From the IMG/VR virus record IMGVR_UViG_3300045988_057867: 47,590 bases of DNA. One strand, 5' to 3'. Under the pieces are notes generated by a model. The model was not told the origin of the DNA and ran no database searches. It saw only the letters and a program-made list of their open reading frames with translations. A program made the position numbers and the translations under genes. Source of the stretch: a virus. Positions 1 to 47,590 of this stretch are shown one piece after another (positions within the stretch are counted from its first letter, which is position 1; every line of letters starts with the position of its first letter).

Positions 1-2962
1 CGCTTTTCAGCAATTCCCAGCCACTACTTAACAGTCCCGGCAATGCCTGTACTGCTGTCACGGCTGCGCTTTTCAGCAGTTCCCAACCTTTACTTAACAA
101 TGGTGCAAGCGCCGCGCCTACGGTTGACACTGACGTTTTCAGTAATTCCCAACCGCCGCTTAACAGTCCCGGCAATGCCTGTACTGCGCTTGTTGCAATA
201 TCTTTAATGCCATTCCATGCGCCTTTCCAGTCACCGTCAAGGGCTTTCAGTACAACATCAAATATTTTTGATATTGTCTGTAATGCTCCGGTTATCAGGC
301 TTGCTACTTTCGGAAATACATTCTTTGCAACGCTCATAAATGCGCTTGCTACTGGTTTTATTGCTGCCAGTATCTTTGCAAATACTCCCGCTATAATCGG
401 TATCAGCTTTTGAAATACCTGTATAACCTGTTCTGCAATTGGTGTTACATATGTTTGTACACCACTTGCAAATGCGGACAGTGCATTTTTCACTTTTCCT
501 GCCGCTGATACAAAAGTGTCAAATGCCGCAATGCCTTTTTCTCCAAAAGTGTCACTGATCTTCTGGCGTATTCCTTCCAGATTTCCGCCGCTTAATATGC
601 TCTTTACAGCGTTTGTTACGTTCCCGATTGCTGCAACCGCTTTATCGAATACCGCAACACCTTTTTCTCCAAATACTTTTCCTATTGCTTCCCGGATTTC
701 TCCAAGATGATTTTTTAGTAACTGAATAACTGTAATAACTGCTGTCACCGCTCCGACTACCGGAAGAATTTTACCTGCAATTCCTGCAAGTGGTCCCAGC
801 ATGGTACTTCCCAGTTTTGCCAGCGGTCCGAGTGCTGTTTTGAACACGTTGCCTATCGGTGAAATGATCTTGCCTATTCCGCTGAACCCTGCTGTTATTA
901 TCTTTCCAATATTTCCAAGCGGTGATCTTGCTATTACTCCGCCCAGTCCAGACAGGATTCCTGATAGTTTACCCCCGATTGCAGAAAATGGTTTCAGGAT
1001 TCCTGATACCATCTTTGAACCAACGCCAGAAAGACTTCCTCCTATCTTTCCGCCAATTCCTGCGAACGGTTGCATAAACGCTGAACCAACGCCACCCAGC
1101 GCGCCTTTTACGTTTCCGAAATATGACAGTATTCCTTTGCCTGCCTTTTGCAGTTTTCCCGCAAGGTTTGTTCCTTCAATTCCGGCTATCAATGATCTGC
1201 TTTTAAACAGGTTCAGTGCAATTTGTACAGCATTGATTCCCTTTGAAAATTCAAGGTACCCTAGTTTTCCAACCAGTGCAGCTACTTTGAGTGCTGCCAG
1301 TGCTGCTACAACTTTCGTGATCGTCTGCACAAGTTTTGGGTTTGCCTGTGCAAATTCTGTTACTTTCTGTACGACAACTGCCACTTTGTCTGCAAGTGTT
1401 CCAACTATCGGTAAGAAGGTTTGTCCAATAACAATGCCTAAATTGCTGATACTGTTTTTGGCTTTTTCCATTTTTGCTTCTGCTGATGCTTCCATTTTTG
1501 CAAATGCTTCGTCTGTAGCATTTGCGCTGTCAACCATTCCCTGTACCTGATTGTTGAACCCTTCCACACCGTCAGAAAGTAATGATACTGCGGCTTTTCC
1601 AGCTTCCGAGCTGCTGAACATATCTGCAAGGCTCTTTCCGCTTGCGGTTGCCTGATCTTGCAGGACTTGTAATACTTCGCCTACGCTTTTTCCGCTTGCC
1701 ATCAACTCTTGAAAACTCTGCCCAGTTGATTTTTTCAGGGCTTCGCTTGCGGTGGTTCCGCTTTTTCCAAGTTCATTCAACATGCTGTTCATGTATGTTG
1801 TACTTTCTGCGCAAGCAATACCTTTGGCGGTCATTATTGCGTAACCGGCGCATAACTGTTCCAGTCCTACATTGTATGATTTTGCAGTCGGGATAACTTT
1901 ACCCATTGAACTTGATAGTTCACCTACAGTTACTTTACCTTTATTCTGGGTCTGTATCAGCATATCTGATACGCTTGTTACCTTCTCTGCTTCCATTCCG
2001 TATGCGTTCAGAATGGTTGTCAATACGTCCAGTGTTTGCGAACTCTCTGCAAATCCGGCTTTTGCCAGCTTTGTTGAACTTGATACAAAAGCTACTGCGT
2101 CCCCTGTCTTCTGTCCGGCAGATATTGCGTTATAAACATCTTCTGCAATTGTTGAAGCTGCAATGCCTGTAGTGTTTGAAAGTTGCATGATCTGACTTGA
2201 CATTGTACTCAATGGTACTTCTGTGCTATCAGCAATTGTTGAAACCTTCTGCAATGCAGTTTCGTACTCCATTGCACTTTTTACAGGACCTGCATAGACA
2301 GCGGCAGCAACTGCGGTGATTGTTCCCACGGTTCCTGCAAGCTGCATTTTCGTCTTTCCGATCTCTGCTGTGATCTGCTGCTGTTTTTCTCGCAGCCCCT
2401 GTAATCTTTCCTGCGACGCTTTTAGTTTTTCATATGATTTTTGCAGCTTTTCATTTGATTTCCCCAGATTGTCAGTATCTACCCCGGCAGACTGCAATTC
2501 TGCTTTCAAGCTGCTTAACTTCTGTTCCTGTTCTCCTATTTTGGCATTGGTACTTTGTATCTGGTTTTCATTCGATTTCAGTTTGTTATTTAAGCTGTCA
2601 TACTCTTTTTCTGTTGCCTGTAGTTCTGTAGATAATCTTTCGTACTCTTCTACATCTCCGTTTGCTTTGGCGGTTTCCATTGCCTGTTCTAAGGCTTTCT
2701 TTTTCTCCGCCGTCTGCTGCAACTGCTGCTGTAATTTCTGGTGTTCTGTCTGTAGTTCTGACAGCTTCGCTTTGTTTTTATCAATAGCGCTGTTTGTTTT
2801 TGTAAAAGCGTCAATCTTTCCCTGAACGGAATTGACCTGTTTTATGCTTTGTGCAAGTTTCTTTTGTGTGTCAATCGCATTTCTGAACACTCCATTGAAG
2901 TTTCCGCCTAAAGCCGCTTTTAACTGAAACAATAATTCAAACTGTTTCTGTGCCCCTGCCAA
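1..2962 (-). CDS. Tail tape measure protein, N-terminal part (continues in frame at 47557..45516 across the junction)
   Basis: The minus frame appears open (spot-checked at both ends only; the ORF track reports no in-frame stop-bounded ORF here) from TTG at 2962 (RBS AAGGGAGGTGG upstream) to position 1. It starts LAGAQKQFELLFQLKAALGGNFNGVF, a typical tape-measure N-terminus. It is missing from the ORF track only because it has no stop inside the window. Confidence 0.85.
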   Translation of the reverse strand, partial: MAGAQKQFELLFQLKAALGGNFNGVFRNAIDTQKKLAQSIKQVNSVQGKIDAFTKTNSAIDKNKAKLSELQTEHQKLQQQLQQTAEKKKALEQAMETAKANGDVEEYERLSTELQATEKEYDSLNNKLKSNENQIQSTNAKIGEQEQKLSSLKAELQSAGVDTDNLGKSNEKLQKSYEKLKASQERLQGLREKQQQITAEIGKTKMQLAGTVGTITAVAAAVYAGPVKSAMEYETALQKVSTIADSTEVPLSTMSSQIMQLSNTTGIAASTIAEDVYNAISAGQKTGDAVAFVSSSTKLAKAGFAESSQTLDVLTTILNAYGMEAEKVTSVSDMLIQTQNKGKVTVGELSSSMGKVIPTAKSYNVGLEQLCAGYAIMTAKGIACAESTTYMNSMLNELGKSGTTASEALKKSTGQSFQELMASGKSVGEVLQVLQDQATASGKSLADMFSSSEAGKAAVSLLSDGVEGFNNQVQGMVDSANATDEAFAKMEASAEAKMEKAKNSISNLGIVIGQTFLPIVGTLADKVAVVVQKVTEFAQANPKLVQTITKVVAALAALKVAALVGKLGYLEFSKGINAVQIALNLFKSRSLIAGIEGTNLAGKLQKAGKGILSYFGNVKGALGGVGSAFMQPFAGIGGKIGGSLSGVGSKMVSGILKPFSAIGGKLSGILSGLGGVIARSPLGNIGKIITAGFSGIGKIISPIGNVFKTALGPLAKLGSTMLGPLAGIAGKILPVVGAVTAVITVIQLLKNHLGEIREAIGKVFGEKGVAVFDKAVAAIGNVTNAVKSILSGGNLEGIRQKISDTFGEKGIAAFDTFVSAAGKVKNALSAFASGVQTYVTPIAEQVIQVFQKLIPIIAGVFAKILAAIKPVASAFMSVAKNVFPKVASLITGALQTISKIFDVVLKALDGDWKGAWNGIKDIATSAVQALPGLLSGGWELLKTSVSTVGAALAPLLSKGWELLKSAAVTAVQALPGLLSSGWELLKS

Positions 2963-2977
2963 TTCGTTCCACCTCCC

Positions 2978-3609
2978 TTAACGCTTTTTTTCCTGCCGTT
3001 TACGTTCTCTTTCTTCCTCTGCTGTTACGGCATTTGCTGTTTTTATCCAGCGGAAGAATCGTAATAGTGGCATTTCCATCCAATACGGGACGGGCGTGTG
3101 TGAACTCCTTGCCATTTTCCATGCCTGCTGTCTGATAAATTCAGCGGGGTTCTTAATTTTTAATAGCCCGCAGACACTAAAAAATCCCTTGCTTTGTTTT
3201 TGATCTTCATGTAATCTCCAAGCGGTAAACGGCAGATTTCGTCAGATGCAACCCCAGCGGCTCTTGCTGCAAGTCTTGCCTGAAATGCTGAATTTACTTC
3301 CGGTGCAAGTACAAACTGGTTGTTCGCTGCCAGTTCTTCTTCTACGGCTTCCATATCATCGCCAGTAAGATTTTCAAAATAGAATGTCATGGTATTATAT
3401 TTCTTTCCCATAATCTCTCGCGGTTTCTTGAAAGTGTGGGTATAATTTGCAGACTGTGAAGCCGCTTTTTTCTTATCTCCCATAACCACAACGCCTGTTT
3501 TTTCTGCCTGTTCCATTTCTTCTGCTGCTACGATTTCTGTAGTCTCTTCCTGTACTGTTTCAAGATTTTTGTTGTCGCTCATATGTTCTATTCCTCCGTT
3601 TTTCTGCAA
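2978..3609 (-). CDS. Tail assembly chaperone, long form made by a programmed -1 frameshift (gpGT / E+E'-like)
   Basis: After the slip, the -1 frame reads ...FFSVCGLLKIKNPAEFIRQQAWKMARSSHTPVPYWMEMPLLRFFRWIKTANAVTAEEERERKRQEKKR and stops at 2980..2978, inside the tape-measure RBS. The extension fills the otherwise non-coding 2963..3159 gap. Confidence 0.6.
3160..3609 (-). CDS. Tail assembly chaperone (short, gpG/P2 gpE-like form)
   Basis: 149 aa ORF between the tube gene and the tape measure gene, which is the conserved chaperone position. A slippery site lies near its 3' end. Confidence 0.7.
   Translation of the reverse strand: MQKNGGIEHMSDNKNLETVQEETTEIVAAEEMEQAEKTGVVVMGDKKKAASQSANYTHTFKKPREIMGKKYNTMTFYFENLTGDDMEAVEEELAANNQFVLAPEVNSAFQARLAARAAGVASDEICRLPLGDYMKIKNKARDFLVSAGY
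3178..3184 (-). promoter_or_regulatory. -1 ribosomal frameshift slippery heptamer U UUU UUA
   Basis: The zero frame is GAT TTT TTA GTG, which gives the X_XXY_YYZ heptamer T_TTT_TTA six codons before the chaperone stop. Confidence 0.6.
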
Positions 3610-3656
3610 TCAAAAACCAGCGGTATTTCTCCGCTGGTCTGACTGCTGATCTTATT

Positions 3657-4175
3657 TTATTTTCCTAAAATCTTTCTAACCTCTTTCAGATAGTCCACGC
3701 CATCAATAATGCAGATGAAGTTCAGCGGGTCAATTTCTGTATTCTTTACGCCGTCAATATAGACCGCGTAATAGGATACCGCATATTCTCCGCTGCCGTC
3801 TGCTGTTGAAGCTGGTGCAACTTTTCCAAGCGCGGTTTTCTTTGGTGTCACCTTTAAAACATGCTTTACACCTGTAGTTTTCAGTGCGCCTGCTGTAGTG
3901 TCGTGGTCCTGCTGTGCTACTCTAAGGTCGATATTGTGAACTTTCGGCGCAGCAAGTTTCATCTGGGATTTACTTACAGTTCTAAAGTTCAGTGTTAATG
4001 TCATAGCTTCCATATGACCGATAATTACACTTTCAATATTTCCTGCGATTCCTGCGCCGGAAATCTCCTGTGTTAAAAATGACAGGTCAGGCAGTGTAGC
4101 TTCTGACATTCCTAAAAACTCTGTAGCGTCTTCGTACACTGCAAAGTTAATGATTGTTTCATTCATGCTTGCCAT
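3657..4175 (-). CDS. Tail tube protein (P2 FII-like)
   Basis: 172 aa. The C-terminus IDPLNFICIIDGVDYLKEVRKILG resembles the P2 FII tube C-terminus. It lies immediately downstream of the sheath gene. Confidence 0.75.
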   Translation of the reverse strand: MASMNETIINFAVYEDATEFLGMSEATLPDLSFLTQEISGAGIAGNIESVIIGHMEAMTLTLNFRTVSKSQMKLAAPKVHNIDLRVAQQDHDTTAGALKTTGVKHVLKVTPKKTALGKVAPASTADGSGEYAVSYYAVYIDGVKNTEIDPLNFICIIDGVDYLKEVRKILGK

Positions 4176-4191
4176 TTGTTTTTTCCTCCCT

Positions 4192-5613
4192 TTATGCTGC
4201 TAATAATGATGTCTGTAAATATGACACGTCATATTCCAGAACAAAATCAAGTTTCTGCAACGGTGACGGTGGCGTAAGGCTGATGTGAAATTTTGCACGT
4301 CCAGCCATCAGCGCTGTTAATGTGTTTTCTTCTTCTCTTAATTCCACGCGTCCTCCCAGAATCTTTTCTTCTGCGGTCAGCCCACGCAGCCATGTATTAA
4401 CTCCCTCTAAGATAGCGTCAATCAGTCTTCGTGTCAGTTTTCGGTCAAGTTTAGACCAATAGGACTGCACCACTGTTTTTCCAACCCATTTGAACATACG
4501 GGAAATGCAGTAGAAATAGTCTACCGGGTCTGTACTTGTTGGAAATGCTGCGGTGTAATTTCCCCATGAAGTAAAGCTGCCTGCAAAATTAAGCGCTGTA
4601 ATAACACCATTGTCATTCAGGTAATTTGCGCCCTGTAAATCCATGATTACTTCTGTTCCGTCTGCAAGTACGGCGCTGTCTGCCTGTAATGTTTTATTTG
4701 AAGCACTTTCGCAAGGTGTGCCGCCGCCGTATTCGTCGGTATTGTCTACCTGTGCCATAAGACCTGCAAGCTGTGAAGAATAGTTGAAAATCTTTTCTCC
4801 CAGTGCTACGTGCGGAAAACAAACCAGTTCATTTGTTCTGCTGAAATTTTTTGATTTCTTCCATGCTGGAACTTCTGTATAATATCCTGCTTCCGCTGTA
4901 TCAACATCCAGAATTGCATCTGCTGCAAATACTTCATTGATATTTTCGCCCTTTGCTGCCATGACTGCTGCAACCTCCGGGTCATGTGACCAATTCGGGC
5001 ACAAAATCAGGTCTGGCGCATATGTATATTTTGGGTAAACGCTGTCGATCAAATCAAGACCTGTATGTTTGTGTGTGGATGTGCTGAAACCTCCGATAAT
5101 ATCATTTTTTGTAACCGCTGACGGGTCTATTTCGTCATATGTTACGGTTGTTTCGGTTGCGTTATCCTTCAGAAACTCTACAATGCAGTTTTCATCATCA
5201 TAGAACACCGCAAAATCTTCATCCACTTTCTTTCCTGTAATTTTTACAGAAGTGTCAATGGTAGAAATCGGCAGTTTGATCTGATTGTCAACTGGTGTTG
5301 CAGTTGTTGTTCCTGTCTTTTTATGTTTTGCCGGGTCCAGTACATTTACCACGAATACCGGGGAAACCTTGTAAAGTTTGAACATTGTGTAAATCACTTC
5401 TGACAGACCATAGTTTTTCCAATCGTCAGAATATCCCAGCGCTGTTACTGCTTCTTCCCAGTTGTTCAGCATGATAGCTTCGTTTACTTTTCCGTCTACG
5501 GTGTGTACTGGCGCTGTTCCTACTGCAAATGCAATTCCAGTAGCTGCTACATTCGGTGTTGACACGCTTGTAGGTGCTTTGCTAGACTGTGCGCCGTGTG
5601 TAATATTTGCCAT
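4192..5613 (-). CDS. Contractile tail sheath protein
   Basis: 473 aa. The N-terminus MANITHGAQSSKAPTSVSTP is sheath-like (P2 FI type). Gene order is sheath, tube, chaperone, tape measure. Confidence 0.85.
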   Translation of the reverse strand: MANITHGAQSSKAPTSVSTPNVAATGIAFAVGTAPVHTVDGKVNEAIMLNNWEEAVTALGYSDDWKNYGLSEVIYTMFKLYKVSPVFVVNVLDPAKHKKTGTTTATPVDNQIKLPISTIDTSVKITGKKVDEDFAVFYDDENCIVEFLKDNATETTVTYDEIDPSAVTKNDIIGGFSTSTHKHTGLDLIDSVYPKYTYAPDLILCPNWSHDPEVAAVMAAKGENINEVFAADAILDVDTAEAGYYTEVPAWKKSKNFSRTNELVCFPHVALGEKIFNYSSQLAGLMAQVDNTDEYGGGTPCESASNKTLQADSAVLADGTEVIMDLQGANYLNDNGVITALNFAGSFTSWGNYTAAFPTSTDPVDYFYCISRMFKWVGKTVVQSYWSKLDRKLTRRLIDAILEGVNTWLRGLTAEEKILGGRVELREEENTLTALMAGRAKFHISLTPPSPLQKLDFVLEYDVSYLQTSLLAA

Positions 5614-5616
5614 TTT

Positions 5617-5979
5617 TTATACCTCCTGTTTTAACTTTGCAGAAATAACAGACTGTAAATCTGTGTAATATTTGTTCATAATGTTTCCGGTTGTTCTCAC
5701 CTTGTATTTTGCATCTGCCAGTTTTTCAATTGGCACCAGCATTTTTGAAACAAGCGGGTATTCTTCCAGAACGTTTTCCAGTTCCTTGTTAATCTCTGCT
5801 TCTGTTCCTTCGTAAATTGTGTTACATTTCAGTTTCCCGCGTGGCAGTGTAGGACCCACATAAATTACTTTTGTAATTTCTTCCTGTTCTACTGTTGGAA
5901 CCTGTGTTTTTGTTTCTTCCTGTACTTTTGTTTCTTCCTGTACTGTTGTGTTTTCCTGATCTACTTTTTTAGTAGCCAT
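5617..5979 (-). CDS. Hypothetical protein (neck/tail region)
   Basis: 120 aa with a QEETKVQEETKTQ repeat near the N-terminus. Tightly packed in the operon. Confidence 0.55.
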   Translation of the reverse strand: MATKKVDQENTTVQEETKVQEETKTQVPTVEQEEITKVIYVGPTLPRGKLKCNTIYEGTEAEINKELENVLEEYPLVSKMLVPIEKLADAKYKVRTTGNIMNKYYTDLQSVISAKLKQEV

Positions 5980-6460
5980 TAAAATTGACCTCCCTTTCTA
6001 TTGTTGGTATTGAAAAGTTCGCTATCATTTCCCCGAAGTAGTACGGTTCTGTATTATCCGGGTACACTACCGCTTCAAGTGGCTTTTGTACTTCAAATTG
6101 CTGCCCGATCACTCCTGTTGTCAGAAGTCTTTCCCTGATTCTTAAAAGAACGTTTAAAACGTCGTATGCGCCCTGTTCTCCATCTTCTGAAAATGTCGCA
6201 ACCACCAATCTTACTTGTGCGGTTGCTCCTGCTGGTTGTGACGGCTGTTTATCGTCCTCTAATTTCAGCAGTTGTAACAGCACGTATGGTATTCTTTGCG
6301 TTTTATCCTCTTTCTTTTTCAGGCGCATTTTGTGTACTTCTGCTGCCCGTTCCTTTTCTTCCCCCGGTTTTGTGTTTGTTACTCTTACCTGCAATTTGAT
6401 GTCTGAAATATTTTCTTCTACAAATTCAGCAAGTCTTTCAAGTAATATAATTGGTGTCAT
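5969..6460 (-). CDS. Putative tail terminator/neck protein (assigned by position only)
   Basis: 163 aa ORF between the gpZ-like gene and the sheath gene. No motif recognised. Confidence 0.4.
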   Translation of the reverse strand: MTPIILLERLAEFVEENISDIKLQVRVTNTKPGEEKERAAEVHKMRLKKKEDKTQRIPYVLLQLLKLEDDKQPSQPAGATAQVRLVVATFSEDGEQGAYDVLNVLLRIRERLLTTGVIGQQFEVQKPLEAVVYPDNTEPYYFGEMIANFSIPTIEREVNFNGY

Positions 6461-6465
6461 AAAAA

Positions 6466-7020
6466 TTAACCTCCGCCCAGTAACCGTTCAATTTCATGTT
6501 CCAGACGTTCATTTACAAGTTTCTGTGCTTCTTCTTCCAGTGGTTCAATGATCTTTTCGTTTCCTACCATCTGCGCGGCAGCAAGTCCCATGATCTCTTC
6601 TACCGGGAAACGTGGTTTGCTTTCTCTTTCAAAGATTCCAAGGTGTCCGCTTGCCATTTGTGCGATAAAAGCAGACTGAAATGTTGTGCCGCCGCCTTTC
6701 ATTACGCCCGCATTTACAAATTGCCCGGTTCCCGGTGTCTTTGGTGTTACATGAAATTTGTATAACGGAATTTTTGCACCAGAAAAAGAAATGTACCCCA
6801 CAAGGTTTCCTGCGCTCGCTTTGCGTACTCTTGTGTTTGTAGCCGCGGACAGCGCAGCGCTTTGTACTGCATACACTTCTTTTACTTTCCGCATTGCTCC
6901 GGTCTTTACGCGTGACAGTCCACGGTTCAGGGCGTTTGCTGCTGCCCGTTCCGCACCTTTTGGCACATTTGCCAGAATCTTTTCTGCCCGTTCCATTCCT
7001 TCCACTGTTATTTCAATCAT
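6466..7020 (-). CDS. Minor tail protein Z-like tail completion protein (lambda gpZ family)
   Basis: GMERAEKILANVPKGAERAAANALNRGLSRV...MKGGGTTFQSAFIAQM parallels lambda gpZ (GLEQAVENLSRISKTAVPGAAAMAINRV...LKGGGS...GAFIQQL). Confidence 0.6.
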   Translation of the reverse strand: MIEITVEGMERAEKILANVPKGAERAAANALNRGLSRVKTGAMRKVKEVYAVQSAALSAATNTRVRKASAGNLVGYISFSGAKIPLYKFHVTPKTPGTGQFVNAGVMKGGGTTFQSAFIAQMASGHLGIFERESKPRFPVEEIMGLAAAQMVGNEKIIEPLEEEAQKLVNERLEHEIERLLGGG

Positions 7021-7361
7021 TCGTCATACGCTCCCAGTTCAAGCACTATTTCCCCGTCTTCGCACTCCGCGCTGTTGATATTGAACATTCGGTATCTTCC
7101 GCCGTCGTCAATATCAATCGTGTTTCCGCGTGTTGGGACAAATCCAAGGTCTGCAAGTGCTATATACGCCACGGCTTCAATTTTGTTAATTCCTTCGCCG
7201 TTGTCACCGTTTAGCTGTTTTCGTTCCATAGCGGTTTCATGGTCCAATATGACAGGGACCGTGTACGTTTCCCCGTCATATCGAATATCTTTGACAACTG
7301 CAAATTCTGCCGTGTTATGAAAAGTTTCCATGTCTTTTAATGCAGCTGTTTTGAAGTCCAT
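7017..7361 (-). CDS. Head-tail joining protein (lambda FII-like)
   Basis: 114 aa directly after the capsid gene. The C-terminal RGNTIDIDDGGRYRMFNI pattern resembles lambda FII RGDTLTIGEENFWV. Confidence 0.5.
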   Translation of the reverse strand: MDFKTAALKDMETFHNTAEFAVVKDIRYDGETYTVPVILDHETAMERKQLNGDNGEGINKIEAVAYIALADLGFVPTRGNTIDIDDGGRYRMFNINSAECEDGEIVLELGAYDE

Positions 7362-8416
7362 TAAAGCACCTTTGCCACAAACCAGCTGTCAACAGCGTGT
7401 GGAACGGCAAGTGGTGCAGAAGAAAGCTGTAAGAATCTTCTGTCTGGTTTGTGTTCAATCCATGTGTTAGGTACATATTTCCCTTCTACTGTGACGAACT
7501 GTTTTGAAGTATCATCTAATTTTGTTACTGCGCCATACAACATGGAATAGTTCGCGTTGCTTGATAACAGTGCAAGTGTTCCATCTGGTACCATTGGTTT
7601 ATCCTCCGGCGTTTCCGGTTTTGTCCAGTCGTCAAGATACCATTCGTTGTATGTGTAAATATCAAGTCCCAGTTCCTGAATACTTCCCACGTAAGTTACG
7701 CCATCCGGTAGCTGGCGTGGCTGAATAACTGCAAGCTGGTAATTTCTTACATCAAGCATTTTCTGCACTTTCGGGTGTGCAAGAAATGCTGTTGCTACAT
7801 CATCTGCCATAATGCACATATCGCAGTTTGTAAAACCTGTCTTTTGTACTTTCTTATGCCAGCGTTTCAGGTCTGCGATCGGGTCTGAATTTTCGTTGCT
7901 CCATTTTTTTGTTGCGGTAGAAATTGTTTCTGTGTTCGTAAATTCAAAATCAATTTCTTCGTTCAGCCCTTCCCCGATAATCGGGATTTTTCCTGTAAAG
8001 ATTGACTGTGTACACATAAGTTCTTCACGGCGTGCAATCATGTCCTGTAGTTCCATGAAATCTGCTGCCAGTTTCTGTACTGCTCTTTCTGCTGGTGTCA
8101 TTCCAGATACAAGGCTTTCTCCCGGAAGTCGTGTCAGAAGATTGTCAACTGTTGTGATCTTGTCCGGTGCAACCAGTGGCGGTGTATAGCTTTTTGTTGT
8201 GTAGCCTTTGTTTGCTACTGTTTTACTTCCGATACGTGGGTGTACATATGGTGCAACCTGTCTTGAACCTTTTACAAAATCAATATCAACAGCTTTTGTT
8301 GAAAATGTATCTTCATGTTTGAAGAATGTTTTTCTAAAAAACATATGTACTGGCGGGATGCTCAATACAACACGGTTCATGGTCCGTGGTTCGTAAATGC
8401 TTACTTCATTTGCCAT
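7361..8416 (-). CDS. Major capsid protein (lambda gpE family)
   Basis: 351 aa. FFRKTFF near the N-terminus and the C-terminal LQLSSAPLAVPHAVDSWFVAKVL parallel lambda gpE (LFFRESY..., IQSAPLMLLADPDEFVSVQLA). Confidence 0.85.
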   Translation of the reverse strand: MANEVSIYEPRTMNRVVLSIPPVHMFFRKTFFKHEDTFSTKAVDIDFVKGSRQVAPYVHPRIGSKTVANKGYTTKSYTPPLVAPDKITTVDNLLTRLPGESLVSGMTPAERAVQKLAADFMELQDMIARREELMCTQSIFTGKIPIIGEGLNEEIDFEFTNTETISTATKKWSNENSDPIADLKRWHKKVQKTGFTNCDMCIMADDVATAFLAHPKVQKMLDVRNYQLAVIQPRQLPDGVTYVGSIQELGLDIYTYNEWYLDDWTKPETPEDKPMVPDGTLALLSSNANYSMLYGAVTKLDDTSKQFVTVEGKYVPNTWIEHKPDRRFLQLSSAPLAVPHAVDSWFVAKVL

Positions 8417-8438
8417 TTCTGTTTTTTCCTCCTGTTAT

Positions 8439-8762
8439 TTATCGTAAGAAAATAGACAATTTTCTTAAAATCGGTTTTAATGTTTCCGCTGTTACGTCGC
8501 TAGGGAATTTCACTCCTGTTGTAAAAAACTCGCCTGTCATGTAATAAACTACTGGCGCGTCTTTTTCTGCTGCGCTTGCAGTAATCCCGATCACGTCCGT
8601 TGCTTTTGCTGTTGTTACAACCGCAATTTTCCCGTTGTCGTCAAGATAAACTGGTGTGTGTTCTTCCAGTGCTGCTGCCGCTGTTCCGGTTTCTGTTAAT
8701 GTCGGAAATTCGCCAGCGAAAAAGTTCTGCGGTGTATTTTCGTATTTCCCAACTTTATACAT
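8439..8762 (-). CDS. Head decoration protein (lambda gpD-like)
   Basis: Start set at the internal ATG at 8762 (RBS AAAGGAGG, overlapping the protease stop). It is a small protein between the protease/scaffold and capsid genes, with gpD-like GITASAAEKDAPVVYYMTGEF. Confidence 0.6.
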   Translation of the reverse strand: MYKVGKYENTPQNFFAGEFPTLTETGTAAAALEEHTPVYLDDNGKIAVVTTAKATDVIGITASAAEKDAPVVYYMTGEFFTTGVKFPSDVTAETLKPILRKLSIFLR

Positions 8763-9897
8763 TCTGCTGACCTCCTTTCTTGCCAAACAATTTATCAATT
8801 GCAGCATCGTACGGGTTTTCTGTTTCCTGCCCTGTCTGTTTTGCTGCTGCGCCTACGGTTCCGGTGTTACTGTCTGCTACGTCTGCGTCTCTGTTTGCAA
8901 GATATGTTCCACCCTGTTTCTTCTGCTCATTTACAATTTTCAGGGCTACTTCTGCTGCACTTACCGGATGTTCAAACATTGCGTCTTCCACAATATCTTC
9001 AAAACCATTCAGCGCAGTTTCTTTAATATCCTTAATTCTTGCGCGTTCCTCTTCTTTTGCATTGCTTACGATCATTGCTACTAAATCCGGGTATTCTGCC
9101 GTCAGTGCTTCAACCGTTGTAATGCTTTCGTTTGTTGCCATGTTCTTTTCCTCCTTTTTTTGTGTTTTGGCTGCACTTGTATTTGTAAAACATCCCGGAT
9201 TTTTCGGGCTGTTAAACAACGATCTGGGAAGTGTTTTATATCCTGATACGTCCAGTGATACGCTGTTTACTACAACGTGGCTGCTGTTTTCCACGGCGGT
9301 TGAAACATCATCAAACATAATTTCGTCACAAAATCCGTTTGATACTGCATCTTCTCCCGTCCACCATGTTTCAACAGACATAAGCTGTTCTATATCCTGT
9401 GCGTCTCTGCCGCTTTTCATTGCGTATGTGTTTACAATTGACTGTTTGATAACCTTTAATTCTTCTGCCATCTTTTCAAAGTCTTCCGCTGTAAAGGTGT
9501 CCCAAACCGTCATAGCCGGGTCATGTATCATAAATACGCCGTTTTTAGCGATCTTGATTGTGTCGCCTGCCATTGCAATTATGGTAGCTGCGGAAGCCGC
9601 CCACCCGTCAATTTTCACTGTTATCTTTGCTGAACAGTCTTTTAAACGTGTGAAGATCGCATTTGCTGCAAACACGTCACCGCCGCCACTGTTGATTCTT
9701 ACAATAATTTCTGATACGTCCCCAAGGGCTGCCAGTTCTTCATTGAATTTTCCCGGTGTTACCCTATCTTCCCACCAGCTTTGCTGTGAAGATATAGCCC
9801 CGTACAATAACAATTCCGGTGGCTTGTTTCCTGCTGCCGGAATGAAGTTCCAGAACTTATTTTCCTGCTGCTGGTTCGCCTGCTGTACTGTTGGCAA
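8755..9897 (-). CDS. ClpP-family prohead protease with a C-terminal scaffold-like domain
   Basis: LLLYGAISS...EIIVRINSGGGDVFAANAIFTRLKD...KIDGWAASAATIIAMAGD is the ClpP/S14 phage protease signature. The C-terminal half is charged and helical. Confidence 0.8.
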   Translation of the reverse strand: MPTVQQANQQQENKFWNFIPAAGNKPPELLLYGAISSQQSWWEDRVTPGKFNEELAALGDVSEIIVRINSGGGDVFAANAIFTRLKDCSAKITVKIDGWAASAATIIAMAGDTIKIAKNGVFMIHDPAMTVWDTFTAEDFEKMAEELKVIKQSIVNTYAMKSGRDAQDIEQLMSVETWWTGEDAVSNGFCDEIMFDDVSTAVENSSHVVVNSVSLDVSGYKTLPRSLFNSPKNPGCFTNTSAAKTQKKEEKNMATNESITTVEALTAEYPDLVAMIVSNAKEEERARIKDIKETALNGFEDIVEDAMFEHPVSAAEVALKIVNEQKKQGGTYLANRDADVADSNTGTVGAAAKQTGQETENPYDAAIDKLFGKKGGQQNV

Positions 9898-11407
9898 TGT
9901 CTTTTACTCCTTTCAGTCTTTTTTCTTCCTGCTCTAACTGTCGGCAGTTTTCGTAATAATCAGTGCCCGTCATTTCCATTGTTTCATTCGCCCTTGTGGA
10001 AAAGCCATTCTGTACTCTCTTTTCTGCTGCTGTTACCTCCTGTACCGGGTTAAGTAATCCGCGTGCAGGACCGTTCCACTGTGCTTTACAAAATGCTTTT
10101 CTGCGTAATGGGTCTGTAAAGAATCCGGGTGCGCTGATTCTTTCTTTTGCAACCGCTTCTGATAGCCATTCTTCGTAGATCGGCTGGCAAAAGTCGTTTG
10201 TCATCCATTCCCGGTACATTCTAAATGACTTCCATGCTTCTTCCAATGCGCCACGGCTTGCACTGTACGACGCTGTAAAGTGTTTCATAAGAAGTTCATA
10301 TGGTATTTCAAGCGCCGTTCCTATCTGTCTACATATTGCAGTTACAAACCCGTCAAAATTGGCGTTCGGTCTTCCCGGGTTCGCCACGTTTGGTTTTTCC
10401 CCTTCTGCCAGATCAAGAATTGCGCCCGGTGCCATTTCAAGTGTTGTTTCGTCTTCTGCATCCACCTGTACTTCTGCTGGAATTGCCGCGCCTATAGCTG
10501 CATCTTCGCTGTTGTCGGTCTTTTCAATAAAGACTGTAAACATTCCAGACACTACCGCCGCTACAAGTTCTGCGTCCGTGTACCGTCCAAGCTGTTTCAG
10601 TGCTTCTATGACTGGCGCAAGGAATGGTACGCCGCGCCGCTGATCTATCCTTTCACGGTTCATCAGATGCAGCACATTTCGTCTTCCTGTCCTGCTTCCG
10701 TATGCTTCCACCCTTACCCACTCTATAGGCTCTGACGCTCTGGAAAGCGGGTGTTGCTTGCTGAAATGATATGCTACTACTTCACCTTGTTTATCTACTT
10801 CCACGCCGCCTACAATCTGATTGTCGAACGTGTCGAAGTAATTCGGGCTTGACAACCGATCTGCTTCAATCAGCTGTATTCGCAAATCATATGGCTGATT
10901 GATTCTGTGCTTTGTCGGCAATAGTGCAAGTGTGTCACCTGACATAAGCCACCCCATGAACGCCAGTTGCTGCAACTCATAGAAATTGTCAAGTCTTGCC
11001 ATGTCGCAGTCTGGACTATCCGCCCACAAGGACCATTCGCGCTGTATCTGTTCATTTAGCGTCTGTGCTGCTTCCGGTGTAATCCCAAGCATTGAAGCGT
11101 CAACCGTCGGTTTTAGCATAAGCCCGCGCCCTACAACATTTGTTCGCATGGTCTTAATTGCTCCGGTTCCAAGCGGTACGCCCATATATAGATCACGGCT
11201 GCGCTGGCGCAATATATTCAAATTGTCGTTTATGTCCTCCCTTGCTGACCCGCCAGCATAGTTCCAACCTATCAAGGACTTTTTGTAGGTGCTTGCGCCG
11301 TAATTTCCGTAACCGCTGTTCAAAATTTCCAGTCTCTTTCTCGCAACTGTCCTTTTCAGGGCGGTGTTTGGTGCTACCGCAGACACTATTTTATCAAAAA
11401 TGTTCAT
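9857..11407 (-). CDS. Portal protein (lambda gpB family)
   Basis: 516 aa. SGYGNYGAS...KSLIGWNY...LRQRSRDLYMGVPLGTGAIKTMRTNVVG is typical of lambda-family portals. Confidence 0.85.
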   Translation of the reverse strand: MNIFDKIVSAVAPNTALKRTVARKRLEILNSGYGNYGASTYKKSLIGWNYAGGSAREDINDNLNILRQRSRDLYMGVPLGTGAIKTMRTNVVGRGLMLKPTVDASMLGITPEAAQTLNEQIQREWSLWADSPDCDMARLDNFYELQQLAFMGWLMSGDTLALLPTKHRINQPYDLRIQLIEADRLSSPNYFDTFDNQIVGGVEVDKQGEVVAYHFSKQHPLSRASEPIEWVRVEAYGSRTGRRNVLHLMNRERIDQRRGVPFLAPVIEALKQLGRYTDAELVAAVVSGMFTVFIEKTDNSEDAAIGAAIPAEVQVDAEDETTLEMAPGAILDLAEGEKPNVANPGRPNANFDGFVTAICRQIGTALEIPYELLMKHFTASYSASRGALEEAWKSFRMYREWMTNDFCQPIYEEWLSEAVAKERISAPGFFTDPLRRKAFCKAQWNGPARGLLNPVQEVTAAEKRVQNGFSTRANETMEMTGTDYYENCRQLEQEEKRLKGVKDIANSTAGEPAAGK

Positions 11408-11445
11408 GCCGTTTTCTTTTTCACCCCCTTGTTTTTGGGTATGAA

Positions 11446-11470
11446 AAAAGCACCCTGTGCAGGTGCTTTT
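11446..11470 (-). terminator. Stem-loop AAAAGCACC(N7)GGTGCTTTT followed by a T-run on the minus strand, between gpW and portal
   Basis: 9-bp stem. The minus strand reads ...GCACCTGCACAGGGTGCTTTTTTCATACCC. Confidence 0.55.
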
Positions 11471-11495
11471 CTGTATGTCCTATTTTTACATTACA

Positions 11496-11520
11496 AAAAT
11501 ACCACGTTTTGCCGTGCAAT
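11496..11520 (-). promoter_or_regulatory. Promoter-like element ATTGCACG-N8-TGGTATTTT (minus strand)
   Basis: Same spacing and boxes as 15217..15241. It is followed about 25 nt later by the hairpin at 11446..11470. Confidence 0.4.
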
Positions 11521-11580
11521 GGGGGGAAATGTTTCTCCGTTTCGGGAAATGCCGTGCAATTCCGGGAAATACTTTCTTTT

Positions 11581-11817
11581 TTACAGATCGCGTGGCACAA
11601 CTCTTTGTACTCTGTTTCTTCCTCCTGTTTTCTTCGCATTTTCAAGTTTTGCAACCCATCCATTCCAGTATTCGATCATGTTTCTTACTTCCGTTAAATT
11701 TGCCCTTGTCATTGTTCTACTGCCTATTGTATAGCTTTGCCCGGTTGCAATAATGTCTTGTGCTTCTAACCATAAATTTAATTTTTTTTGTGCTACTTCC
11801 AGTGTGATTCCTGCCAT
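11581..11817 (-). CDS. Head-tail joining protein gpW-like
   Basis: 78 aa between the large terminase and portal genes, as in lambda. LEVAQKKLNLWLEAQDIIATGQSYTIGSRTMTRANLTEVRNMI parallels the lambda W pattern. Confidence 0.7.
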   Translation of the reverse strand: MAGITLEVAQKKLNLWLEAQDIIATGQSYTIGSRTMTRANLTEVRNMIEYWNGWVAKLENAKKTGGRNRVQRVVPRDL

Positions 11818-13701
11818 TTATACTATACCTCCTGTGCTTCTTCTTCCTCTTCTTTTTTTGACTTTTGGTTGCTGTGTTGTCTGCTGATCTGGTTTCTTTA
11901 GTGGCATACCGTATATTTCTATTGCTGCCGTCGCATAATTCCGACAGTCAAGTGCTTCATTTCGTTTATGTTCTCCAAGGTCTTTTAACACCCATTCAAA
12001 CACTGCTTTTCCTCTCTTGTAGTGCAATACCTGTTTTTCCGACGTTAAGCCTTTAAAATACTTTTCGTCATATCCTCGCGGTGAATACGGTTTCCCTTTT
12101 TCGTCTTTTGGAAAATGGCAAAAGCCCGGTCCTTCCTCTTCCACTTTCAGGCGTTGCAACAGCAGTGATTTTCCTGTATCTACTCCCAGTGTAAATAAAT
12201 ACGCCTGTTCTCTGTTGTTTTTTGTTGGTTTTTGAATATATGCTGCCGCACTGTCATTTGAACCACGTATAGCAAATACACGCCTGTTAAACCGTTCTTT
12301 GCAGAATCTATATACCTGATTCGATCTGTGACCGCCGCTATCTATGCAGGTGCATACGATCTTCATTTTTGTTCCGTCCGGTTTGTGGAACGTCTGGGAC
12401 AGAAAAACATCAAGGTCTTTCCATACCTGATTTTGTATGTTGCTGTTGTCCCCGTATATTACTGCATACTTAATTCCCCAGTTTTCGTAGTCTGGTCCCC
12501 ACCCTACTACTTCAACTTCAAAACGGTCGTCCTGTGTGTCTACTCCCGCAGTCAAATACAAAACTTCTTCTGGTATCTCGCAGTTGTATCGCTCGCGGCG
12601 TTTCATCAGTTCTTCGTCCTCTACCTGTTCGCCGTCTTCTTCCCATGTCTCGCCAAGTTCTGTATTTACCCATACTTTCATCAACTCAATGTTGCCTTTT
12701 TTTACCTGTTCGTCTGCAACAATGAACTTTTCTACCATGTCCCGCCATGTTGTAAGTGTTGACGCAAGTGTATTTAAGTGAAAGCCTTTCACCGGGTTTT
12801 CCGGGTTTTCGTGTATAAAGCGCCCTTCTGTATAGTGTTCTTTCCACTCTGCTTCGCTTGATATAGCCCCGCATTTGCTGCATACATACCGTATTTCTGA
12901 CAGATCTTCTTTGTCAAACAGTACGTTCGCCCATACAAGCGGCTGCAATTCTCCGCAGCACGGGCACGGTACGTTCCATTCTCCCTTACTGCTGTTTTCG
13001 TACTCTACTTCTATTCGTGAAGCGCCTTTGATCGTCGGCGTTGATATATCCACCTGTTTTTTATTCCAGAACGTTGTCTGTCTTTTGGATGCAAGTAACA
13101 GTGGGTCCCCTTCTTGCCCTGCGCTTGCCGGATAACCGTCTATTTCGTCTGCAAGCAATATCCTGATTGTGTGTGATCGCAGCCCAGTTGGACTGTTTGC
13201 TCCTGCTATTGTGATATTGCCGCCGGGAAAAATCTTTTGTGTGATCGTGTTTCCACTGTTTCTTGATTTTTCATTTATTCTTTCCGCCAGTACCGGTGTA
13301 TCTCTAAGCATTGGTGACAGTTTTTCTTTTGAAAACTTTTCTGCCATGTCAATTGTTGGCTGTATTACCATTATCGGTGACGGGTCGTAATGGACGTAAT
13401 AGCCTATAGGGTTTAAAACCATTGCGTCTGTCTTCCCAACCTGCGCCGCAGACATAATCACCACTTTTTTTATGTGAATATCAGTGATCGCGTCCATGAT
13501 CTCTTTCTGATACGGCGCTTTTGATGTTCTCCAACGCCCCGGCTCCGCAGAAGCCCCGGCGGACAGTCTGCGGTATTTATCCGCCCATTCTGATAATTTC
13601 AGTTCTGGCGGCGGTTTTAATACACTGAATATTCTTTTAAACAGTGTCCTTGTGTTCGGTTGTATCTGCTGCATTGTTCGTTTCTCCAAATATACCGTCA
13701 A
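11818..13701 (-). CDS. Terminase large subunit (lambda GpA family)
   Basis: LKLSEWADKYRRLSAGASAEPGRWRTSKAPYQKEIMDAI...VVIMSAAQVGKTD (Walker A) is the GpA signature. The true start may be the downstream MQQIQ at 13674. Confidence 0.9.
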   Translation of the reverse strand: MTVYLEKRTMQQIQPNTRTLFKRIFSVLKPPPELKLSEWADKYRRLSAGASAEPGRWRTSKAPYQKEIMDAITDIHIKKVVIMSAAQVGKTDAMVLNPIGYYVHYDPSPIMVIQPTIDMAEKFSKEKLSPMLRDTPVLAERINEKSRNSGNTITQKIFPGGNITIAGANSPTGLRSHTIRILLADEIDGYPASAGQEGDPLLLASKRQTTFWNKKQVDISTPTIKGASRIEVEYENSSKGEWNVPCPCCGELQPLVWANVLFDKEDLSEIRYVCSKCGAISSEAEWKEHYTEGRFIHENPENPVKGFHLNTLASTLTTWRDMVEKFIVADEQVKKGNIELMKVWVNTELGETWEEDGEQVEDEELMKRRERYNCEIPEEVLYLTAGVDTQDDRFEVEVVGWGPDYENWGIKYAVIYGDNSNIQNQVWKDLDVFLSQTFHKPDGTKMKIVCTCIDSGGHRSNQVYRFCKERFNRRVFAIRGSNDSAAAYIQKPTKNNREQAYLFTLGVDTGKSLLLQRLKVEEEGPGFCHFPKDEKGKPYSPRGYDEKYFKGLTSEKQVLHYKRGKAVFEWVLKDLGEHKRNEALDCRNYATAAIEIYGMPLKKPDQQTTQQPKVKKRRGRRSTGGIV

Positions 13702-14140
13702 AGTCCGCTAGTTCTTCCAGCGCTTCGTCTGTGGCGGACTTGATAATTTCAAATATTTCAGTCTGGTTCGTTTTCTTCGCAAGTATCGGGCTGACTTTTG
13801 CCGGGACTGCCAGCAGTCTTGTTTTGAATCTTATCAGTGTATCAGTCATTACCTGTTCTATATCTTCCGTCCGGTGTAATTCCTTACGTTTCAATGCCAG
13901 TTCCAGTTCTTCATTTTCCCTTTTTGCTTTCACCAGCTTTGCGCGCTCCACATTGTAGTCTGTCGTCTCTTCTTCCGTCCCGCCTTTTCTTATGTACTCA
14001 ATGTACTGTGGTATAACTCTTGCCAGATCAAATAGACCGGGGGCGCTTTCCGTTATTATATTTTTGTCTCGCAATATCCGCACGTTTCTTTCTGTCATAT
14101 TCAGATACTTTGCCACCACTTTTACGGTGTATAATTTCAA
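13637..14140 (-). CDS. Terminase small subunit (Nu1-like, N-terminal HTH)
   Basis: The N-terminal motif KVVAKYLNMTERNVRILRDKNII is MerR-like. It is followed by ERAKLVKAKRENEELELALKRKEL, as in lambda Nu1 (ERHRLTRAQADAQELKN). It lies immediately upstream of the large terminase. Confidence 0.6.
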   Translation of the reverse strand: MKLYTVKVVAKYLNMTERNVRILRDKNIITESAPGLFDLARVIPQYIEYIRKGGTEEETTDYNVERAKLVKAKRENEELELALKRKELHRTEDIEQVMTDTLIRFKTRLLAVPAKVSPILAKKTNQTEIFEIIKSATDEALEELADFDGIFGETNNAADTTEHKDTV

Positions 14141-14204
14141 ACCCCCACCCCCTTTTTTATTTGCCGCCCGGAAGCGGAAACGAAAATTTTATTTTATTAT
14201 CTAG

Positions 14205-14248
14205 GGCGGTTTTGGGCGTCGCTGTACCCGCAGTGTCGCTGAACCGCC
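14205..14248. other. Candidate cos / terminase recognition region
   Basis: GC-rich element GGCGGTTTTGGGCGTCGCTGTACCCGCAGTGTCGCTGAACCGCC. It has 7-bp inverted ends (GGCGGTT/AACCGCC) and an internal direct repeat GTCGCTG x2. It sits in the 129-nt gap just upstream of the Nu1-like gene. Confidence 0.35.
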
Positions 14249-14269
14249 AGAAGGACCCATGATTTTTTT

Positions 14270-15088
14270 TCAAGGTTCGTCCCTCTGTTCGTCCTCGTCT
14301 TCTTCCAGATCAACGTCAAACTCACCTAAAGCCTTGCTTCTTTGTAATTCGTACTGCTGCTGTTGCAGCGTTAAGCGTCTTTCCTCTATCTCATATGCCT
14401 TGATACTATCAAGCACTTTCAGTAATCGTCCGTGAACTTTGTTTAATTCTGATTCTACTTTCATTGCGCGTTCAAATGCGCTGGACTTAATGACAGACTT
14501 CATTGCTGTCTTGAACTTCTCGCCGCCTGCTCCTGCTGCCTGCCCTGCTGCTTCCGGGTCTTGTGCTTCTCCTGTCTCTCTGCCGCTGTCTTCTTCCGCC
14601 TGCATATCCTCCACGCTCTTTGGTACAATCATGTGTACTACTTTGTCCGTATAGAACTGCTGCTGGTTCTCTTCGTCCGTGTACTGTTTCAATAGTCCTT
14701 CAAGGTATTCTTTGCGGACCATCAGGGCTTGCAGTTCTTGTAGCAGGTTTGACATTGCGCCAGCTGCTGCCAAGTTCTTTATCTGTTCTGCTGCTTCTGC
14801 GCTTATGTCCTCATATCCTACGTGTGCATAGGCTCCATGTGTTACAGCGTTTCTGTTCCCCTGTTTCTTCGGTGTCCTTCCTGCTGCATTCTTATTCCCC
14901 TTCTGTCCTCCGCGCTTGCGTGGTACCTTCTTTAGTTGTTCGTCCCATTTGTCTTCCGACTTCCATTTTCTGATTCTGCTTGCTGGCACCCCGGCTTCCT
15001 CTGCCAACTGCGCTGTTGTAATCTCTCCGCCGCTGTCCAGATATTTTTTTAAGCAGACCCCCCTCTGGGGGTTTTTTGGTCTACCCAT
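14270..15088 (-). CDS. HTH protein resembling YjcR-type phage terminase small subunits
   Basis: The N-terminal HTH (ITTAQLAEEAGVPASRIRKWK) is followed by GGQKGNKNAAGR...QGNRNAVTHGAY repeats typical of this family. It is the first gene of the late operon. Confidence 0.5.
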   Translation of the reverse strand: MGRPKNPQRGVCLKKYLDSGGEITTAQLAEEAGVPASRIRKWKSEDKWDEQLKKVPRKRGGQKGNKNAAGRTPKKQGNRNAVTHGAYAHVGYEDISAEAAEQIKNLAAAGAMSNLLQELQALMVRKEYLEGLLKQYTDEENQQQFYTDKVVHMIVPKSVEDMQAEEDSGRETGEAQDPEAAGQAAGAGGEKFKTAMKSVIKSSAFERAMKVESELNKVHGRLLKVLDSIKAYEIEERRLTLQQQQYELQRSKALGEFDVDLEEDEDEQRDEP

Positions 15089-15151
15089 CCCCTACCCTCT
15101 TTTCTTTCTTAATCGTTCGTTTTGTTTCTTCCGGTCTTTCCAGATTCCCGG

Positions 15152-15195
15152 AAATAAAAAATATATGGGCTTTTGTGTTTGGATATAAAAGCCCA
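15152..15195 (-). terminator. Intrinsic terminator after the ArpU-like gene, ahead of the late operon
   Basis: 9-bp stem TGGGCTTTT/AAAAGCCCA (15166..15174 and 15187..15195). The minus strand continues with TATATTTTTTATTT. Confidence 0.65.
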
Positions 15196-15216
15196 CAGCT
15201 GTTTCACTATAGACTT

Positions 15217-15241
15217 ATTATACCAAACTCAAACGTGCAAT
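15217..15241 (-). promoter_or_regulatory. Promoter-like element ATTGCACG-N8-TGGTATAAT (minus strand)
   Basis: Extended -10 TGgTATAAT with an upstream ATTGCAC box; a second ATTGCAC lies at 15245..15251. The same architecture recurs at 11496..11520. Confidence 0.45.
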
Positions 15242-15257
15242 AGTGTGCAATTAACAG

Positions 15258-15746
15258 CTATTCAGGTAGCCCGTAAGCTGCAATATAACTGTTACTCCTG
15301 AATCGTTTTACAAGGTTCTTTACTGCTTCGTCGCGTATGTTCTTGCACTGTCGTTCGCTGTAGTGCATGTGTTCCGCTACCTGTTCCCATTTAAGCCCGT
15401 AGAAATAAAATGAGAATACAACCATTTTTTGTTTCAATGCCAGTCGTGATACCTCGCGCAGTATTTCTACTTTCAGTCGTTGTAACTTCTCTATACTCTC
15501 TGTATAGCTTCTGATCTCTTTTCTTACGAAATCCGGCATGTCAATAGCAATGTCTTCTGTTGGTCGTGATATATGGTTCTTTCCTTTTGGCATACCATCA
15601 TACTGTATTGCGCCTGCTGGTGCATATGCCATATCTAATTCATTCCGGTTGCGTCTGCGTTCTGCTATTTCCCCGTCGATCTGTGGGTAGTATTCCAGAT
15701 ATGCAATTACTTTATCTTTGTTCATCAGTGCCACTTCCTTTGCCAT
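15258..15746 (-). CDS. ArpU/RinA-like late transcriptional regulator (sigma-70 region-4-like)
   Basis: Start set at MAKEVAL (RBS CAGGAGGAAG). The C-terminal VVFSFYFYGLKWEQVAEHMHYSERQCKNIRDEAVKNLVKRF is a region-4-type HTH typical of ArpU/RinA regulators. It is located just upstream of the terminase genes. Confidence 0.6.
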   Translation of the reverse strand: MAKEVALMNKDKVIAYLEYYPQIDGEIAERRRNRNELDMAYAPAGAIQYDGMPKGKNHISRPTEDIAIDMPDFVRKEIRSYTESIEKLQRLKVEILREVSRLALKQKMVVFSFYFYGLKWEQVAEHMHYSERQCKNIRDEAVKNLVKRFRSNSYIAAYGLPE

Positions 15747-15869
15747 GCTTGCTTCCTCCTGTTTCCTTCTCCTGTTCAGAACGCGCAGCAAGGGTAACAA
15801 CCATTTCTGGCGTTGCCCTTTTCAGATCGCTTCTGTTCATTATCTCCATTACTGCTGCCAACAGTCCCA

Positions 15870-17306
15870 TTACTCTTCCACATCCTCTAACAATCCCAAA
15901 TCTGCTGCAACTTCTCTTTTCAGGATTCCTGCTACCACATAACCGCTGTTGATCGCAGAAGACGTGTCTTCGTTATCAACGCATGTTATATACATGTCTG
16001 TTACTTCTCCCGTGGCTCTGCCACCTTCAAACACCTGTGCTACAATTATGTCTCCCGTCTTGAAATGCTCTGTGTCTTTCAGAATTATGTATGGTTTCTT
16101 TCCGTCCTCTATTTCCGCGTGCTGATTCTTTGAAATTCGTACATACTTCTTTTTCTTTGTGTCCCCGGGCAGATTCTGCATTTTTTCTTCCTGCTCTTTT
16201 TCTTTCAGTTTCTTTTTGGTTTCTCTGTCAATTGCTGCCTGTTCCCGGTTGTACTTCTGTTCTTCTGTCAGTCTCGCTTCTTTTCGGTTTACATATGTGT
16301 TGCACTTTGTTACTGTGGCTTTCTTTTCGTGGCACACTTCGTATTTATCGCAACTGTAGCATAATGATTCTACTGTTTCCGGTGTTGGGTCTTCCCACTC
16401 TTCCGGTTCTGTTTCCTGTTCTGGCGTTTCTTCTGTCTTTTCTGTCTCTTCTGTTTCTTTCTCCTGTTCTTCTGGTTCTGTTTCCTGCTCCGGTTCTTTG
16501 TCCTGCATTTCTGGCAATACCATCTGACCCGGGCACTGGCTTTCTGCTTCAATTTGTTTTTTCATCTGTTTTACTTCCGGCAGTGTCAGTTCTCCATTTT
16601 CCAGCAGTCTTTCATATGCTTTCATTTGCCATTCATGTTCCATGCCTGACACTTCAACAGCTACAGACATAATCAGTCTGCCTGCTTTGAACTCTTCCAT
16701 TAGTTCTTTTTCCAGATTATTGTATATTGCTTCATACCGTGAAATCTGCGCTTTTGTTATTCCGGTCAATTCCTCCTGCATCTCGCGAACGCGCCCCGCC
16801 AGATTGTATTCTTTCTTTATGTCTCGCACCAGTTCTTTAAGCTGTATGATTTCAACCATCTTTTCAAAGTCTGTTTTATCTCTAAAGCTGTTCGCCATGA
16901 TGATTGCCAGCTTGTCTGCTGTTTCCTCTTTCTTGTACATGCAAGGAATATACCGGAACTGTTCTTTTCCTTCTTCTACCAGTGCCAATGAAGCAAGGCG
17001 GCGGCGGTGTCCTGCGATCACGTCATATTTTCCATTTACGGGCTTTTTCACAATGCACGGCTGCAAAATGCCTACCAGTTCAATTGATCGTTTCAATGCT
17101 GCGTCTACATGATAAAAATTATCTTTCGACGGTATCATGTCGTATGCGTCAACCATGAATACGTTATTTCCCTGCTGTTTGTTTTCTTCTGTTCTCTCTT
17201 CCTGTGTTCCCTCTGCTGCCGGGTGCTGTTCTTCTGCTTCCTGTTTCTGCTTTGAACGCTGGTTCAGCAGGTCCATTAAATTAAACTTTTCTGCTTTTGC
17301 TGCCAT
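15870..17306 (-). CDS. parB: ParB-like N-terminal domain protein with an acidic linker and a C-terminal ASCH/DUF3850-like domain
   Basis: ParB box LKRSIELVGILQPCIVKK...YDVIAGHRRRLASLAL. The linker is Glu/Thr/Pro-rich (EQETEPEEQEKETEETEKTEE). The C-terminal DGKKPYIILKDTEHFKTGDIIVAQVFEGGRATGEV resembles the ASCH-type fold. Confidence 0.7.
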   Translation of the reverse strand: MAAKAEKFNLMDLLNQRSKQKQEAEEQHPAAEGTQEERTEENKQQGNNVFMVDAYDMIPSKDNFYHVDAALKRSIELVGILQPCIVKKPVNGKYDVIAGHRRRLASLALVEEGKEQFRYIPCMYKKEETADKLAIIMANSFRDKTDFEKMVEIIQLKELVRDIKKEYNLAGRVREMQEELTGITKAQISRYEAIYNNLEKELMEEFKAGRLIMSVAVEVSGMEHEWQMKAYERLLENGELTLPEVKQMKKQIEAESQCPGQMVLPEMQDKEPEQETEPEEQEKETEETEKTEETPEQETEPEEWEDPTPETVESLCYSCDKYEVCHEKKATVTKCNTYVNRKEARLTEEQKYNREQAAIDRETKKKLKEKEQEEKMQNLPGDTKKKKYVRISKNQHAEIEDGKKPYIILKDTEHFKTGDIIVAQVFEGGRATGEVTDMYITCVDNEDTSSAINSGYVVAGILKREVAADLGLLEDVEE

Positions 17307-17329
17307 GCTCTTTACCTCCGTTTTGTGCC

Positions 17330-18112
17330 CTATTCGGTCACATTTTCGCTTAACTTCTTCAAATATTCTTCAACCAGTTTCTTGTAATCCAATGACGCGC
17401 CGCAGCGTGCAGAATATTCAATAATTGGTTCCCGTGCAAATGTACTGGGTTTCATTTTCGGTGTTCTTCTAATATGTGTTTCAAATAAATTGCAGTCCTG
17501 CATCTTCAAGAACTCTTCGCCCTGCAAATCAGCTTCATTTGTCCGGTCGAACTGGGTAATGAAACAGCCCATAAAGCGCAAATCCGGGTTCAAATCTTCT
17601 TTTGTGTTGCTGATCTGTTCTTTCAGTTCTGCCAGCCCATCAATTGCAAAATCGTCAATGGTAATCGGTACCATGACCGTATTTGACGCAACCAGTGCGT
17701 TTATTGTGCTTATGTTTATGTCTGGTGCATTATCTATGATGCAGTAATCATATTCACTGCTTACTTGCTGCAATGCTTTCTTTAATCTCGTTTGCTGCGG
17801 GCGCTGCTGATCTAACATAACCTTTAAATTCGCTGTAAGCAGGTTCATATTTGCTGTAATAACATCCAGCCCCGCAAAATCGGTATGCTGAATGATTTTT
17901 TTCATGTCCAGTGTTCTTTCTGTCATAATTTCCGCCATTCCTGCATGATCGTAGTTGTGACGGTTCAGAAACTTACTTGCATTTCCCTGTTTATCGTTAT
18001 CTATCAGCAATACCTTTTCCCCGTGTACTGCTGCCAGAATGTGCGCCATGTTGACGCTTGATGTTGTTTTTGCTACTCCGCCTTTTAGGTTGATAATTGA
18101 TAATGTCTGCAT
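17330..18112 (-). CDS. parA: ParA-family partition ATPase
   Basis: Deviant Walker A INLKGGVAKTTSSVNMA, followed by LLIDNDKQGNAS and IIDNAPD motifs. Confidence 0.85.
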   Translation of the reverse strand: MQTLSIINLKGGVAKTTSSVNMAHILAAVHGEKVLLIDNDKQGNASKFLNRHNYDHAGMAEIMTERTLDMKKIIQHTDFAGLDVITANMNLLTANLKVMLDQQRPQQTRLKKALQQVSSEYDYCIIDNAPDINISTINALVASNTVMVPITIDDFAIDGLAELKEQISNTKEDLNPDLRFMGCFITQFDRTNEADLQGEEFLKMQDCNLFETHIRRTPKMKPSTFAREPIIEYSARCGASLDYKKLVEEYLKKLSENVTE

Positions 18113-18163
18113 GTGGTATTCCTCCTTGTATCTGGTATGAATTTATAGTTGCTTTCCCAGTAA

Positions 18164-18270
18164 TGCGGCAGGCTGGATTTGAACCAGCGACATCATAGAC
18201 ACGGACTGACAACGGCTGCTGCCGTTTTATTTCGCCGTGCCCGTCCCTCTACCAGCTGGGGTGCTGCCGC
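18164..18270 (-). tRNA. Atypical 107-nt tRNA-like gene (canonical acceptor, D and T arms; enlarged anticodon region; anticodon not assignable)
   Basis: The minus strand reads GCGGCAG-CA-CCCCAGCTGGTAGAGG...GCTGGTTCAAATCCAGC-CTGCCGC-A. It has a 7-bp acceptor stem, D-loop AGCTGGTA and T-loop TTCAAAT. About 56 nt lie between the D and T arms where about 26 are expected, including the hairpin AACGGC-AGCA-GCCGTT. Confidence 0.5.
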
Positions 18271-18276
18271 CGCTTG

Positions 18277-18624
18277 TTAATAGTCCCTTAAAACATCTTG
18301 CAGGTTCATTAAATCTGCACACATTGGCAGTTCTTTTGAAAGATAAAATACTTTGTTTTTTATGCTTTTCATTTTTTGCCTTAATTCCAGCAATTCTTTA
18401 TATTCGCTTGCTGTAACCTCTCTTACCTCCATTGTTCCTGCTTTCAAATATTGTTCTATTTCTTCAATCTGACTTTCGCACTTTTGCATTTTCTTGTAAT
18501 ATCTGTCATAACCAGTATCACGGTAAGAGTCTTCTGCTTCTTCGTGTTCAGCCTTTAATTTTTCAAGTGCGGGTTTCAGCACTTTTTCTTTGTATTGCTC
18601 TACTTTTTCAACATATTTATTCAT
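18277..18624 (-). CDS. Hypothetical coiled-coil protein
   Basis: 115 aa, K/E-rich, in an operon with 18640..18918. Confidence 0.6.
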   Translation of the reverse strand: MNKYVEKVEQYKEKVLKPALEKLKAEHEEAEDSYRDTGYDRYYKKMQKCESQIEEIEQYLKAGTMEVREVTASEYKELLELRQKMKSIKNKVFYLSKELPMCADLMNLQDVLRDY

Positions 18625-18639
18625 GCTTATACCTCCTCC

Positions 18640-18918
18640 CTATATTTCAAAATTATTTGTTGCGATTGCAAGATTTCTCAATGCTTCTTCCTGCCCGCAT
18701 ATCTGGTAATATTCATTTACAAGTTGCATTGCTTGGTAGATATGACCTTTCTTTGCTAATTCTTCCACCAGTTTTTCCATGCAGCACCAACGGTGCCCGT
18801 CGCCTTTCTCTTCGCACATTTCCTGCAATTTGTGGAAAATTTCTGTTTTTCTGTTGTCCAGCTTTGTGATTTCTTTATTCCAGTTTGTGTATGCTTCTTT
18901 TAATTTCTGCTTTGTCAT
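18640..18918 (-). CDS. Hypothetical protein (first gene after the duplicated promoter)
   Basis: 92 aa. RBS ACGGAGGT is upstream of the ATG at 18918. Confidence 0.6.
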   Translation of the reverse strand: MTKQKLKEAYTNWNKEITKLDNRKTEIFHKLQEMCEEKGDGHRWCCMEKLVEELAKKGHIYQAMQLVNEYYQICGQEEALRNLAIATNNFEI

Positions 18919-18942
18919 TGTTTATACCTCCGTTTGCTTTAC

Positions 18943-18988
18943 TTCTTTAACTGTCTTTATTATATACTTACGGAAGTATAAAAACAAT
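18943..18988 (-). promoter_or_regulatory. Promoter with embedded 18-bp operator (46-nt copy identical to 32187..32232)
   Basis: The minus strand reads ATTGTTTT-TATACTTCCGTAAGTATA-TAATAAAGACAGTTAAAGAA. It has -35 TTGTTT, a 17-nt spacer and -10 TATAAT. Operator copies are at 18963..18980 and 19001..19018. Confidence 0.65.
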
Positions 18989-19115
18989 TGACATTTTCAC
19001 TATACTTACGGAAGTATAATTGTTTATTTTGTCTACCCTGTCCAGTTGACAGGCAGGACAGGGCGTTTGGATTTTAGAAAGCACCACCCGTCAAGCCGTT
19101 AGCGCAGCTATGTAT

Positions 19116-19385
19116 TTACTGAATACCTATTACTTTTGCAATATCCAGTTTTTTATATCCTTTTTCCTCGTTTAATCTGTAAAGAAATTCTACTTTTTCG
19201 CTTCTGTAATACATTATCGTTGCAATATCTTCAATTCTTCGTCTGTCTGCTGTCTTGCAAAGTGCGTTCCAGAGTTCCTTCGGAACTGTGATTTCTGGTG
19301 TAAAATAATAGGCTTTGTTGTCTATAATAAATATCTCGTCCCCGATCTCTACCGGGCAAACTGCTCTAAACGCCGTCATTTTCAT
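19116..19385 (-). CDS. Hypothetical protein
   Basis: 89 aa ORF, last gene of the early leftward operon. Confidence 0.55.
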   Translation of the reverse strand: MKMTAFRAVCPVEIGDEIFIIDNKAYYFTPEITVPKELWNALCKTADRRRIEDIATIMYYRSEKVEFLYRLNEEKGYKKLDIAKVIGIQ

Positions 19386-19548
19386 GTTTTTCTTTTTCCT
19401 CTAACTTTCTTTTATTTTCTTCGTGCATTGTGTATGCTACTTCACGCATGATGATATATACCAGCATTAACAGTCCCACCAGAACGCAGAAACCAATGAT
19501 CTTTCCCAGAATCACCACTGCGCCTATAAACATATTAAACAATGTCAT
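19366..19548 (-). CDS. Small membrane protein
   Basis: 60 aa with one strong hydrophobic helix (FIGAVVILGKIIGFCVLVGLLMLVYII) and a charged tail. Confidence 0.5.
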   Translation of the reverse strand: MTLFNMFIGAVVILGKIIGFCVLVGLLMLVYIIMREVAYTMHEENKRKLEEKEKHENDGV

Positions 19549-19741
19549 TCTTGCTTTCCCTCCTGTTTTTCTCTCTCATTGTGTTTCTTGCCTGCTCCAT
19601 TGCGGGGCGTAACTGGTTGATCGTGTGCAACTGATTAATTGCAGTATTTTTAGTTCTGCTGCCGGACTGCTGCCGTTTCAGCAATTCCCGGTTTATAACC
19701 TCTTGTTTACTCTGGCAGTGTCTGTTTTTCCTTCTTCCCAT
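19535..19741 (-). CDS. Hypothetical basic protein
   Basis: 68 aa, R/K/Q-rich. Confidence 0.4.
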   Translation of the reverse strand: MGRRKNRHCQSKQEVINRELLKRQQSGSRTKNTAINQLHTINQLRPAMEQARNTMREKNRRESKNDIV

Positions 19742-19754
19742 GTTCTGTACCTCC

Positions 19755-20303
19755 TTATCTGTGTTTCTTTTTGTGGTATGTATATTTGCGGTGCTTCGCG
19801 GTTCTTTTCTTCTTGCGGTGGTAATGCTGTTGTTCTTTGATCGCTTTTGTAGTTCTTACCGCCTTTTCTACTGTTCCCGGCTCAATGTCGTTTACTTCTT
19901 CCTGCAATACTTCCAGCACTTCCACTTCATCAAAACTGAATGTGTAGGATGCTCCCGGGTCGTATTCTTCATTTTTCCAGTCTTCCTTGAACTGTTCAAA
20001 ATTGTTCTTGTAGTTTCTCATAGCTGCGAACGGGTGAAACTGTTCCGCCTGATACATGGCAAGCATTACCTTTTCGTCGTCCTCTGGTTTCCAGTTCCAT
20101 AAATGCCAATTTTCGTGGTTGTCCCAGTTCCACAACGAAAGCTGTACTTCCAATCCGTCAAGATAGTTCCCTGCTTTAATAATGCTTTGAAAATCGCGCA
20201 CGGTAAAACCATGTCCAGTCAGCTTCTCTCTTACGCTCTGTACCGTCTTTCCTCCTGTTTTCAGTCTCGCACGCACAACCTTTGGTCTGTAACTCTCGCT
20301 CAT
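19755..20303 (-). CDS. Hypothetical protein
   Basis: 182 aa, Trp-rich core (LSLWNWDNHENWHLWNWKPED) with a very basic C-terminal tail. Confidence 0.6.
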   Translation of the reverse strand: MSESYRPKVVRARLKTGGKTVQSVREKLTGHGFTVRDFQSIIKAGNYLDGLEVQLSLWNWDNHENWHLWNWKPEDDEKVMLAMYQAEQFHPFAAMRNYKNNFEQFKEDWKNEEYDPGASYTFSFDEVEVLEVLQEEVNDIEPGTVEKAVRTTKAIKEQQHYHRKKKRTAKHRKYTYHKKKHR

Positions 20304-20548
20304 GTTCTGTCCTTTCCAGCTTTACGCTCATGTTTGTTTTTCCTTTCTAATCTGTCTGCTATTCTCAATATTGCTTCCATGCTGTCTTTTATGTTTTTGT
20401 CTGTACCTGCCGTGATTTTCAGTACGTCTGCAATATCTCTTAACTGTTCTGCTTCATCTTTCCCGGTGATCTTGTCCGCGCATTCCGGGCAAACCTGCAT
20501 ACCTTCCGGTATGGCTTCACCGCACATTACGCATCTGTCTACGTCCAT
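20300..20548 (-). CDS. Small zinc-ribbon protein
   Basis: 82 aa with CVMCGEAIPEGMQVCPEC (CxxC...CxxC). Confidence 0.55.
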   Translation of the reverse strand: MDVDRCVMCGEAIPEGMQVCPECADKITGKDEAEQLRDIADVLKITAGTDKNIKDSMEAILRIADRLERKNKHERKAGKDRT

Positions 20549-20560
20549 GTTCTGTACCTC

Positions 20561-20893
20561 CTACCAGTCCTGCATTTTCAGAATTTTTTCTGTCAGGTTC
20601 TTTTCTCTTTCAATCAGGTTTCTTACTGCCTGCGGCGAAAGCCCGGTGTCTTCGTAGTCATGTAGTTTTTTAATTGCCTGATTGACGGTTACGCCGTCTG
20701 ATATGATCGCTTTCCCACTTCCTCTGCTGATCTCTGTTAATCTTGTATGGCGTTTCTTCTTTCCTGCTGATCTGCTGCCGGACTGGTTCTTTGCCACTAT
20801 CTTTGCCCCAGCTGATACAATGCTGTTATGTGGGATATATCCACGCATGACATTGTTTGTGGCTCTCATTGCTGCTTTCGGTATATTTGCCAT
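20561..20893 (-). CDS. Hypothetical protein
   Basis: Start set at MANIPK (RBS AAAGGGGGA 7 nt upstream). The track ORF extends to 21034, but that part overlaps the upstream gene. Confidence 0.5.
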   Translation of the reverse strand: MANIPKAAMRATNNVMRGYIPHNSIVSAGAKIVAKNQSGSRSAGKKKRHTRLTEISRGSGKAIISDGVTVNQAIKKLHDYEDTGLSPQAVRNLIEREKNLTEKILKMQDW

Positions 20894-20895
20894 TG

Positions 20896-21045
20896 TCATT
20901 CCCCCTTTCTGTAGTGCCTGCACTCTTCCGTGTATTCGTACATGTCTAAAAATTCGCATTGTGCTGTACATGTTTCCTTTTTCGGACAACAGATGCAGCA
21001 ATAGTCCATATTCTCTGTACACTCTAAATTGCATTTACCTTCCAT
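20896..21045 (-). CDS. Small Cys-rich protein
   Basis: Start set at MEGKCNLEC. It has 9 Cys in 49 aa (CNLEC...CCICCPKKETCTAQC). The stop overlaps the next start (GAATGACAATG). Confidence 0.45.
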   Translation of the reverse strand: MEGKCNLECTENMDYCCICCPKKETCTAQCEFLDMYEYTEECRHYRKGE

Positions 21046-21056
21046 GTTCTCACCGC

Positions 21057-21455
21057 CTAAAATTCTGTATCTGTTATGCCTATGTATTGTTTTAATGTGG
21101 CTATGGCTTCGTCTGCTCCGTAGCATACCGCTGTTTTATATCCTTGTTTTGTCAACTGTTCAAGCCACCATTTCTGTTTCTCTGTCGTTTTGTTCTTTCC
21201 GAACTTCATTTCGATGTACAAACCGTGGTAGCCTTTCAGCGCCACTGGCAATGTCAGATCAGGAACACCAGCTTTCACGCCCTGTCTCTTTAAATTCGCC
21301 GCTTCAAGTTCATTCCTGCTGCCGCCGTTCGGAATATGATATATCAGTTTTAATTCCGGGTGTCTGTCTGCGTTATATCCGCACCAATTTATAACCCTTT
21401 CCTGTTCCGTGGCTTCGCTTCTCTTTCTGTTCTGCATGTATCTGTAATATCCCAT
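21057..21455 (-). CDS. VRR-NUC domain nuclease
   Basis: EQERVINWC...IYHIPNGG...GVKAGVPDLTLPV...GLYIEMKFGKNKTTEKQKWWLEQL matches the VRR-NUC D/E-K nuclease pattern. Confidence 0.75.
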   Translation of the reverse strand: MGYYRYMQNRKRSEATEQERVINWCGYNADRHPELKLIYHIPNGGSRNELEAANLKRQGVKAGVPDLTLPVALKGYHGLYIEMKFGKNKTTEKQKWWLEQLTKQGYKTAVCYGADEAIATLKQYIGITDTEF

Positions 21456-21468
21456 GTTTTTTCTTCCC

Positions 21469-21642
21469 CTACTCCATAGCCTGTATTTTCATTAACGCCC
21501 ACATGAAATTCTTTTCTGCTTCTTCTCTTTCTTCCTGCGTCGGATTCTCTTTTTCTTCAACCTCTGCACATACTGCGGCTTTGTCTGCTGCTTCTCTAAG
21601 CGCTCTTTCAAGTTCTCTGTAACTTTCTGCTGCTTTACTCAT
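21469..21642 (-). CDS. Small hypothetical protein (57 aa, below the ORF-track cutoff)
   Basis: Reads MSKAAESYRELERALREAADKAAVCAEVEEKENPTQEEREEAEKNFMWALMKIQAME. Its ATG overlaps the upstream stop (ATGA), and the ORF fills the gap before the VRR-NUC gene. Confidence 0.5.
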   Translation of the reverse strand: MSKAAESYRELERALREAADKAAVCAEVEEKENPTQEEREEAEKNFMWALMKIQAME

Positions 21643-22208
21643 TTTTCGTCCTCCTGCTCTTCTCCAATCATTGCCCGTGGCGGTTCCCTTTTGTCCAGAA
21701 ACATTCTGTAAAATGCCGCCTTTTTCAGTTCTCTTTTTTCTTCTGCTGTTCTCTCACGTTCTGGTATATTGTCGCTTTCTGTATAACAGCGTGCTGTTTC
21801 ATCCGGGTACAGATTGTTTCCTGATCTGAAAGCGATCATAAAGGTTTTCAGTTCCCGTTTTAATTCCTCTTTGTAAAAGCTGAACAGCAGTTTGATTTCC
21901 GCTGCTTCAATCTCTGTGCAATCGCAACCGCGTTTCTTTCTTCGTTTGTACTTACCAGCGTACACATGGTATGAAGCACTACCCGTTACTTTGTAGAAAA
22001 TCTGCGTCAGCAGGTCTTCTTCCAGTTCTCCGTTATATCCAAACCAGTGAAGACTTACTGTGTCCAGCATGATTTCTTCGTCGTCGATTTCATACCGGGC
22101 TTTCAGTTCTTCATACATCCGCATTGCTGTTTCTTTTTCTCCGCCCACGCCACGATCTGCAAGGGCTTTTATTTTCTTTAGCTTTTCAGCTATTCTGTCA
22201 TGTTGCAT
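21639..22208 (-). CDS. Hypothetical protein with a DUF2786-like N-terminus
   Basis: The N-terminal IAEKLKKIKALADRGVGGEKETAMRMYEELKARY resembles the DUF2786 repeat. Confidence 0.5.
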   Translation of the reverse strand: MQHDRIAEKLKKIKALADRGVGGEKETAMRMYEELKARYEIDDEEIMLDTVSLHWFGYNGELEEDLLTQIFYKVTGSASYHVYAGKYKRRKKRGCDCTEIEAAEIKLLFSFYKEELKRELKTFMIAFRSGNNLYPDETARCYTESDNIPERERTAEEKRELKKAAFYRMFLDKREPPRAMIGEEQEDEK

Positions 22209-22210
22209 TT

Positions 22211-22540
22211 TTATCCCCTTTTCTTTTCTGGTTTCCGTTCTGGGTGTCCAAAAATATATTCGTACTCTGATACTATGCCGTGATCTGTTATAAACCGTAG
22301 TGAATACCAGTAACTGTTCCCGGTATCTTCGTACAGATCATATAGCCTGCTGCCGCGTTTCACGGTTCCTATCAGGTTGATTGACAGGTGGTCTTTTTTA
22401 TGTCCAGCTCTGGCTTCTACGTTGTATGCAGTTTTCAGCTTTTCTTTCAGTTCTTCTTGCGTGTATTCTCTCACTGCTCCTGCTCCAACTCTCTTTTTAT
22501 CCGACTTGCTTTTTCCAGTACCGTTTCTGCGTATTCGCAA
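22211..22540 (-). CDS. Hypothetical protein
   Basis: 109 aa. The annotated 5' end overlaps the SLT gene by 70 nt, so the true start may be the GTG near 22474. Confidence 0.5.
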   Translation of the reverse strand: MRIRRNGTGKSKSDKKRVGAGAVREYTQEELKEKLKTAYNVEARAGHKKDHLSINLIGTVKRGSRLYDLYEDTGNSYWYSLRFITDHGIVSEYEYIFGHPERKPEKKRG

Positions 22541-23235
22541 GTGTATTTCTTTTTACTGAAATAGTTTCTTTCTGCGCCTGTTGGTCCCCATCTGTACGCC
22601 GTCAGTGCCTTGTGGTAATTGTTCTGGTACTTTTTCAACAATTCTGCCATGCAATCAACTCCCGTCCTTATGTTCTGGTATGGGTTATCCACATTTTGCA
22701 CACCGATTTTGTTCATACGGTCCTTGTGGTATTCCGGTATGATCTGCATATATCCGGTTGCATCGTCTGCTGCCGCGTCCCACTGGTACCCACTTTCTGC
22801 TTCGATCATTGCCAGAATGGTTGTATAGTCAACCTTGTACTGTTTGCAGGTGCAATAGGTGTATATCTGTACTATTTCCGGCAAGCATCCGCCATACATG
22901 CTATATTTTTCTGGTATCTTGTAATATGTAAACCCGTCCAGATCGCCTGCGCCCCAGTCCCGGCTTATTGTGTTATACGGGTATATATCGTTGTCCGGGT
23001 CGTTTGCCCGCACTGTCGTTACTGGCTGCATGTCCACCAGTTCTACCGCTTCTGTTGTGATTTCTGCTGTCTGCTGCGGTTCTGGTCCCGGTTTTGTGTA
23101 TGTAAGCGCTGTACAGTATGTTGCTGCCATGATTCCTGCTGCCGCTACAACAGCAACAGTAATCATTGTTCTTTTAATTCTTTTTACTTGCAGTTCTCTT
23201 TTTCGCTGTCTTGCGCTTTTTCTTGCCTGCTGCAC
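22471..23235 (-). CDS. Membrane-anchored lytic transglycosylase (SLT domain)
   Basis: N-terminal TM helix (MITVAVVAAAGIMAATY). SLT motifs are ILAMIEAESGYQWDA, ATGYMQI and YQNIRTGVDCMAELLKKY. Confidence 0.75.
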   Translation of the reverse strand: MQQARKSARQRKRELQVKRIKRTMITVAVVAAAGIMAATYCTALTYTKPGPEPQQTAEITTEAVELVDMQPVTTVRANDPDNDIYPYNTISRDWGAGDLDGFTYYKIPEKYSMYGGCLPEIVQIYTYCTCKQYKVDYTTILAMIEAESGYQWDAAADDATGYMQIIPEYHKDRMNKIGVQNVDNPYQNIRTGVDCMAELLKKYQNNYHKALTAYRWGPTGAERNYFSKKKYTCEYAETVLEKASRIKRELEQEQ

Positions 23236-24103
23236 CTTTCGTTCCTCCTGTCTTTTTCTTCCACATCTTCACATAAATGTGCCACCCTGTTTCCTCATGC
23301 CATTCTGGTTTCACTTCGCTTATGCTGTATGCCGGGAACTGGCGTTCAAAAAACTCTTTTCCTGCGTCCCCGGATTTTGCCAGCTGTTCCACTTTTGCCT
23401 TGCTGTATTTATGATCTGCTGGCGGCTGTACAATCGGTCTTTTCAGATTCCGGCTGCTGCTCCACCTTTTCTTCCCCTGTGGGTTCTTCACAACATACTT
23501 GCATAGCGCTTCAATGCCGTTTTCATTTGTCTGTATACGGTCCGTGTTTACCCATCCCATTTTCTTTATGGTTCCAGCGTACCTTTCCGTGTCTTCTTTG
23601 TACTTCTTCCAGTTGATACGCTTCTTCGTCCACATCATTTCCACTTCATCACGCGGTAATCCACCGTTCATAATAATGTGGTGGTGTATTCTTATCGGGT
23701 GTTCCTGTGCTTCGTCCTCTTTCTTGTAGCCATATTCAGTCACAAGAATGTATTTCAGCGGTTCGATACCCAGTTTCTTTCTGCGGTATGCTATCCGGCG
23801 TAAGTAGTTATTTACTATCCTTTCTGCTTCTTCCGTTGTTTCTGGTAAATCTGCATCTGTGTATGTTGCTGATACGTGCAGATCACCTTCACCAAAATTC
23901 CCGTTACCCAACTGCACCAGATACCGTTTACTGTTCTTGTCGTTCAGGTCCTTTTGTTTTGGCTCTGTTGCTTTTCTTCTTTTCCCTCTTTTACCCTTTA
24001 CTGCCCTTTCTGCATTATCTGTCCGCGGTATTACATCAACTTCCCTGTATAACCCGCAGTCCGTCTTCTTCTCTCTGTAGAACATTTTCTGTCCTTTCCC
24101 CAT
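23174..24103 (-). CDS. Putative HUH rolling-circle replication initiator (Rep-like)
   Basis: Three ordered motifs are present: YILVTEYG (motif 1-like), IRIHHHIIMNG (HUH) and EALCKYVVKN (YxxK). The true start may be the second ATG (MFYREKK). Confidence 0.5.
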   Translation of the reverse strand: MGKGQKMFYREKKTDCGLYREVDVIPRTDNAERAVKGKRGKRRKATEPKQKDLNDKNSKRYLVQLGNGNFGEGDLHVSATYTDADLPETTEEAERIVNNYLRRIAYRRKKLGIEPLKYILVTEYGYKKEDEAQEHPIRIHHHIIMNGGLPRDEVEMMWTKKRINWKKYKEDTERYAGTIKKMGWVNTDRIQTNENGIEALCKYVVKNPQGKKRWSSSRNLKRPIVQPPADHKYSKAKVEQLAKSGDAGKEFFERQFPAYSISEVKPEWHEETGWHIYVKMWKKKTGGTKGAAGKKKRKTAKKRTASKKN

Positions 24104-24298
24104 ATGTTGCAGAGTGGGTATCTAAAGGGTATGCTATCCCCTTTCCGATCTGTCCATTATCCCCATGTATGATACTGTTATATATGTTCTATACACTATG
24201 TATATATATTTATATATCGTGGGAATGTTAATACCCCATACAAGCCCGTTAAGCGGTTCCAAACCCCGCATAAAATGGGGCTTTTCCGCCCCTTTTGC

Positions 24299-24327
24299 TT
24301 GCATTTCCTGCGTCAACATGGTATAAT
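24299..24327 (+). promoter_or_regulatory. Strong sigma-A-type promoter TTGCAT-17 nt-(TGg)TATAAT on the plus strand
   Basis: -35 at 24299..24304, TG at 24319..24320 and -10 at 24322..24327. No ORF with an RBS follows it. Confidence 0.55.
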
Positions 24328-24333
24328 GTACTT

Positions 24334-24412
24334 AATCATATTTTTATACTTTTAGTTGACTTAAAGCCCTTGCATTTCGTGCTACCAACACATTTGCAAG
24401 GGCTTTTTGTTG
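24334..24412 (+). ncRNA. Candidate ~75-80 nt small RNA (promoter to terminator)
   Basis: The predicted start is just after the -10. The hairpin AAAGCCCTTGCA(N20)TGCAAGGGCTTT at 24363..24406 is followed by TTTTTG. There is no start codon or RBS inside. It is convergent with the DGR target gene. Confidence 0.35.
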
Positions 24413-24442
24413 CCCTTTTATTTCAGGCTTTCTTCTGGTGCG

Positions 24443-25471
24443 TTACCACGCACCTTTCAGTGTTTCAGTCACCAGTTCCCAGTCTTCCAGAATTAAAGCG
24501 GAGCGCAGCGAATCGCTGAAGCTGCAGTGAGCACGCGGGTCATGAAGGCTAAGCGCAGACGCGCCGCCGTAGCTGGGGTTGTTGAAACTCGAACCGCGAA
24601 ACGGAACTGCTTCTTCAAGTGTGCTGTCTACCCAGATTCCCGTCTTTTCTTCCTTGTAGTTCTTTGGTACAATACCCAGCTTGTGTGCGATCTCTGGAAC
24701 TTCTTTTAATGTTCCTGCAAGTTTTAAATCTCTGTAGTGATCTCCTCGCCAATCCCCGGCAATTTCCCCGTCTGTCAGTGTTACGCGTCCCATTTGAACA
24801 TCAAGGTATAATTCTTTTCCGGTTTCCTCTGCGACTGCTGCCGTCCAGTGTTCGCTTTCTTCGCTCGTGTCTACTGCTGCCGCGTCATTTTCCTTTATAT
24901 GTTCCACTCTTCCTCTGTTCAACCTTAACCCGGTTACTGGCTCCCAGTAGTTCCCGCATAGCCCAAATACGCCGTCTTCTGTTCCATCATGGGACCATGT
25001 AAGCGGGTCGCATCCGGTCAATGTGCAGTAACCGTCATACAGCGCGCCCCGTTCTTCCGGTGCATCTGCGCACTTTCCGCAATTTGTATTTCCGTGAATG
25101 GTCTTTCCCATCTTTGCTGCTTCATTCAACAGATAGACAAATTCTGTATTTGTCAGCAGGTGCCATCCGTCGCCCTTCTTTTTGCACATTTCTTCTGCTT
25201 CCGTGAAAGTCTTTCTTTCAATAGGCATGTTGTACGGCATGGAATGTGGAATGCCTTTGATCTCTGTATTATGAAATTGTGAGATTGCAACGCCCTGTAC
25301 GATCTTCCCATTTACTTTGAACATATCCGGTACGTCTTTTTCATCCGGTTTGCCGTCTCTCGGGTCCATAAAAAACAGTGTCATAAAATCAGGAATCCCG
25401 TTTTTGTCCTTGATAACTACTTTTGTTCTCCATACGGTGCATGTTCCGTATTTCACCATCTTTAATGCCAT
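24443..25471 (-). CDS. DGR variable protein 1 (C-type-lectin/FGE-like fold, remote target)
   Basis: 342 aa paralog of 38298..39347 (KKKGDGWHLLTNTEF, GNTNCGK, PLTWSHDGTEDGVFGLCGNYWEPVTGLRL). The C-terminal RGSSFNNPSYGGASALSLHDPRAHCSFSDSLRSA is encoded by VR1. Confidence 0.85.
   Translation of the reverse strand: MALKMVKYGTCTVWRTKVVIKDKNGIPDFMTLFFMDPRDGKPDEKDVPDMFKVNGKIVQGVAISQFHNTEIKGIPHSMPYNMPIERKTFTEAEEMCKKKGDGWHLLTNTEFVYLLNEAAKMGKTIHGNTNCGKCADAPEERGALYDGYCTLTGCDPLTWSHDGTEDGVFGLCGNYWEPVTGLRLNRGRVEHIKENDAAAVDTSEESEHWTAAVAEETGKELYLDVQMGRVTLTDGEIAGDWRGDHYRDLKLAGTLKEVPEIAHKLGIVPKNYKEEKTGIWVDSTLEEAVPFRGSSFNNPSYGGASALSLHDPRAHCSFSDSLRSALILEDWELVTETLKGAW
24496..24606 (-). repeat. DGR variable region VR1
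   Basis: Colinear with TR 37606..37716. There are 15 mismatches at TR adenines (coding strand) and 1 at a non-adenine position. Confidence 0.85.
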
Positions 25472-25941
25472 TTTCTTTTCCTCCTGTTTCTGGTATGATT
25501 TTTATTTCTTTTACCTGACAGTCGTTGTACTGTCAGGATTTTTGCTGTTTTAACCACTGGCGGTTCCGGTATGTTCAATAGTTCCCTGTACCGTTCCTGT
25601 GCCGCCCATCTTTCCGCCTGCTGCCTTGCTTCATTAATCATGTCTGGCACTACTGAAAAAGCTGCGAACATTTTTGCTGTTTCTTTCGCCCAGCTTGACA
25701 TGCTTTCTGATATTGTCGCTGCTCCCCGCTTTAGCGCATCTGAAATCCGCTTTGCAAAGTCGCCGTCTTCCATTGGTCTTACCTTGTCCCACGGTCTTTG
25801 ATATTTCCGCAATGTTTCATGGTTCAGCTGTTGTTTTGGTGCTGGTATCTTTGGTTGTACATTTCTTCGTACATCCGCAATCTTTGGCGGGTTGCTTCCG
25901 TGCTGCTTTTTATACAGCTTCTTTTTCTGTCTTTTATTCAC
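25462..25941 (-). CDS. Hypothetical basic protein
   Basis: 159 aa with Lys/Arg-rich termini. Confidence 0.55.
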   Translation of the reverse strand: MNKRQKKKLYKKQHGSNPPKIADVRRNVQPKIPAPKQQLNHETLRKYQRPWDKVRPMEDGDFAKRISDALKRGAATISESMSSWAKETAKMFAAFSVVPDMINEARQQAERWAAQERYRELLNIPEPPVVKTAKILTVQRLSGKRNKNHTRNRRKRKWH

Positions 25942-26159
25942 CTTACCTCGCCTTTCTTTCTCGCTATCTCCTGTGCAACGTCTTCTTTCATCAATTCAAT
26001 AATTGCCATCATTGCGCCTATTCTTCTGTCGAACACTTCCGCCAGAATTTCTTCCAGTTCTTCAAGTTTGATTCCTGACAGCAGGCAAAATGTATAAATT
26101 TTGAACTTCGGTATTATGTCCAGTCTGCTTATTGCTTCGTGTACGTCAATCCTTGTCAT
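25938..26159 (-). CDS. Hypothetical protein
   Basis: 73 aa, translationally coupled (4-nt overlaps on both sides). Confidence 0.55.
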   Translation of the reverse strand: MTRIDVHEAISRLDIIPKFKIYTFCLLSGIKLEELEEILAEVFDRRIGAMMAIIELMKEDVAQEIARKKGEVR

Positions 26160-27157
26160 TTTGTTTCCCTCTCTTCTCCTAAAATGATCTTACGAAATAT
26201 GCTTTCAAATATAGGAACCGCAATGCTGTTACCCGCCTGTCTGTATAAAGTTGTGTAATATCTGCCCCGGCGCTGGTGTACTGCTTTTGCCGCTTCAAAC
26301 TCCGTGTCTGTATATCCCATCAGCCGCCAACACTCCCGTTCTGTCAAATACCTGTATCTGCCATTTCCGCAGTCAATCACCTGTGCTGGTGTACGGTCTT
26401 GTCTGGTTGTGATCGTATATGCAAAATCTTTTATAACTGTTGCCCGTTTGATTCCGGTTTTTCCGATCACGCTATATACGGACGGTTGCGTTACGTCATA
26501 TGCTTTCGGTACGCTGTCGCTATTTTCCAGAAAATCAGAAATATTTTTCATTGGTGTTCTTACCAGCTTTTCAAAATCAAACTTTTCCCCGTTTAAGCAG
26601 CTGATTGTAAAGACCCTTTCGCGCGCCTGTGGTAGTCCAAACTCCCTTGCGTCCAGAACGTCATAATTGTTCGTGTACCCCAGACGTTCCATTTCTTTCT
26701 GATACCGTACAAAATTTTCTATCATATACTTTGACGTGACGTTTTTCACGTTTTCCCATATCACGTACTTTGGTTTCCATTCTCCCATCTGTTCAATGAT
26801 ATGTATGGTTTCCCACATCAGGCTTGAACGGGTTTTGCTTCCTTCGTCGGCACCTCTTCCCCTGTTTATTCTCCCATCTGCTGCCGTTGCTTTCCCTTGA
26901 TGTCCTGCAATACTCATATCTTGGCAAGGACTGCCATGTATCAAAATGTCAGGTCTAAGGTTCCACCCGACAACTGTTTGTATTTTGTATGGCAGTTCTT
27001 CCGAAAACATATTGTTGTATGATCTCACTGCCTGTTCGTCGATTTCCACATAGTCAATTGCTTTTGTTGGTATCTTTAAATTTCGCAATGCGCAACGCGG
27101 GCTTCCAATTCCTCCGAATAGTTCCAGTATTTGCACTGGTTTTTCTTCGGTTATCAC
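26156..27157 (-). CDS. DNA (cytosine-5)-methyltransferase
   Basis: Motifs are in order: ELFGGIGS (I), HGSPCQDMSIAG (IV), WENVKNV (VI) and QAGNSIAVPI (X). Confidence 0.9.
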   Translation of the reverse strand: MITEEKPVQILELFGGIGSPRCALRNLKIPTKAIDYVEIDEQAVRSYNNMFSEELPYKIQTVVGWNLRPDILIHGSPCQDMSIAGHQGKATAADGRINRGRGADEGSKTRSSLMWETIHIIEQMGEWKPKYVIWENVKNVTSKYMIENFVRYQKEMERLGYTNNYDVLDAREFGLPQARERVFTISCLNGEKFDFEKLVRTPMKNISDFLENSDSVPKAYDVTQPSVYSVIGKTGIKRATVIKDFAYTITTRQDRTPAQVIDCGNGRYRYLTERECWRLMGYTDTEFEAAKAVHQRRGRYYTTLYRQAGNSIAVPIFESIFRKIILGEERETK

Positions 27158-27363
27158 TTTTTATCCCTCCGTTCTGTAATAGGGCAATCGTCCATTCTTT
27201 TTGTATCTTCCTTTCCGTCTAATACTGTTTCGTGTCCTGTAATGAAACACATTCCAGTTTCTACGGTTTCCATATCTACAAGCCAGAACGGACAAGCCGT
27301 ACAAGTTTCTGGTATAATTTCCGCAGTCACTTCAATTCCGTATGCTTCGTAATTAGCAACCAC
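27154..27363 (-). CDS. Hypothetical protein
   Basis: 69 aa, coupled to the methyltransferase gene by a 4-nt overlap. Confidence 0.5.
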   Translation of the reverse strand: MVANYEAYGIEVTAEIIPETCTACPFWLVDMETVETGMCFITGHETVLDGKEDTKRMDDCPITERRDKK

Positions 27364-27408
27364 TTTTTCTCTTCGTTCCCTCCGGTATGCTCTATCTGGT
27401 ATGATTAT

Positions 27409-27549
27409 TTATACTGCTTTCTTCTGCTGTACCTCTGTTTTTGGTTCTTGTGTCACTTTTACAGTGATCTTTACATTTTCCCGGCGTGATAAAATCAGCG
27501 CCAAGGTGTCATAAAAACGCTGTGCATTAAATGTTCCCTGTACTTCCAC
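27409..27549 (-). CDS. Possible small protein (46 aa, GTG start)
   Basis: RBS AAAGGGGAA is followed by GTG. It reads VEVQGTFNAQRFYDTLALILSRRENVKITVKVTQEPKTEVQQKKAV and fills a 200-nt gap in a tightly packed operon. Confidence 0.3.
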   Translation of the reverse strand: MEVQGTFNAQRFYDTLALILSRRENVKITVKVTQEPKTEVQQKKAV

Positions 27550-27563
27550 GCCTATTCCCCTTT

Positions 27564-27833
27564 CTAAAATGGTGTAAAATGCTTTTTAAACACTTCTTTT
27601 TTTAATTCAGCAACCGTGTTCCCCGCGTCTGCTATTAAATGCAGCTTTACGGTGCCTTTTCTTTTGTTCTGTCCTACCAGCGCCCATGCTCCCCAGTCTC
27701 TTGTTATTGTCTGTTCGTATGGTTCTGTGTACAGGTGCTGTATTGTCAACGGTTCTTCACATATGAAAACTGTTCTTTCCGGTGTTTCCAACTTTTCACC
27801 TTCTTTCCGGTGATCTACGCCCAGCGCACCCAT
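27564..27833 (-). CDS. Hypothetical protein
   Basis: 89 aa ORF in the early operon. Confidence 0.55.
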   Translation of the reverse strand: MGALGVDHRKEGEKLETPERTVFICEEPLTIQHLYTEPYEQTITRDWGAWALVGQNKRKGTVKLHLIADAGNTVAELKKEVFKKHFTPF

Positions 27834-28132
27834 TCCCCGTTTTTACATATGAGTGTGCCGCAGTCTGTCAGTCCAAGTGCTGCGTGGCTGAATACTTCAA
27901 TTCTTATGAAGTTTCCTGACTGTCTTATAAACCATGCTTTTTTCTTATCATCTGCCCGCAGTCCTTTTCCGCATTTCTCAAAATCTTCAAATGGCGGAAG
28001 GTTTCTGCCCCAGAAGCCTTTTACGGTTTCGTGCAGTTCTTCATTGCTTAACTGTCTTGCTTCTTCCATTTTGTTTTCCTTTCTTCGCGCCCACCCGCAG
28101 GCAGGCGCTTTAGGCTGTCTTTGCTGCTCCAC
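27815..28132 (-). CDS. Hypothetical protein
   Basis: 105 aa ORF in the early operon. Confidence 0.55.
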   Translation of the reverse strand: MEQQRQPKAPACGWARRKENKMEEARQLSNEELHETVKGFWGRNLPPFEDFEKCGKGLRADDKKKAWFIRQSGNFIRIEVFSHAALGLTDCGTLICKNGEWVRWA

Positions 28133-28292
28133 CTGTTGCCAGATCGTAGCCGATCTTTACGCCGCGCAGTAATGTTTCAAAACTGCTTTTCTGTTCCTCT
28201 GTCAGTAGCTTTGCAAAGTCCAGAACGTCTGCTGCTTCTTTCTGGTTTTCTGCTGCCAGAATCATTTCCAGTGCTTTTCTGTTTTCTGCCAT
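28110..28292 (-). CDS. Hypothetical protein, first gene of the leftward early operon (Cro position)
   Basis: 60 aa, divergent from the XRE repressor gene. No HTH recognised. Confidence 0.45.
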   Translation of the reverse strand: MAENRKALEMILAAENQKEAADVLDFAKLLTEEQKSSFETLLRGVKIGYDLATGGAAKTA

Positions 28293-28363
28293 TGTGGTTT
28301 CCTCCTTATTTTATTTTTACAAGTGGTTTGTTGTTTTATACCATTCACTTGTTTTATAAGACT

Positions 28364-28393
28364 ATAATATACCAGGTCACTTGTATTTGTCAA
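28364..28393 (-). promoter_or_regulatory. Leftward early promoter TTGACA-18-TATTAT with an operator in the spacer
   Basis: The minus strand reads TTGACAAATACAAGTGACCTGGTATATTAT. Confidence 0.6.
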
Positions 28394-28413
28394 CTATTTT
28401 CTTGTTATTTCTA

Positions 28414-28442
28414 TTGACATTTATACAAGTGACTGGTATTAT
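28414..28442 (+). promoter_or_regulatory. Rightward repressor promoter TTGACA-17-TATTAT with an operator in the spacer
   Basis: The plus strand reads TTGACATTTATACAAGTGACTGGTATTAT, a near mirror image of the leftward promoter. Confidence 0.6.
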
Positions 28443-28477
28443 TAGCTTATCAGATAGAAAGGGGGGTGTGAAATCGC

Positions 28478-28918
28478 ATGACTATTAATGAACGAATTAA
28501 ATATTTCAGAAAAGAAATTAAAAAGATGAATCAGAAGCAATTCGCGGAAATTCTTGGTGTTACCCAGTCCGGCGTAAGTTATATGGAGCAGGAAGGGTCC
28601 ACTGTGGCAGACAGTAGTATAAAGGTTATTTGTTCTGTTTGTGGATTAAATGAAGAATGGTTGCGAAATGGTCTTGAACCAATGACCGTGCAACCGGAAA
28701 CATTCAATCTTGATGAATTTGCCCGGGCGCGTGGCGCGTCTGATCTTGAACTGAAAGTTGTGAAAGCGTATTTTGAACTTGACCCGGACATTAGAAAAAT
28801 GCTCATAGAACATTTTAAGACGGAATTAACGGACAGCAACGATCATCCGAAAACGCCGGAAGAACTGGAAAGTCAGTACCCAGTTGAAGAAGAAGGGTCA
28901 GGGCTGGGGGCTGGGTAA
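28478..28918 (+). CDS. XRE-family HTH repressor (CI-like)
   Basis: NERIKYFRKEIKKMNQKQFAEILGVTQSGVSYMEQ is a classic XRE HTH. The gene is divergent from the early operon. Confidence 0.8.
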   Translation: MTINERIKYFRKEIKKMNQKQFAEILGVTQSGVSYMEQEGSTVADSSIKVICSVCGLNEEWLRNGLEPMTVQPETFNLDEFARARGASDLELKVVKAYFELDPDIRKMLIEHFKTELTDSNDHPKTPEELESQYPVEEEGSGLGAG

Positions 28919-28939
28919 AAGCGCACCCAGCCTTTTTTT
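28909..28939 (+). terminator. Intrinsic terminator after the repressor gene
   Basis: GGCTGGGT-aaaagcgc-ACCCAGCC followed by TTTTTTT. Confidence 0.75.
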
Positions 28940-29184
28940 CTTAATTAAATATGATTAACTTGCATTTCCCGGAAAATAGCCTGTTATAGTACAGTGTATT
29001 ATTTGACCGATAATATAACGCATATACATTTGTGTATTTATAGTAAACGTACTTTATAACCATATGTATCACCCTACCCCTTCTCCTGATGGCTGGGTGC
29101 AACGTTTATATTACCTGCTACACTGTCTGTATAATACAAGTAAGTTCTGGTAAGAAATGCAGCATATGGAAAAGGTGGTATTTT

Positions 29185-29778
29185 ATGGGATTTCTTTCAC
29201 GTTTATTCAATAATTCGCAGGCTGTCTCCGCCCCTGTAAAAGTAGAAATATCTGTTTCTCAGTCTTCTTACTATGTTGAAACAAAACAGAAAACGCGTGG
29301 TGTTTTGCCTGCTGTTTCTTCAAAAGCATTAGACGGTTACGTTTCGCCCTCTGGCGGTTTTGTGAGTTATGGTAGGTTTCAAGTTATTGGTACTAATCCA
29401 GATACTAAGCGCAAAAACAAGCGTATTTATGAAGTCAAGGACAGTGACTGTGCCTGCAAGTATGCTGAATGTGACGGATTAATTGGACCTTTTGACATTA
29501 CTGTTTTACCGTCCGTCCCTCCGTCTGATCGTCAGCTTGCTTATGCAAAATCTTTGGGCGCTCGCATCCCGTCAGGTGCATGTTTTCTTGATGTTAGTGC
29601 CATTATTTCTCGGATAACGGAAAATGAAGAAAAATTGGATTCTGAAAAGATTGCGAAATTAGCATTTGCTTATGGTGTTAATTTCTCTCGGTACCATAGT
29701 AAATCTGCAATAATGAATATAGCTAAGAATACTTTGTCTGTTATTGAATACAGCCATTTTATAATGGATTTATGTTAG
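29185..29778 (+). CDS. Hypothetical protein in the lysogeny module (possible lysogenic-conversion gene)
   Basis: Start set at MGFLSRLF (RBS AAAGGTGG). 197 aa, no recognisable motif. It lies between the repressor and integrase genes and is followed by a hairpin at 29785..29818. Confidence 0.55.
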   Translation: MGFLSRLFNNSQAVSAPVKVEISVSQSSYYVETKQKTRGVLPAVSSKALDGYVSPSGGFVSYGRFQVIGTNPDTKRKNKRIYEVKDSDCACKYAECDGLIGPFDITVLPSVPPSDRQLAYAKSLGARIPSGACFLDVSAIISRITENEEKLDSEKIAKLAFAYGVNFSRYHSKSAIMNIAKNTLSVIEYSHFIMDLC

Positions 29779-29907
29779 AAATAAAAATCCCGGCGGTGCG
29801 GGGACACTGCCGGGATTTCTGCAACGTTTTGTATAATCATACCAGATACAACATACCGTCTGCATTGTTATTGTAGCATATGCAGACAGGAAAAGAAAGG
29901 AAATAGC

Positions 29908-31293
29908 ATGATAAAAAAAGAACTTTCTACGGGTCCGCTTCGTGTTGCACTTTACATACGTGTTTCCGGTGAAGAACAAAAGATAAAAGGGCTTTCGCTG
30001 GAAGCGCAACAAGAACGTTTGGAAGAATACGCGCGGCAGCAAGGCTGGGTGGTTGTCGGTATATATATCGACGCTGCAAAAACTGCCCGTAAAGATATGC
30101 GGAAGCGTTCTGAATTTCAGAAAATGATTAGCTCTGTCAAGCGTGATGAAATAGACTTGCTTCTGTTCTGCCGCCTTGACCGCTGGTTTCGATCTGTCGC
30201 AGACTATTACAAGATCATGGAAATACTGCAAACACATCACTGTGACTGGAAGACTACAGATGAAGAATACGACACAAGTACCGCGAACGGTCGTTTGTAT
30301 ATCAACGTCAAATTATCAATCGCCCAGAATGAAGCTGATATTTGTAGTGAAAGAATCTCTGTTGTATTTGACAGTAAGGTACAACACGGCACGGTTGTTT
30401 CCGGTAACTGTCCTTTTGGTTACGTCGTGAATGAAGAAAAGCGCCTTTCCATTGACCCAGACGCTGCCGCGATCGTCCGGGACGCTTTTAATTATTATGA
30501 ATCTTCCGTAAGCCAGCGTGGTACCATCCGGCATATCCGGGAAACCTACGGTGTGAACTGGTGTGATGCTACTTTTCGCCGTATGCTTGCTGAGCGTCTT
30601 TACACTGGTGTTTATGACAGTAACAAGAGATTTAATGAAAATTTTTGCGATCCTATAATAGATGCAGCGCAATTTGATCGCGTACAAAAACTTTTGAAAA
30701 AAAATGCTCGTTTTTCTCCTGCCGGAAATATTTACATTTTCACATCAATTTTAAAATGTGCCGAATGTCTTCATAATCTTTCCGGCTGTCGCACTCGTTC
30801 TGGCAATCATTATTACTACTATTACCGCTGCAACCAGCACTTACAACGCGGCAGATGCAGTCATAATAAATCTGTTCGTGAATCTTATGTTGAAGAATGG
30901 CTTTTTGAACATCTGGGGGAAGAACTGGAACGTTGTAAACTGGAATGGGACGTACAAGCGGCAGAACGTAAAAAGAAAACTCGCTCAACAGATAAAGCGG
31001 TTTTGAAACGGAAATTGACAAAGTTAAAAGAACTGTACATGGATGATCTGATTACTATTGAAGAATATAAAAAAGACTACCAGATATATACTGCTGCCCT
31101 GCAACAGATACCAGATGAAGTTCCAGAAGAAACGCCGCCGGACTTTTCCGCTGTGGAAAGAATGTTGCAAGCAGATTTTAAAAGCATATATGATTCCCTG
31201 ACCCGTGAAGAAAAACGGACGCTCTGGCGCTCTGTTATATCAGAAATTCGTGTTGACCGTGATAATAACATCACGGGAATTATTTTTGGGTAG
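29908..31293 (+). CDS. Large serine recombinase (integrase)
   Basis: The N-terminal resolvase domain is ALYIRVSGEEQKIKGLSLEAQQERLEEYA. It also has a recombinase domain, a zinc ribbon (CAEC...YRCNQHLQRGRCSH) and a C-terminal coiled coil. Confidence 0.9.
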   Translation: MIKKELSTGPLRVALYIRVSGEEQKIKGLSLEAQQERLEEYARQQGWVVVGIYIDAAKTARKDMRKRSEFQKMISSVKRDEIDLLLFCRLDRWFRSVADYYKIMEILQTHHCDWKTTDEEYDTSTANGRLYINVKLSIAQNEADICSERISVVFDSKVQHGTVVSGNCPFGYVVNEEKRLSIDPDAAAIVRDAFNYYESSVSQRGTIRHIRETYGVNWCDATFRRMLAERLYTGVYDSNKRFNENFCDPIIDAAQFDRVQKLLKKNARFSPAGNIYIFTSILKCAECLHNLSGCRTRSGNHYYYYYRCNQHLQRGRCSHNKSVRESYVEEWLFEHLGEELERCKLEWDVQAAERKKKTRSTDKAVLKRKLTKLKELYMDDLITIEEYKKDYQIYTAALQQIPDEVPEETPPDFSAVERMLQADFKSIYDSLTREEKRTLWRSVISEIRVDRDNNITGIIFG

Positions 31294-31295
31294 TG

Positions 31296-31341
31296 TTGTA
31301 CTAATGTGACACTACCTGTTGGTTATGTATAATTAGTACAA
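31296..31341. other. Candidate attP core for the serine integrase
   Basis: Perfect 10-bp inverted repeat TTGTACTAAT/ATTAGTACAA separated by 26 bp, starting 3 nt after the integrase stop. Size and symmetry fit a serine-integrase att site. Confidence 0.35.
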
Positions 31342-31351
31342 ATAGAAAAAT

Positions 31352-31377
31352 ACCCGGCAGACCTAAATTTGCCGGGT
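31352..31377. terminator. Bidirectional terminator between the integrase gene and the convergent gene
   Basis: ACCCGGCA-N10-TGCCGGGT, with T-rich runs on both strands. Confidence 0.65.
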
Positions 31378-31384
31378 TCTTCTT

Positions 31385-31741
31385 TTATTCTGTTATATCG
31401 AATTTTTCGCCACACATAGGGCAGTACCTGTCTTCTTGTGCTACTCTCTCATATCCACATACTTCGCATTTAAAGTAACATCTTTTTTCAGTTGCAACAT
31501 TTAGTATGATCTTTGTGTTTTTCTTTGCTGTTTCTTCTCTATTCCAATTTTTCACATTTTCGTACAGATCAAGTATATTATCCAACTGCATACTTTGTAT
31601 TTTTGCTCTGTACCATTTAAACTCCCCTGTTCTATCGTTGTGGCTGCAAATATCTTTTCCATAAATTTGTTGTACCTTACCCATTGCATAGAATCCAAAT
31701 TGTTGACCGCACACCATGTTTATTATATCTGCTCTATTCAT
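31385..31741 (-). CDS. Hypothetical protein with a C-terminal zinc ribbon
   Basis: 118 aa with CEVCGYERVAQEDRYCPMCG. Confidence 0.6.
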   Translation of the reverse strand: MNRADIINMVCGQQFGFYAMGKVQQIYGKDICSHNDRTGEFKWYRAKIQSMQLDNILDLYENVKNWNREETAKKNTKIILNVATEKRCYFKCEVCGYERVAQEDRYCPMCGEKFDITE

Positions 31742-31768
31742 TTCTTTTTCCTCTTACAAATATTATTG

Positions 31769-32098
31769 CTATTCTTCTATGTTTTCCATGCCTGCTACCG
31801 TTGCTGCTTCTTTTTGATCTTCCAGCGTCTGCGGTGCGTCCTCTTCGTTCTCTTTCCAGTATAATTCCTTTCCGGTGTCGTTCATGTATTTTTCTTTCAC
31901 TGCTTCCACAACATACCCGTTAAAAGTCAGACCCTGTTCTTTCGCTGCTTCTTTTATTGTTGCTTTCATTCCGCGTGGTAATGACAATTCAGCGCGATCA
32001 TACTTCTTTTCACGGTATTTATTTTTTGCTACTGTCGCTGCGTGTCCGCGTGGTATCGCCCATTTCTTTTCTGGTTCTTCCATCGTTCTTTCCTCCAT
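31769..32098 (-). CDS. Ribbon-helix-helix (Arc/CopG-like) DNA-binding protein
   Basis: DRAELSLPRGMKATIKEAAKEQGLTFNGYVVEAVKEKY fits a beta-strand, helix, helix RHH pattern. It is divergent from the operator-bearing promoter at 32187..32232. Confidence 0.55.
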   Translation of the reverse strand: MEERTMEEPEKKWAIPRGHAATVAKNKYREKKYDRAELSLPRGMKATIKEAAKEQGLTFNGYVVEAVKEKYMNDTGKELYWKENEEDAPQTLEDQKEAATVAGMENIEE

Positions 32099-32186
32099 TT
32101 CGTTTTCATTATTGTACCATTCTTTTTATTTTTACGGAAGTATAAAAAATCACAATTATACTTCCGTAAATTTGTGTATTATGCCT

Positions 32187-32232
32187 ATTGTTTTTATACT
32201 TCCGTAAGTATATAATAAAGACAGTTAAAGAA
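32187..32232 (+). promoter_or_regulatory. Promoter with embedded 18-bp operator (46-nt copy identical to 18943..18988 on the opposite strand)
   Basis: -35 TTGTTT at 32188..32193, a 17-nt spacer and -10 TATAAT at 32211..32216. The operator TATACTTCCGTAAGTATA is at 32195..32212. Degenerate copies lie at 32157..32174 and, inverted, at 32127..32144. Confidence 0.65.
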
Positions 32233-32256
32233 ATACAGATCGCGGAGGGCAAAGCA

Positions 32257-32481
32257 ATGGCAGTAAAACTTCAAGGAATATATAATAAGCAGGAAGCAAA
32301 GGCAGTAAAGGAATTAAAGACCGGGGACGTTATCATGTGGAACTACGGTTATGTAAGTACCGTGGTTGGTCTTATTCCAAGCAAGACCGGGAAGACATTT
32401 ACTTGTCTTCTGAAAAGCAATCAAGATGGCGTTGTTCGTGAAAGAAAAATGGGTGCAGAAAGACTGGTTGCTATTGCATAG
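32257..32481 (+). CDS. Hypothetical protein
   Basis: Start set at MAVKLQG (RBS GGAGGG), downstream of the mapped promoter. 74 aa. Confidence 0.55.
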   Translation: MAVKLQGIYNKQEAKAVKELKTGDVIMWNYGYVSTVVGLIPSKTGKTFTCLLKSNQDGVVRERKMGAERLVAIA

Positions 32482-32509
32482 CATCCAGCTGGAAAGAAAG
32501 GTGGAATGA

Positions 32510-32794
32510 ATGATGGAAGCAAAAATGATGATAGCTGGAAGCTTTGATGAATTTGTGGAAAAGATAACGCAGGCAGAACGCAAAGTGCTTAACACTCCTT
32601 TTGGGCAGGAAATAACAGAACGGCTTCTGAAAATGAAGTTGGAAGAAAACCCAGATATGACAGTGGAAGAATGGCAGGACACAAAAAGCCAGTTCTTGGC
32701 TTTCCTTTTCGCAATGTTCGTGAAAGAAACGCCGCAGGCTATGGCAGAACTTGCCCAGCATACATGGGACGAATTGCAAGCAAAAGAAGTATAA
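32510..32794 (+). CDS. Hypothetical protein
   Basis: 94 aa, RBS AAAGGTGG, acidic and helical. Confidence 0.55.
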   Translation: MMEAKMMIAGSFDEFVEKITQAERKVLNTPFGQEITERLLKMKLEENPDMTVEEWQDTKSQFLAFLFAMFVKETPQAMAELAQHTWDELQAKEV

Positions 32795-32835
32795 TGCAAC
32801 CGGGCGGCATTGCTGCCGCCCAGAAAGAATGGTGA

Positions 32836-33153
32836 ATGACTATGAAAACAGATATTGTTATTTGCAGCAAGTGCAATGGTTCTGGCAAATTCATTTATAA
32901 ATCCGGCATGACTGGTCCTTGCTACCAGTGTAACGGCAAAGGTTCTGTGAAGCGCATTGCTCACAAATCCTTTGCAATATCCATTATGAACAATGATGGT
33001 GTCCGTATTGACTGGCTGCACATAAACGCCAAAAGTCAAAATGAAGCAGTCAGAAAAGCCCGTGTGACTGCTTCACGTGGCTGCTACAAAGACCATCTGG
33101 ACACAATCACCGCAACTGAAAGCGGGATTGAGTACACATATAAAACAATATAG
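32836..33153 (+). CDS. Small protein with a DnaJ-type CxxCxGxG zinc finger
   Basis: CSKCNGSGKF...CYQCNGKGSV. Confidence 0.6.
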   Translation: MTMKTDIVICSKCNGSGKFIYKSGMTGPCYQCNGKGSVKRIAHKSFAISIMNNDGVRIDWLHINAKSQNEAVRKARVTASRGCYKDHLDTITATESGIEYTYKTI

Positions 33154-33176
33154 CGTCGTATTTGCCCTGTAAACGC

Positions 33177-33222
33177 AAAAAGACCGCAAGTGGTGTATTT
33201 CTCCACTTACGGTCTTTTCTTC
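33177..33222. terminator. Bidirectional terminator at the end of the late (minus) operon and the plus-strand three-gene operon
   Basis: AAGACCGCAAGTGG-N9-CCACTTACGGTCTT, with T-runs on both strands. Confidence 0.7.
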
Positions 33223-33256
33223 TCATTCTGGCTTATTCTGTAAAGCGTCAGCGGCA

Positions 33257-33844
33257 TTATTTAAAGTCTGCCAGCGTGTTTCCCTCTTCGTCAACAATCT
33301 TCGTGACTCCTGTTGCCATCTTCTCTGCTTCTTCCTTTGTCACGCTCCCGGTAATGTTCCCGGCTGCGTCGTAAAGGTTCACTGTGCCGTCTGCGTTGGT
33401 TTCCGTGGCACCCTCCGGCACATTGTCTGTGGCAATAGCCACTTTCTCTGTTGTTGTTACTGGTGCCGTGGTGTTAATCACTACCGTTGCAGCTGGTGTG
33501 GCTGTGAGTGCTTCCGGCGGTTCTGCTGTGTTGCTTTCTTTCTTTCCTGCCATCATTGCTTCATATGCAGTCTGTGCAATTGCCCGCAGCTGTTCTTCTG
33601 TTACTTTCAATCCTGCTTCGTCTGCGATCTTCTTTAACTGCTCAATTACCTTGTCCATTTTTTCTTTACCGCTGGCGGACTTCATAAACTCACGCGCCCA
33701 TATCACGAACTGTTCCGCCCAGACGGACAGTTCCTGCAATTTTTCGGAAACGCTTTTCGGGATATTCGGAAAAACGTATTTTCCCAGTGCAAATGCTGCT
33801 ACTGCTACCGCTAACTGAATTGCTAATACAATAATGTTGTCCAT
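33257..33844 (-). CDS. Holin (LL-H-like)
   Basis: An N-terminal TM helix (IIVLAIQLAVAVAAFALG) is followed by WAEQFVIWAREFMKSASGKEKMDKVIEQLKKIADEAGLKVTEEQLRAIAQTAYE, as in LL-H family holins. It is adjacent to the endolysin gene. Confidence 0.55.
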   Translation of the reverse strand: MDNIIVLAIQLAVAVAAFALGKYVFPNIPKSVSEKLQELSVWAEQFVIWAREFMKSASGKEKMDKVIEQLKKIADEAGLKVTEEQLRAIAQTAYEAMMAGKKESNTAEPPEALTATPAATVVINTTAPVTTTEKVAIATDNVPEGATETNADGTVNLYDAAGNITGSVTKEEAEKMATGVTKIVDEEGNTLADFK

Positions 33845-33860
33845 GTTCTTTTCTTCCTTT

Positions 33861-35432
33861 CTATTTTGCCGGAACTTTCAGGGTCTGTCCCGGGTGAATG
33901 GTATCTGTTTTCAAGTTGTTCAGGGTCTTAATTTCGTTATATCTTGCGCCATCATTTAACAGTCTGTCCGCAATCGCCCATAAGCTGTCGCCCTGTTTTA
34001 CTGTATATGTGGTATAACCCTTTCCCGGAATTTTGATTTTCTGCCCTACGTTGATAACGTTCGGGTTTGCAATTCCATTATAACTTGCAAGTTTCTGATA
34101 TGTGGTGCCATACTTTGCGGCAATACCAGAAAGTGTGTCACCTGCTTTTACTGTATATACGGTTTCGCCCGTACTGGTTCCAGAAGCGTTTCCGGTGTTT
34201 GTTGCTGGTTTTGTAGTTGTTGTGCTTCCGTTACCTGCTTTTGCACCGGATGTAATTGCAATGGCTACATGGTGATCGTCATTTAACAGAATGTCGCCCG
34301 CCATGATGTAATCACCGCTTATAAGATATTTCTTGTCTGTCAGTAGCTTTGCACCTGCTGCCTGTAATGCCGCACGCATGTTGTAGGTTGTCAGATAAAT
34401 AGACACGTTCTGCAATGCTGGGATTCCCAGTCTGTAGCCTGCGCCTTTGATAATTGCCGCTGTACTTGCGCTGCAATCGCTTTCACAAGCAATTGTGATC
34501 TGTGCCGGGTCGTAGTTACTTGCTTTCAGGTGCTGCCAGAATGTGTATCTGTCGTTGCTGTTTCCTGCGGTTCCCTGATCGTAACCAATCAGATTATTTA
34601 AAGCCGCTTTCTTTGCCATGTCTGCGATCATTGCAGCAACATTCTTGTTTTCAAAACGCAACACGCATTTCCACGGTCTACTGTACCAGTTGATAATCTG
34701 GTATTCTGTCCCGGTCTGATCTCCCGCGCGTCCTCCTGCATATCTTCCGTTTTCGTCGTGCCCGCAGTTACTTAATTTTACTGCCATCTTATTTCCTCCT
34801 GTCTCTTTTTTAGGTGGTTGCTGCTCTGCGGTGCTGAACACTTCGGCAGCAGCCTTTTTATATGTTTCGGTTCGTCTTGTCGGGTATTTTCCCATAACCC
34901 TGTCATTCAGTGCAGCCTTATGTAAAATTGACAGTGTTACTTTCTGCATTGTGCCAGCTGTTGCCACTGCTGCTTTTGCTACCCTTGCAGACGCTCCCGC
35001 GCCGCCCTGATTCTCTAAATCAGCAAAATAAATCAGCGCCTGCGGGTCTGTAAGCCCAGCGCTGATTCCATGCGTTACATAGCTTAAAACGTCTTTCTGT
35101 GCAAGTTCGTCTTGTGCTGTCCGTCCTGCTGGTGTCGTAAGCAAAACGGTTAATTTATTCTTTTCTGTCGCTGTTACAGTTCTTGTACTCCACTGTATAG
35201 CTGTTTTAATTTCTTTGTACAGTGCAGCTCCCAGAATGTTTTCTGCCTGCCGCTGTCCCAGTTTTGCAATGATCGTCTTTAACAGGTCAAGGGCGCGCGA
35301 ACCATGCCACTGTACCTTCCCGACGCTTACGGCTCCGTTATCATTTGCATTTACGCTTCCGTAACCACCTTCATTGCCGTAAATAATAACGGCGGCTTTT
35401 GCAGCCACCGTCTTTGCTGTTGCTTCTGTCAT
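33861..35432 (-). CDS. Multidomain endolysin (N-terminal lysozyme-like region, Cys/His peptidase-like domain, two C-terminal LysM repeats)
   Basis: The LysM repeats are [29 protein letters not shown]...GQKIKIP and [17 protein letters not shown]...GQTLKVP. Central CESDCSAS...DDHHVAIAI suggests a cysteine peptidase. Confidence 0.75.
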
Positions 35433-35446
35433 TTGCTTAACCTCCC

Positions 35447-35830
35447 TTACTGTGAAGACATATTACTGAAATCAGAAAGTGTTCCGGTTATATCCGGGTT
35501 TTCCTTCTTAATCTTTAAAAGGTTTTCTGCTTTACTCTTCCAGCAGTAAAACGCCAGTGCAATTACCGATACGCCGCCTACAAACGTAAGCAGCGTGGAA
35601 ATCTGGTAAAAGTCTTTTGCGATCACTACCCACACGCCAACCAGAAAAGCAATGTGGTACGTCAATATTACAGAAAACACAATAATCTTTGTTGCCTGTA
35701 ATTTGTTTTCTGGATGTTCTTCATTTTTCTTCTTTCTTTTCTTTCTTGCTGCTATAATCGCTCTTGAATTAATCAGCAAGAAAAGCAGCATTGCAAGTAA
35801 AAAACCTGTCAAAATACATATCAGCCACAC
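35447..35830 (-). CDS. Membrane protein (3 predicted TM helices), possible lysis accessory protein
   Basis: Hydrophobic segments are [42 protein letters not shown] and [18 protein letters not shown]. Confidence 0.55.
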
Positions 35831-36273
35831 TTTTTGTCACCTTCCCTTTCTGCCTTTTCATCAGCAAGAAAATCATTTGTTTCTGCACAATGTAAATAAA
35901 TCTGCTCCACGTATTTAAAAGCAGCATCCACGCAGCCATTTTCCAGCCCGTTTTCTTTCACATATATTTCGTAATTGTCGTGGGCTTTAAAGAAGTTGTT
36001 AAACTCTTCTTTTGTATGCCTGCGGTGATTCATACAGCTATTAGCAAAGTCAAGGATTTCTGCCCGCCAGCTTTCAATCTTATGTTCCTGTAAATCCTTT
36101 TCAATTTTGTTCAACTGTTCTTTTATATCGTGGTTCATCAATGACCCCACCTGTTTTATCAGGTAGCGTACAGGTTGTATCTTGATTCCCGGTGTCAGGT
36201 CCACCACTATTCCCACTGCTGCCAGCCACGCAAGAACTGTTCTGCATACTTCCCAGATTTCCGTTGTCTCCAT
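35821..36273 (-). CDS. Membrane-anchored hypothetical protein
   Basis: 150 aa with an N-terminal TM helix (VLAWLAAVGIVVDL). Its first 173 nt overlap the 3' end of the RT ORF in another frame. Confidence 0.5.
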   Translation of the reverse strand: METTEIWEVCRTVLAWLAAVGIVVDLTPGIKIQPVRYLIKQVGSLMNHDIKEQLNKIEKDLQEHKIESWRAEILDFANSCMNHRRHTKEEFNNFFKAHDNYEIYVKENGLENGCVDAAFKYVEQIYLHCAETNDFLADEKAEREGDKKCG

Positions 36274-37357
36274 TTACTTTCAATACCTCCTTTGCATACA
36301 TTTCATTTAAACTTTTACGCAGACCGTAGCTGTTGAAGTGTTTCAGTATTCCCCGGTATGAAGCAACGCTTCTGTCAAGTGTTTCTTTGTCGATCTCCCC
36401 GACTGCATACGCATTAAATACATATTTCAGTCGCTTTTTCATCTTCTTTGCAGTCTTCTTTCGTAGTTTTCTGTGTGTGGACCATATGCGGAACCCTACG
36501 AACTCCACGCCCATTGTTACCGGGCGTATGCAGGTTTTCTTGTTTAACTGCAAATTCAGATATTCTTTCAGGAAATCTTCAATGCAACGCTTCATGGTTT
36601 CCAGTTCCCTTTTATTGTTGTGCAGAATTATTACATCATCCATGTACCGTATATAGTAATGGATTCGCAACTTATGTTTGCAGTATTGATCTAATTCGTT
36701 CAAATACAAATTCGCAAACATTTGTGAAGTCAAGTTGCCTATTGGTAAACCTACGCCGAACAGCATTTCGTCAAAAGCAACGTCGCCTATGTCTGCACCC
36801 ATTGGCAAACCAAACCTTGTGTCCTCACAATCAATGATCTTTGCCAGCAGGTCCAGTAATTGCTTGTCTTTGATCTGCCTTGCAAGAATGTTTTTCAGTA
36901 TTTCATGGTCTATTCTGTAGAAATACTTTGATACATCCAGTTTTAAGTAATAATACTTTTCTGGTTTCCTTTCGGTCTGTCTCATCCATCCTTGTAGGCG
37001 GTCAATTGCTGCATGTGTGCCATATCCCACGCGGCAAGCATAGCTGTCTTTTATGTACTGCTTTTCTATCAGCGGGTTAAGCTGCCTGTAGATCGCATGT
37101 TGTGCAACACGGTCTTTAAATTGAAGCGACATAATGAGCCGCTTCTTTGGTTCGTAAACATAAAACATGTGGTAATGCCCGACTTCATAAAGTCCCCATA
37201 TCAGGTTATTTTGCAGGTCAAACAGATTTTCTTCTAATTTGTCTGCATACTCCATTACATCAGGACGGTACCTCTTTGATTTTATTGCTGCTTTGTAGGC
37301 TTCCAGCAGGTTTTCAAAATCATATATTTTCGGGAAAAGGTTTTTTATCGTTTGCAA
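36101..37357 (-). CDS. DGR reverse transcriptase
   Basis: TTG start with RBS GGAGGG. RT motifs are YLKLDVSKYFYRIDH, GLPIGNLTSQMFANLYL (the DGR-typical I/LGxxxSQ) and YIRYMDDVIIL. A TR lies immediately upstream. Confidence 0.9.
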   Translation of the reverse strand: MQTIKNLFPKIYDFENLLEAYKAAIKSKRYRPDVMEYADKLEENLFDLQNNLIWGLYEVGHYHMFYVYEPKKRLIMSLQFKDRVAQHAIYRQLNPLIEKQYIKDSYACRVGYGTHAAIDRLQGWMRQTERKPEKYYYLKLDVSKYFYRIDHEILKNILARQIKDKQLLDLLAKIIDCEDTRFGLPMGADIGDVAFDEMLFGVGLPIGNLTSQMFANLYLNELDQYCKHKLRIHYYIRYMDDVIILHNNKRELETMKRCIEDFLKEYLNLQLNKKTCIRPVTMGVEFVGFRIWSTHRKLRKKTAKKMKKRLKYVFNAYAVGEIDKETLDRSVASYRGILKHFNSYGLRKSLNEMYAKEVLKVNGDNGNLGSMQNSSCVAGSSGNSGGPDTGNQDTTCTLPDKTGGVIDEPRYKRTVEQN

Positions 37358-37605
37358 TTTTCCCTCCTGTCAATAGTTATGTGCGCCGTACAAATCCGGC
37401 ACGGGCTTTTCCTTGCCAGAACGTAACATATACATCCAGCTTTTTTGCTGGCTTTCACTGCCGTAAACCCCGGCAGTTACTAACTGTTTTTACGGCAATT
37501 TAATCTTTTTCCTACGGCTTGCGCCTTTGGAATGGAAAATAGCCCCTTAAACCCATACGCGCGGGATGCGCCCACGTATGGACGCAACTTCTGGCAGTTG
37601 GGGTG

Positions 37606-37718
37606 AAGCGGAGCGCAGCGAAATGTTGTTGTTGCTGTTAGTACGCGGGTTATTAAGGTTAAGCGCAGATGCGCCGCCGTTGCTGGTGTTGTTGAAACTC
37701 GAACCGCGTAACGGAAGC
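37606..37718 (-). repeat. DGR template repeat (TR)
   Basis: 113 nt matching VR2 (38309..38421) and VR1 (24496..24606). In coding sense it has 28 adenines, including AAC AAC AAC AAC, and translates as PLRGSSFNNTSNGGASALNLNNPRTNSNNNISLRSA. Confidence 0.9.
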
Positions 37719-37780
37719 AAGAACGACCGTCACAATTGTTATGGCTATTTCCCATAGAAAAAGCGGCTTGCGCCGCATTC

Positions 37781-38215
37781 TCACTTTTTCTTTGTTTTCT
37801 GTGGATTCAGTGAATTGTAATAACCGCCTATCATTTTACCGATTTCATTTGCTTTCCTGCTCCATACTTCGTACTGGTGTACGCTGATACATGGTTTCTG
37901 ATCTGGGAAAGAATTTTTGTCCTGTGCTATCTGTAAGCATTGCCGCAGCCAGTCCAGTTCTGTGTCAAGATCGCCCAGCGTCGTTTTCTTGAATGTTTTA
38001 TTTTCCAGTCTTATTACTAAGTGCATAATGTCATACATTGCGTTCTTTATTTGCAGTGCCAGTCCGTATCTTTCCACTTTCGGGAAATTCCGCAGTATCG
38101 GGTTTCCGTACTGTATCATTTCCCTTACCTTATTTTTCATCTTGAAATCGTTTTGCGTGGCGTTGTTTCTCACCTCTTCCAGCAGTTGTTCTGGCTTTTC
38201 TGTTTCTTCTGCCAT
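37781..38215 (-). CDS. avd: DGR accessory variability determinant (Avd, four-helix-bundle family)
   Basis: 144 aa basic helical protein with NFPKVERYGLALQIKNAMYDIMHLVIRL, the Avd / 23S-rRNA-IVS-protein motif. It lies between the target gene and the TR. Confidence 0.8.
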   Translation of the reverse strand: MAEETEKPEQLLEEVRNNATQNDFKMKNKVREMIQYGNPILRNFPKVERYGLALQIKNAMYDIMHLVIRLENKTFKKTTLGDLDTELDWLRQCLQIAQDKNSFPDQKPCISVHQYEVWSRKANEIGKMIGGYYNSLNPQKTKKK

Positions 38216-38248
38216 CTTTTATCCTTTGTATTTTGTGTTATTTTTCAA

Positions 38249-38272
38249 TAGGGATTGCTGCCGCAATCCCTA
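38249..38272 (-). other. 10-bp stem / 4-nt loop hairpin downstream of VR2 (candidate DGR target-recognition hairpin or terminator)
   Basis: TAGGGATTGC-tgcc-GCAATCCCTA. It lies 36 nt past the VR2 boundary and 25 nt past the stop codon. Confidence 0.5.
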
Positions 38273-38297
38273 CAGTGATACAGTGTGCAGTTTCCAG

Positions 38298-39347
38298 TTA
38301 TTCATAATAAGCGGAGCGCAGCGAACCGCTGCCGCTGCTGCCAGTACGCGGGTAAGAAAGGTAAAGCGCAGAAGCGCCGCCGTCGCTGGTGCCGAGGAAA
38401 CTCGAACCGCGTAACGGAAGCCTTTCCCCGTGGTTTCTTGCATAAAATCTTCCCGGTGTTGTCATTCCGGTTTCTGGGAAAATTCCTGCTGCAATTAACA
38501 GCTTTGGAATGCTTACGCCGCTTGCTGCTTTTACATCTTTAAAGAATGAGTTAGTGTCGTTGCTGTCTGTCGTTCTGGTTGTTACAGTAGTGTTAATACG
38601 CAGTGCCCCGTCACTTGCACTGGTACGGTCGATCTTCAATGTTCCTTCTGTTCCCGGTTCAACCAGTGTTCCATCTGGCATAATTGCTTTCCATTCAGTG
38701 CTATTCGCTCCCATGTTGCAGGTCAGCTTCATACAATTACCGTACGGAATAATCTGAATTTCACCATCAACCAGACGTAAACCAGAAACCCACTCCCATG
38801 TGTTGCCGCATAAATCAGCGATACCTGCCGGGGTGCCATCATGGTTCCATGTTACAGGACCCGAACCAGTTGCAGTTCTTCCGCCTTTATGTTCGCCGTC
38901 AATGTATGTGTTCATTCCACGTTCCCATGCTTTTTCGTAGCTTGCGTCCCAGTTGGTGTTCCCGCGTGGGATAAATCCGTTTTTCATACACCATAAATTC
39001 AGTGCTGCAAAAATTCCGTTCTGGTTCAGGTGCCATCCCTGCCCTTTCTTACGGCAAGCAGCCACTGCCTGATCGAAATTGATATAGCATTTAGGGTCTT
39101 TTAATGCCAATGAATATGCACGGTCATTAACAACAGTGTTAATGTATTTTGATACCCAGATGTTTTTTTCTACTCCATCAACAATCCACCACGGCATTGT
39201 TTCCTGTGTTCCGTCTGCAATCACGTCTGAATACTTCATTTTCGGAACCAGTACCATAATTGACGGTTTTCCCAGATCATCAAAAATAACCCGGTTGTTT
39301 GCCCCAAAAGAAGCTACCGCCATTGCAAGATCATCAAAATTACTCAT
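38298..39347 (-). CDS. DGR variable protein 2 (C-type-lectin/FGE-like fold; probable receptor-binding tail-fibre protein)
   Basis: 349 aa with RKKGQGWHLNQNGIF, GNTNWDAS and PVTWNHDGTPAGIADLCGNTWEWVSGLRL. The C-terminal RGSSFLGTSDGGASALYLSYPRTGSSGSGSLRSAYYE is encoded by VR2. It is the last gene of the tail-fibre cluster. Confidence 0.85.
   Translation of the reverse strand: MSNFDDLAMAVASFGANNRVIFDDLGKPSIMVLVPKMKYSDVIADGTQETMPWWIVDGVEKNIWVSKYINTVVNDRAYSLALKDPKCYINFDQAVAACRKKGQGWHLNQNGIFAALNLWCMKNGFIPRGNTNWDASYEKAWERGMNTYIDGEHKGGRTATGSGPVTWNHDGTPAGIADLCGNTWEWVSGLRLVDGEIQIIPYGNCMKLTCNMGANSTEWKAIMPDGTLVEPGTEGTLKIDRTSASDGALRINTTVTTRTTDSNDTNSFFKDVKAASGVSIPKLLIAAGIFPETGMTTPGRFYARNHGERLPLRGSSFLGTSDGGASALYLSYPRTGSSGSGSLRSAYYE
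38309..38421 (-). repeat. DGR variable region VR2
   Basis: 113 nt colinear with the TR. There are 17 mismatches at TR adenines and 1 at a non-adenine position. Confidence 0.9.
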
Positions 39348-39693
39348 TTGTGTTATCCTCCAATCCCCATAAAATCAGTGTGCATAATGACATGTCAAAC
39401 GGTAACGGCACCGGAACTTCTCTTACTTCTCCTTCTTCGTTGTTCTCGATCACGTCATAGCGTCTTGCCGGAATGATGATCTGTGCTGCGTACTTCTGCG
39501 CGCGTCCTCCGGTTCCAATTACCACGCCGTCTTCATCATCAATGCAAATATCCAGTGTTACTTCATAATCTCTTTCACGTGACGAAAGTTTTACTGTCAG
39601 TTCGTCATTGAACGTGATTTTTTCTTTTGTCAGTTCATATTCAATATGATTCCCCGGTGTTTTCTCAACTACCTTAATTGTAACTGCTGCCAT
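39340..39693 (-). CDS. Hypothetical tail-fibre-module protein
   Basis: 117 aa. Translationally coupled upstream (TAATG) and overlapping the target gene by 8 nt. Confidence 0.55.
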   Translation of the reverse strand: MAAVTIKVVEKTPGNHIEYELTKEKITFNDELTVKLSSRERDYEVTLDICIDDEDGVVIGTGGRAQKYAAQIIIPARRYDVIENNEEGEVREVPVPLPFDMSLCTLILWGLEDNTNE

Positions 39694-39851
39694 TATCTGC
39701 GTCCCTCCTGTTCAACTTCTCTGCTTCTCTGCGCGATCACTTCCGCAGCTTCCCGCTGTTCTGGTGTTCCTCTTCCGCTTACGCCAAAAGAACGCAGTAC
39801 CCCGGCTTCATGTTCTCGTCTTTCATCAGACTTGATAATTACATTTGCCAT
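39693..39851 (-). CDS. Small hypothetical protein (52 aa, below the ORF-track cutoff)
   Basis: Reads MANVIIKSDERREHEAGVLRSFGVSGRGTPEQREAAEVIAQRSREVEQEGRR. TAATG overlaps occur at both ends, and the ORF exactly fills the inter-ORF gap. Confidence 0.5.
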   Translation of the reverse strand: MANVIIKSDERREHEAGVLRSFGVSGRGTPEQREAAEVIAQRSREVEQEGRR

Positions 39852-40345
39852 TAGTAGAAACCTCCTTTTACATAAATTTTCAGTGTTACTGTTTTTGCGC
39901 TTCCGGTATGCTCTACCTTGAAACCATTTAACAGTTTTTCTGATACGATAATGTCACCTGCAAAACCGTCTTTTTCTTCCTGTACTTCTGCTGTTACAGT
40001 GTAGTTTAAGTGGTTCCGCTGTGTTGACAGTGAAACAGTTTTCTTTGAATTATTAAACGGGTATTCCTGCCCGTTTGTTAAAGTGACTGTCATTGTCTCG
40101 CCTACCATGTCCGCGATCTGCTGCCGCATGTGAATAGCATTTACTGCCATTAACGCTGCTGTTTCTCCTGCGTTTGAAATGCCATCTTCCATGTGATTAA
40201 AATTGTCTGCGTCCTGCGGTGTTCCCTGCTGAATTACTTTTCCCTCAACGGGTGTGTGTGTTACGGTTCCGTCAGAATTTGTTGTTTCTTTGTATCTGTC
40301 TTCATATTCCGTAACATGATTTAACCAGTGCTGCCATGAATACAT
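39851..40345 (-). CDS. Putative tail fibre / distal baseplate protein
   Basis: 164 aa. PVEGKVIQQGTPQDADNFNHMEDGI resembles the conserved N-terminal motif of Firmicutes phage tail-fibre proteins. It follows the baseplate I-like gene. Confidence 0.4.
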   Translation of the reverse strand: MYSWQHWLNHVTEYEDRYKETTNSDGTVTHTPVEGKVIQQGTPQDADNFNHMEDGISNAGETAALMAVNAIHMRQQIADMVGETMTVTLTNGQEYPFNNSKKTVSLSTQRNHLNYTVTAEVQEEKDGFAGDIIVSEKLLNGFKVEHTGSAKTVTLKIYVKGGFY

Positions 40346-40348
40346 CTT

Positions 40349-40657
40349 TTACACCTCCTGTTCTGTAATTTTGAAAACAAAACGATAAAGAACGCCAGAC
40401 TGTGCGCTTGTCGTTTTGATATTCACAGCTTTTTCAGCCCACAATTTCTGATCTGTATTGAAAAGCTGCACGCTGGTTATTGTTGCATTTCCGCTTTGCG
40501 GTGCTATATTCAAATACACTGCATAGCTTCCGTCAGACATGTATTCCCGTTTGTGGATTTCTTTTTTTACAGTGCTACCGTTTATCGTCACTTTCGCATA
40601 TGCAATTATGTCATTTAGAAAACGGGAAAAGTCCTGAAATGCTGCGTCCTTTAACAT
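40349..40657 (-). CDS. Hypothetical baseplate/tail-fibre-associated protein
   Basis: 102 aa ORF following the gpI-like gene. Confidence 0.5.
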   Translation of the reverse strand: MLKDAAFQDFSRFLNDIIAYAKVTINGSTVKKEIHKREYMSDGSYAVYLNIAPQSGNATITSVQLFNTDQKLWAEKAVNIKTTSAQSGVLYRFVFKITEQEV

Positions 40658-40672
40658 ACAAGTTCACCCCCT

Positions 40673-41575
40673 TTACAGTTTCCTTTTGCTGCCGCATAAA
40701 CGGCTTTTATATGCAAATCCGGCAGCGTCAATGATTGTCTGCACTGCGCCGCCGTCTGTTGCCCCTCTTGTGCTTCTCTGTGGCGTTTCTCCTGCCTTTT
40801 TCTGACCTGTAGCGTATGTTTTATAGCTGAACGCCTTAAACTCCGTTTCTGCGGCAATCTGGCTTTCCTGCTCCCTGAATAATGTGCTACGCTCTGGTTT
40901 TGTTCCTGCAAGTGTCGCCGTGTACAGAAATGCTTCTGCTTTTGTTCCAGCAGTAATAAGACTGGCAGCTTGTCCACCCCGCGTTCTTCTTGCCGGGTGC
41001 GTACCTGCTGCCAGCCTTCCTGTCACTGGTGCGCTATATTCTGCGTAATCTGCATGTGTTAAGATTCTGCATGATATAACGCATTGAAATATTGTTTCAT
41101 CTAATTTTGCAGAAAGCCTTTTTTGCTTTCTTATCATGTGTTCTATGGTTTGGTTATCTGCCTGCACTTCGCTTTTCGTTACGTCGCATACTACGCGGAA
41201 ATGAAATGGTTGCCCGTTATAATCAAACCATTCTTCTACATAGCTTCCAGCCCATACCGCCTGTAATGCCAATTCTGTTGCGTATACAGTTCCTTTTATC
41301 CGGCTTGCCTTGAAACAGTTTTTTATAATACTTCTTTTTGTTTCTACCGGGTATGTATAGTCGTATAGGTCTGCATTGAAATCATACGCCAAAACGTCCA
41401 GAACTTTTTCTGGTAGTTCATCTATTCTTTCATAGATCATGGCGTTTTTCATTTCGTCGTTGACTTCTTCCAGTTCTACTGCTGCAATTGCTCCAAGTGC
41501 AACCATTTTAGGGTCATAACATAGTGCTTCTGGAAAGTTGTCCGTGAAATCCATTTCGTATATGGTTTTACTCAT
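40673..41575 (-). CDS. Baseplate protein (P2 gpI-like)
   Basis: Start set at MSKTIYE (RBS GGGGTGG). IDELPEKVLDVLAYDFNADLYDY...KRSIIKNCFKASRIKGTVYATELAL matches the P2 gpI family pattern. Confidence 0.7.
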   Translation of the reverse strand: MSKTIYEMDFTDNFPEALCYDPKMVALGAIAAVELEEVNDEMKNAMIYERIDELPEKVLDVLAYDFNADLYDYTYPVETKRSIIKNCFKASRIKGTVYATELALQAVWAGSYVEEWFDYNGQPFHFRVVCDVTKSEVQADNQTIEHMIRKQKRLSAKLDETIFQCVISCRILTHADYAEYSAPVTGRLAAGTHPARRTRGGQAASLITAGTKAEAFLYTATLAGTKPERSTLFREQESQIAAETEFKAFSYKTYATGQKKAGETPQRSTRGATDGGAVQTIIDAAGFAYKSRLCGSKRKL

Positions 41576-42686
41576 TTTCCACCCCTTCATACTTCACTGT
41601 AGAACTTTTTACTTTTGCTGCCTGTGTATCTGTCAGCACTGTAAATTCTGGTGATCGTATTACTACTCTTTTTGCGCCTGCTTCCATTACCAGTGTTTGC
41701 AATTTTGACGGGTTTATGTCTCTTCCTATTTTCCCTGTCTGCCATTCTTTGTATTTTTCCACTGCCGCTGTTACTGCGTCCTGAATTTCTTTTGTACTGC
41801 TTGCCTGCGGCGGTTGTATTACCCAGTATGACAAATCAATGTCAAGGTCTACTGTATCTGGTTGTGAAACTATAACTTTATCCGTAAGCGGTCTGACCGT
41901 TTTTGCAGACAGTTTGTTTTGAATATCCTTTATCAGTGCATCCGGTGCCGTTGTATTGCTTTTCAGTAAAATACGAACGTCCACCACGCCAGCTTCCGTG
42001 CTTGTTGCTGTTGCGTCTACAACTGCACTGCTTGCGGTTTGTGCATGATATATATAGCTTTCTTCCGGTCCTGCGGTCGAATAGGCTTTTGAAGCGTTCC
42101 GGCGGCGCTCGTAAAATGCTGCGTCTGTTTCGTCTTCTGCTCCACCCTGCGTTGTTTCTGTATTTTCTGCATGGTCGTAATAGTCGTATGGGTCAATGAT
42201 AATGTTGATCTGACCGGGCTTGTAATCGTTTCCAATCTCTCCCGCAGTCTCGCATACTGCTTCCACGTCCCCGTATGTCTGCCCCGCTTTTATCATTATT
42301 GTTTCTGTCGTCGCAAACATCAGGTCCCCGTCTGGTGTTATTCTTGTACCTGCTGGAATTTCAATATTGATCTGCTGTGCTTCTGAAAGATAAAAGCGGA
42401 ACATTGCGCGGGCATAATCGCTTTTCAGTCTCTGTTCGTCCCAGAACAGTTCTGAAAGACTGTCCAAGTATTCCCCGCGTGCATATCGTGGGACATTGCT
42501 CTTTGCGCTGTCATTGATTATGACGCGCTGCTGTACGATAACCTGTGCAATCCACATGATAAATAAGCGCACCGGACTTCCGGGGGCTACAGATTCATTC
42601 ATAATTTCTTCATACATATTAAGCAGTTCTGTTTCTATAGTTTCCACATTTGTTTCCACAAAATCTATTTCCTGATAATCACTCAA
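41568..42686 (-). CDS. Baseplate J-like protein (P2 gpJ family)
   Basis: 372 aa between the gpW/gp25-like and gpI-like genes. Assigned by size and position. Confidence 0.7.
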   Translation of the reverse strand: MSDYQEIDFVETNVETIETELLNMYEEIMNESVAPGSPVRLFIMWIAQVIVQQRVIINDSAKSNVPRYARGEYLDSLSELFWDEQRLKSDYARAMFRFYLSEAQQINIEIPAGTRITPDGDLMFATTETIMIKAGQTYGDVEAVCETAGEIGNDYKPGQINIIIDPYDYYDHAENTETTQGGAEDETDAAFYERRRNASKAYSTAGPEESYIYHAQTASSAVVDATATSTEAGVVDVRILLKSNTTAPDALIKDIQNKLSAKTVRPLTDKVIVSQPDTVDLDIDLSYWVIQPPQASSTKEIQDAVTAAVEKYKEWQTGKIGRDINPSKLQTLVMEAGAKRVVIRSPEFTVLTDTQAAKVKSSTVKYEGVENE

Positions 42687-43020
42687 TTTCTGTCACCCCC
42701 TCCAGCACTACTGTTATCAGTATGTCGTTTAGTTCGTCCGATTCTTCGTTTTCTTCTACCCTGATTTCTCCAAGAATCGCCCGCGGTTCATAGTCGCTGA
42801 TCTGTTGAAATACATCTGATACGATCATGTTTTTTACAACTGGCATGGGTCTTCCTTCTGTTTCTCTGTTTCTTCCGAACCCTCGCATATATGGTATAGT
42901 TCCTTTTATTGTTGCCAGTATTGTTGCAATGTTCTGTACAACATCTTCAATAACTGTTGCTGGTGACAGGTCTATGTCTTCCAGCAATGAACCGTCGCTT
43001 GTGATTAAAACCTGTTCCAT
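42679..43020 (-). CDS. Baseplate wedge protein (P2 gpW / T4 gp25-like)
   Basis: EDVVQNIATILATIKGTIPYMRGFG...YEPRAIL parallels P2 gpW (EHISQSIGDILRTPVGSRVMRRDYG...WEPRVTL). Confidence 0.75.
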   Translation of the reverse strand: MEQVLITSDGSLLEDIDLSPATVIEDVVQNIATILATIKGTIPYMRGFGRNRETEGRPMPVVKNMIVSDVFQQISDYEPRAILGEIRVEENEESDELNDILITVVLEGVTEIE

Positions 43021-43025
43021 TTCTC

Positions 43026-43760
43026 TTACCTCTTTGGATATTCGATAATCTTTATTTTTGTAGTAAGTTCCAAAAGGTTTCCTGTATTGTCAAACCTTTT
43101 CAATGCTATTGTCTGACTTTGAATAAGCCACTTGTACGAACCATACACTTTCCCGCCCAGTGTCAGGACTGCTGCCGTTCCGTTTTCCTGCATCTTCTTC
43201 GCCACTGCAAATTGTTTTAAAGGATTCGTACCAAGAAATACAGAAAATGTCATTTCAAAGTCCATTGTGTCAGGTTCCATTCCCAAAAACTCTGTCAAGT
43301 CCCGTCTTCCAATTCTGTCATGTGTTGCAATACTTGCTGTCTTATTCCATGACATATCTTTAAACGTCTTAATCGTGTTTCTTGACACTGTAAATGTTAA
43401 ACTGCCTAGTGTACCGATTTTTCCTGCTTTCGGCACATATGGTTTTTTCACTGGTGCTGGTGTTGTCTTATTTGTGGTTGTCGGCTTTTTTGTTGTGTTG
43501 TTTGAAGTCGTCGGCTTTTTTGTTGTCTTTGAACTTTTTGCCGCTGCTTTCGGCACTTTCAGCTTTTGTCCTACTTTTATCTTAGTTGTTTTCAGATTGT
43601 TCAGTTTTTTCAGGTTAGCTGTTGTTGTTTTATATTTTTTTGCTATCTTTGCAAGGGTATCACCTTTTTTGACCGTATATGTGCTGGTTTTGCTTTTGGT
43701 CTTCTTTGCAGCTTTCGCCTTTGCTTTCTGTGTTTTGGCACTTGTCTTCTTTGCTGCCAC
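43026..43760 (-). CDS. LysM-domain tail protein with a P2 gpU-like C-terminal domain (XkdP-like)
   Basis: The LysM repeat is YTVKKGDTLAKIAKKYKTTTANLKKLNNL...GQKLKVP, followed by a K/T-rich linker. The C-terminal LGSLTFTVSRNTIKTFKDMSWNKTA...RRDLTEFLGMEPDTMDFEM parallels P2 gpU. Confidence 0.6.
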   Translation of the reverse strand: MAAKKTSAKTQKAKAKAAKKTKSKTSTYTVKKGDTLAKIAKKYKTTTANLKKLNNLKTTKIKVGQKLKVPKAAAKSSKTTKKPTTSNNTTKKPTTTNKTTPAPVKKPYVPKAGKIGTLGSLTFTVSRNTIKTFKDMSWNKTASIATHDRIGRRDLTEFLGMEPDTMDFEMTFSVFLGTNPLKQFAVAKKMQENGTAAVLTLGGKVYGSYKWLIQSQTIALKRFDNTGNLLELTTKIKIIEYPKR

Positions 43761-43762
43761 TG

Positions 43763-44002
43763 CTACAACCTCCCTAAAATATATCCGTCACCGTCCCCAT
43801 ACGGGACAAACAGGCATAAAACAGTATCGTTTATATCTGGTGTCCATTTTCTGCGTCGGTACACTATCGGCAGATCATCAGAAATCATGTTGTCGTATTC
43901 TTCAAATCTTACCCTTGCTGTATCTCCTGTTACTTTTATCACGGTTCCAATACGCACCAGATTTTCAATTTCTCCAACGTCTTCGTCATAATCCTTTGCC
44001 AT
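43763..44002 (-). CDS. Baseplate spike/assembly protein (gpV-like OB-fold)
   Basis: 79 aa. IGTVIKVTGDTARVRFEEYDNMISDDLPIV...DINDTVLCLF fits the gpV N-terminal pattern. Confidence 0.5.
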   Translation of the reverse strand: MAKDYDEDVGEIENLVRIGTVIKVTGDTARVRFEEYDNMISDDLPIVYRRRKWTPDINDTVLCLFVPYGDGDGYILGRL

Positions 44003-44020
44003 GTTCTTTCCTTTCCGGCG

Positions 44021-45265
44021 CTATGCCTGTGACAGTTCCAGTGTGGTTGTGTAACCGCCTGAAATTTTATGTGTTGCTTTATCTATCATGTACTTTCCGT
44101 TAAATGTCTGGAACCCCTGTAATGCAATCGTATTACCCGCAACCAGATTTACGGACCCTGCAAGTGTCATTGTTCCTGTAAACTGCTGTGCGTTTGCCTT
44201 TGTTATACTAGCTTTTGCCAGCGCCTTTGCTTCCGTCAGTGTGTTTACTTTTTTCTTTACGGAAAGTGTTTTTCCGTCCGTTTTGGTTCCCGGAAGTTTG
44301 TATGTATAGCGTTTGTATGATTTTCCATTTTTATATGACACTGTACATTTTGTATAAACTTTATCTTTCAGACTGCTTTTTAAACTGTAGTCAAGCAGGT
44401 TCTGATCTCCGGGCTTTATAGTTTTTATTGCATCTTTTTTCCCGTACTCTTTTGCATCAAAAATAACTATGATCTTTGCTGCCATTTTCAAAGACAGTCC
44501 CTGTGCTTTGCATAGTGCTTCCAAGAACTTAATATTTGTTTTCTTTGCCTGTTCCTTTCTCTTAAAGAATGGGTTTACAGTAGCTTCATACATAAGCCTG
44601 CATTTTTCTTCTTTTGCTATCTTTGCTGCAACATCTTTCAATCTTACGTTTCGCCATGCACGGGAACGTTTTTTCTGGCTTCCAGCATTGTTGTATGATA
44701 TTGCTGCCGCTTTCATTGTTACTTTTGCTGGCGGTCCTGCCAGTGTTACTGTATCTATATCGAATACACCGCAATTCAAAACTGCATCTTTTCCGGTATC
44801 TTCCCAGTTTTCCTGTACAATTACTGCTTTTACCGTTTTCTTTCCGGTGCTTTTTCCGGTTGTCGCTTTGGTTGTGGTGGTTGTTTTCTTTATTTTCAAT
44901 ACCTGCCCTACTCTAATTAGTGTGGGCTTTTTCAACTTATTCAGTTTTGCTATTTCTGTATATTTGCTTTCGCTTCCAAGTTGTGCTTTTGCAATACTTT
45001 TTATGGTATCGCCTTTCTTTACTTTGTAGCTAATTGTCTTTGTTGTCGAAACTTTTTTTGTTACTGTCGGATATATTTCTATCCAGTTTCCTAGCCATTT
45101 CTTTTCCCGATCATCAAACACAATCTGTAAATCATCTGAATTTTTTTCTTTGCTGTCTGTATAAGTAACAGATTGTACATGTTTGTTAATATCGTCTGGG
45201 GCTTTCATATTGCCGCTGACATATAACTGTACTTTTGTTCTTCGTGCTGTGTTTTTGTCTGACAC
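44021..45265 (-). CDS. Late control gene D-like baseplate hub protein with an inserted LysM domain
   Basis: The C-terminal GTMTLAGSVNLVAGNTIALQGFQTFNGKYMIDKATHKISGGYTTTLEL is gpD-like. The internal LysM is YKVKKGDTIKSIAKAQLGSESKYTEIAKLNKL...GQVLKIK. Confidence 0.75.
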   Translation of the reverse strand: MSDKNTARRTKVQLYVSGNMKAPDDINKHVQSVTYTDSKEKNSDDLQIVFDDREKKWLGNWIEIYPTVTKKVSTTKTISYKVKKGDTIKSIAKAQLGSESKYTEIAKLNKLKKPTLIRVGQVLKIKKTTTTTKATTGKSTGKKTVKAVIVQENWEDTGKDAVLNCGVFDIDTVTLAGPPAKVTMKAAAISYNNAGSQKKRSRAWRNVRLKDVAAKIAKEEKCRLMYEATVNPFFKRKEQAKKTNIKFLEALCKAQGLSLKMAAKIIVIFDAKEYGKKDAIKTIKPGDQNLLDYSLKSSLKDKVYTKCTVSYKNGKSYKRYTYKLPGTKTDGKTLSVKKKVNTLTEAKALAKASITKANAQQFTGTMTLAGSVNLVAGNTIALQGFQTFNGKYMIDKATHKISGGYTTTLELSQA

Positions 45266-45277
45266 GGCTTCCCCCTC

Positions 45278-45538
45278 CTACTCTTCTTCGTCTGTTTCTT
45301 CGTCGTAATCAACCAGTTTCCACGGTGGTAAACCGCTGTCAATGGTTCTTTCGTTTTCATCCTCTGCCGGGATGATTAATTCTATCCCGGCAGAAAATAC
45401 GGCAATGTGCGCGTACTCAATATTTGCTTTTATAAGCATGTCTGTATTGTACACATCTTCCATTGTCTTGTATGCTATCATGTCCCATGTGTCCCCAGAT
45501 TCTGTTGTGTAGGTTTTAATCGTATACTGTTCTGTCAT
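45278..45538 (-). CDS. Tail protein X-like (P2 gpX, LysM-like fold)
   Basis: YTTESGDTWDMIAYKTMEDVYNTDMLIKANIEYAHIAVFSAGIELIIP parallels P2 gpX (LQGDTLDAICVRYYG...LPHGTAVELP). Confidence 0.65.
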   Translation of the reverse strand: MTEQYTIKTYTTESGDTWDMIAYKTMEDVYNTDMLIKANIEYAHIAVFSAGIELIIPAEDENERTIDSGLPPWKLVDYDEETDEEE

Positions 45539-47590
45539 TGTCGTCGTCCTTTTCTTTGATTTCCCGGAAAATCCGTCTTATCAAGGATTCGTTGTTTTCT
45601 TCCAGTTTCTGTTCCAGATCGCCCGGTTTATCTCCGTTTACTACAACTGTAGGGCTATTTGTTACATGAATATTGTTTACAGTTTCTTTTTGTCCGTTTC
45701 CGCTGCTGTTTACCTGTGGTGCTTCTACGGTTTGTGCCTGCTGTCCGCCGTAATATGCGTAAGCAGTTTTCATGTTTCCTACTTCTTCACTGTTCTGTAA
45801 CAGTTTTCTTACGGAAGACATTTTTTCAACAAATGTGTCACCCACAATCTGTTTCATGTTCTTCCATAACTCAGTCAGTGGCGTTACTGCTTCTGCCCCT
45901 GCTTCTCCGCCTACTTTTGCGTGATTTCCTTGCAGATCAAACAGTGTCGGTCCGTTTAAAATACCACCGTTTTTGTAGTAAGAAACAGATATTGACGGTA
46001 CCCGTGGTGGATTAAGTGACAGCGTACCAGACACGCTAAAGTGCGGTACTGCTACATGTGGCAATGATAAATGAATACCAGCAAACATGCCCTGTATAGC
46101 CGCCAGTCCAGACGCTACAGAACTTCTGGCATTTGCCATAGCGCTTGAAAAAGCGGAAGTAATGCCAGCTGCGGTACTTGCCGCGCTGCTTCTGATTGCT
46201 CCGCCGGATGCTATGAAAGCTGTGTTTATGGCTGCAAGTCCCGCCATCACGACTGTCATTGTAGTTGCCATTGCTGCTGTTGTGGTAGCTGTAACCGTCG
46301 TTCCGGTTAATGTTACCGTTGCAACTATTGCCATGCCGGATGCCATGAACTTTGTTTGTAACTGTGTTAATGCCGTTTGTATTCTTGTTGATGCAGCTTG
46401 TATTCTGGTTGCCATCTGATTTACGCCAGTTACTGTTGTTGTAAATGACGTTCTGATATTTTGCAGTGATGTGTTTGCAGATGTTTCCATGCCACTTGCA
46501 CTTGTTTCGACTGCCTGTTGTGCTGCGTTCCATGACTGCTGTGTGTTCTGTGCCGCCTGTTCAAAGTTACTGCTTACGTCTGTATTGACACTTCCCGAAC
46601 TATCAGAACTCTTTCCGGTGATCGCGTCCCAGATTCCCCCGAAAAAGTCTTTCACGCCTTCCCATGCAGTCTTCACCGCGTCTGCTGCTCCGCTTGCCGC
46701 TGTTTTTAATGCTTCCCAGCCTGCATCCAGCAGACTTCCTAAACCGTCTCCAATTCCTGAAATTGTTGTTTTCAGCGCTTCAAATCCGCCGCTTACAGCT
46801 TCCGGCAGTGCATTTACTGCGGTTGTTGCCGCGGTTTTCAGTGCTTCCCAGCCTGTATCCAGTAATGTTCCCAGTCCTCCGGCTACTGTAGTAATTCCAC
46901 TTTTCAGTAGTTCAAATCCGCCGCTTACGGCTCCCGGCAGTGCATTTACTGCGGTTGTTGCTGCTGTTTTCAGTGCTTCCCAGCCTGTGTTCAGTAATGT
47001 TCCCAGTCCTCCGGCTACTGTAGTAATTCCACTTTTCAGTAGTTCAAATCCGCCGCTTACGGCTCCCGGCAGTGCATTTACTGCGGTTGTTGCTGCTGTT
47101 TTCAGTGCTTCCCAGCCTGCATCCAGCAGACTTCCAATTGCTCCGCCTACGGCGGATATTCCGCTTTTCAGCAACTCCCAGCCGCCACTAAGTAATCCGG
47201 GTATTGCGTTTACCGCTGCCACTGCTGCGCTTTTCAGCAGTTCCCAGCCTGCATCCAATAGCGTTCCAAGCACGGAACCCACGGCAGAAATAGCGCTTTT
47301 GAATAACTCCCATGCACCACTGAGTAATCCGGGTATTGCGTTTACCGCTGCCACTGCTGCGCTTTTCAGCAGTTCCCAGCCTGCATCCAGTAACGGTCCT
47401 ATCGCTGAACCTACGGCAGATATTCCGCTTTTCAGCAATTCCCAGCCACTACTTAACAGTCCCGGCAATGCCTGTACTGCGGTTATGGCGGCACTTTTTA
47501 GCCATTCCCAGCCTGCATCCAGTAACGGTCCTATTGCTGAACCTACGGCAGATATTCCGCTTTTCAGCAATTCCCAGCCACTACTTAACA
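45516..47590 (-). CDS. Tail tape measure protein, C-terminal part
   Basis: The track ORF 45516..47570 begins at an internal TTG (Leu) of the GWELLKSG repeat. Its frame (codon first bases at position mod 3 = 2) matches the 1..2962 frame after removing the 33-nt overlap. The joined gene is 5004 nt. Confidence 0.85.
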   Translation of the reverse strand, partial: LSSGWELLKSGISAVGSAIGPLLDAGWEWLKSAAITAVQALPGLLSSGWELLKSGISAVGSAIGPLLDAGWELLKSAAVAAVNAIPGLLSGAWELFKSAISAVGSVLGTLLDAGWELLKSAAVAAVNAIPGLLSGGWELLKSGISAVGGAIGSLLDAGWEALKTAATTAVNALPGAVSGGFELLKSGITTVAGGLGTLLNTGWEALKTAATTAVNALPGAVSGGFELLKSGITTVAGGLGTLLDTGWEALKTAATTAVNALPEAVSGGFEALKTTISGIGDGLGSLLDAGWEALKTAASGAADAVKTAWEGVKDFFGGIWDAITGKSSDSSGSVNTDVSSNFEQAAQNTQQSWNAAQQAVETSASGMETSANTSLQNIRTSFTTTVTGVNQMATRIQAASTRIQTALTQLQTKFMASGMAIVATVTLTGTTVTATTTAAMATTMTVVMAGLAAINTAFIASGGAIRSSAASTAAGITSAFSSAMANARSSVASGLAAIQGMFAGIHLSLPHVAVPHFSVSGTLSLNPPRVPSISVSYYKNGGILNGPTLFDLQGNHAKVGGEAGAEAVTPLTELWKNMKQIVGDTFVEKMSSVRKLLQNSEEVGNMKTAYAYYGGQQAQTVEAPQVNSSGNGQKETVNNIHVTNSPTVVVNGDKPGDLEQKLEENNESLIRRIFREIKEKDDDNDRTVYD
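46640..47590 (-). repeat. In-frame tandem repeats in the tape measure gene (66-nt/22-aa unit, 132-nt super-unit), continuing at 1..~200
   Basis: Protein units alternate between LLKSGISAVGSAIGPLLDAGWE and LLKSAAVAAVNAIPGLLSGGWE. 46861..46988 is essentially identical to 46993..47120. Units recur at 4, 70 and 136 at the window start. Confidence 0.85.
47558..47590. repeat. 33-nt terminal overlap with positions 1..33 (circularisation or assembly junction)
   Basis: cgcttttcagcaattcccagccactacttaaca occurs at both window ends. Joining them keeps the minus-strand tape-measure frame intact. Confidence 0.8.

Follow-up and report, generated by a model that had tools for sequence, protein, structure and literature searches.

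A phage DGR with a remote second target gene in the early operon of a temperate myovirus-like genome

Several described systems bear on the locus that we report here. The cassette of the BPP-1 DGR (mtd-avd-TR-brt) is known to act in trans, and its efficient homing needs hairpins with GC-rich stems of 7-10 bp and GRNA loops (Guo et al. 2011, PMC3240598). TaqVP, from a DGR in a Thermus aquaticus prophage, is a monomeric single-domain protein with an FGE-type CLec fold (PDB 5VF4; PMC6328139). A survey of DGRs states that those associated with phages often have two targets in the same prophage, one adjacent and the other not; where a VR is internal, the IMH must overlap coding sequence, and frameshifts and changes at bases other than A are also noted (Wu et al. 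2018, PMC5758913). Two such phages have been followed more closely. For Roseburia phage Shimadzu, both VRs are reported to be rewritten, the second of them lying in orf43/44, and both were mutated in all five evolved isolates (Cornuault et al., bioRxiv 10.1101/575076). For Faecalibacterium phage Lagaffe, a 2024 study reports that both VRs vary, and proposes a doubled tropism search (PMC11792537).

The genome considered here is a temperate myovirus-like phage of ~47.6 kb (the window, by which we mean the whole stretch of DNA analysed), with nearly all of its genes on the - strand. Tandem repeats of 132 nt at 46694-47590 run on at positions 1-196, so the sequence is circularly permuted. A leftward early operon begins near 28292, and is faced by two genes on the + strand, a repressor (28478-28918) and a serine integrase (29908-31293). 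The operon runs from small ORFs through a C5 DNA methylase (26156-27157), p73 and p159 (25462..25941, - strand) to T1 (24443..25471, - strand; phrog_2889), a 342-residue gene that is the remote DGR target. The Rep-like replication initiation gene (23174..24103, - strand; phrog_3584, PF23343) and further genes follow. Past Rep come an SLT transglycosylase, a VRR-NUC nuclease and ParA/ParB, and then the terminase, head and tail genes. T1 carries a strong ribosome-binding site (GGAGG), and 10 nt at its start overlap the stop of p159. The placement given in the first-pass annotation, within a co-oriented early operon beside a Rep-like gene, is therefore borne out: Rep is the downstream neighbour, and p159 and the methylase lie upstream on the same strand.

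The DGR cassette lies elsewhere, after the baseplate genes and next to the lysis genes. It comprises the cassette-linked target T2 at the distal end of the baseplate module (38298..39347, - strand; phrog_2889), the Avd accessory protein (37781..38215, - strand; bAvd, phrog_3206), the template repeat (TR; 37606..37716, - strand) and the reverse transcriptase (RT; 36101..37357, - strand; RVT_1, phrog_1423). Thus a DGR-type RT, Avd and a TR are all found in the same genome as T1. An Rfam scan of the window gave no matches.

A repeat search of the window recovered three in-register copies of a 111-nt sequence: the TR between Avd and RT, a variable repeat at the 3′ end of T1 (VR1; 24496..24606, - strand; residues ~289-326), and a variable repeat in T2 (VR2; 38309-38419, - strand). 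A base-by-base comparison on the coding - strand gives 16 mismatches between VR1 and the TR in 111 positions, and 15 of these fall at TR adenines (seven A>G, five A>T and three A>C). The sole exception is a T>A change at TR position 94. VR2 carries 18 mismatches, 17 of them at TR adenines. Given 28 adenines in 111 bases, the hypergeometric probability of such a bias is 3.8e-10 for VR1 and 7.5e-12 for VR2. The two repeats share 11 mutated positions, yet have the same base at only three of them, while five positions are mutated in VR1 alone and seven in VR2 alone. So few shared bases indicate that VR1 and VR2 were written independently. All three elements of the first reading of this locus, namely colinearity with the TR that also serves VR2, 15 adenine-site substitutions, and independent diversification, are upheld. 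The TR itself encodes an Asn-rich segment with 10 AAY codons, from which no stop codon can be reached by adenine mutagenesis. It specifies about 18 variable residues, and hence up to ~5e15 peptide variants.

A pattern of this kind could also be left behind by decay, with T1 as an old paralog whose 3′ end still resembles the TR and is no longer rewritten. The first-pass annotation had anticipated this, in the form of VR1 differences that are not adenine-specific, or of a VR1 that stays invariant while VR2 varies. The mismatch at TR position 94 would suit such a relic, as would the closest relative (L002), in which a 1-nt deletion in VR1 breaks the frame and which is possibly a dead copy or an assembly error. 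However, the mismatches in VR1 are adenine-specific, and its DNA remains 86% identical to the TR although the T1 and T2 proteins are only 31% identical.

Relatives of T1, comprising 17 orthologs in IMG/VR and many more obtained by a Rep-anchored search, bear on decay directly. Every one of the 54 unique T1-type loci has a different VR1. Among 12 loci of one clade (clade 3), the flanks are essentially invariant and the VR is hypervariable, with 21 of 22 TR-adenine columns varying. Variable columns outside the adenines number ten in this clade, and eight of them are also polymorphic among the TRs, where they segregate in whole haplotypes (AATGTGTCCTTGCG or AACGTTTCGCTCCG, for example). Further, pairs of TR and VR1 on the same contig differ by 9, 12 and 13 adenine-site changes, against 0, 0 and 1 changes elsewhere. 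Two loci, L003 and L004, have VR1s that agree at non-adenine variants with L019-type TRs in the first case and with L020-type TRs in the second. Nor is VR1 invariant where VR2 varies: in related genomes the two are equally diversified, with about 11 of 22 TR adenines changed in each. VR1 thus inherits the non-adenine polymorphisms of its template, as expected of a target that is actively rewritten and not of one that has decayed. The recognition element described below is also intact. As judged by these comparisons, active rewriting of VR1 is shown, and decay excluded, for the lineage, as distinct from this individual phage, and we consider a decayed VR1 very improbable.

VR1 ends in an invariant GC-rich segment, TTCGCTGCGCTCCGCTT (24496..24512, - strand), which is identical in the TR, VR1 and VR2 and resembles the proximal part of an IMH. 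Beyond these 17 nt the TR diverges (CACCCC...), whereas both VRs continue into a periodic spacer with four ACTG units. In T1 this spacer, ACTGGGAACTGGTGACTGAAACACTG (24458..24483, - strand), lies within the coding sequence and encodes ..DWELVTETL... Its pattern, ACTGN3ACTGN3ACTGN4ACTG, occurs twice in the window with 0 matches expected, each time directly after a VR, and a regex survey found the four ACTG units in none of 25 TR-classed sequences. A hairpin with a 7-bp GC-rich stem and a 4-nt GRNA loop follows (GGTGCGT-GGTA-ACGCACC; 24437..24454, - strand), and the T1 stop codon, TAA at 24443-24445, overlaps its loop and the first base of its 3′ arm. The VR2 element (38251..38298, - strand) has the same layout, with ACTG x4 at 38273-38298 and then the hairpin GGGATTGC-GGCA-GCAATCCC at 38251-38270. 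It is non-coding apart from an overlap with the T2 stop, and its ACTG repeats stand in a different reading-frame phase from those of T1. Both hairpins fit the description of Guo et al. (2011, PMC3240598), with a distance slightly outside the published range: they begin 38-41 nt past the end of homology (41 for VR1), against 4-34 bp. GRNA loops are present in 53 of the 54 unique T1-type loci. In clade 3 the loop first appeared to be a non-canonical ACAG; this was rejected, as re-registering the hairpin with one stem mismatch gives GACA, which fits GRNA.

The placement of this element shapes the end of the T1 protein. After ...SLRSA, T1 has 17 further residues (LILEDWELVTETLKGAW) and T2 has three (YYE), so that the 16 extra post-VR residues noted at first reading were essentially right. 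T2 meets a stop three codons past ...RSA. T1 has no stop between its VR and the hairpin, so the recognition element is translated and yields the tail. In the relatives examined, the reading frame likewise passes through the spacer, and in many of them on through the hairpin, giving tails of 13 to about 26 residues. Nine T1-type representatives, 53-60% identical to the protein of the window, show amino-acid changes (E/K/Q, D/S, V/I) at the N positions of the DNA motif, and across the same nine the Leu CTG and Thr ACT codons of the tail show no synonymous replacement. Together, these observations suggest that the main constraint on the tail acts on the DNA.

The tail could instead be under selection as protein, for example as a docking helix, rather than chiefly a side effect of translating the DNA element; both readings can hold. 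AlphaFold predicts a helix at residues 331-340, residues W331, V334 and L338 hardly vary across the family, and every T1-type gene examined extends past its VR, by 115-140 residues in distant early-type orthologs. Set against this, ACTG x4 and a hairpin also follow VR2, where they are in another frame phase and lie beyond or at the T2 stop. Replacements accumulate at the N positions of the motif, and synonymous sites in the CTG core stay constant, across clades that are 53-60% identical. Tail length, at 13 to about 26 residues, is set by the chance position of a stop. We therefore judge selection on the tail as protein to be a little short of an even prospect.

T1 and T2 align colinearly over their full length (331 residues, 31% identity, E 4e-33), and share the motifs GWHL, GNTN and LCGN.WE.V.GLRL. 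T1 is thus an ancient paralog of the baseplate-linked T2, in agreement with the initial description of a full-length paralog of the cassette-linked target. Its AlphaFold model (pLDDT 86.6, pTM 0.90) has a single-domain, TaqVP-like C-type-lectin fold of the FGE type, with a Foldseek TM of 0.79 to TaqVP over the full length. The sequence match to TaqVP (5vf4; E 1.9e-23) aligns T1 residues 239-327 with TaqVP 298-384, a stretch that includes the TaqVP VR (341-381), and this alignment would place VR1 at the C-terminal ligand-binding surface. No counterpart was found in T1 of the N-terminal beta-prism and beta-sandwich trimerisation domains of Mtd, to which its Foldseek TM is 0.28-0.30. At E <= 0.01, Pfam returned no family for T1 or T2, and so no FGE-sulfatase match (PF03781); some homologs, including the Lagaffe and Roseburia orthologs, do match that family. 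The T2 model (pLDDT 88.4) has an N-terminal helix at residues 2-12 that is conserved in the T2 family and absent from T1. When the window is compared with the L003 and L004 loci, divergence in T1 and p159 is several-fold faster than in the flanking genes, Rep and p73, and T1 has an additional divergence hotspot at 24794-24917. Fast evolution and the overlapping stop made p159 a candidate co-evolving partner of T1, which was rejected because p159 is not next to T1 in other clades.

The position of T1 is itself conserved. In all 17 T1-anchored IMG/VR loci, T1 is followed by a gap of ~340-380 nt and then by Rep. When Rep was used as the anchor, T1 lay directly upstream in 58 of 67 loci; the other nine had no T1-like match upstream of Rep, and the seven of these that were inspected had only small unrelated ORFs. 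T1 followed by Rep is also found in 17 Lachnospiraceae species genomes. These GTDB relatives were found with a profile query, single-protein patterns having given none. Counts from an exact DNA motif (17 contigs) and from protein clusters (166 vs 2667) had suggested that T1 is a rare accessory gene, an idea rejected on the strength of the 58 of 67 Rep-anchored loci.

More distant phages share the arrangement. T1 and Lagaffe gp40 are reciprocal best matches; gp40 is an early-region gene that precedes exonuclease, Gam, Erf and SSB genes. T2 and the tail-linked gp26 are likewise reciprocal best matches. A Roseburia prophage is organised alike, with a T1-like gene just before exonuclease and Erf genes. 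This common arrangement indicates that the duplication is old, and that the early-region position was kept while the replication module was exchanged. Pfam gave no informative match for the C-terminal extensions of the orthologs from Lagaffe and Roseburia.

The explanation that best accounts for these data is that the phage's only DGR has in T1 a second target that is genuine and in current use. Taken whole, including its mechanism and inferred expression, we give it a probability of roughly 0.85. RNA from the TR (37606-37716) would be copied by an RT/Avd complex that places random bases opposite adenines, and the resulting cDNA would replace VR1 (24496-24606) in trans, 13.1 kb away and independently of VR2. 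By analogy with BPP-1, the VR1 site would be recognised through its invariant GC-rich end, the ACTG x4 spacer and the GC hairpin with its GRNA loop. Translation of this recognition element would then produce the 17-residue tail, ending at the stop codon in the hairpin loop.

Within the leftward early transcription unit T1 would come last, with Rep directly downstream, and hence is probably made early. Gene order and consensus scans point in this direction, through the continuity of the operon, overlapping genes, a promoter match and terminator-like hairpins. The best sigma-70-like promoter match for the operon that includes T1 is at 28366..28393 (- strand), as a match to the consensus only, and the promoter scan also placed a divergent promoter-like site for the repressor at 28414-28442 (+ strand). 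Between T1 and Rep lies a terminator-like hairpin, GCCCTTGCA...TGCAAGGGC (24366..24403), with an A-run and a T-run at its opposite ends; hairpin-forming sequence occurs at the matching place in related clades. Across the window as a whole, the promoter and terminator scans gave no enrichment over shuffled controls.

Most likely, T1 provides a second, independently evolving ligand-binding specificity and is not a simple copy of the baseplate receptor-binding protein, although this is the component of the explanation in which we have the lowest confidence. More specifically, an early-expressed role away from the baseplate is suggested by the conserved early position, the overlap of the start with the stop of an upstream early gene, the terminator-like hairpins, the missing N-terminal helix of T2, and the class-specific C-terminal extensions. 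From these sequence features, we regard such a role as about evenly balanced between true and false.

T1 might alternatively belong to the virion, as a second receptor-binding protein or adhesin that joins the tail in trans, serves as an alternative tropism determinant and doubles the host-range search space. The authors of the Lagaffe study propose exactly such a role for its two targets (PMC11792537), and the reported mutation of both VRs in every evolved Shimadzu isolate (bioRxiv 10.1101/575076) is in keeping with it. Viral structural matches to T1 are mostly tail-fibre C-termini, and T1 has a TaqVP/Mtd-type CLec fold in common with the baseplate-linked T2, colinear over its full length. 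Yet T1 is not encoded in the structural module, lying instead in the early operon between the methylase and Rep, with no adjoining adaptor or fibre genes. A place at the head of the replication genes, kept across genera with differing replication modules, would be unexpected for a tail protein. T1 is without the N-terminal helix conserved in the T2 family, and T1-type proteins have post-VR extensions of their own, from 13 to about 140 residues. The retention of both copies since an ancient duplication (31% identity) further argues for non-redundant roles. On balance, we find a virion-borne T1 possible but rather doubtful.

A bolder version of the non-baseplate reading is that T1 represents an ancient, previously undefined 'early-type' class of DGR target in myophages of Lachnospiraceae and Oscillospiraceae. 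Members of this class would always stand at the head of replication or recombination genes, and would always be read through the recognition element into a C-terminal extension. They would act as hypervariable binders inside the infected cell or as free protein, and not as tail-tip receptor-binding proteins. We consider this generalisation unlikely as it stands; if it were true, possible roles would include the neutralisation of variable host defence or surface components.

Beyond its function, the locus offers a clean and well-supported case of a phage in which a single DGR cassette writes to two paralogs in trans, together with natural population data in which the remote copy tracks its own template. 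It also indicates that a recognition element made up of a GC-rich end, a CTG-periodic spacer and a GRNA hairpin can sit within a reading frame. The early-operon position across distant phage genera raises the possibility that phages may diversify a binding protein that is not part of the virion. A cultured relative, phage Saumur in the OMM12 strain YL32, makes the question experimentally tractable.

Compared with the BPP-1 DGR (PMC3240598), the system described here has the same adenine-specific transfer from TR to VR. In both, a CLec-fold gene carries the VR at its 3′ end, the VR has an invariant GC-rich end, and a hairpin follows whose stem is GC-rich and whose 4-nt loop is of the GRNA type. 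Unlike BPP-1, the phage has a second target, which lies 13 kb away from the cassette. Its targets are single-domain and TaqVP-like, where Mtd is trimeric (Foldseek TM ~0.3), an ACTG x4 spacer separates the end of homology from the hairpin, and the T1 element lies within coding sequence. TaqVP is the closest solved structure to T1 and has its VR in the matching C-terminal segment. However, in TaqVP the VR forms the very C-terminus and the gene adjoins the cassette, whereas T1 is remote and carries a 17-residue tail after the VR.

The closest deposited relative of T1 is WAK79604.1 (60% identity), annotated only as hypothetical, from Clostridium phage Saumur (ON453901), a prophage of Enterocloster clostridioformis YL32. 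Saumur resembles the window in its order of T1, Rep and SLT, with RT, Avd and T2 (WAK79546.1) about 11 kb away around the circle. It also shows adenine-specific VR1 differences and an ACTG x4 spacer followed by a GAGA-loop hairpin. The upstream neighbour of its T1 is a PAPS-reductase-like gene, not p159. The paper describing Saumur makes no mention of a DGR.

Shimadzu and Lagaffe are, like the phage of the window, temperate myophages of gut Firmicutes with one DGR, a tail-module target beside the RT and a second, non-adjacent target. In Lagaffe, too, each of the two VRs is followed by a comparable periodic run, (A/C)TCTG. The differences are nonetheless substantial: gp40 and T1 are only 36% identical, their downstream neighbours are exonuclease, Gam and Erf genes in the one case and an HUH-like Rep in the other, and the post-VR extensions of Shimadzu- and Lagaffe-type second targets measure 115-140 residues against 17 in T1. 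The survey of Wu et al. (2018, PMC5758913) has no early-operon target class, and in the accessible parts of the literature on two-target phage DGRs we found no description of conserved early-operon placement, of a CTG-periodic spacer or of a translated recognition element. Phage DGRs with two targets, the second of them non-adjacent, have been published before, in Shimadzu and Lagaffe, and T1 extends this picture and does not overturn it.

Relative to the template repeat (TR), each of the two variable repeats (VRs) differs at just one site that is not an adenine. The sole non-adenine mismatch in VR1, carried by the remote target gene T1, and in VR2, carried by the cassette-linked target, falls at one and the same TR thymine, position 94 (window positions 37623 in the TR, 24513 in VR1 and 38326 in VR2), which is opposed by A in VR1 and by G in VR2. 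Related TRs likewise have T at this position, and it is retained in the VRs of those relatives. Either the TR of this phage had an adenine at position 94 when VR1 and VR2 were last written, or the reverse transcriptase (RT) occasionally misreads the T at this site.

In the closest relative, L002 (IMGVR_UViG_3300045988_056149; 7465-7563), whose T1 ortholog is 95% identical, VR1 carries an internal 1-nt deletion that shifts the frame over the last ~33 codons. The gene copy could be dead, or the deletion could be an artefact of assembling a mixed population. A further divergence hotspot of T1 lies outside the VR, at 24794-24917 (residues 185-226), and includes an indel. Between near-identical phages, the upstream gene p159 (25462-25941) evolves several-fold faster than its neighbours, Rep and the early-operon gene p73.

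Nine loci identified through Rep (L170, L172, L173, L175-L177, L179, L188 and L189) have no T1-like match upstream of Rep, and the seven of these that were inspected have only small unrelated ORFs there. A related DGR RT is nevertheless present on two or more of these nine contigs, so some lineages have either lost the second target or never acquired it. Elsewhere, early-type targets carry long post-VR extensions: those of Faecalibacterium phage Lagaffe (gp40; L099, 31798-33060) and a Roseburia sp. prophage (L220, 2989-4341) are acidic and helical, span 115-140 residues and have no Pfam match. In both, a 3'-5' exonuclease gene lies directly 3' of the target.

The T1-Rep intergenic region (24104-24442) contains a hairpin (24366-24403) that, being flanked by an A-run on one side and a T-run on the other, looks like a bidirectional terminator; other clades have hairpin-forming sequence at the same location. 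The region also holds a second hairpin (24277-24292), an AT-rich stretch (~24150-24230) and the plus-strand sequence TTGCAT-17-TGgTATAAT (24299-24327), directed into the first hairpin. This could produce an RNA of ~80 nt, antisense to any T1-to-Rep read-through.

The phage genome is circularly permuted in the window. Tandem repeats of 132 nt (44 residues) run from 46694 off the window end at 47590 and resume from its start (1-196). The large minus-strand gene that holds them (45516-47570) is probably the tape measure gene, given its position relative to Clostridium phage Saumur (ON453901), the closest deposited relative. A serine integrase, ParA/ParB partition genes, an HUH-like Rep (PF23343) and an early-region SLT transglycosylase co-occur in this one phage (15870-18112, 22471-24103 and 29908-31293), and the same combination of functions for integration and for plasmid-like maintenance occurs in Saumur.

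Follow-up and report, generated by a model that had tools for sequence, protein, structure and literature searches.

Is the cassette of reverse transcriptase (RT), accessory and repeat sequences found in this viral DNA a complete diversity-generating retroelement (DGR) that still operates, and what do its target proteins do? The window, i.e. the whole stretch of 47,590 nucleotides that was analysed, is the entire genome (~47.6 kb) of a temperate myophage. This phage is related to Clostridium phage Saumur and probably infects Lachnospiraceae. We are confident that the cassette, which adjoins tail and lysis genes, is a complete and recently active DGR, carried by a phage that is temperate, has a contractile tail and probably infects a gut member of that family.

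Reverse transcriptase and Avd

The ORFs and the repeat coordinates confirmed the order target-avd-TR-RT given in a preliminary description of this DNA, and its coordinates for the RT, Avd, target, TR and VR2 were all reproduced, with every element on the minus strand:

36101-37357, minus strand: DGR RT gene, 418 aa, with LPIGNLTSQ at nt 36722-36748 and YMDD at nt 36635-36646
37606-37718, minus strand: TR, 113 nt, with 28 adenines and 10 AAY codons in the VR frame
37781-38215, minus strand: avd (accessory variability determinant), 144 aa, with NCBIfam, Pfam and PHROG matches
38298-39347, minus strand: target gene 2, 349 aa, a TaqVP-like C-type-lectin-fold variable protein with VR2 near its 3' end
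38309-38421, minus strand: VR2, the cassette-adjacent variable repeat, near the 3' end of target gene 2

The RT harbours the LPIGNLTSQ motif at residue 204 and YMDD at residue 238, and it matches the Pfam RVT_1 (4.7e-21) and phrog_1423 (6.7e-139) profiles. Its best PDB match is 8ub7, the bRT of Bordetella phage BPP-1 (E 1.1e-54; 36% identity over residues 5-355), whereas group II intron RTs reach only ~1e-19. Judged from these matches, the RT groups with DGR RTs, as had been proposed. A different reading would treat the repeats as the ordinary product of paralogy or gene conversion, diversified by selection, and assign the RT to a group II intron, retron or defence system with no connection to them. 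The best NCBIfam match by E-value is indeed TIGR04416, a group II RT/maturase model (2.6e-35), in a library devoid of a DGR-RT model, but it scores 122 bits against a 300-bit cut-off, and the NCBIfam group II, retron, Drt and AbiA models are all far under their cut-offs. In addition, the Rfam scan detected neither a group II intron nor a retron RNA, and we give this reading practically no credence. The protein first called Avd-like is a bona fide Avd, with 88 bits against NCBIfam NF033474 (DivGenRetAVD), over the curated cut-off of 80; it also matches Pfam bAvd (3.3e-23) and phrog_3206, 'Avd protein of DGR' (8.7e-33).

Repeats and target genes

A repeat search returned TR and VR2 as an ungapped direct repeat of 113 nt with 84% identity. 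This computed alignment agrees with an earlier one made by hand: 17 of the 18 mismatches fall at TR adenines (10 A>G, 5 A>T and 2 A>C), and the last one is at T96 (T>G). The enrichment is highly significant (hypergeometric p = 5.4e-12, for 28 adenines within the 113-nt TR) and supports the proposed signature of mutagenic retrohoming. Selection alone would not limit 17 of 18 changes to the adenines of a non-coding copy (p = 5e-12). This A-site enrichment, the NCBIfam scores and the match to bRT refute the combination of ordinary repeats with a group II intron, retron or defence RT.

The TR read in the VR frame gives ...NNTSN...NLNN...TNSNNNI, the AAC/AAT-codon pattern already noticed in the preliminary description. 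Its adenines are at codon positions 1-2 in 26 of 28 cases, and no substitution of an adenine would yield a stop codon. With ten AAY codons and no possible stop, up to ~5e15 peptide variants could thus be displayed on the ligand-binding face of each target.

The preliminary description was right about VR2 but omitted a second repeat, which that very name implied, in a second target gene:

24496-24608, minus strand: VR1, a variable repeat remote from the cassette, ~13 kb away from the TR, with 17 further codons downstream
24443-25471, minus strand: target gene 1, 342 aa, a paralogue of target 2 that contains VR1

VR1 differs from the TR at 15 A sites, at T96 and at 2 bases at the edge of the homology, and T96 is the one non-adenine site at which both VRs of the window genome differ from the TR. 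Both VRs are supplied by this one TR. The lectin-like nature of target 2 was confirmed by its match to the DGR variable protein TaqVP (PDB 5vf4; E 1.5e-64 over residues 5-337), in which VR2 aligns to the TaqVP VR. Target 1 is 31% identical to target 2 (E 1e-34) and also matches 5vf4 (E 1.9e-23). Both proteins belong to PHROG 2889 (1.5e-114 for target 2 and 3.9e-59 for target 1), annotated as 'unknown function'.

The gene of target 2 directly follows those of baseplate J, a P2 gpI-like protein and small tail-associated ORFs. As this is the position expected of a tail fibre gene, target 2 is most likely a receptor-binding protein whose diversification alters host recognition. Receptor tropism switching is plausible from this position and from the homology to other DGR variable proteins, and Mtd, the prototype lectin-fold target, is a receptor-binding tail protein (PMC3240598). 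It does not obviously cover target 1, whose gene lies in the replication module between a DNA methyltransferase and a replication-initiator gene, a position conserved in relatives including phage Saumur. An active DGR might have a main role other than host-receptor switching, with targets that bind mucus or environmental glycans, or a phage or host factor, and with target 1 in particular being a non-virion protein made with the early/replication genes. The PHROG of unknown function to which both targets belong, the lack of a known ligand for TaqVP, the closest solved homologue (PMC6328139), and the suggestion that other gut phage DGR targets bind environmental material (PMC11792537) are in line with such a role. 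Given the normal tail fibre site of target 2 and the precedent of Mtd, we hold it to be possible but the less probable option.

Retrohoming and its sequence elements

A comparison of VR2 with the TR of the same contig in 12 relatives, each assembled independently, gave differences at 174 adenines and 3 other sites. There are at least seven TR alleles among these contigs, and at non-A sites VR2 matches the TR allele of its own contig. Contigs with one shared TR allele nevertheless have different VRs, with a divergence of 16.8% in the VR versus 0.14% in avd-TR-RT. As the VRs follow lineage-specific TR substitutions, transfer went on after the TR alleles had diverged. These differences between assemblies point to ongoing retrohoming, and the variation across samples is as the preliminary description anticipated, with VRs polymorphic at A sites and TR and VR agreeing at non-A sites. 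The two-VR layout with A-restricted mismatches, apart from one non-A exception, is found in relatives at 99%, 73% and 62% RT identity and in the induced prophage Saumur. More broadly, 132 of 157 related RT loci have an A-biased repeat pair. Mismatches across relatives amount to 1673 at A sites and 60 at non-A sites, a tally filtered at >=75% A and hence biased upward; even so, selection alone would not yield it.

These data bear on whether the locus could be a fossil, with recognisable parts, lost homing and old VR/TR differences. Two features might suggest decay. The C-terminal ~60 residues of the RT form an unusual tail that extends past the bRT homology and overlaps an ORF at 35821-36273, and a terminator-like hairpin stands between avd and the TR:

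37763-37776, minus strand: terminator-like hairpin, GCGGC-GCAA-GCCGC then TTTTT, immediately past the avd stop codon

However, relatives with as little as 62% identity keep the RT tail, no ORF of the RT, Avd or either target is disrupted, and the catalytic YMDD is present. Of ~85 non-A sites, only 1 in VR2, and 1 plus the two edge bases in VR1, are mismatched to the TR. The tracking of lineage-specific TR substitutions by the VRs of relatives, and the different VRs next to identical TR alleles, also argue against a fossil, which we consider very unlikely. As for the hairpin, found by consensus scan together with the alignment of relatives, its stem covaries in the latter. The TR RNA has no predicted promoter.

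The GC-rich 3'-terminal 17 nt, TTCGCTGCGCTCCGCTT, are the same in TR, VR1 and VR2. The invariance reported for this tract thus holds, but its proposed role as an IMH-like mark does not suffice, since a tract that donor and recipient share cannot on its own distinguish one from the other. The determinants specific to the VRs are a 4x ACTG array and a GRNA hairpin located 3' of it:

38273-38298, minus strand: 4x ACTG heptad array of VR2, ACTG-N3-ACTG-N3-ACTG-N4-ACTG, between VR2 and the hairpin
38249-38272, minus strand: hairpin after VR2, 10-bp stem TAGGGATTGC/GCAATCCCTA, with a 4-nt loop, GGCA, that fits the GRNA consensus
24458-24483, minus strand: 4x ACTG heptad array of VR1, coding there (..DWELVTETL..)
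24437-24454, minus strand: hairpin after VR1, GGTGCGT-GGTA-ACGCACC, with a GRNA-type loop

The stop codon of target 2 (TAA) ends on the first A of the VR2 array, the rest of which is non-coding. In the VR1 hairpin, the target 1 stop codon TAA (24443-24445) runs from the last two nucleotides of the loop into the first of the 3' arm. The array has only these two matches in the window, with 0.00 expected by chance, and unlike both VRs, the TR is followed by neither array nor GRNA hairpin. Among relatives, the array occurs in 57 of 104 unique VR flanks versus 0 of 97 TR flanks, and hairpins with GRNA-type loops and covarying stems in 113 of 135 VR flanks versus 23 of 135 TR flanks. The loop consensus and the function of the hairpin are described for BPP-1 (PMC3240598).

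The TR itself is followed by a structured RNA that pairs with its surroundings:

37358-37605, minus strand: spacer (Sp) RNA separating TR and RT, a conserved, structured non-coding RNA and divergent Rfam RT-14 member (match at 37461-37607)
37533-37544, minus strand: spacer strand of a long-range duplex, GGCUAUUUUCCA, which pairs with the block upstream of the TR
37743-37754, minus strand: block upstream of the TR, conserved UGGGAAAUAGCC, partner of the spacer strand and counterpart of the avd:Sp 'cPRT Stop' duplex in BPP-1
37546-37554, minus strand: spacer strand of a candidate template:primer duplex, GGGUUUAAG, with its predicted partner at 37601-37608

A 28-sequence alignment of the spacer supports 34 pairs, 18 of which show compensatory changes; 98.4% are paired, versus 32-47% when slid, and 0 of 500 shuffles did as well. 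The duplex between spacer and upstream block comprises 12 pairs (99.4% paired), 4 of them with double compensatory changes. The predicted partner of GGGUUUAAG consists of the last 3 TR nt and the subsequent ACCC (RNAalifold helix 9, 94.9% paired). This helix is a candidate template:primer duplex by analogy with the BPP-1 RNA architecture (bioRxiv 10.1101/2023.10.23.563531), its near-invariant pairs making covariation neutral.

By the same analogy, RT and Avd would bind an RNA spanning the upstream block, TR and spacer, and cDNA synthesis would be cis-primed from the spacer at the TR 3' end, with misincorporation opposite TR adenines. The cDNA would then take the place of VR1 or VR2; the common 17-mer with the VR-specific array and hairpin may mark the recipients and protect the TR from overwriting.

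Comparison with known systems

The prototype DGR, mtd-avd-TR-brt of BPP-1, has the same gene order on one strand, a lectin-fold target with a C-terminal VR, an Avd family member, and an RT 36% identical over its full length that shares IGxxxSQ and YMDD. The two systems also share adenine-specific TR-to-VR differences, a GC-rich repeat 3' end, adjoining tail and lysis genes, a GC-rich hairpin with a 4-nt GRNA loop 3' of the VR, and a structured TR-RT spacer RNA with the spacer/TR-upstream duplex next to the TR-3':spacer duplex. In contrast with BPP-1, the window has one TR feeding two targets, one of them 13 kb away; its TR and VR 3' tracts are identical, without an IMH/IMH* difference inside the tract; and its target has no sequence-level homology to Mtd, in a myovirus of a Gram-positive host. 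The hairpin is ~36 nt past the repeat rather than ~4 nt, the gap being filled by the 4x ACTG array that BPP-1 lacks. The spacer has 248 nt and matches RT-14, not RT-10, compared with 140 nt in BPP-1, and the upstream duplex strand lies in the avd-TR gap, past the terminator-like hairpin, rather than inside avd.

The RT-14 model (RF02921) matches full-length on the first ~145 nt of the spacer, including the last 2 TR nt, with the conserved blocks UGCCAGA, UUAAAGGG, UUCC and UAGUA in common. The window copy scores 44.4 bits, under the gathering score of 48.1, which the relatives L104, L082 and L056 pass at the same spacer position. The model ends before the structure's 3' part and leaves out the pairing to the TR-upstream block. 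Only RT-10 was assigned to DGRs by Weinberg et al. 2017 (PMC5737381), the other RT-n motifs being a matter of speculation.

TaqVP, from a Thermus aquaticus prophage DGR likewise ordered target-avd-TR-RT (PMC6328139), matches target 2 over nearly its whole length and target 1 as well. It comes from another phylum and environment, and no other target has been described for its DGR. The closest annotated phage, Clostridium phage Saumur (ON453901), is an induced prophage of Enterocloster clostridioformis YL32 with a 73% identical RT and the same genome architecture. It carries the same DGR, with an adjacent VR (8752-8862), a non-adjacent VR (44254-44368) beside the replication-initiator gene, and 4x ACTG arrays and hairpins. 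It is a separate species-level phage, in which megablast found no match to the DGR region of the window; its record annotates RT and Avd only, with no TR or VR, and its naming paper is silent on a DGR.

Prophage DGRs with an adjacent and a distant target and A-to-N differences have been reported by Wu et al. 2018 (PMC5758913) and for the Faecalibacterium phages Lelie, Lagaffe_CP and CP11 (PMC11792537); the RT of Lagaffe and that of the window share 49% identity. No categorical difference separates these two-target systems from the DGR of the window, which is a clear but ordinary example of a well-known kind of system. What it adds to them is a layout conserved across a clade with RT identities of 62-99%, in which the second target is consistently found in the replication module.

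The repeat pair, the proteins and the phage genome

A repeat search found a 113-nt direct repeat, ungapped and 84% identical, made up of the template repeat (TR) and the variable repeat VR2 of the diversity-generating retroelement (DGR). Its coordinates agree to the base with those proposed in a preliminary description made from the sequence alone, and an ORF check returned the reading frames given there.

Main features of the DGR and its phage
1-33 and 47558-47590: terminal direct repeat, 33-nt overlap
24443-25471, minus strand: target 1 gene (342 aa), with VR1 near its 3' end
24496-24608, minus strand: VR1
26156-27157, minus strand: cytosine-type DNA methyltransferase gene
29908-31293, plus strand: large serine recombinase/integrase gene
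36101-37357, minus strand: reverse transcriptase (RT) gene
37358-37605, minus strand: spacer, the interval between TR and RT
37606-37718, minus strand: TR
37781-38215, minus strand: avd gene
38298-39347, minus strand: target 2 gene
38309-38421, minus strand: VR2

Computed on the minus (coding) strand, TR and VR2 differ at 18 positions, 17 of them adenines in the TR, which reproduces the count obtained earlier by hand. The changes are 10 A>G, 5 A>T and 2 A>C, plus a single T96>G, and with 28 adenines in the 113-nt TR the enrichment at A sites is pronounced (hypergeometric p = 5.4e-12). The homology stops abruptly at both ends. As also recognized from the sequence, the final 17 nt, TTCGCTGCGCTCCGCTT, are devoid of adenine and the same in TR and VR2; they are the same in VR1 too. 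In the VR frame the TR has 10 AAY codons, and 26 of its 28 adenines fall at codon positions 1 or 2. No adenine substitution in the TR can create a stop codon, and its theoretical repertoire is about 4.7e15 peptides.

The RT (418 aa) matches Pfam RVT_1 and PHROG 1423 (6.7e-139), and has the motifs LPIGNLTSQ (IGxxxSQ in place of QGxxxSP) and YMDD. A placement with group II intron or retron RTs, the alternative raised in the preliminary description, was not borne out. The best solved relative is 8ub7 (E 1.1e-54, vs about 1e-19 for group II intron RTs), which is the bRT of Bordetella phage BPP-1, the prototype DGR, as confirmed by its match to the brt gene of AY029185 (E 4.5e-230). The two enzymes are 36% identical over residues 5-355, including GVGLPIGNLTSQ (GVGIPIGSLTSQ in bRT) and RYMDD. 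The group II intron profile TIGR04416 scored 122 bits for a cut-off of 300, and Rfam searches detected neither a group II intron RNA at the gathering threshold nor a retron RNA (msr/msd). The NCBIfam profiles of retron and defence RTs also remained below their cut-offs (retron_St85, 54 bits vs 235; Drt2-5, 26-60 vs 200-550; AbiA, 18 vs 250). These matches assign the predicted enzyme to the DGR clade. Beyond the region homologous to bRT, the RT has a C-terminal tail of about 60 residues that overlaps the 5' part of an ORF at 35821-36273 by 173 nt (36101-36273). This tail is conserved in many relatives, with the exception of the close relative L004, in which a 360-aa RT is followed by the full 150-aa ORF.

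Avd is assigned to its family because it matches both Pfam bAvd (3.3e-23) and the NCBIfam DGR-Avd equivalog NF033474 (88 bits, cut-off 80); a phmmer search of the PDB with this protein gave nothing significant. Target 2 aligns nearly end to end with PDB 5vf4 (E 1.5e-64), the structure of TaqVP, a variable protein with a C-type-lectin fold from the DGR of a Thermus aquaticus prophage (PMC6328139), and VR2 is aligned to the VR of TaqVP. Target 1 is a paralogue of target 2 (31% identity, E 1e-34) and itself matches TaqVP (E 1.9e-23). Both targets are thus predicted to have a TaqVP-like, variation-tolerant lectin fold.

The 33-nt terminal overlap and a tape-measure reading frame of 1683 codons that spans the junction of the window ends indicate that the assembly is complete and circularly permuted, with a length of about 47.56 kb. 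The tape-measure gene is followed by baseplate genes (gpJ-like, P2 gpI-like) and several small ORFs, then by target 2, avd, TR and RT; two more small ORFs precede the endolysin gene. The serine integrase and methyltransferase genes are consistent with a temperate lifestyle.

A megablast search of the DGR region against GenBank phages revealed no near-identical phage. The closest one is Clostridium phage Saumur (ON453901.1), with an RT 73% identical and the same genome architecture. It contains a complete two-target DGR resembling that of the window, with repeats at 8080-8194, 8752-8862 (adjacent VR) and 44254-44368 (non-adjacent VR). Its GenBank record annotates the RT and Avd and leaves the TR and VRs unannotated, and the paper that named it, a prophage induced from Enterocloster clostridioformis of the OMM12 mouse consortium, makes no mention of a DGR (PMC10197239). 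In reference genomes, the relatives of the RT are almost all from Lachnospiraceae or other Clostridia in gut samples. Avd proteins identical to that of the window are recorded in 228 assembly-collection blocks, many of them on contigs of about 48 kb. Two of the related elements (loci L001 and L002) are flanked by host genes and represent integrated prophage copies. The bacterial flank of another related prophage locus, L104, has a ZMP/ZTP riboswitch (17012-17110, 50 bits) unrelated to the DGR.

A second target and diversification across assemblies

Scanning the whole window with the TR, adenine positions being ignored, yielded one further copy, VR1, ~13 kb from the TR. This copy is outside the coordinates given in the preliminary description, although its label 'VR2' presumably reflects such a first VR. 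VR1 shows 15 A-site mismatches to the TR, a change at T96 as well, and two at bases of the 5' edge of the homology. Since VR1 and VR2 are both copies of a single TR, one TR feeds two VRs. VR2 ends 3 codons ahead of the stop codon of its gene, and VR1 17 codons ahead. The neighbours of target 1 are the methyltransferase gene and a replication-initiator gene (23174-24103). Its position in the replication module is kept both in Saumur and in other relatives. This conserved second target may be of use to DGR specialists, as it prompts one to ask what a diversified lectin-fold protein would do there.

The same arrangement of two VRs is present in Saumur and in relatives at 99%, 73% and 62% RT identity. 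The mismatches of these VR pairs to their own TRs are at adenines, with one exception, a T-site in the non-adjacent VR of a related phage (L014+L162) that is common to Saumur. In the window, position 96 of the TR (37623) is T, replaced by A in VR1 and G in VR2. We considered that an ancestral A at this position, forming an AAT codon, might lie behind both changes. This was ruled out, as T96 is present in 12/12 related TR alleles, and the other 11 VR2s all retain T.

The preliminary description had proposed a population test, which we ran between assemblies, using 12 contigs with either the identical Avd or an RT at 99% identity, among which at least seven TR alleles occur. In this comparison the VR varies at A sites and follows its own TR elsewhere. 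Relative to the TR of its own contig, each VR2 has 11-19 adenine differences, for a total of 174 A-site vs 3 other differences. The same VR2s compared with the TR of the window have up to 8 non-A differences, and these coincide exactly with the substitutions in the TR allele of the same contig. The transfer of information from TR to VR has therefore continued during the divergence of the TR alleles. Different VRs are also found on contigs that share one TR allele. Thus, L002 and L006 differ at 19/113 positions of the VR, at 30/900 over the remainder of the target gene and at 3/2200 in the avd-TR-RT region. In these ungapped same-TR comparisons, indels shifted four of the seven pairs out of register, giving about 645/900 or about 1400-1500/2200 apparent mismatches, and these pairs were dropped; we retained L002/L006 and, with respect to the VR and target gene only, L004/L009. 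Altogether, the differences among these sequences argue that mutagenic retrohoming is ongoing.

A search of IMG/VR with the exact A-to-N degenerate TR pattern gave no match because the relatives differ at non-A sites, and their loci were obtained instead by protein-based locus retrieval. An A-biased repeat pair is present in 132 of 157 related RT loci. The aggregate over related loci is 1673 A-site vs 60 non-A mismatches, a tally inflated by the filter, which demanded that at least 75% of mismatches be at A.

The RNA of the element

Relatives share the 248-nt spacer, in which invariant blocks are interspersed with variable stems. Its RNAalifold structure comprises 34 pairs, 18 of which show compensatory double changes. 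In the alignment, 98.4% of the cells are paired, vs 32-47% when the partners are slid, and none of 500 shuffles reached the observed covariation score. We then enlarged the alignment to include the sequence upstream as far as the avd end; the whole structure obtained in this way is 93.5% paired vs 36-47% when slid.

RNA elements around the TR
37461-37607: match to the full-length Rfam model RT-14 (RF02921), covering the first ~145 nt of the spacer and the last 2 nt of the TR
37743-37754 with 37533-37544: 12-bp duplex formed by the spacer with a conserved block immediately 5' of the TR
37546-37554: GGGUUUAAG, on the spacer strand, 1 nt 5' of the upstream:spacer duplex
37763-37776: terminator-like hairpin GCGGC-GCAA-GCCGC followed by TTTTT, directly past the avd stop codon and upstream of the TR

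The score of the window with RF02921 is 44.4 bits (E 5e-5 to 1.3e-4) for a gathering score of 48.1, and the homologous spacers of three relatives exceed that score (L104, 57.8; L082, 52.6; L056, 51.0 bits). The RNA of the window is therefore best described as a divergent RT-14 homologue rather than a member at the curated threshold. The motifs RT-1 to RT-19 were reported as orphans located close to RT genes; RT-10 alone was assigned to a DGR, the one of BPP-1, and any DGR role of the remaining motifs was speculative (PMC5737381). Our comparison suggests that RT-14 is a DGR spacer RNA. As far as we could find, this assignment has not been described previously; it is a comparative observation.

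The upstream:spacer duplex is 99.4% paired and has four pairs with double compensatory changes. The predicted partner of the adjacent GGGUUUAAG consists of the last 3 nt of the TR and the following ACCC; these pairs are almost invariant and hence beyond the reach of covariation. A first fold of the spacer alone had paired GCUCC of the TR with GGGGC of the spacer. We do not rely on this helix, because part of the G-run serves the covariation-supported upstream:spacer duplex of the extended alignment. The cryo-EM structure of the BPP-1 bRT-Avd-RNA complex has a TR:Sp template:primer duplex, Sp being the spacer, beside an avd:Sp duplex called 'cPRT Stop' (bioRxiv 10.1101/2023.10.23.563531). The predicted TR:spacer duplex and the upstream:spacer duplex of the window have the same arrangement. 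Unlike BPP-1, the window has a terminator-like hairpin and T-run directly after avd, and this hairpin covaries in relatives. Scanning for sigma-70 promoters yielded no candidate from which the TR RNA could start, and hits were no more numerous than in shuffled sequences. The comparative evidence for RT-14 as a DGR spacer RNA with a BPP-1-like architecture may help DGR specialists.

Recipient sites and comparison with known DGRs

In DGRs the 3' ends of the VR and TR are marked by IMH and IMH*, respectively. The element has all the computationally testable defining features of a DGR, with the reservation that its IMH and IMH* are alike within the shared tract: the GC-rich 17-mer is identical in TR, VR1 and VR2. 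As donor and recipients share it, the tract alone cannot mark a recipient. Cases in which IMH equals IMH* are included in the survey of Wu et al., according to which recognition must then reach further downstream. We found that the sequences over about 40 nt downstream of VR1 and VR2 are alike, and that the flank of the TR is not (alignment score 70 vs 41 +/- 5.5 for shuffles, maximum 65).

Elements shared by the two VR flanks
24458-24483 and 38273-38298: four-fold ACTG heptad array (ACTG-N3-ACTG-N3-ACTG-N4-ACTG), the only two matches in the window (0.00 expected by chance)
38249-38272: hairpin after VR2, 10-bp stem and 4-nt loop GGCA, directly after the array
24437-24454: hairpin after VR1, 7-bp stem and 4-nt loop GGTA, directly after the array

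The heptad array fills the ~36 nt between the VR and a hairpin with a GRNA loop. It adjoins the VR in 104/177 loci, and the exact ACTG array occurs in 57 of 104 unique VR flanks vs 0 of 97 TR flanks. Distant Firmicutes relatives retain four xCTG heptads as TCTG, GCTG or CCTG variants. The array is coding after VR1 (DWELVTETL) and non-coding after VR2, save for the last base of the stop codon; its conservation in both contexts indicates a constraint on the nucleic acid. GC-rich hairpins are found in 113/135 VR flanks of relatives vs 23/135 TR flanks, mostly 35-39 nt past the repeat, with GGCA, GATA, GGTA or GACA loops and covarying stems. A hairpin/cruciform with a 5'-GRNA loop is needed for efficient retrohoming in BPP-1 and is conserved in phage DGRs (PMC3240598). 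This hairpin is thus common to BPP-1 and the window; in contrast, BPP-1 has no heptad array. The array is not mentioned in PMC3240598 or in the large survey of Wu et al., and to the extent that we could establish, it is an undescribed candidate cis element, identified here by sequence comparison.

Pairing of the array with an invariant spacer block, CAGUUAGUA, was considered and is not supported: the block varies (CUG/UAG) and the array stays ACTG, and the same spacer bases sit in a covariation-backed intramolecular helix. Our tentative proposal, which we regard as possible without holding it to be probable, is that, within the IMH, it is the array that specifies the recipient in a large lineage of Firmicutes phage DGRs, and that RT-14 is the spacer RNA of that lineage, with a cPRT-Stop-like duplex. 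It is pure speculation that four repeats with a 7-nt period form a binding platform for a multimeric protein, e.g. pentameric Avd. If the proposal is true, orphan or remote DGR targets could be searched for by means of the array and hairpin, independently of a TR. A VR-specific array that marks target sites independently of the TR may also be of use to DGR specialists.

We infer the retrohoming process by analogy with BPP-1. The RT-Avd complex would bind an RNA made of the upstream block, TR and spacer. Starting from the spacer, cDNA synthesis would be cis-primed at the TR 3' end, with misincorporation opposite adenines, and the cDNA would replace VR1 or VR2. The recipients would be defined by the shared GC-rich tract, the heptad array and the hairpin together. 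Given that target 2 is at the tail-fibre position, altered host recognition is the most likely outcome of its diversification.

To our knowledge, no natural system other than DGRs subjects selected genes of prokaryotes and their viruses to massive targeted mutagenesis, and we know of no richer DGR reservoir than gut phages. The cultured and inducible relative Saumur offers a setting, the OMM12 mouse model, in which this type of DGR could be tested.

Non-adjacent second targets within prophages were reported for 45/372 DGRs (PMC5758913), and second VRs are present in the Faecalibacterium phages Lelie, Lagaffe_CP and CP11 (PMC11792537). Since such targets are already documented, the two-target layout does not add a new kind of DGR. 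The element embodies no new principle; it is an unusually clean and widespread example from the under-studied phages of Lachnospiraceae.
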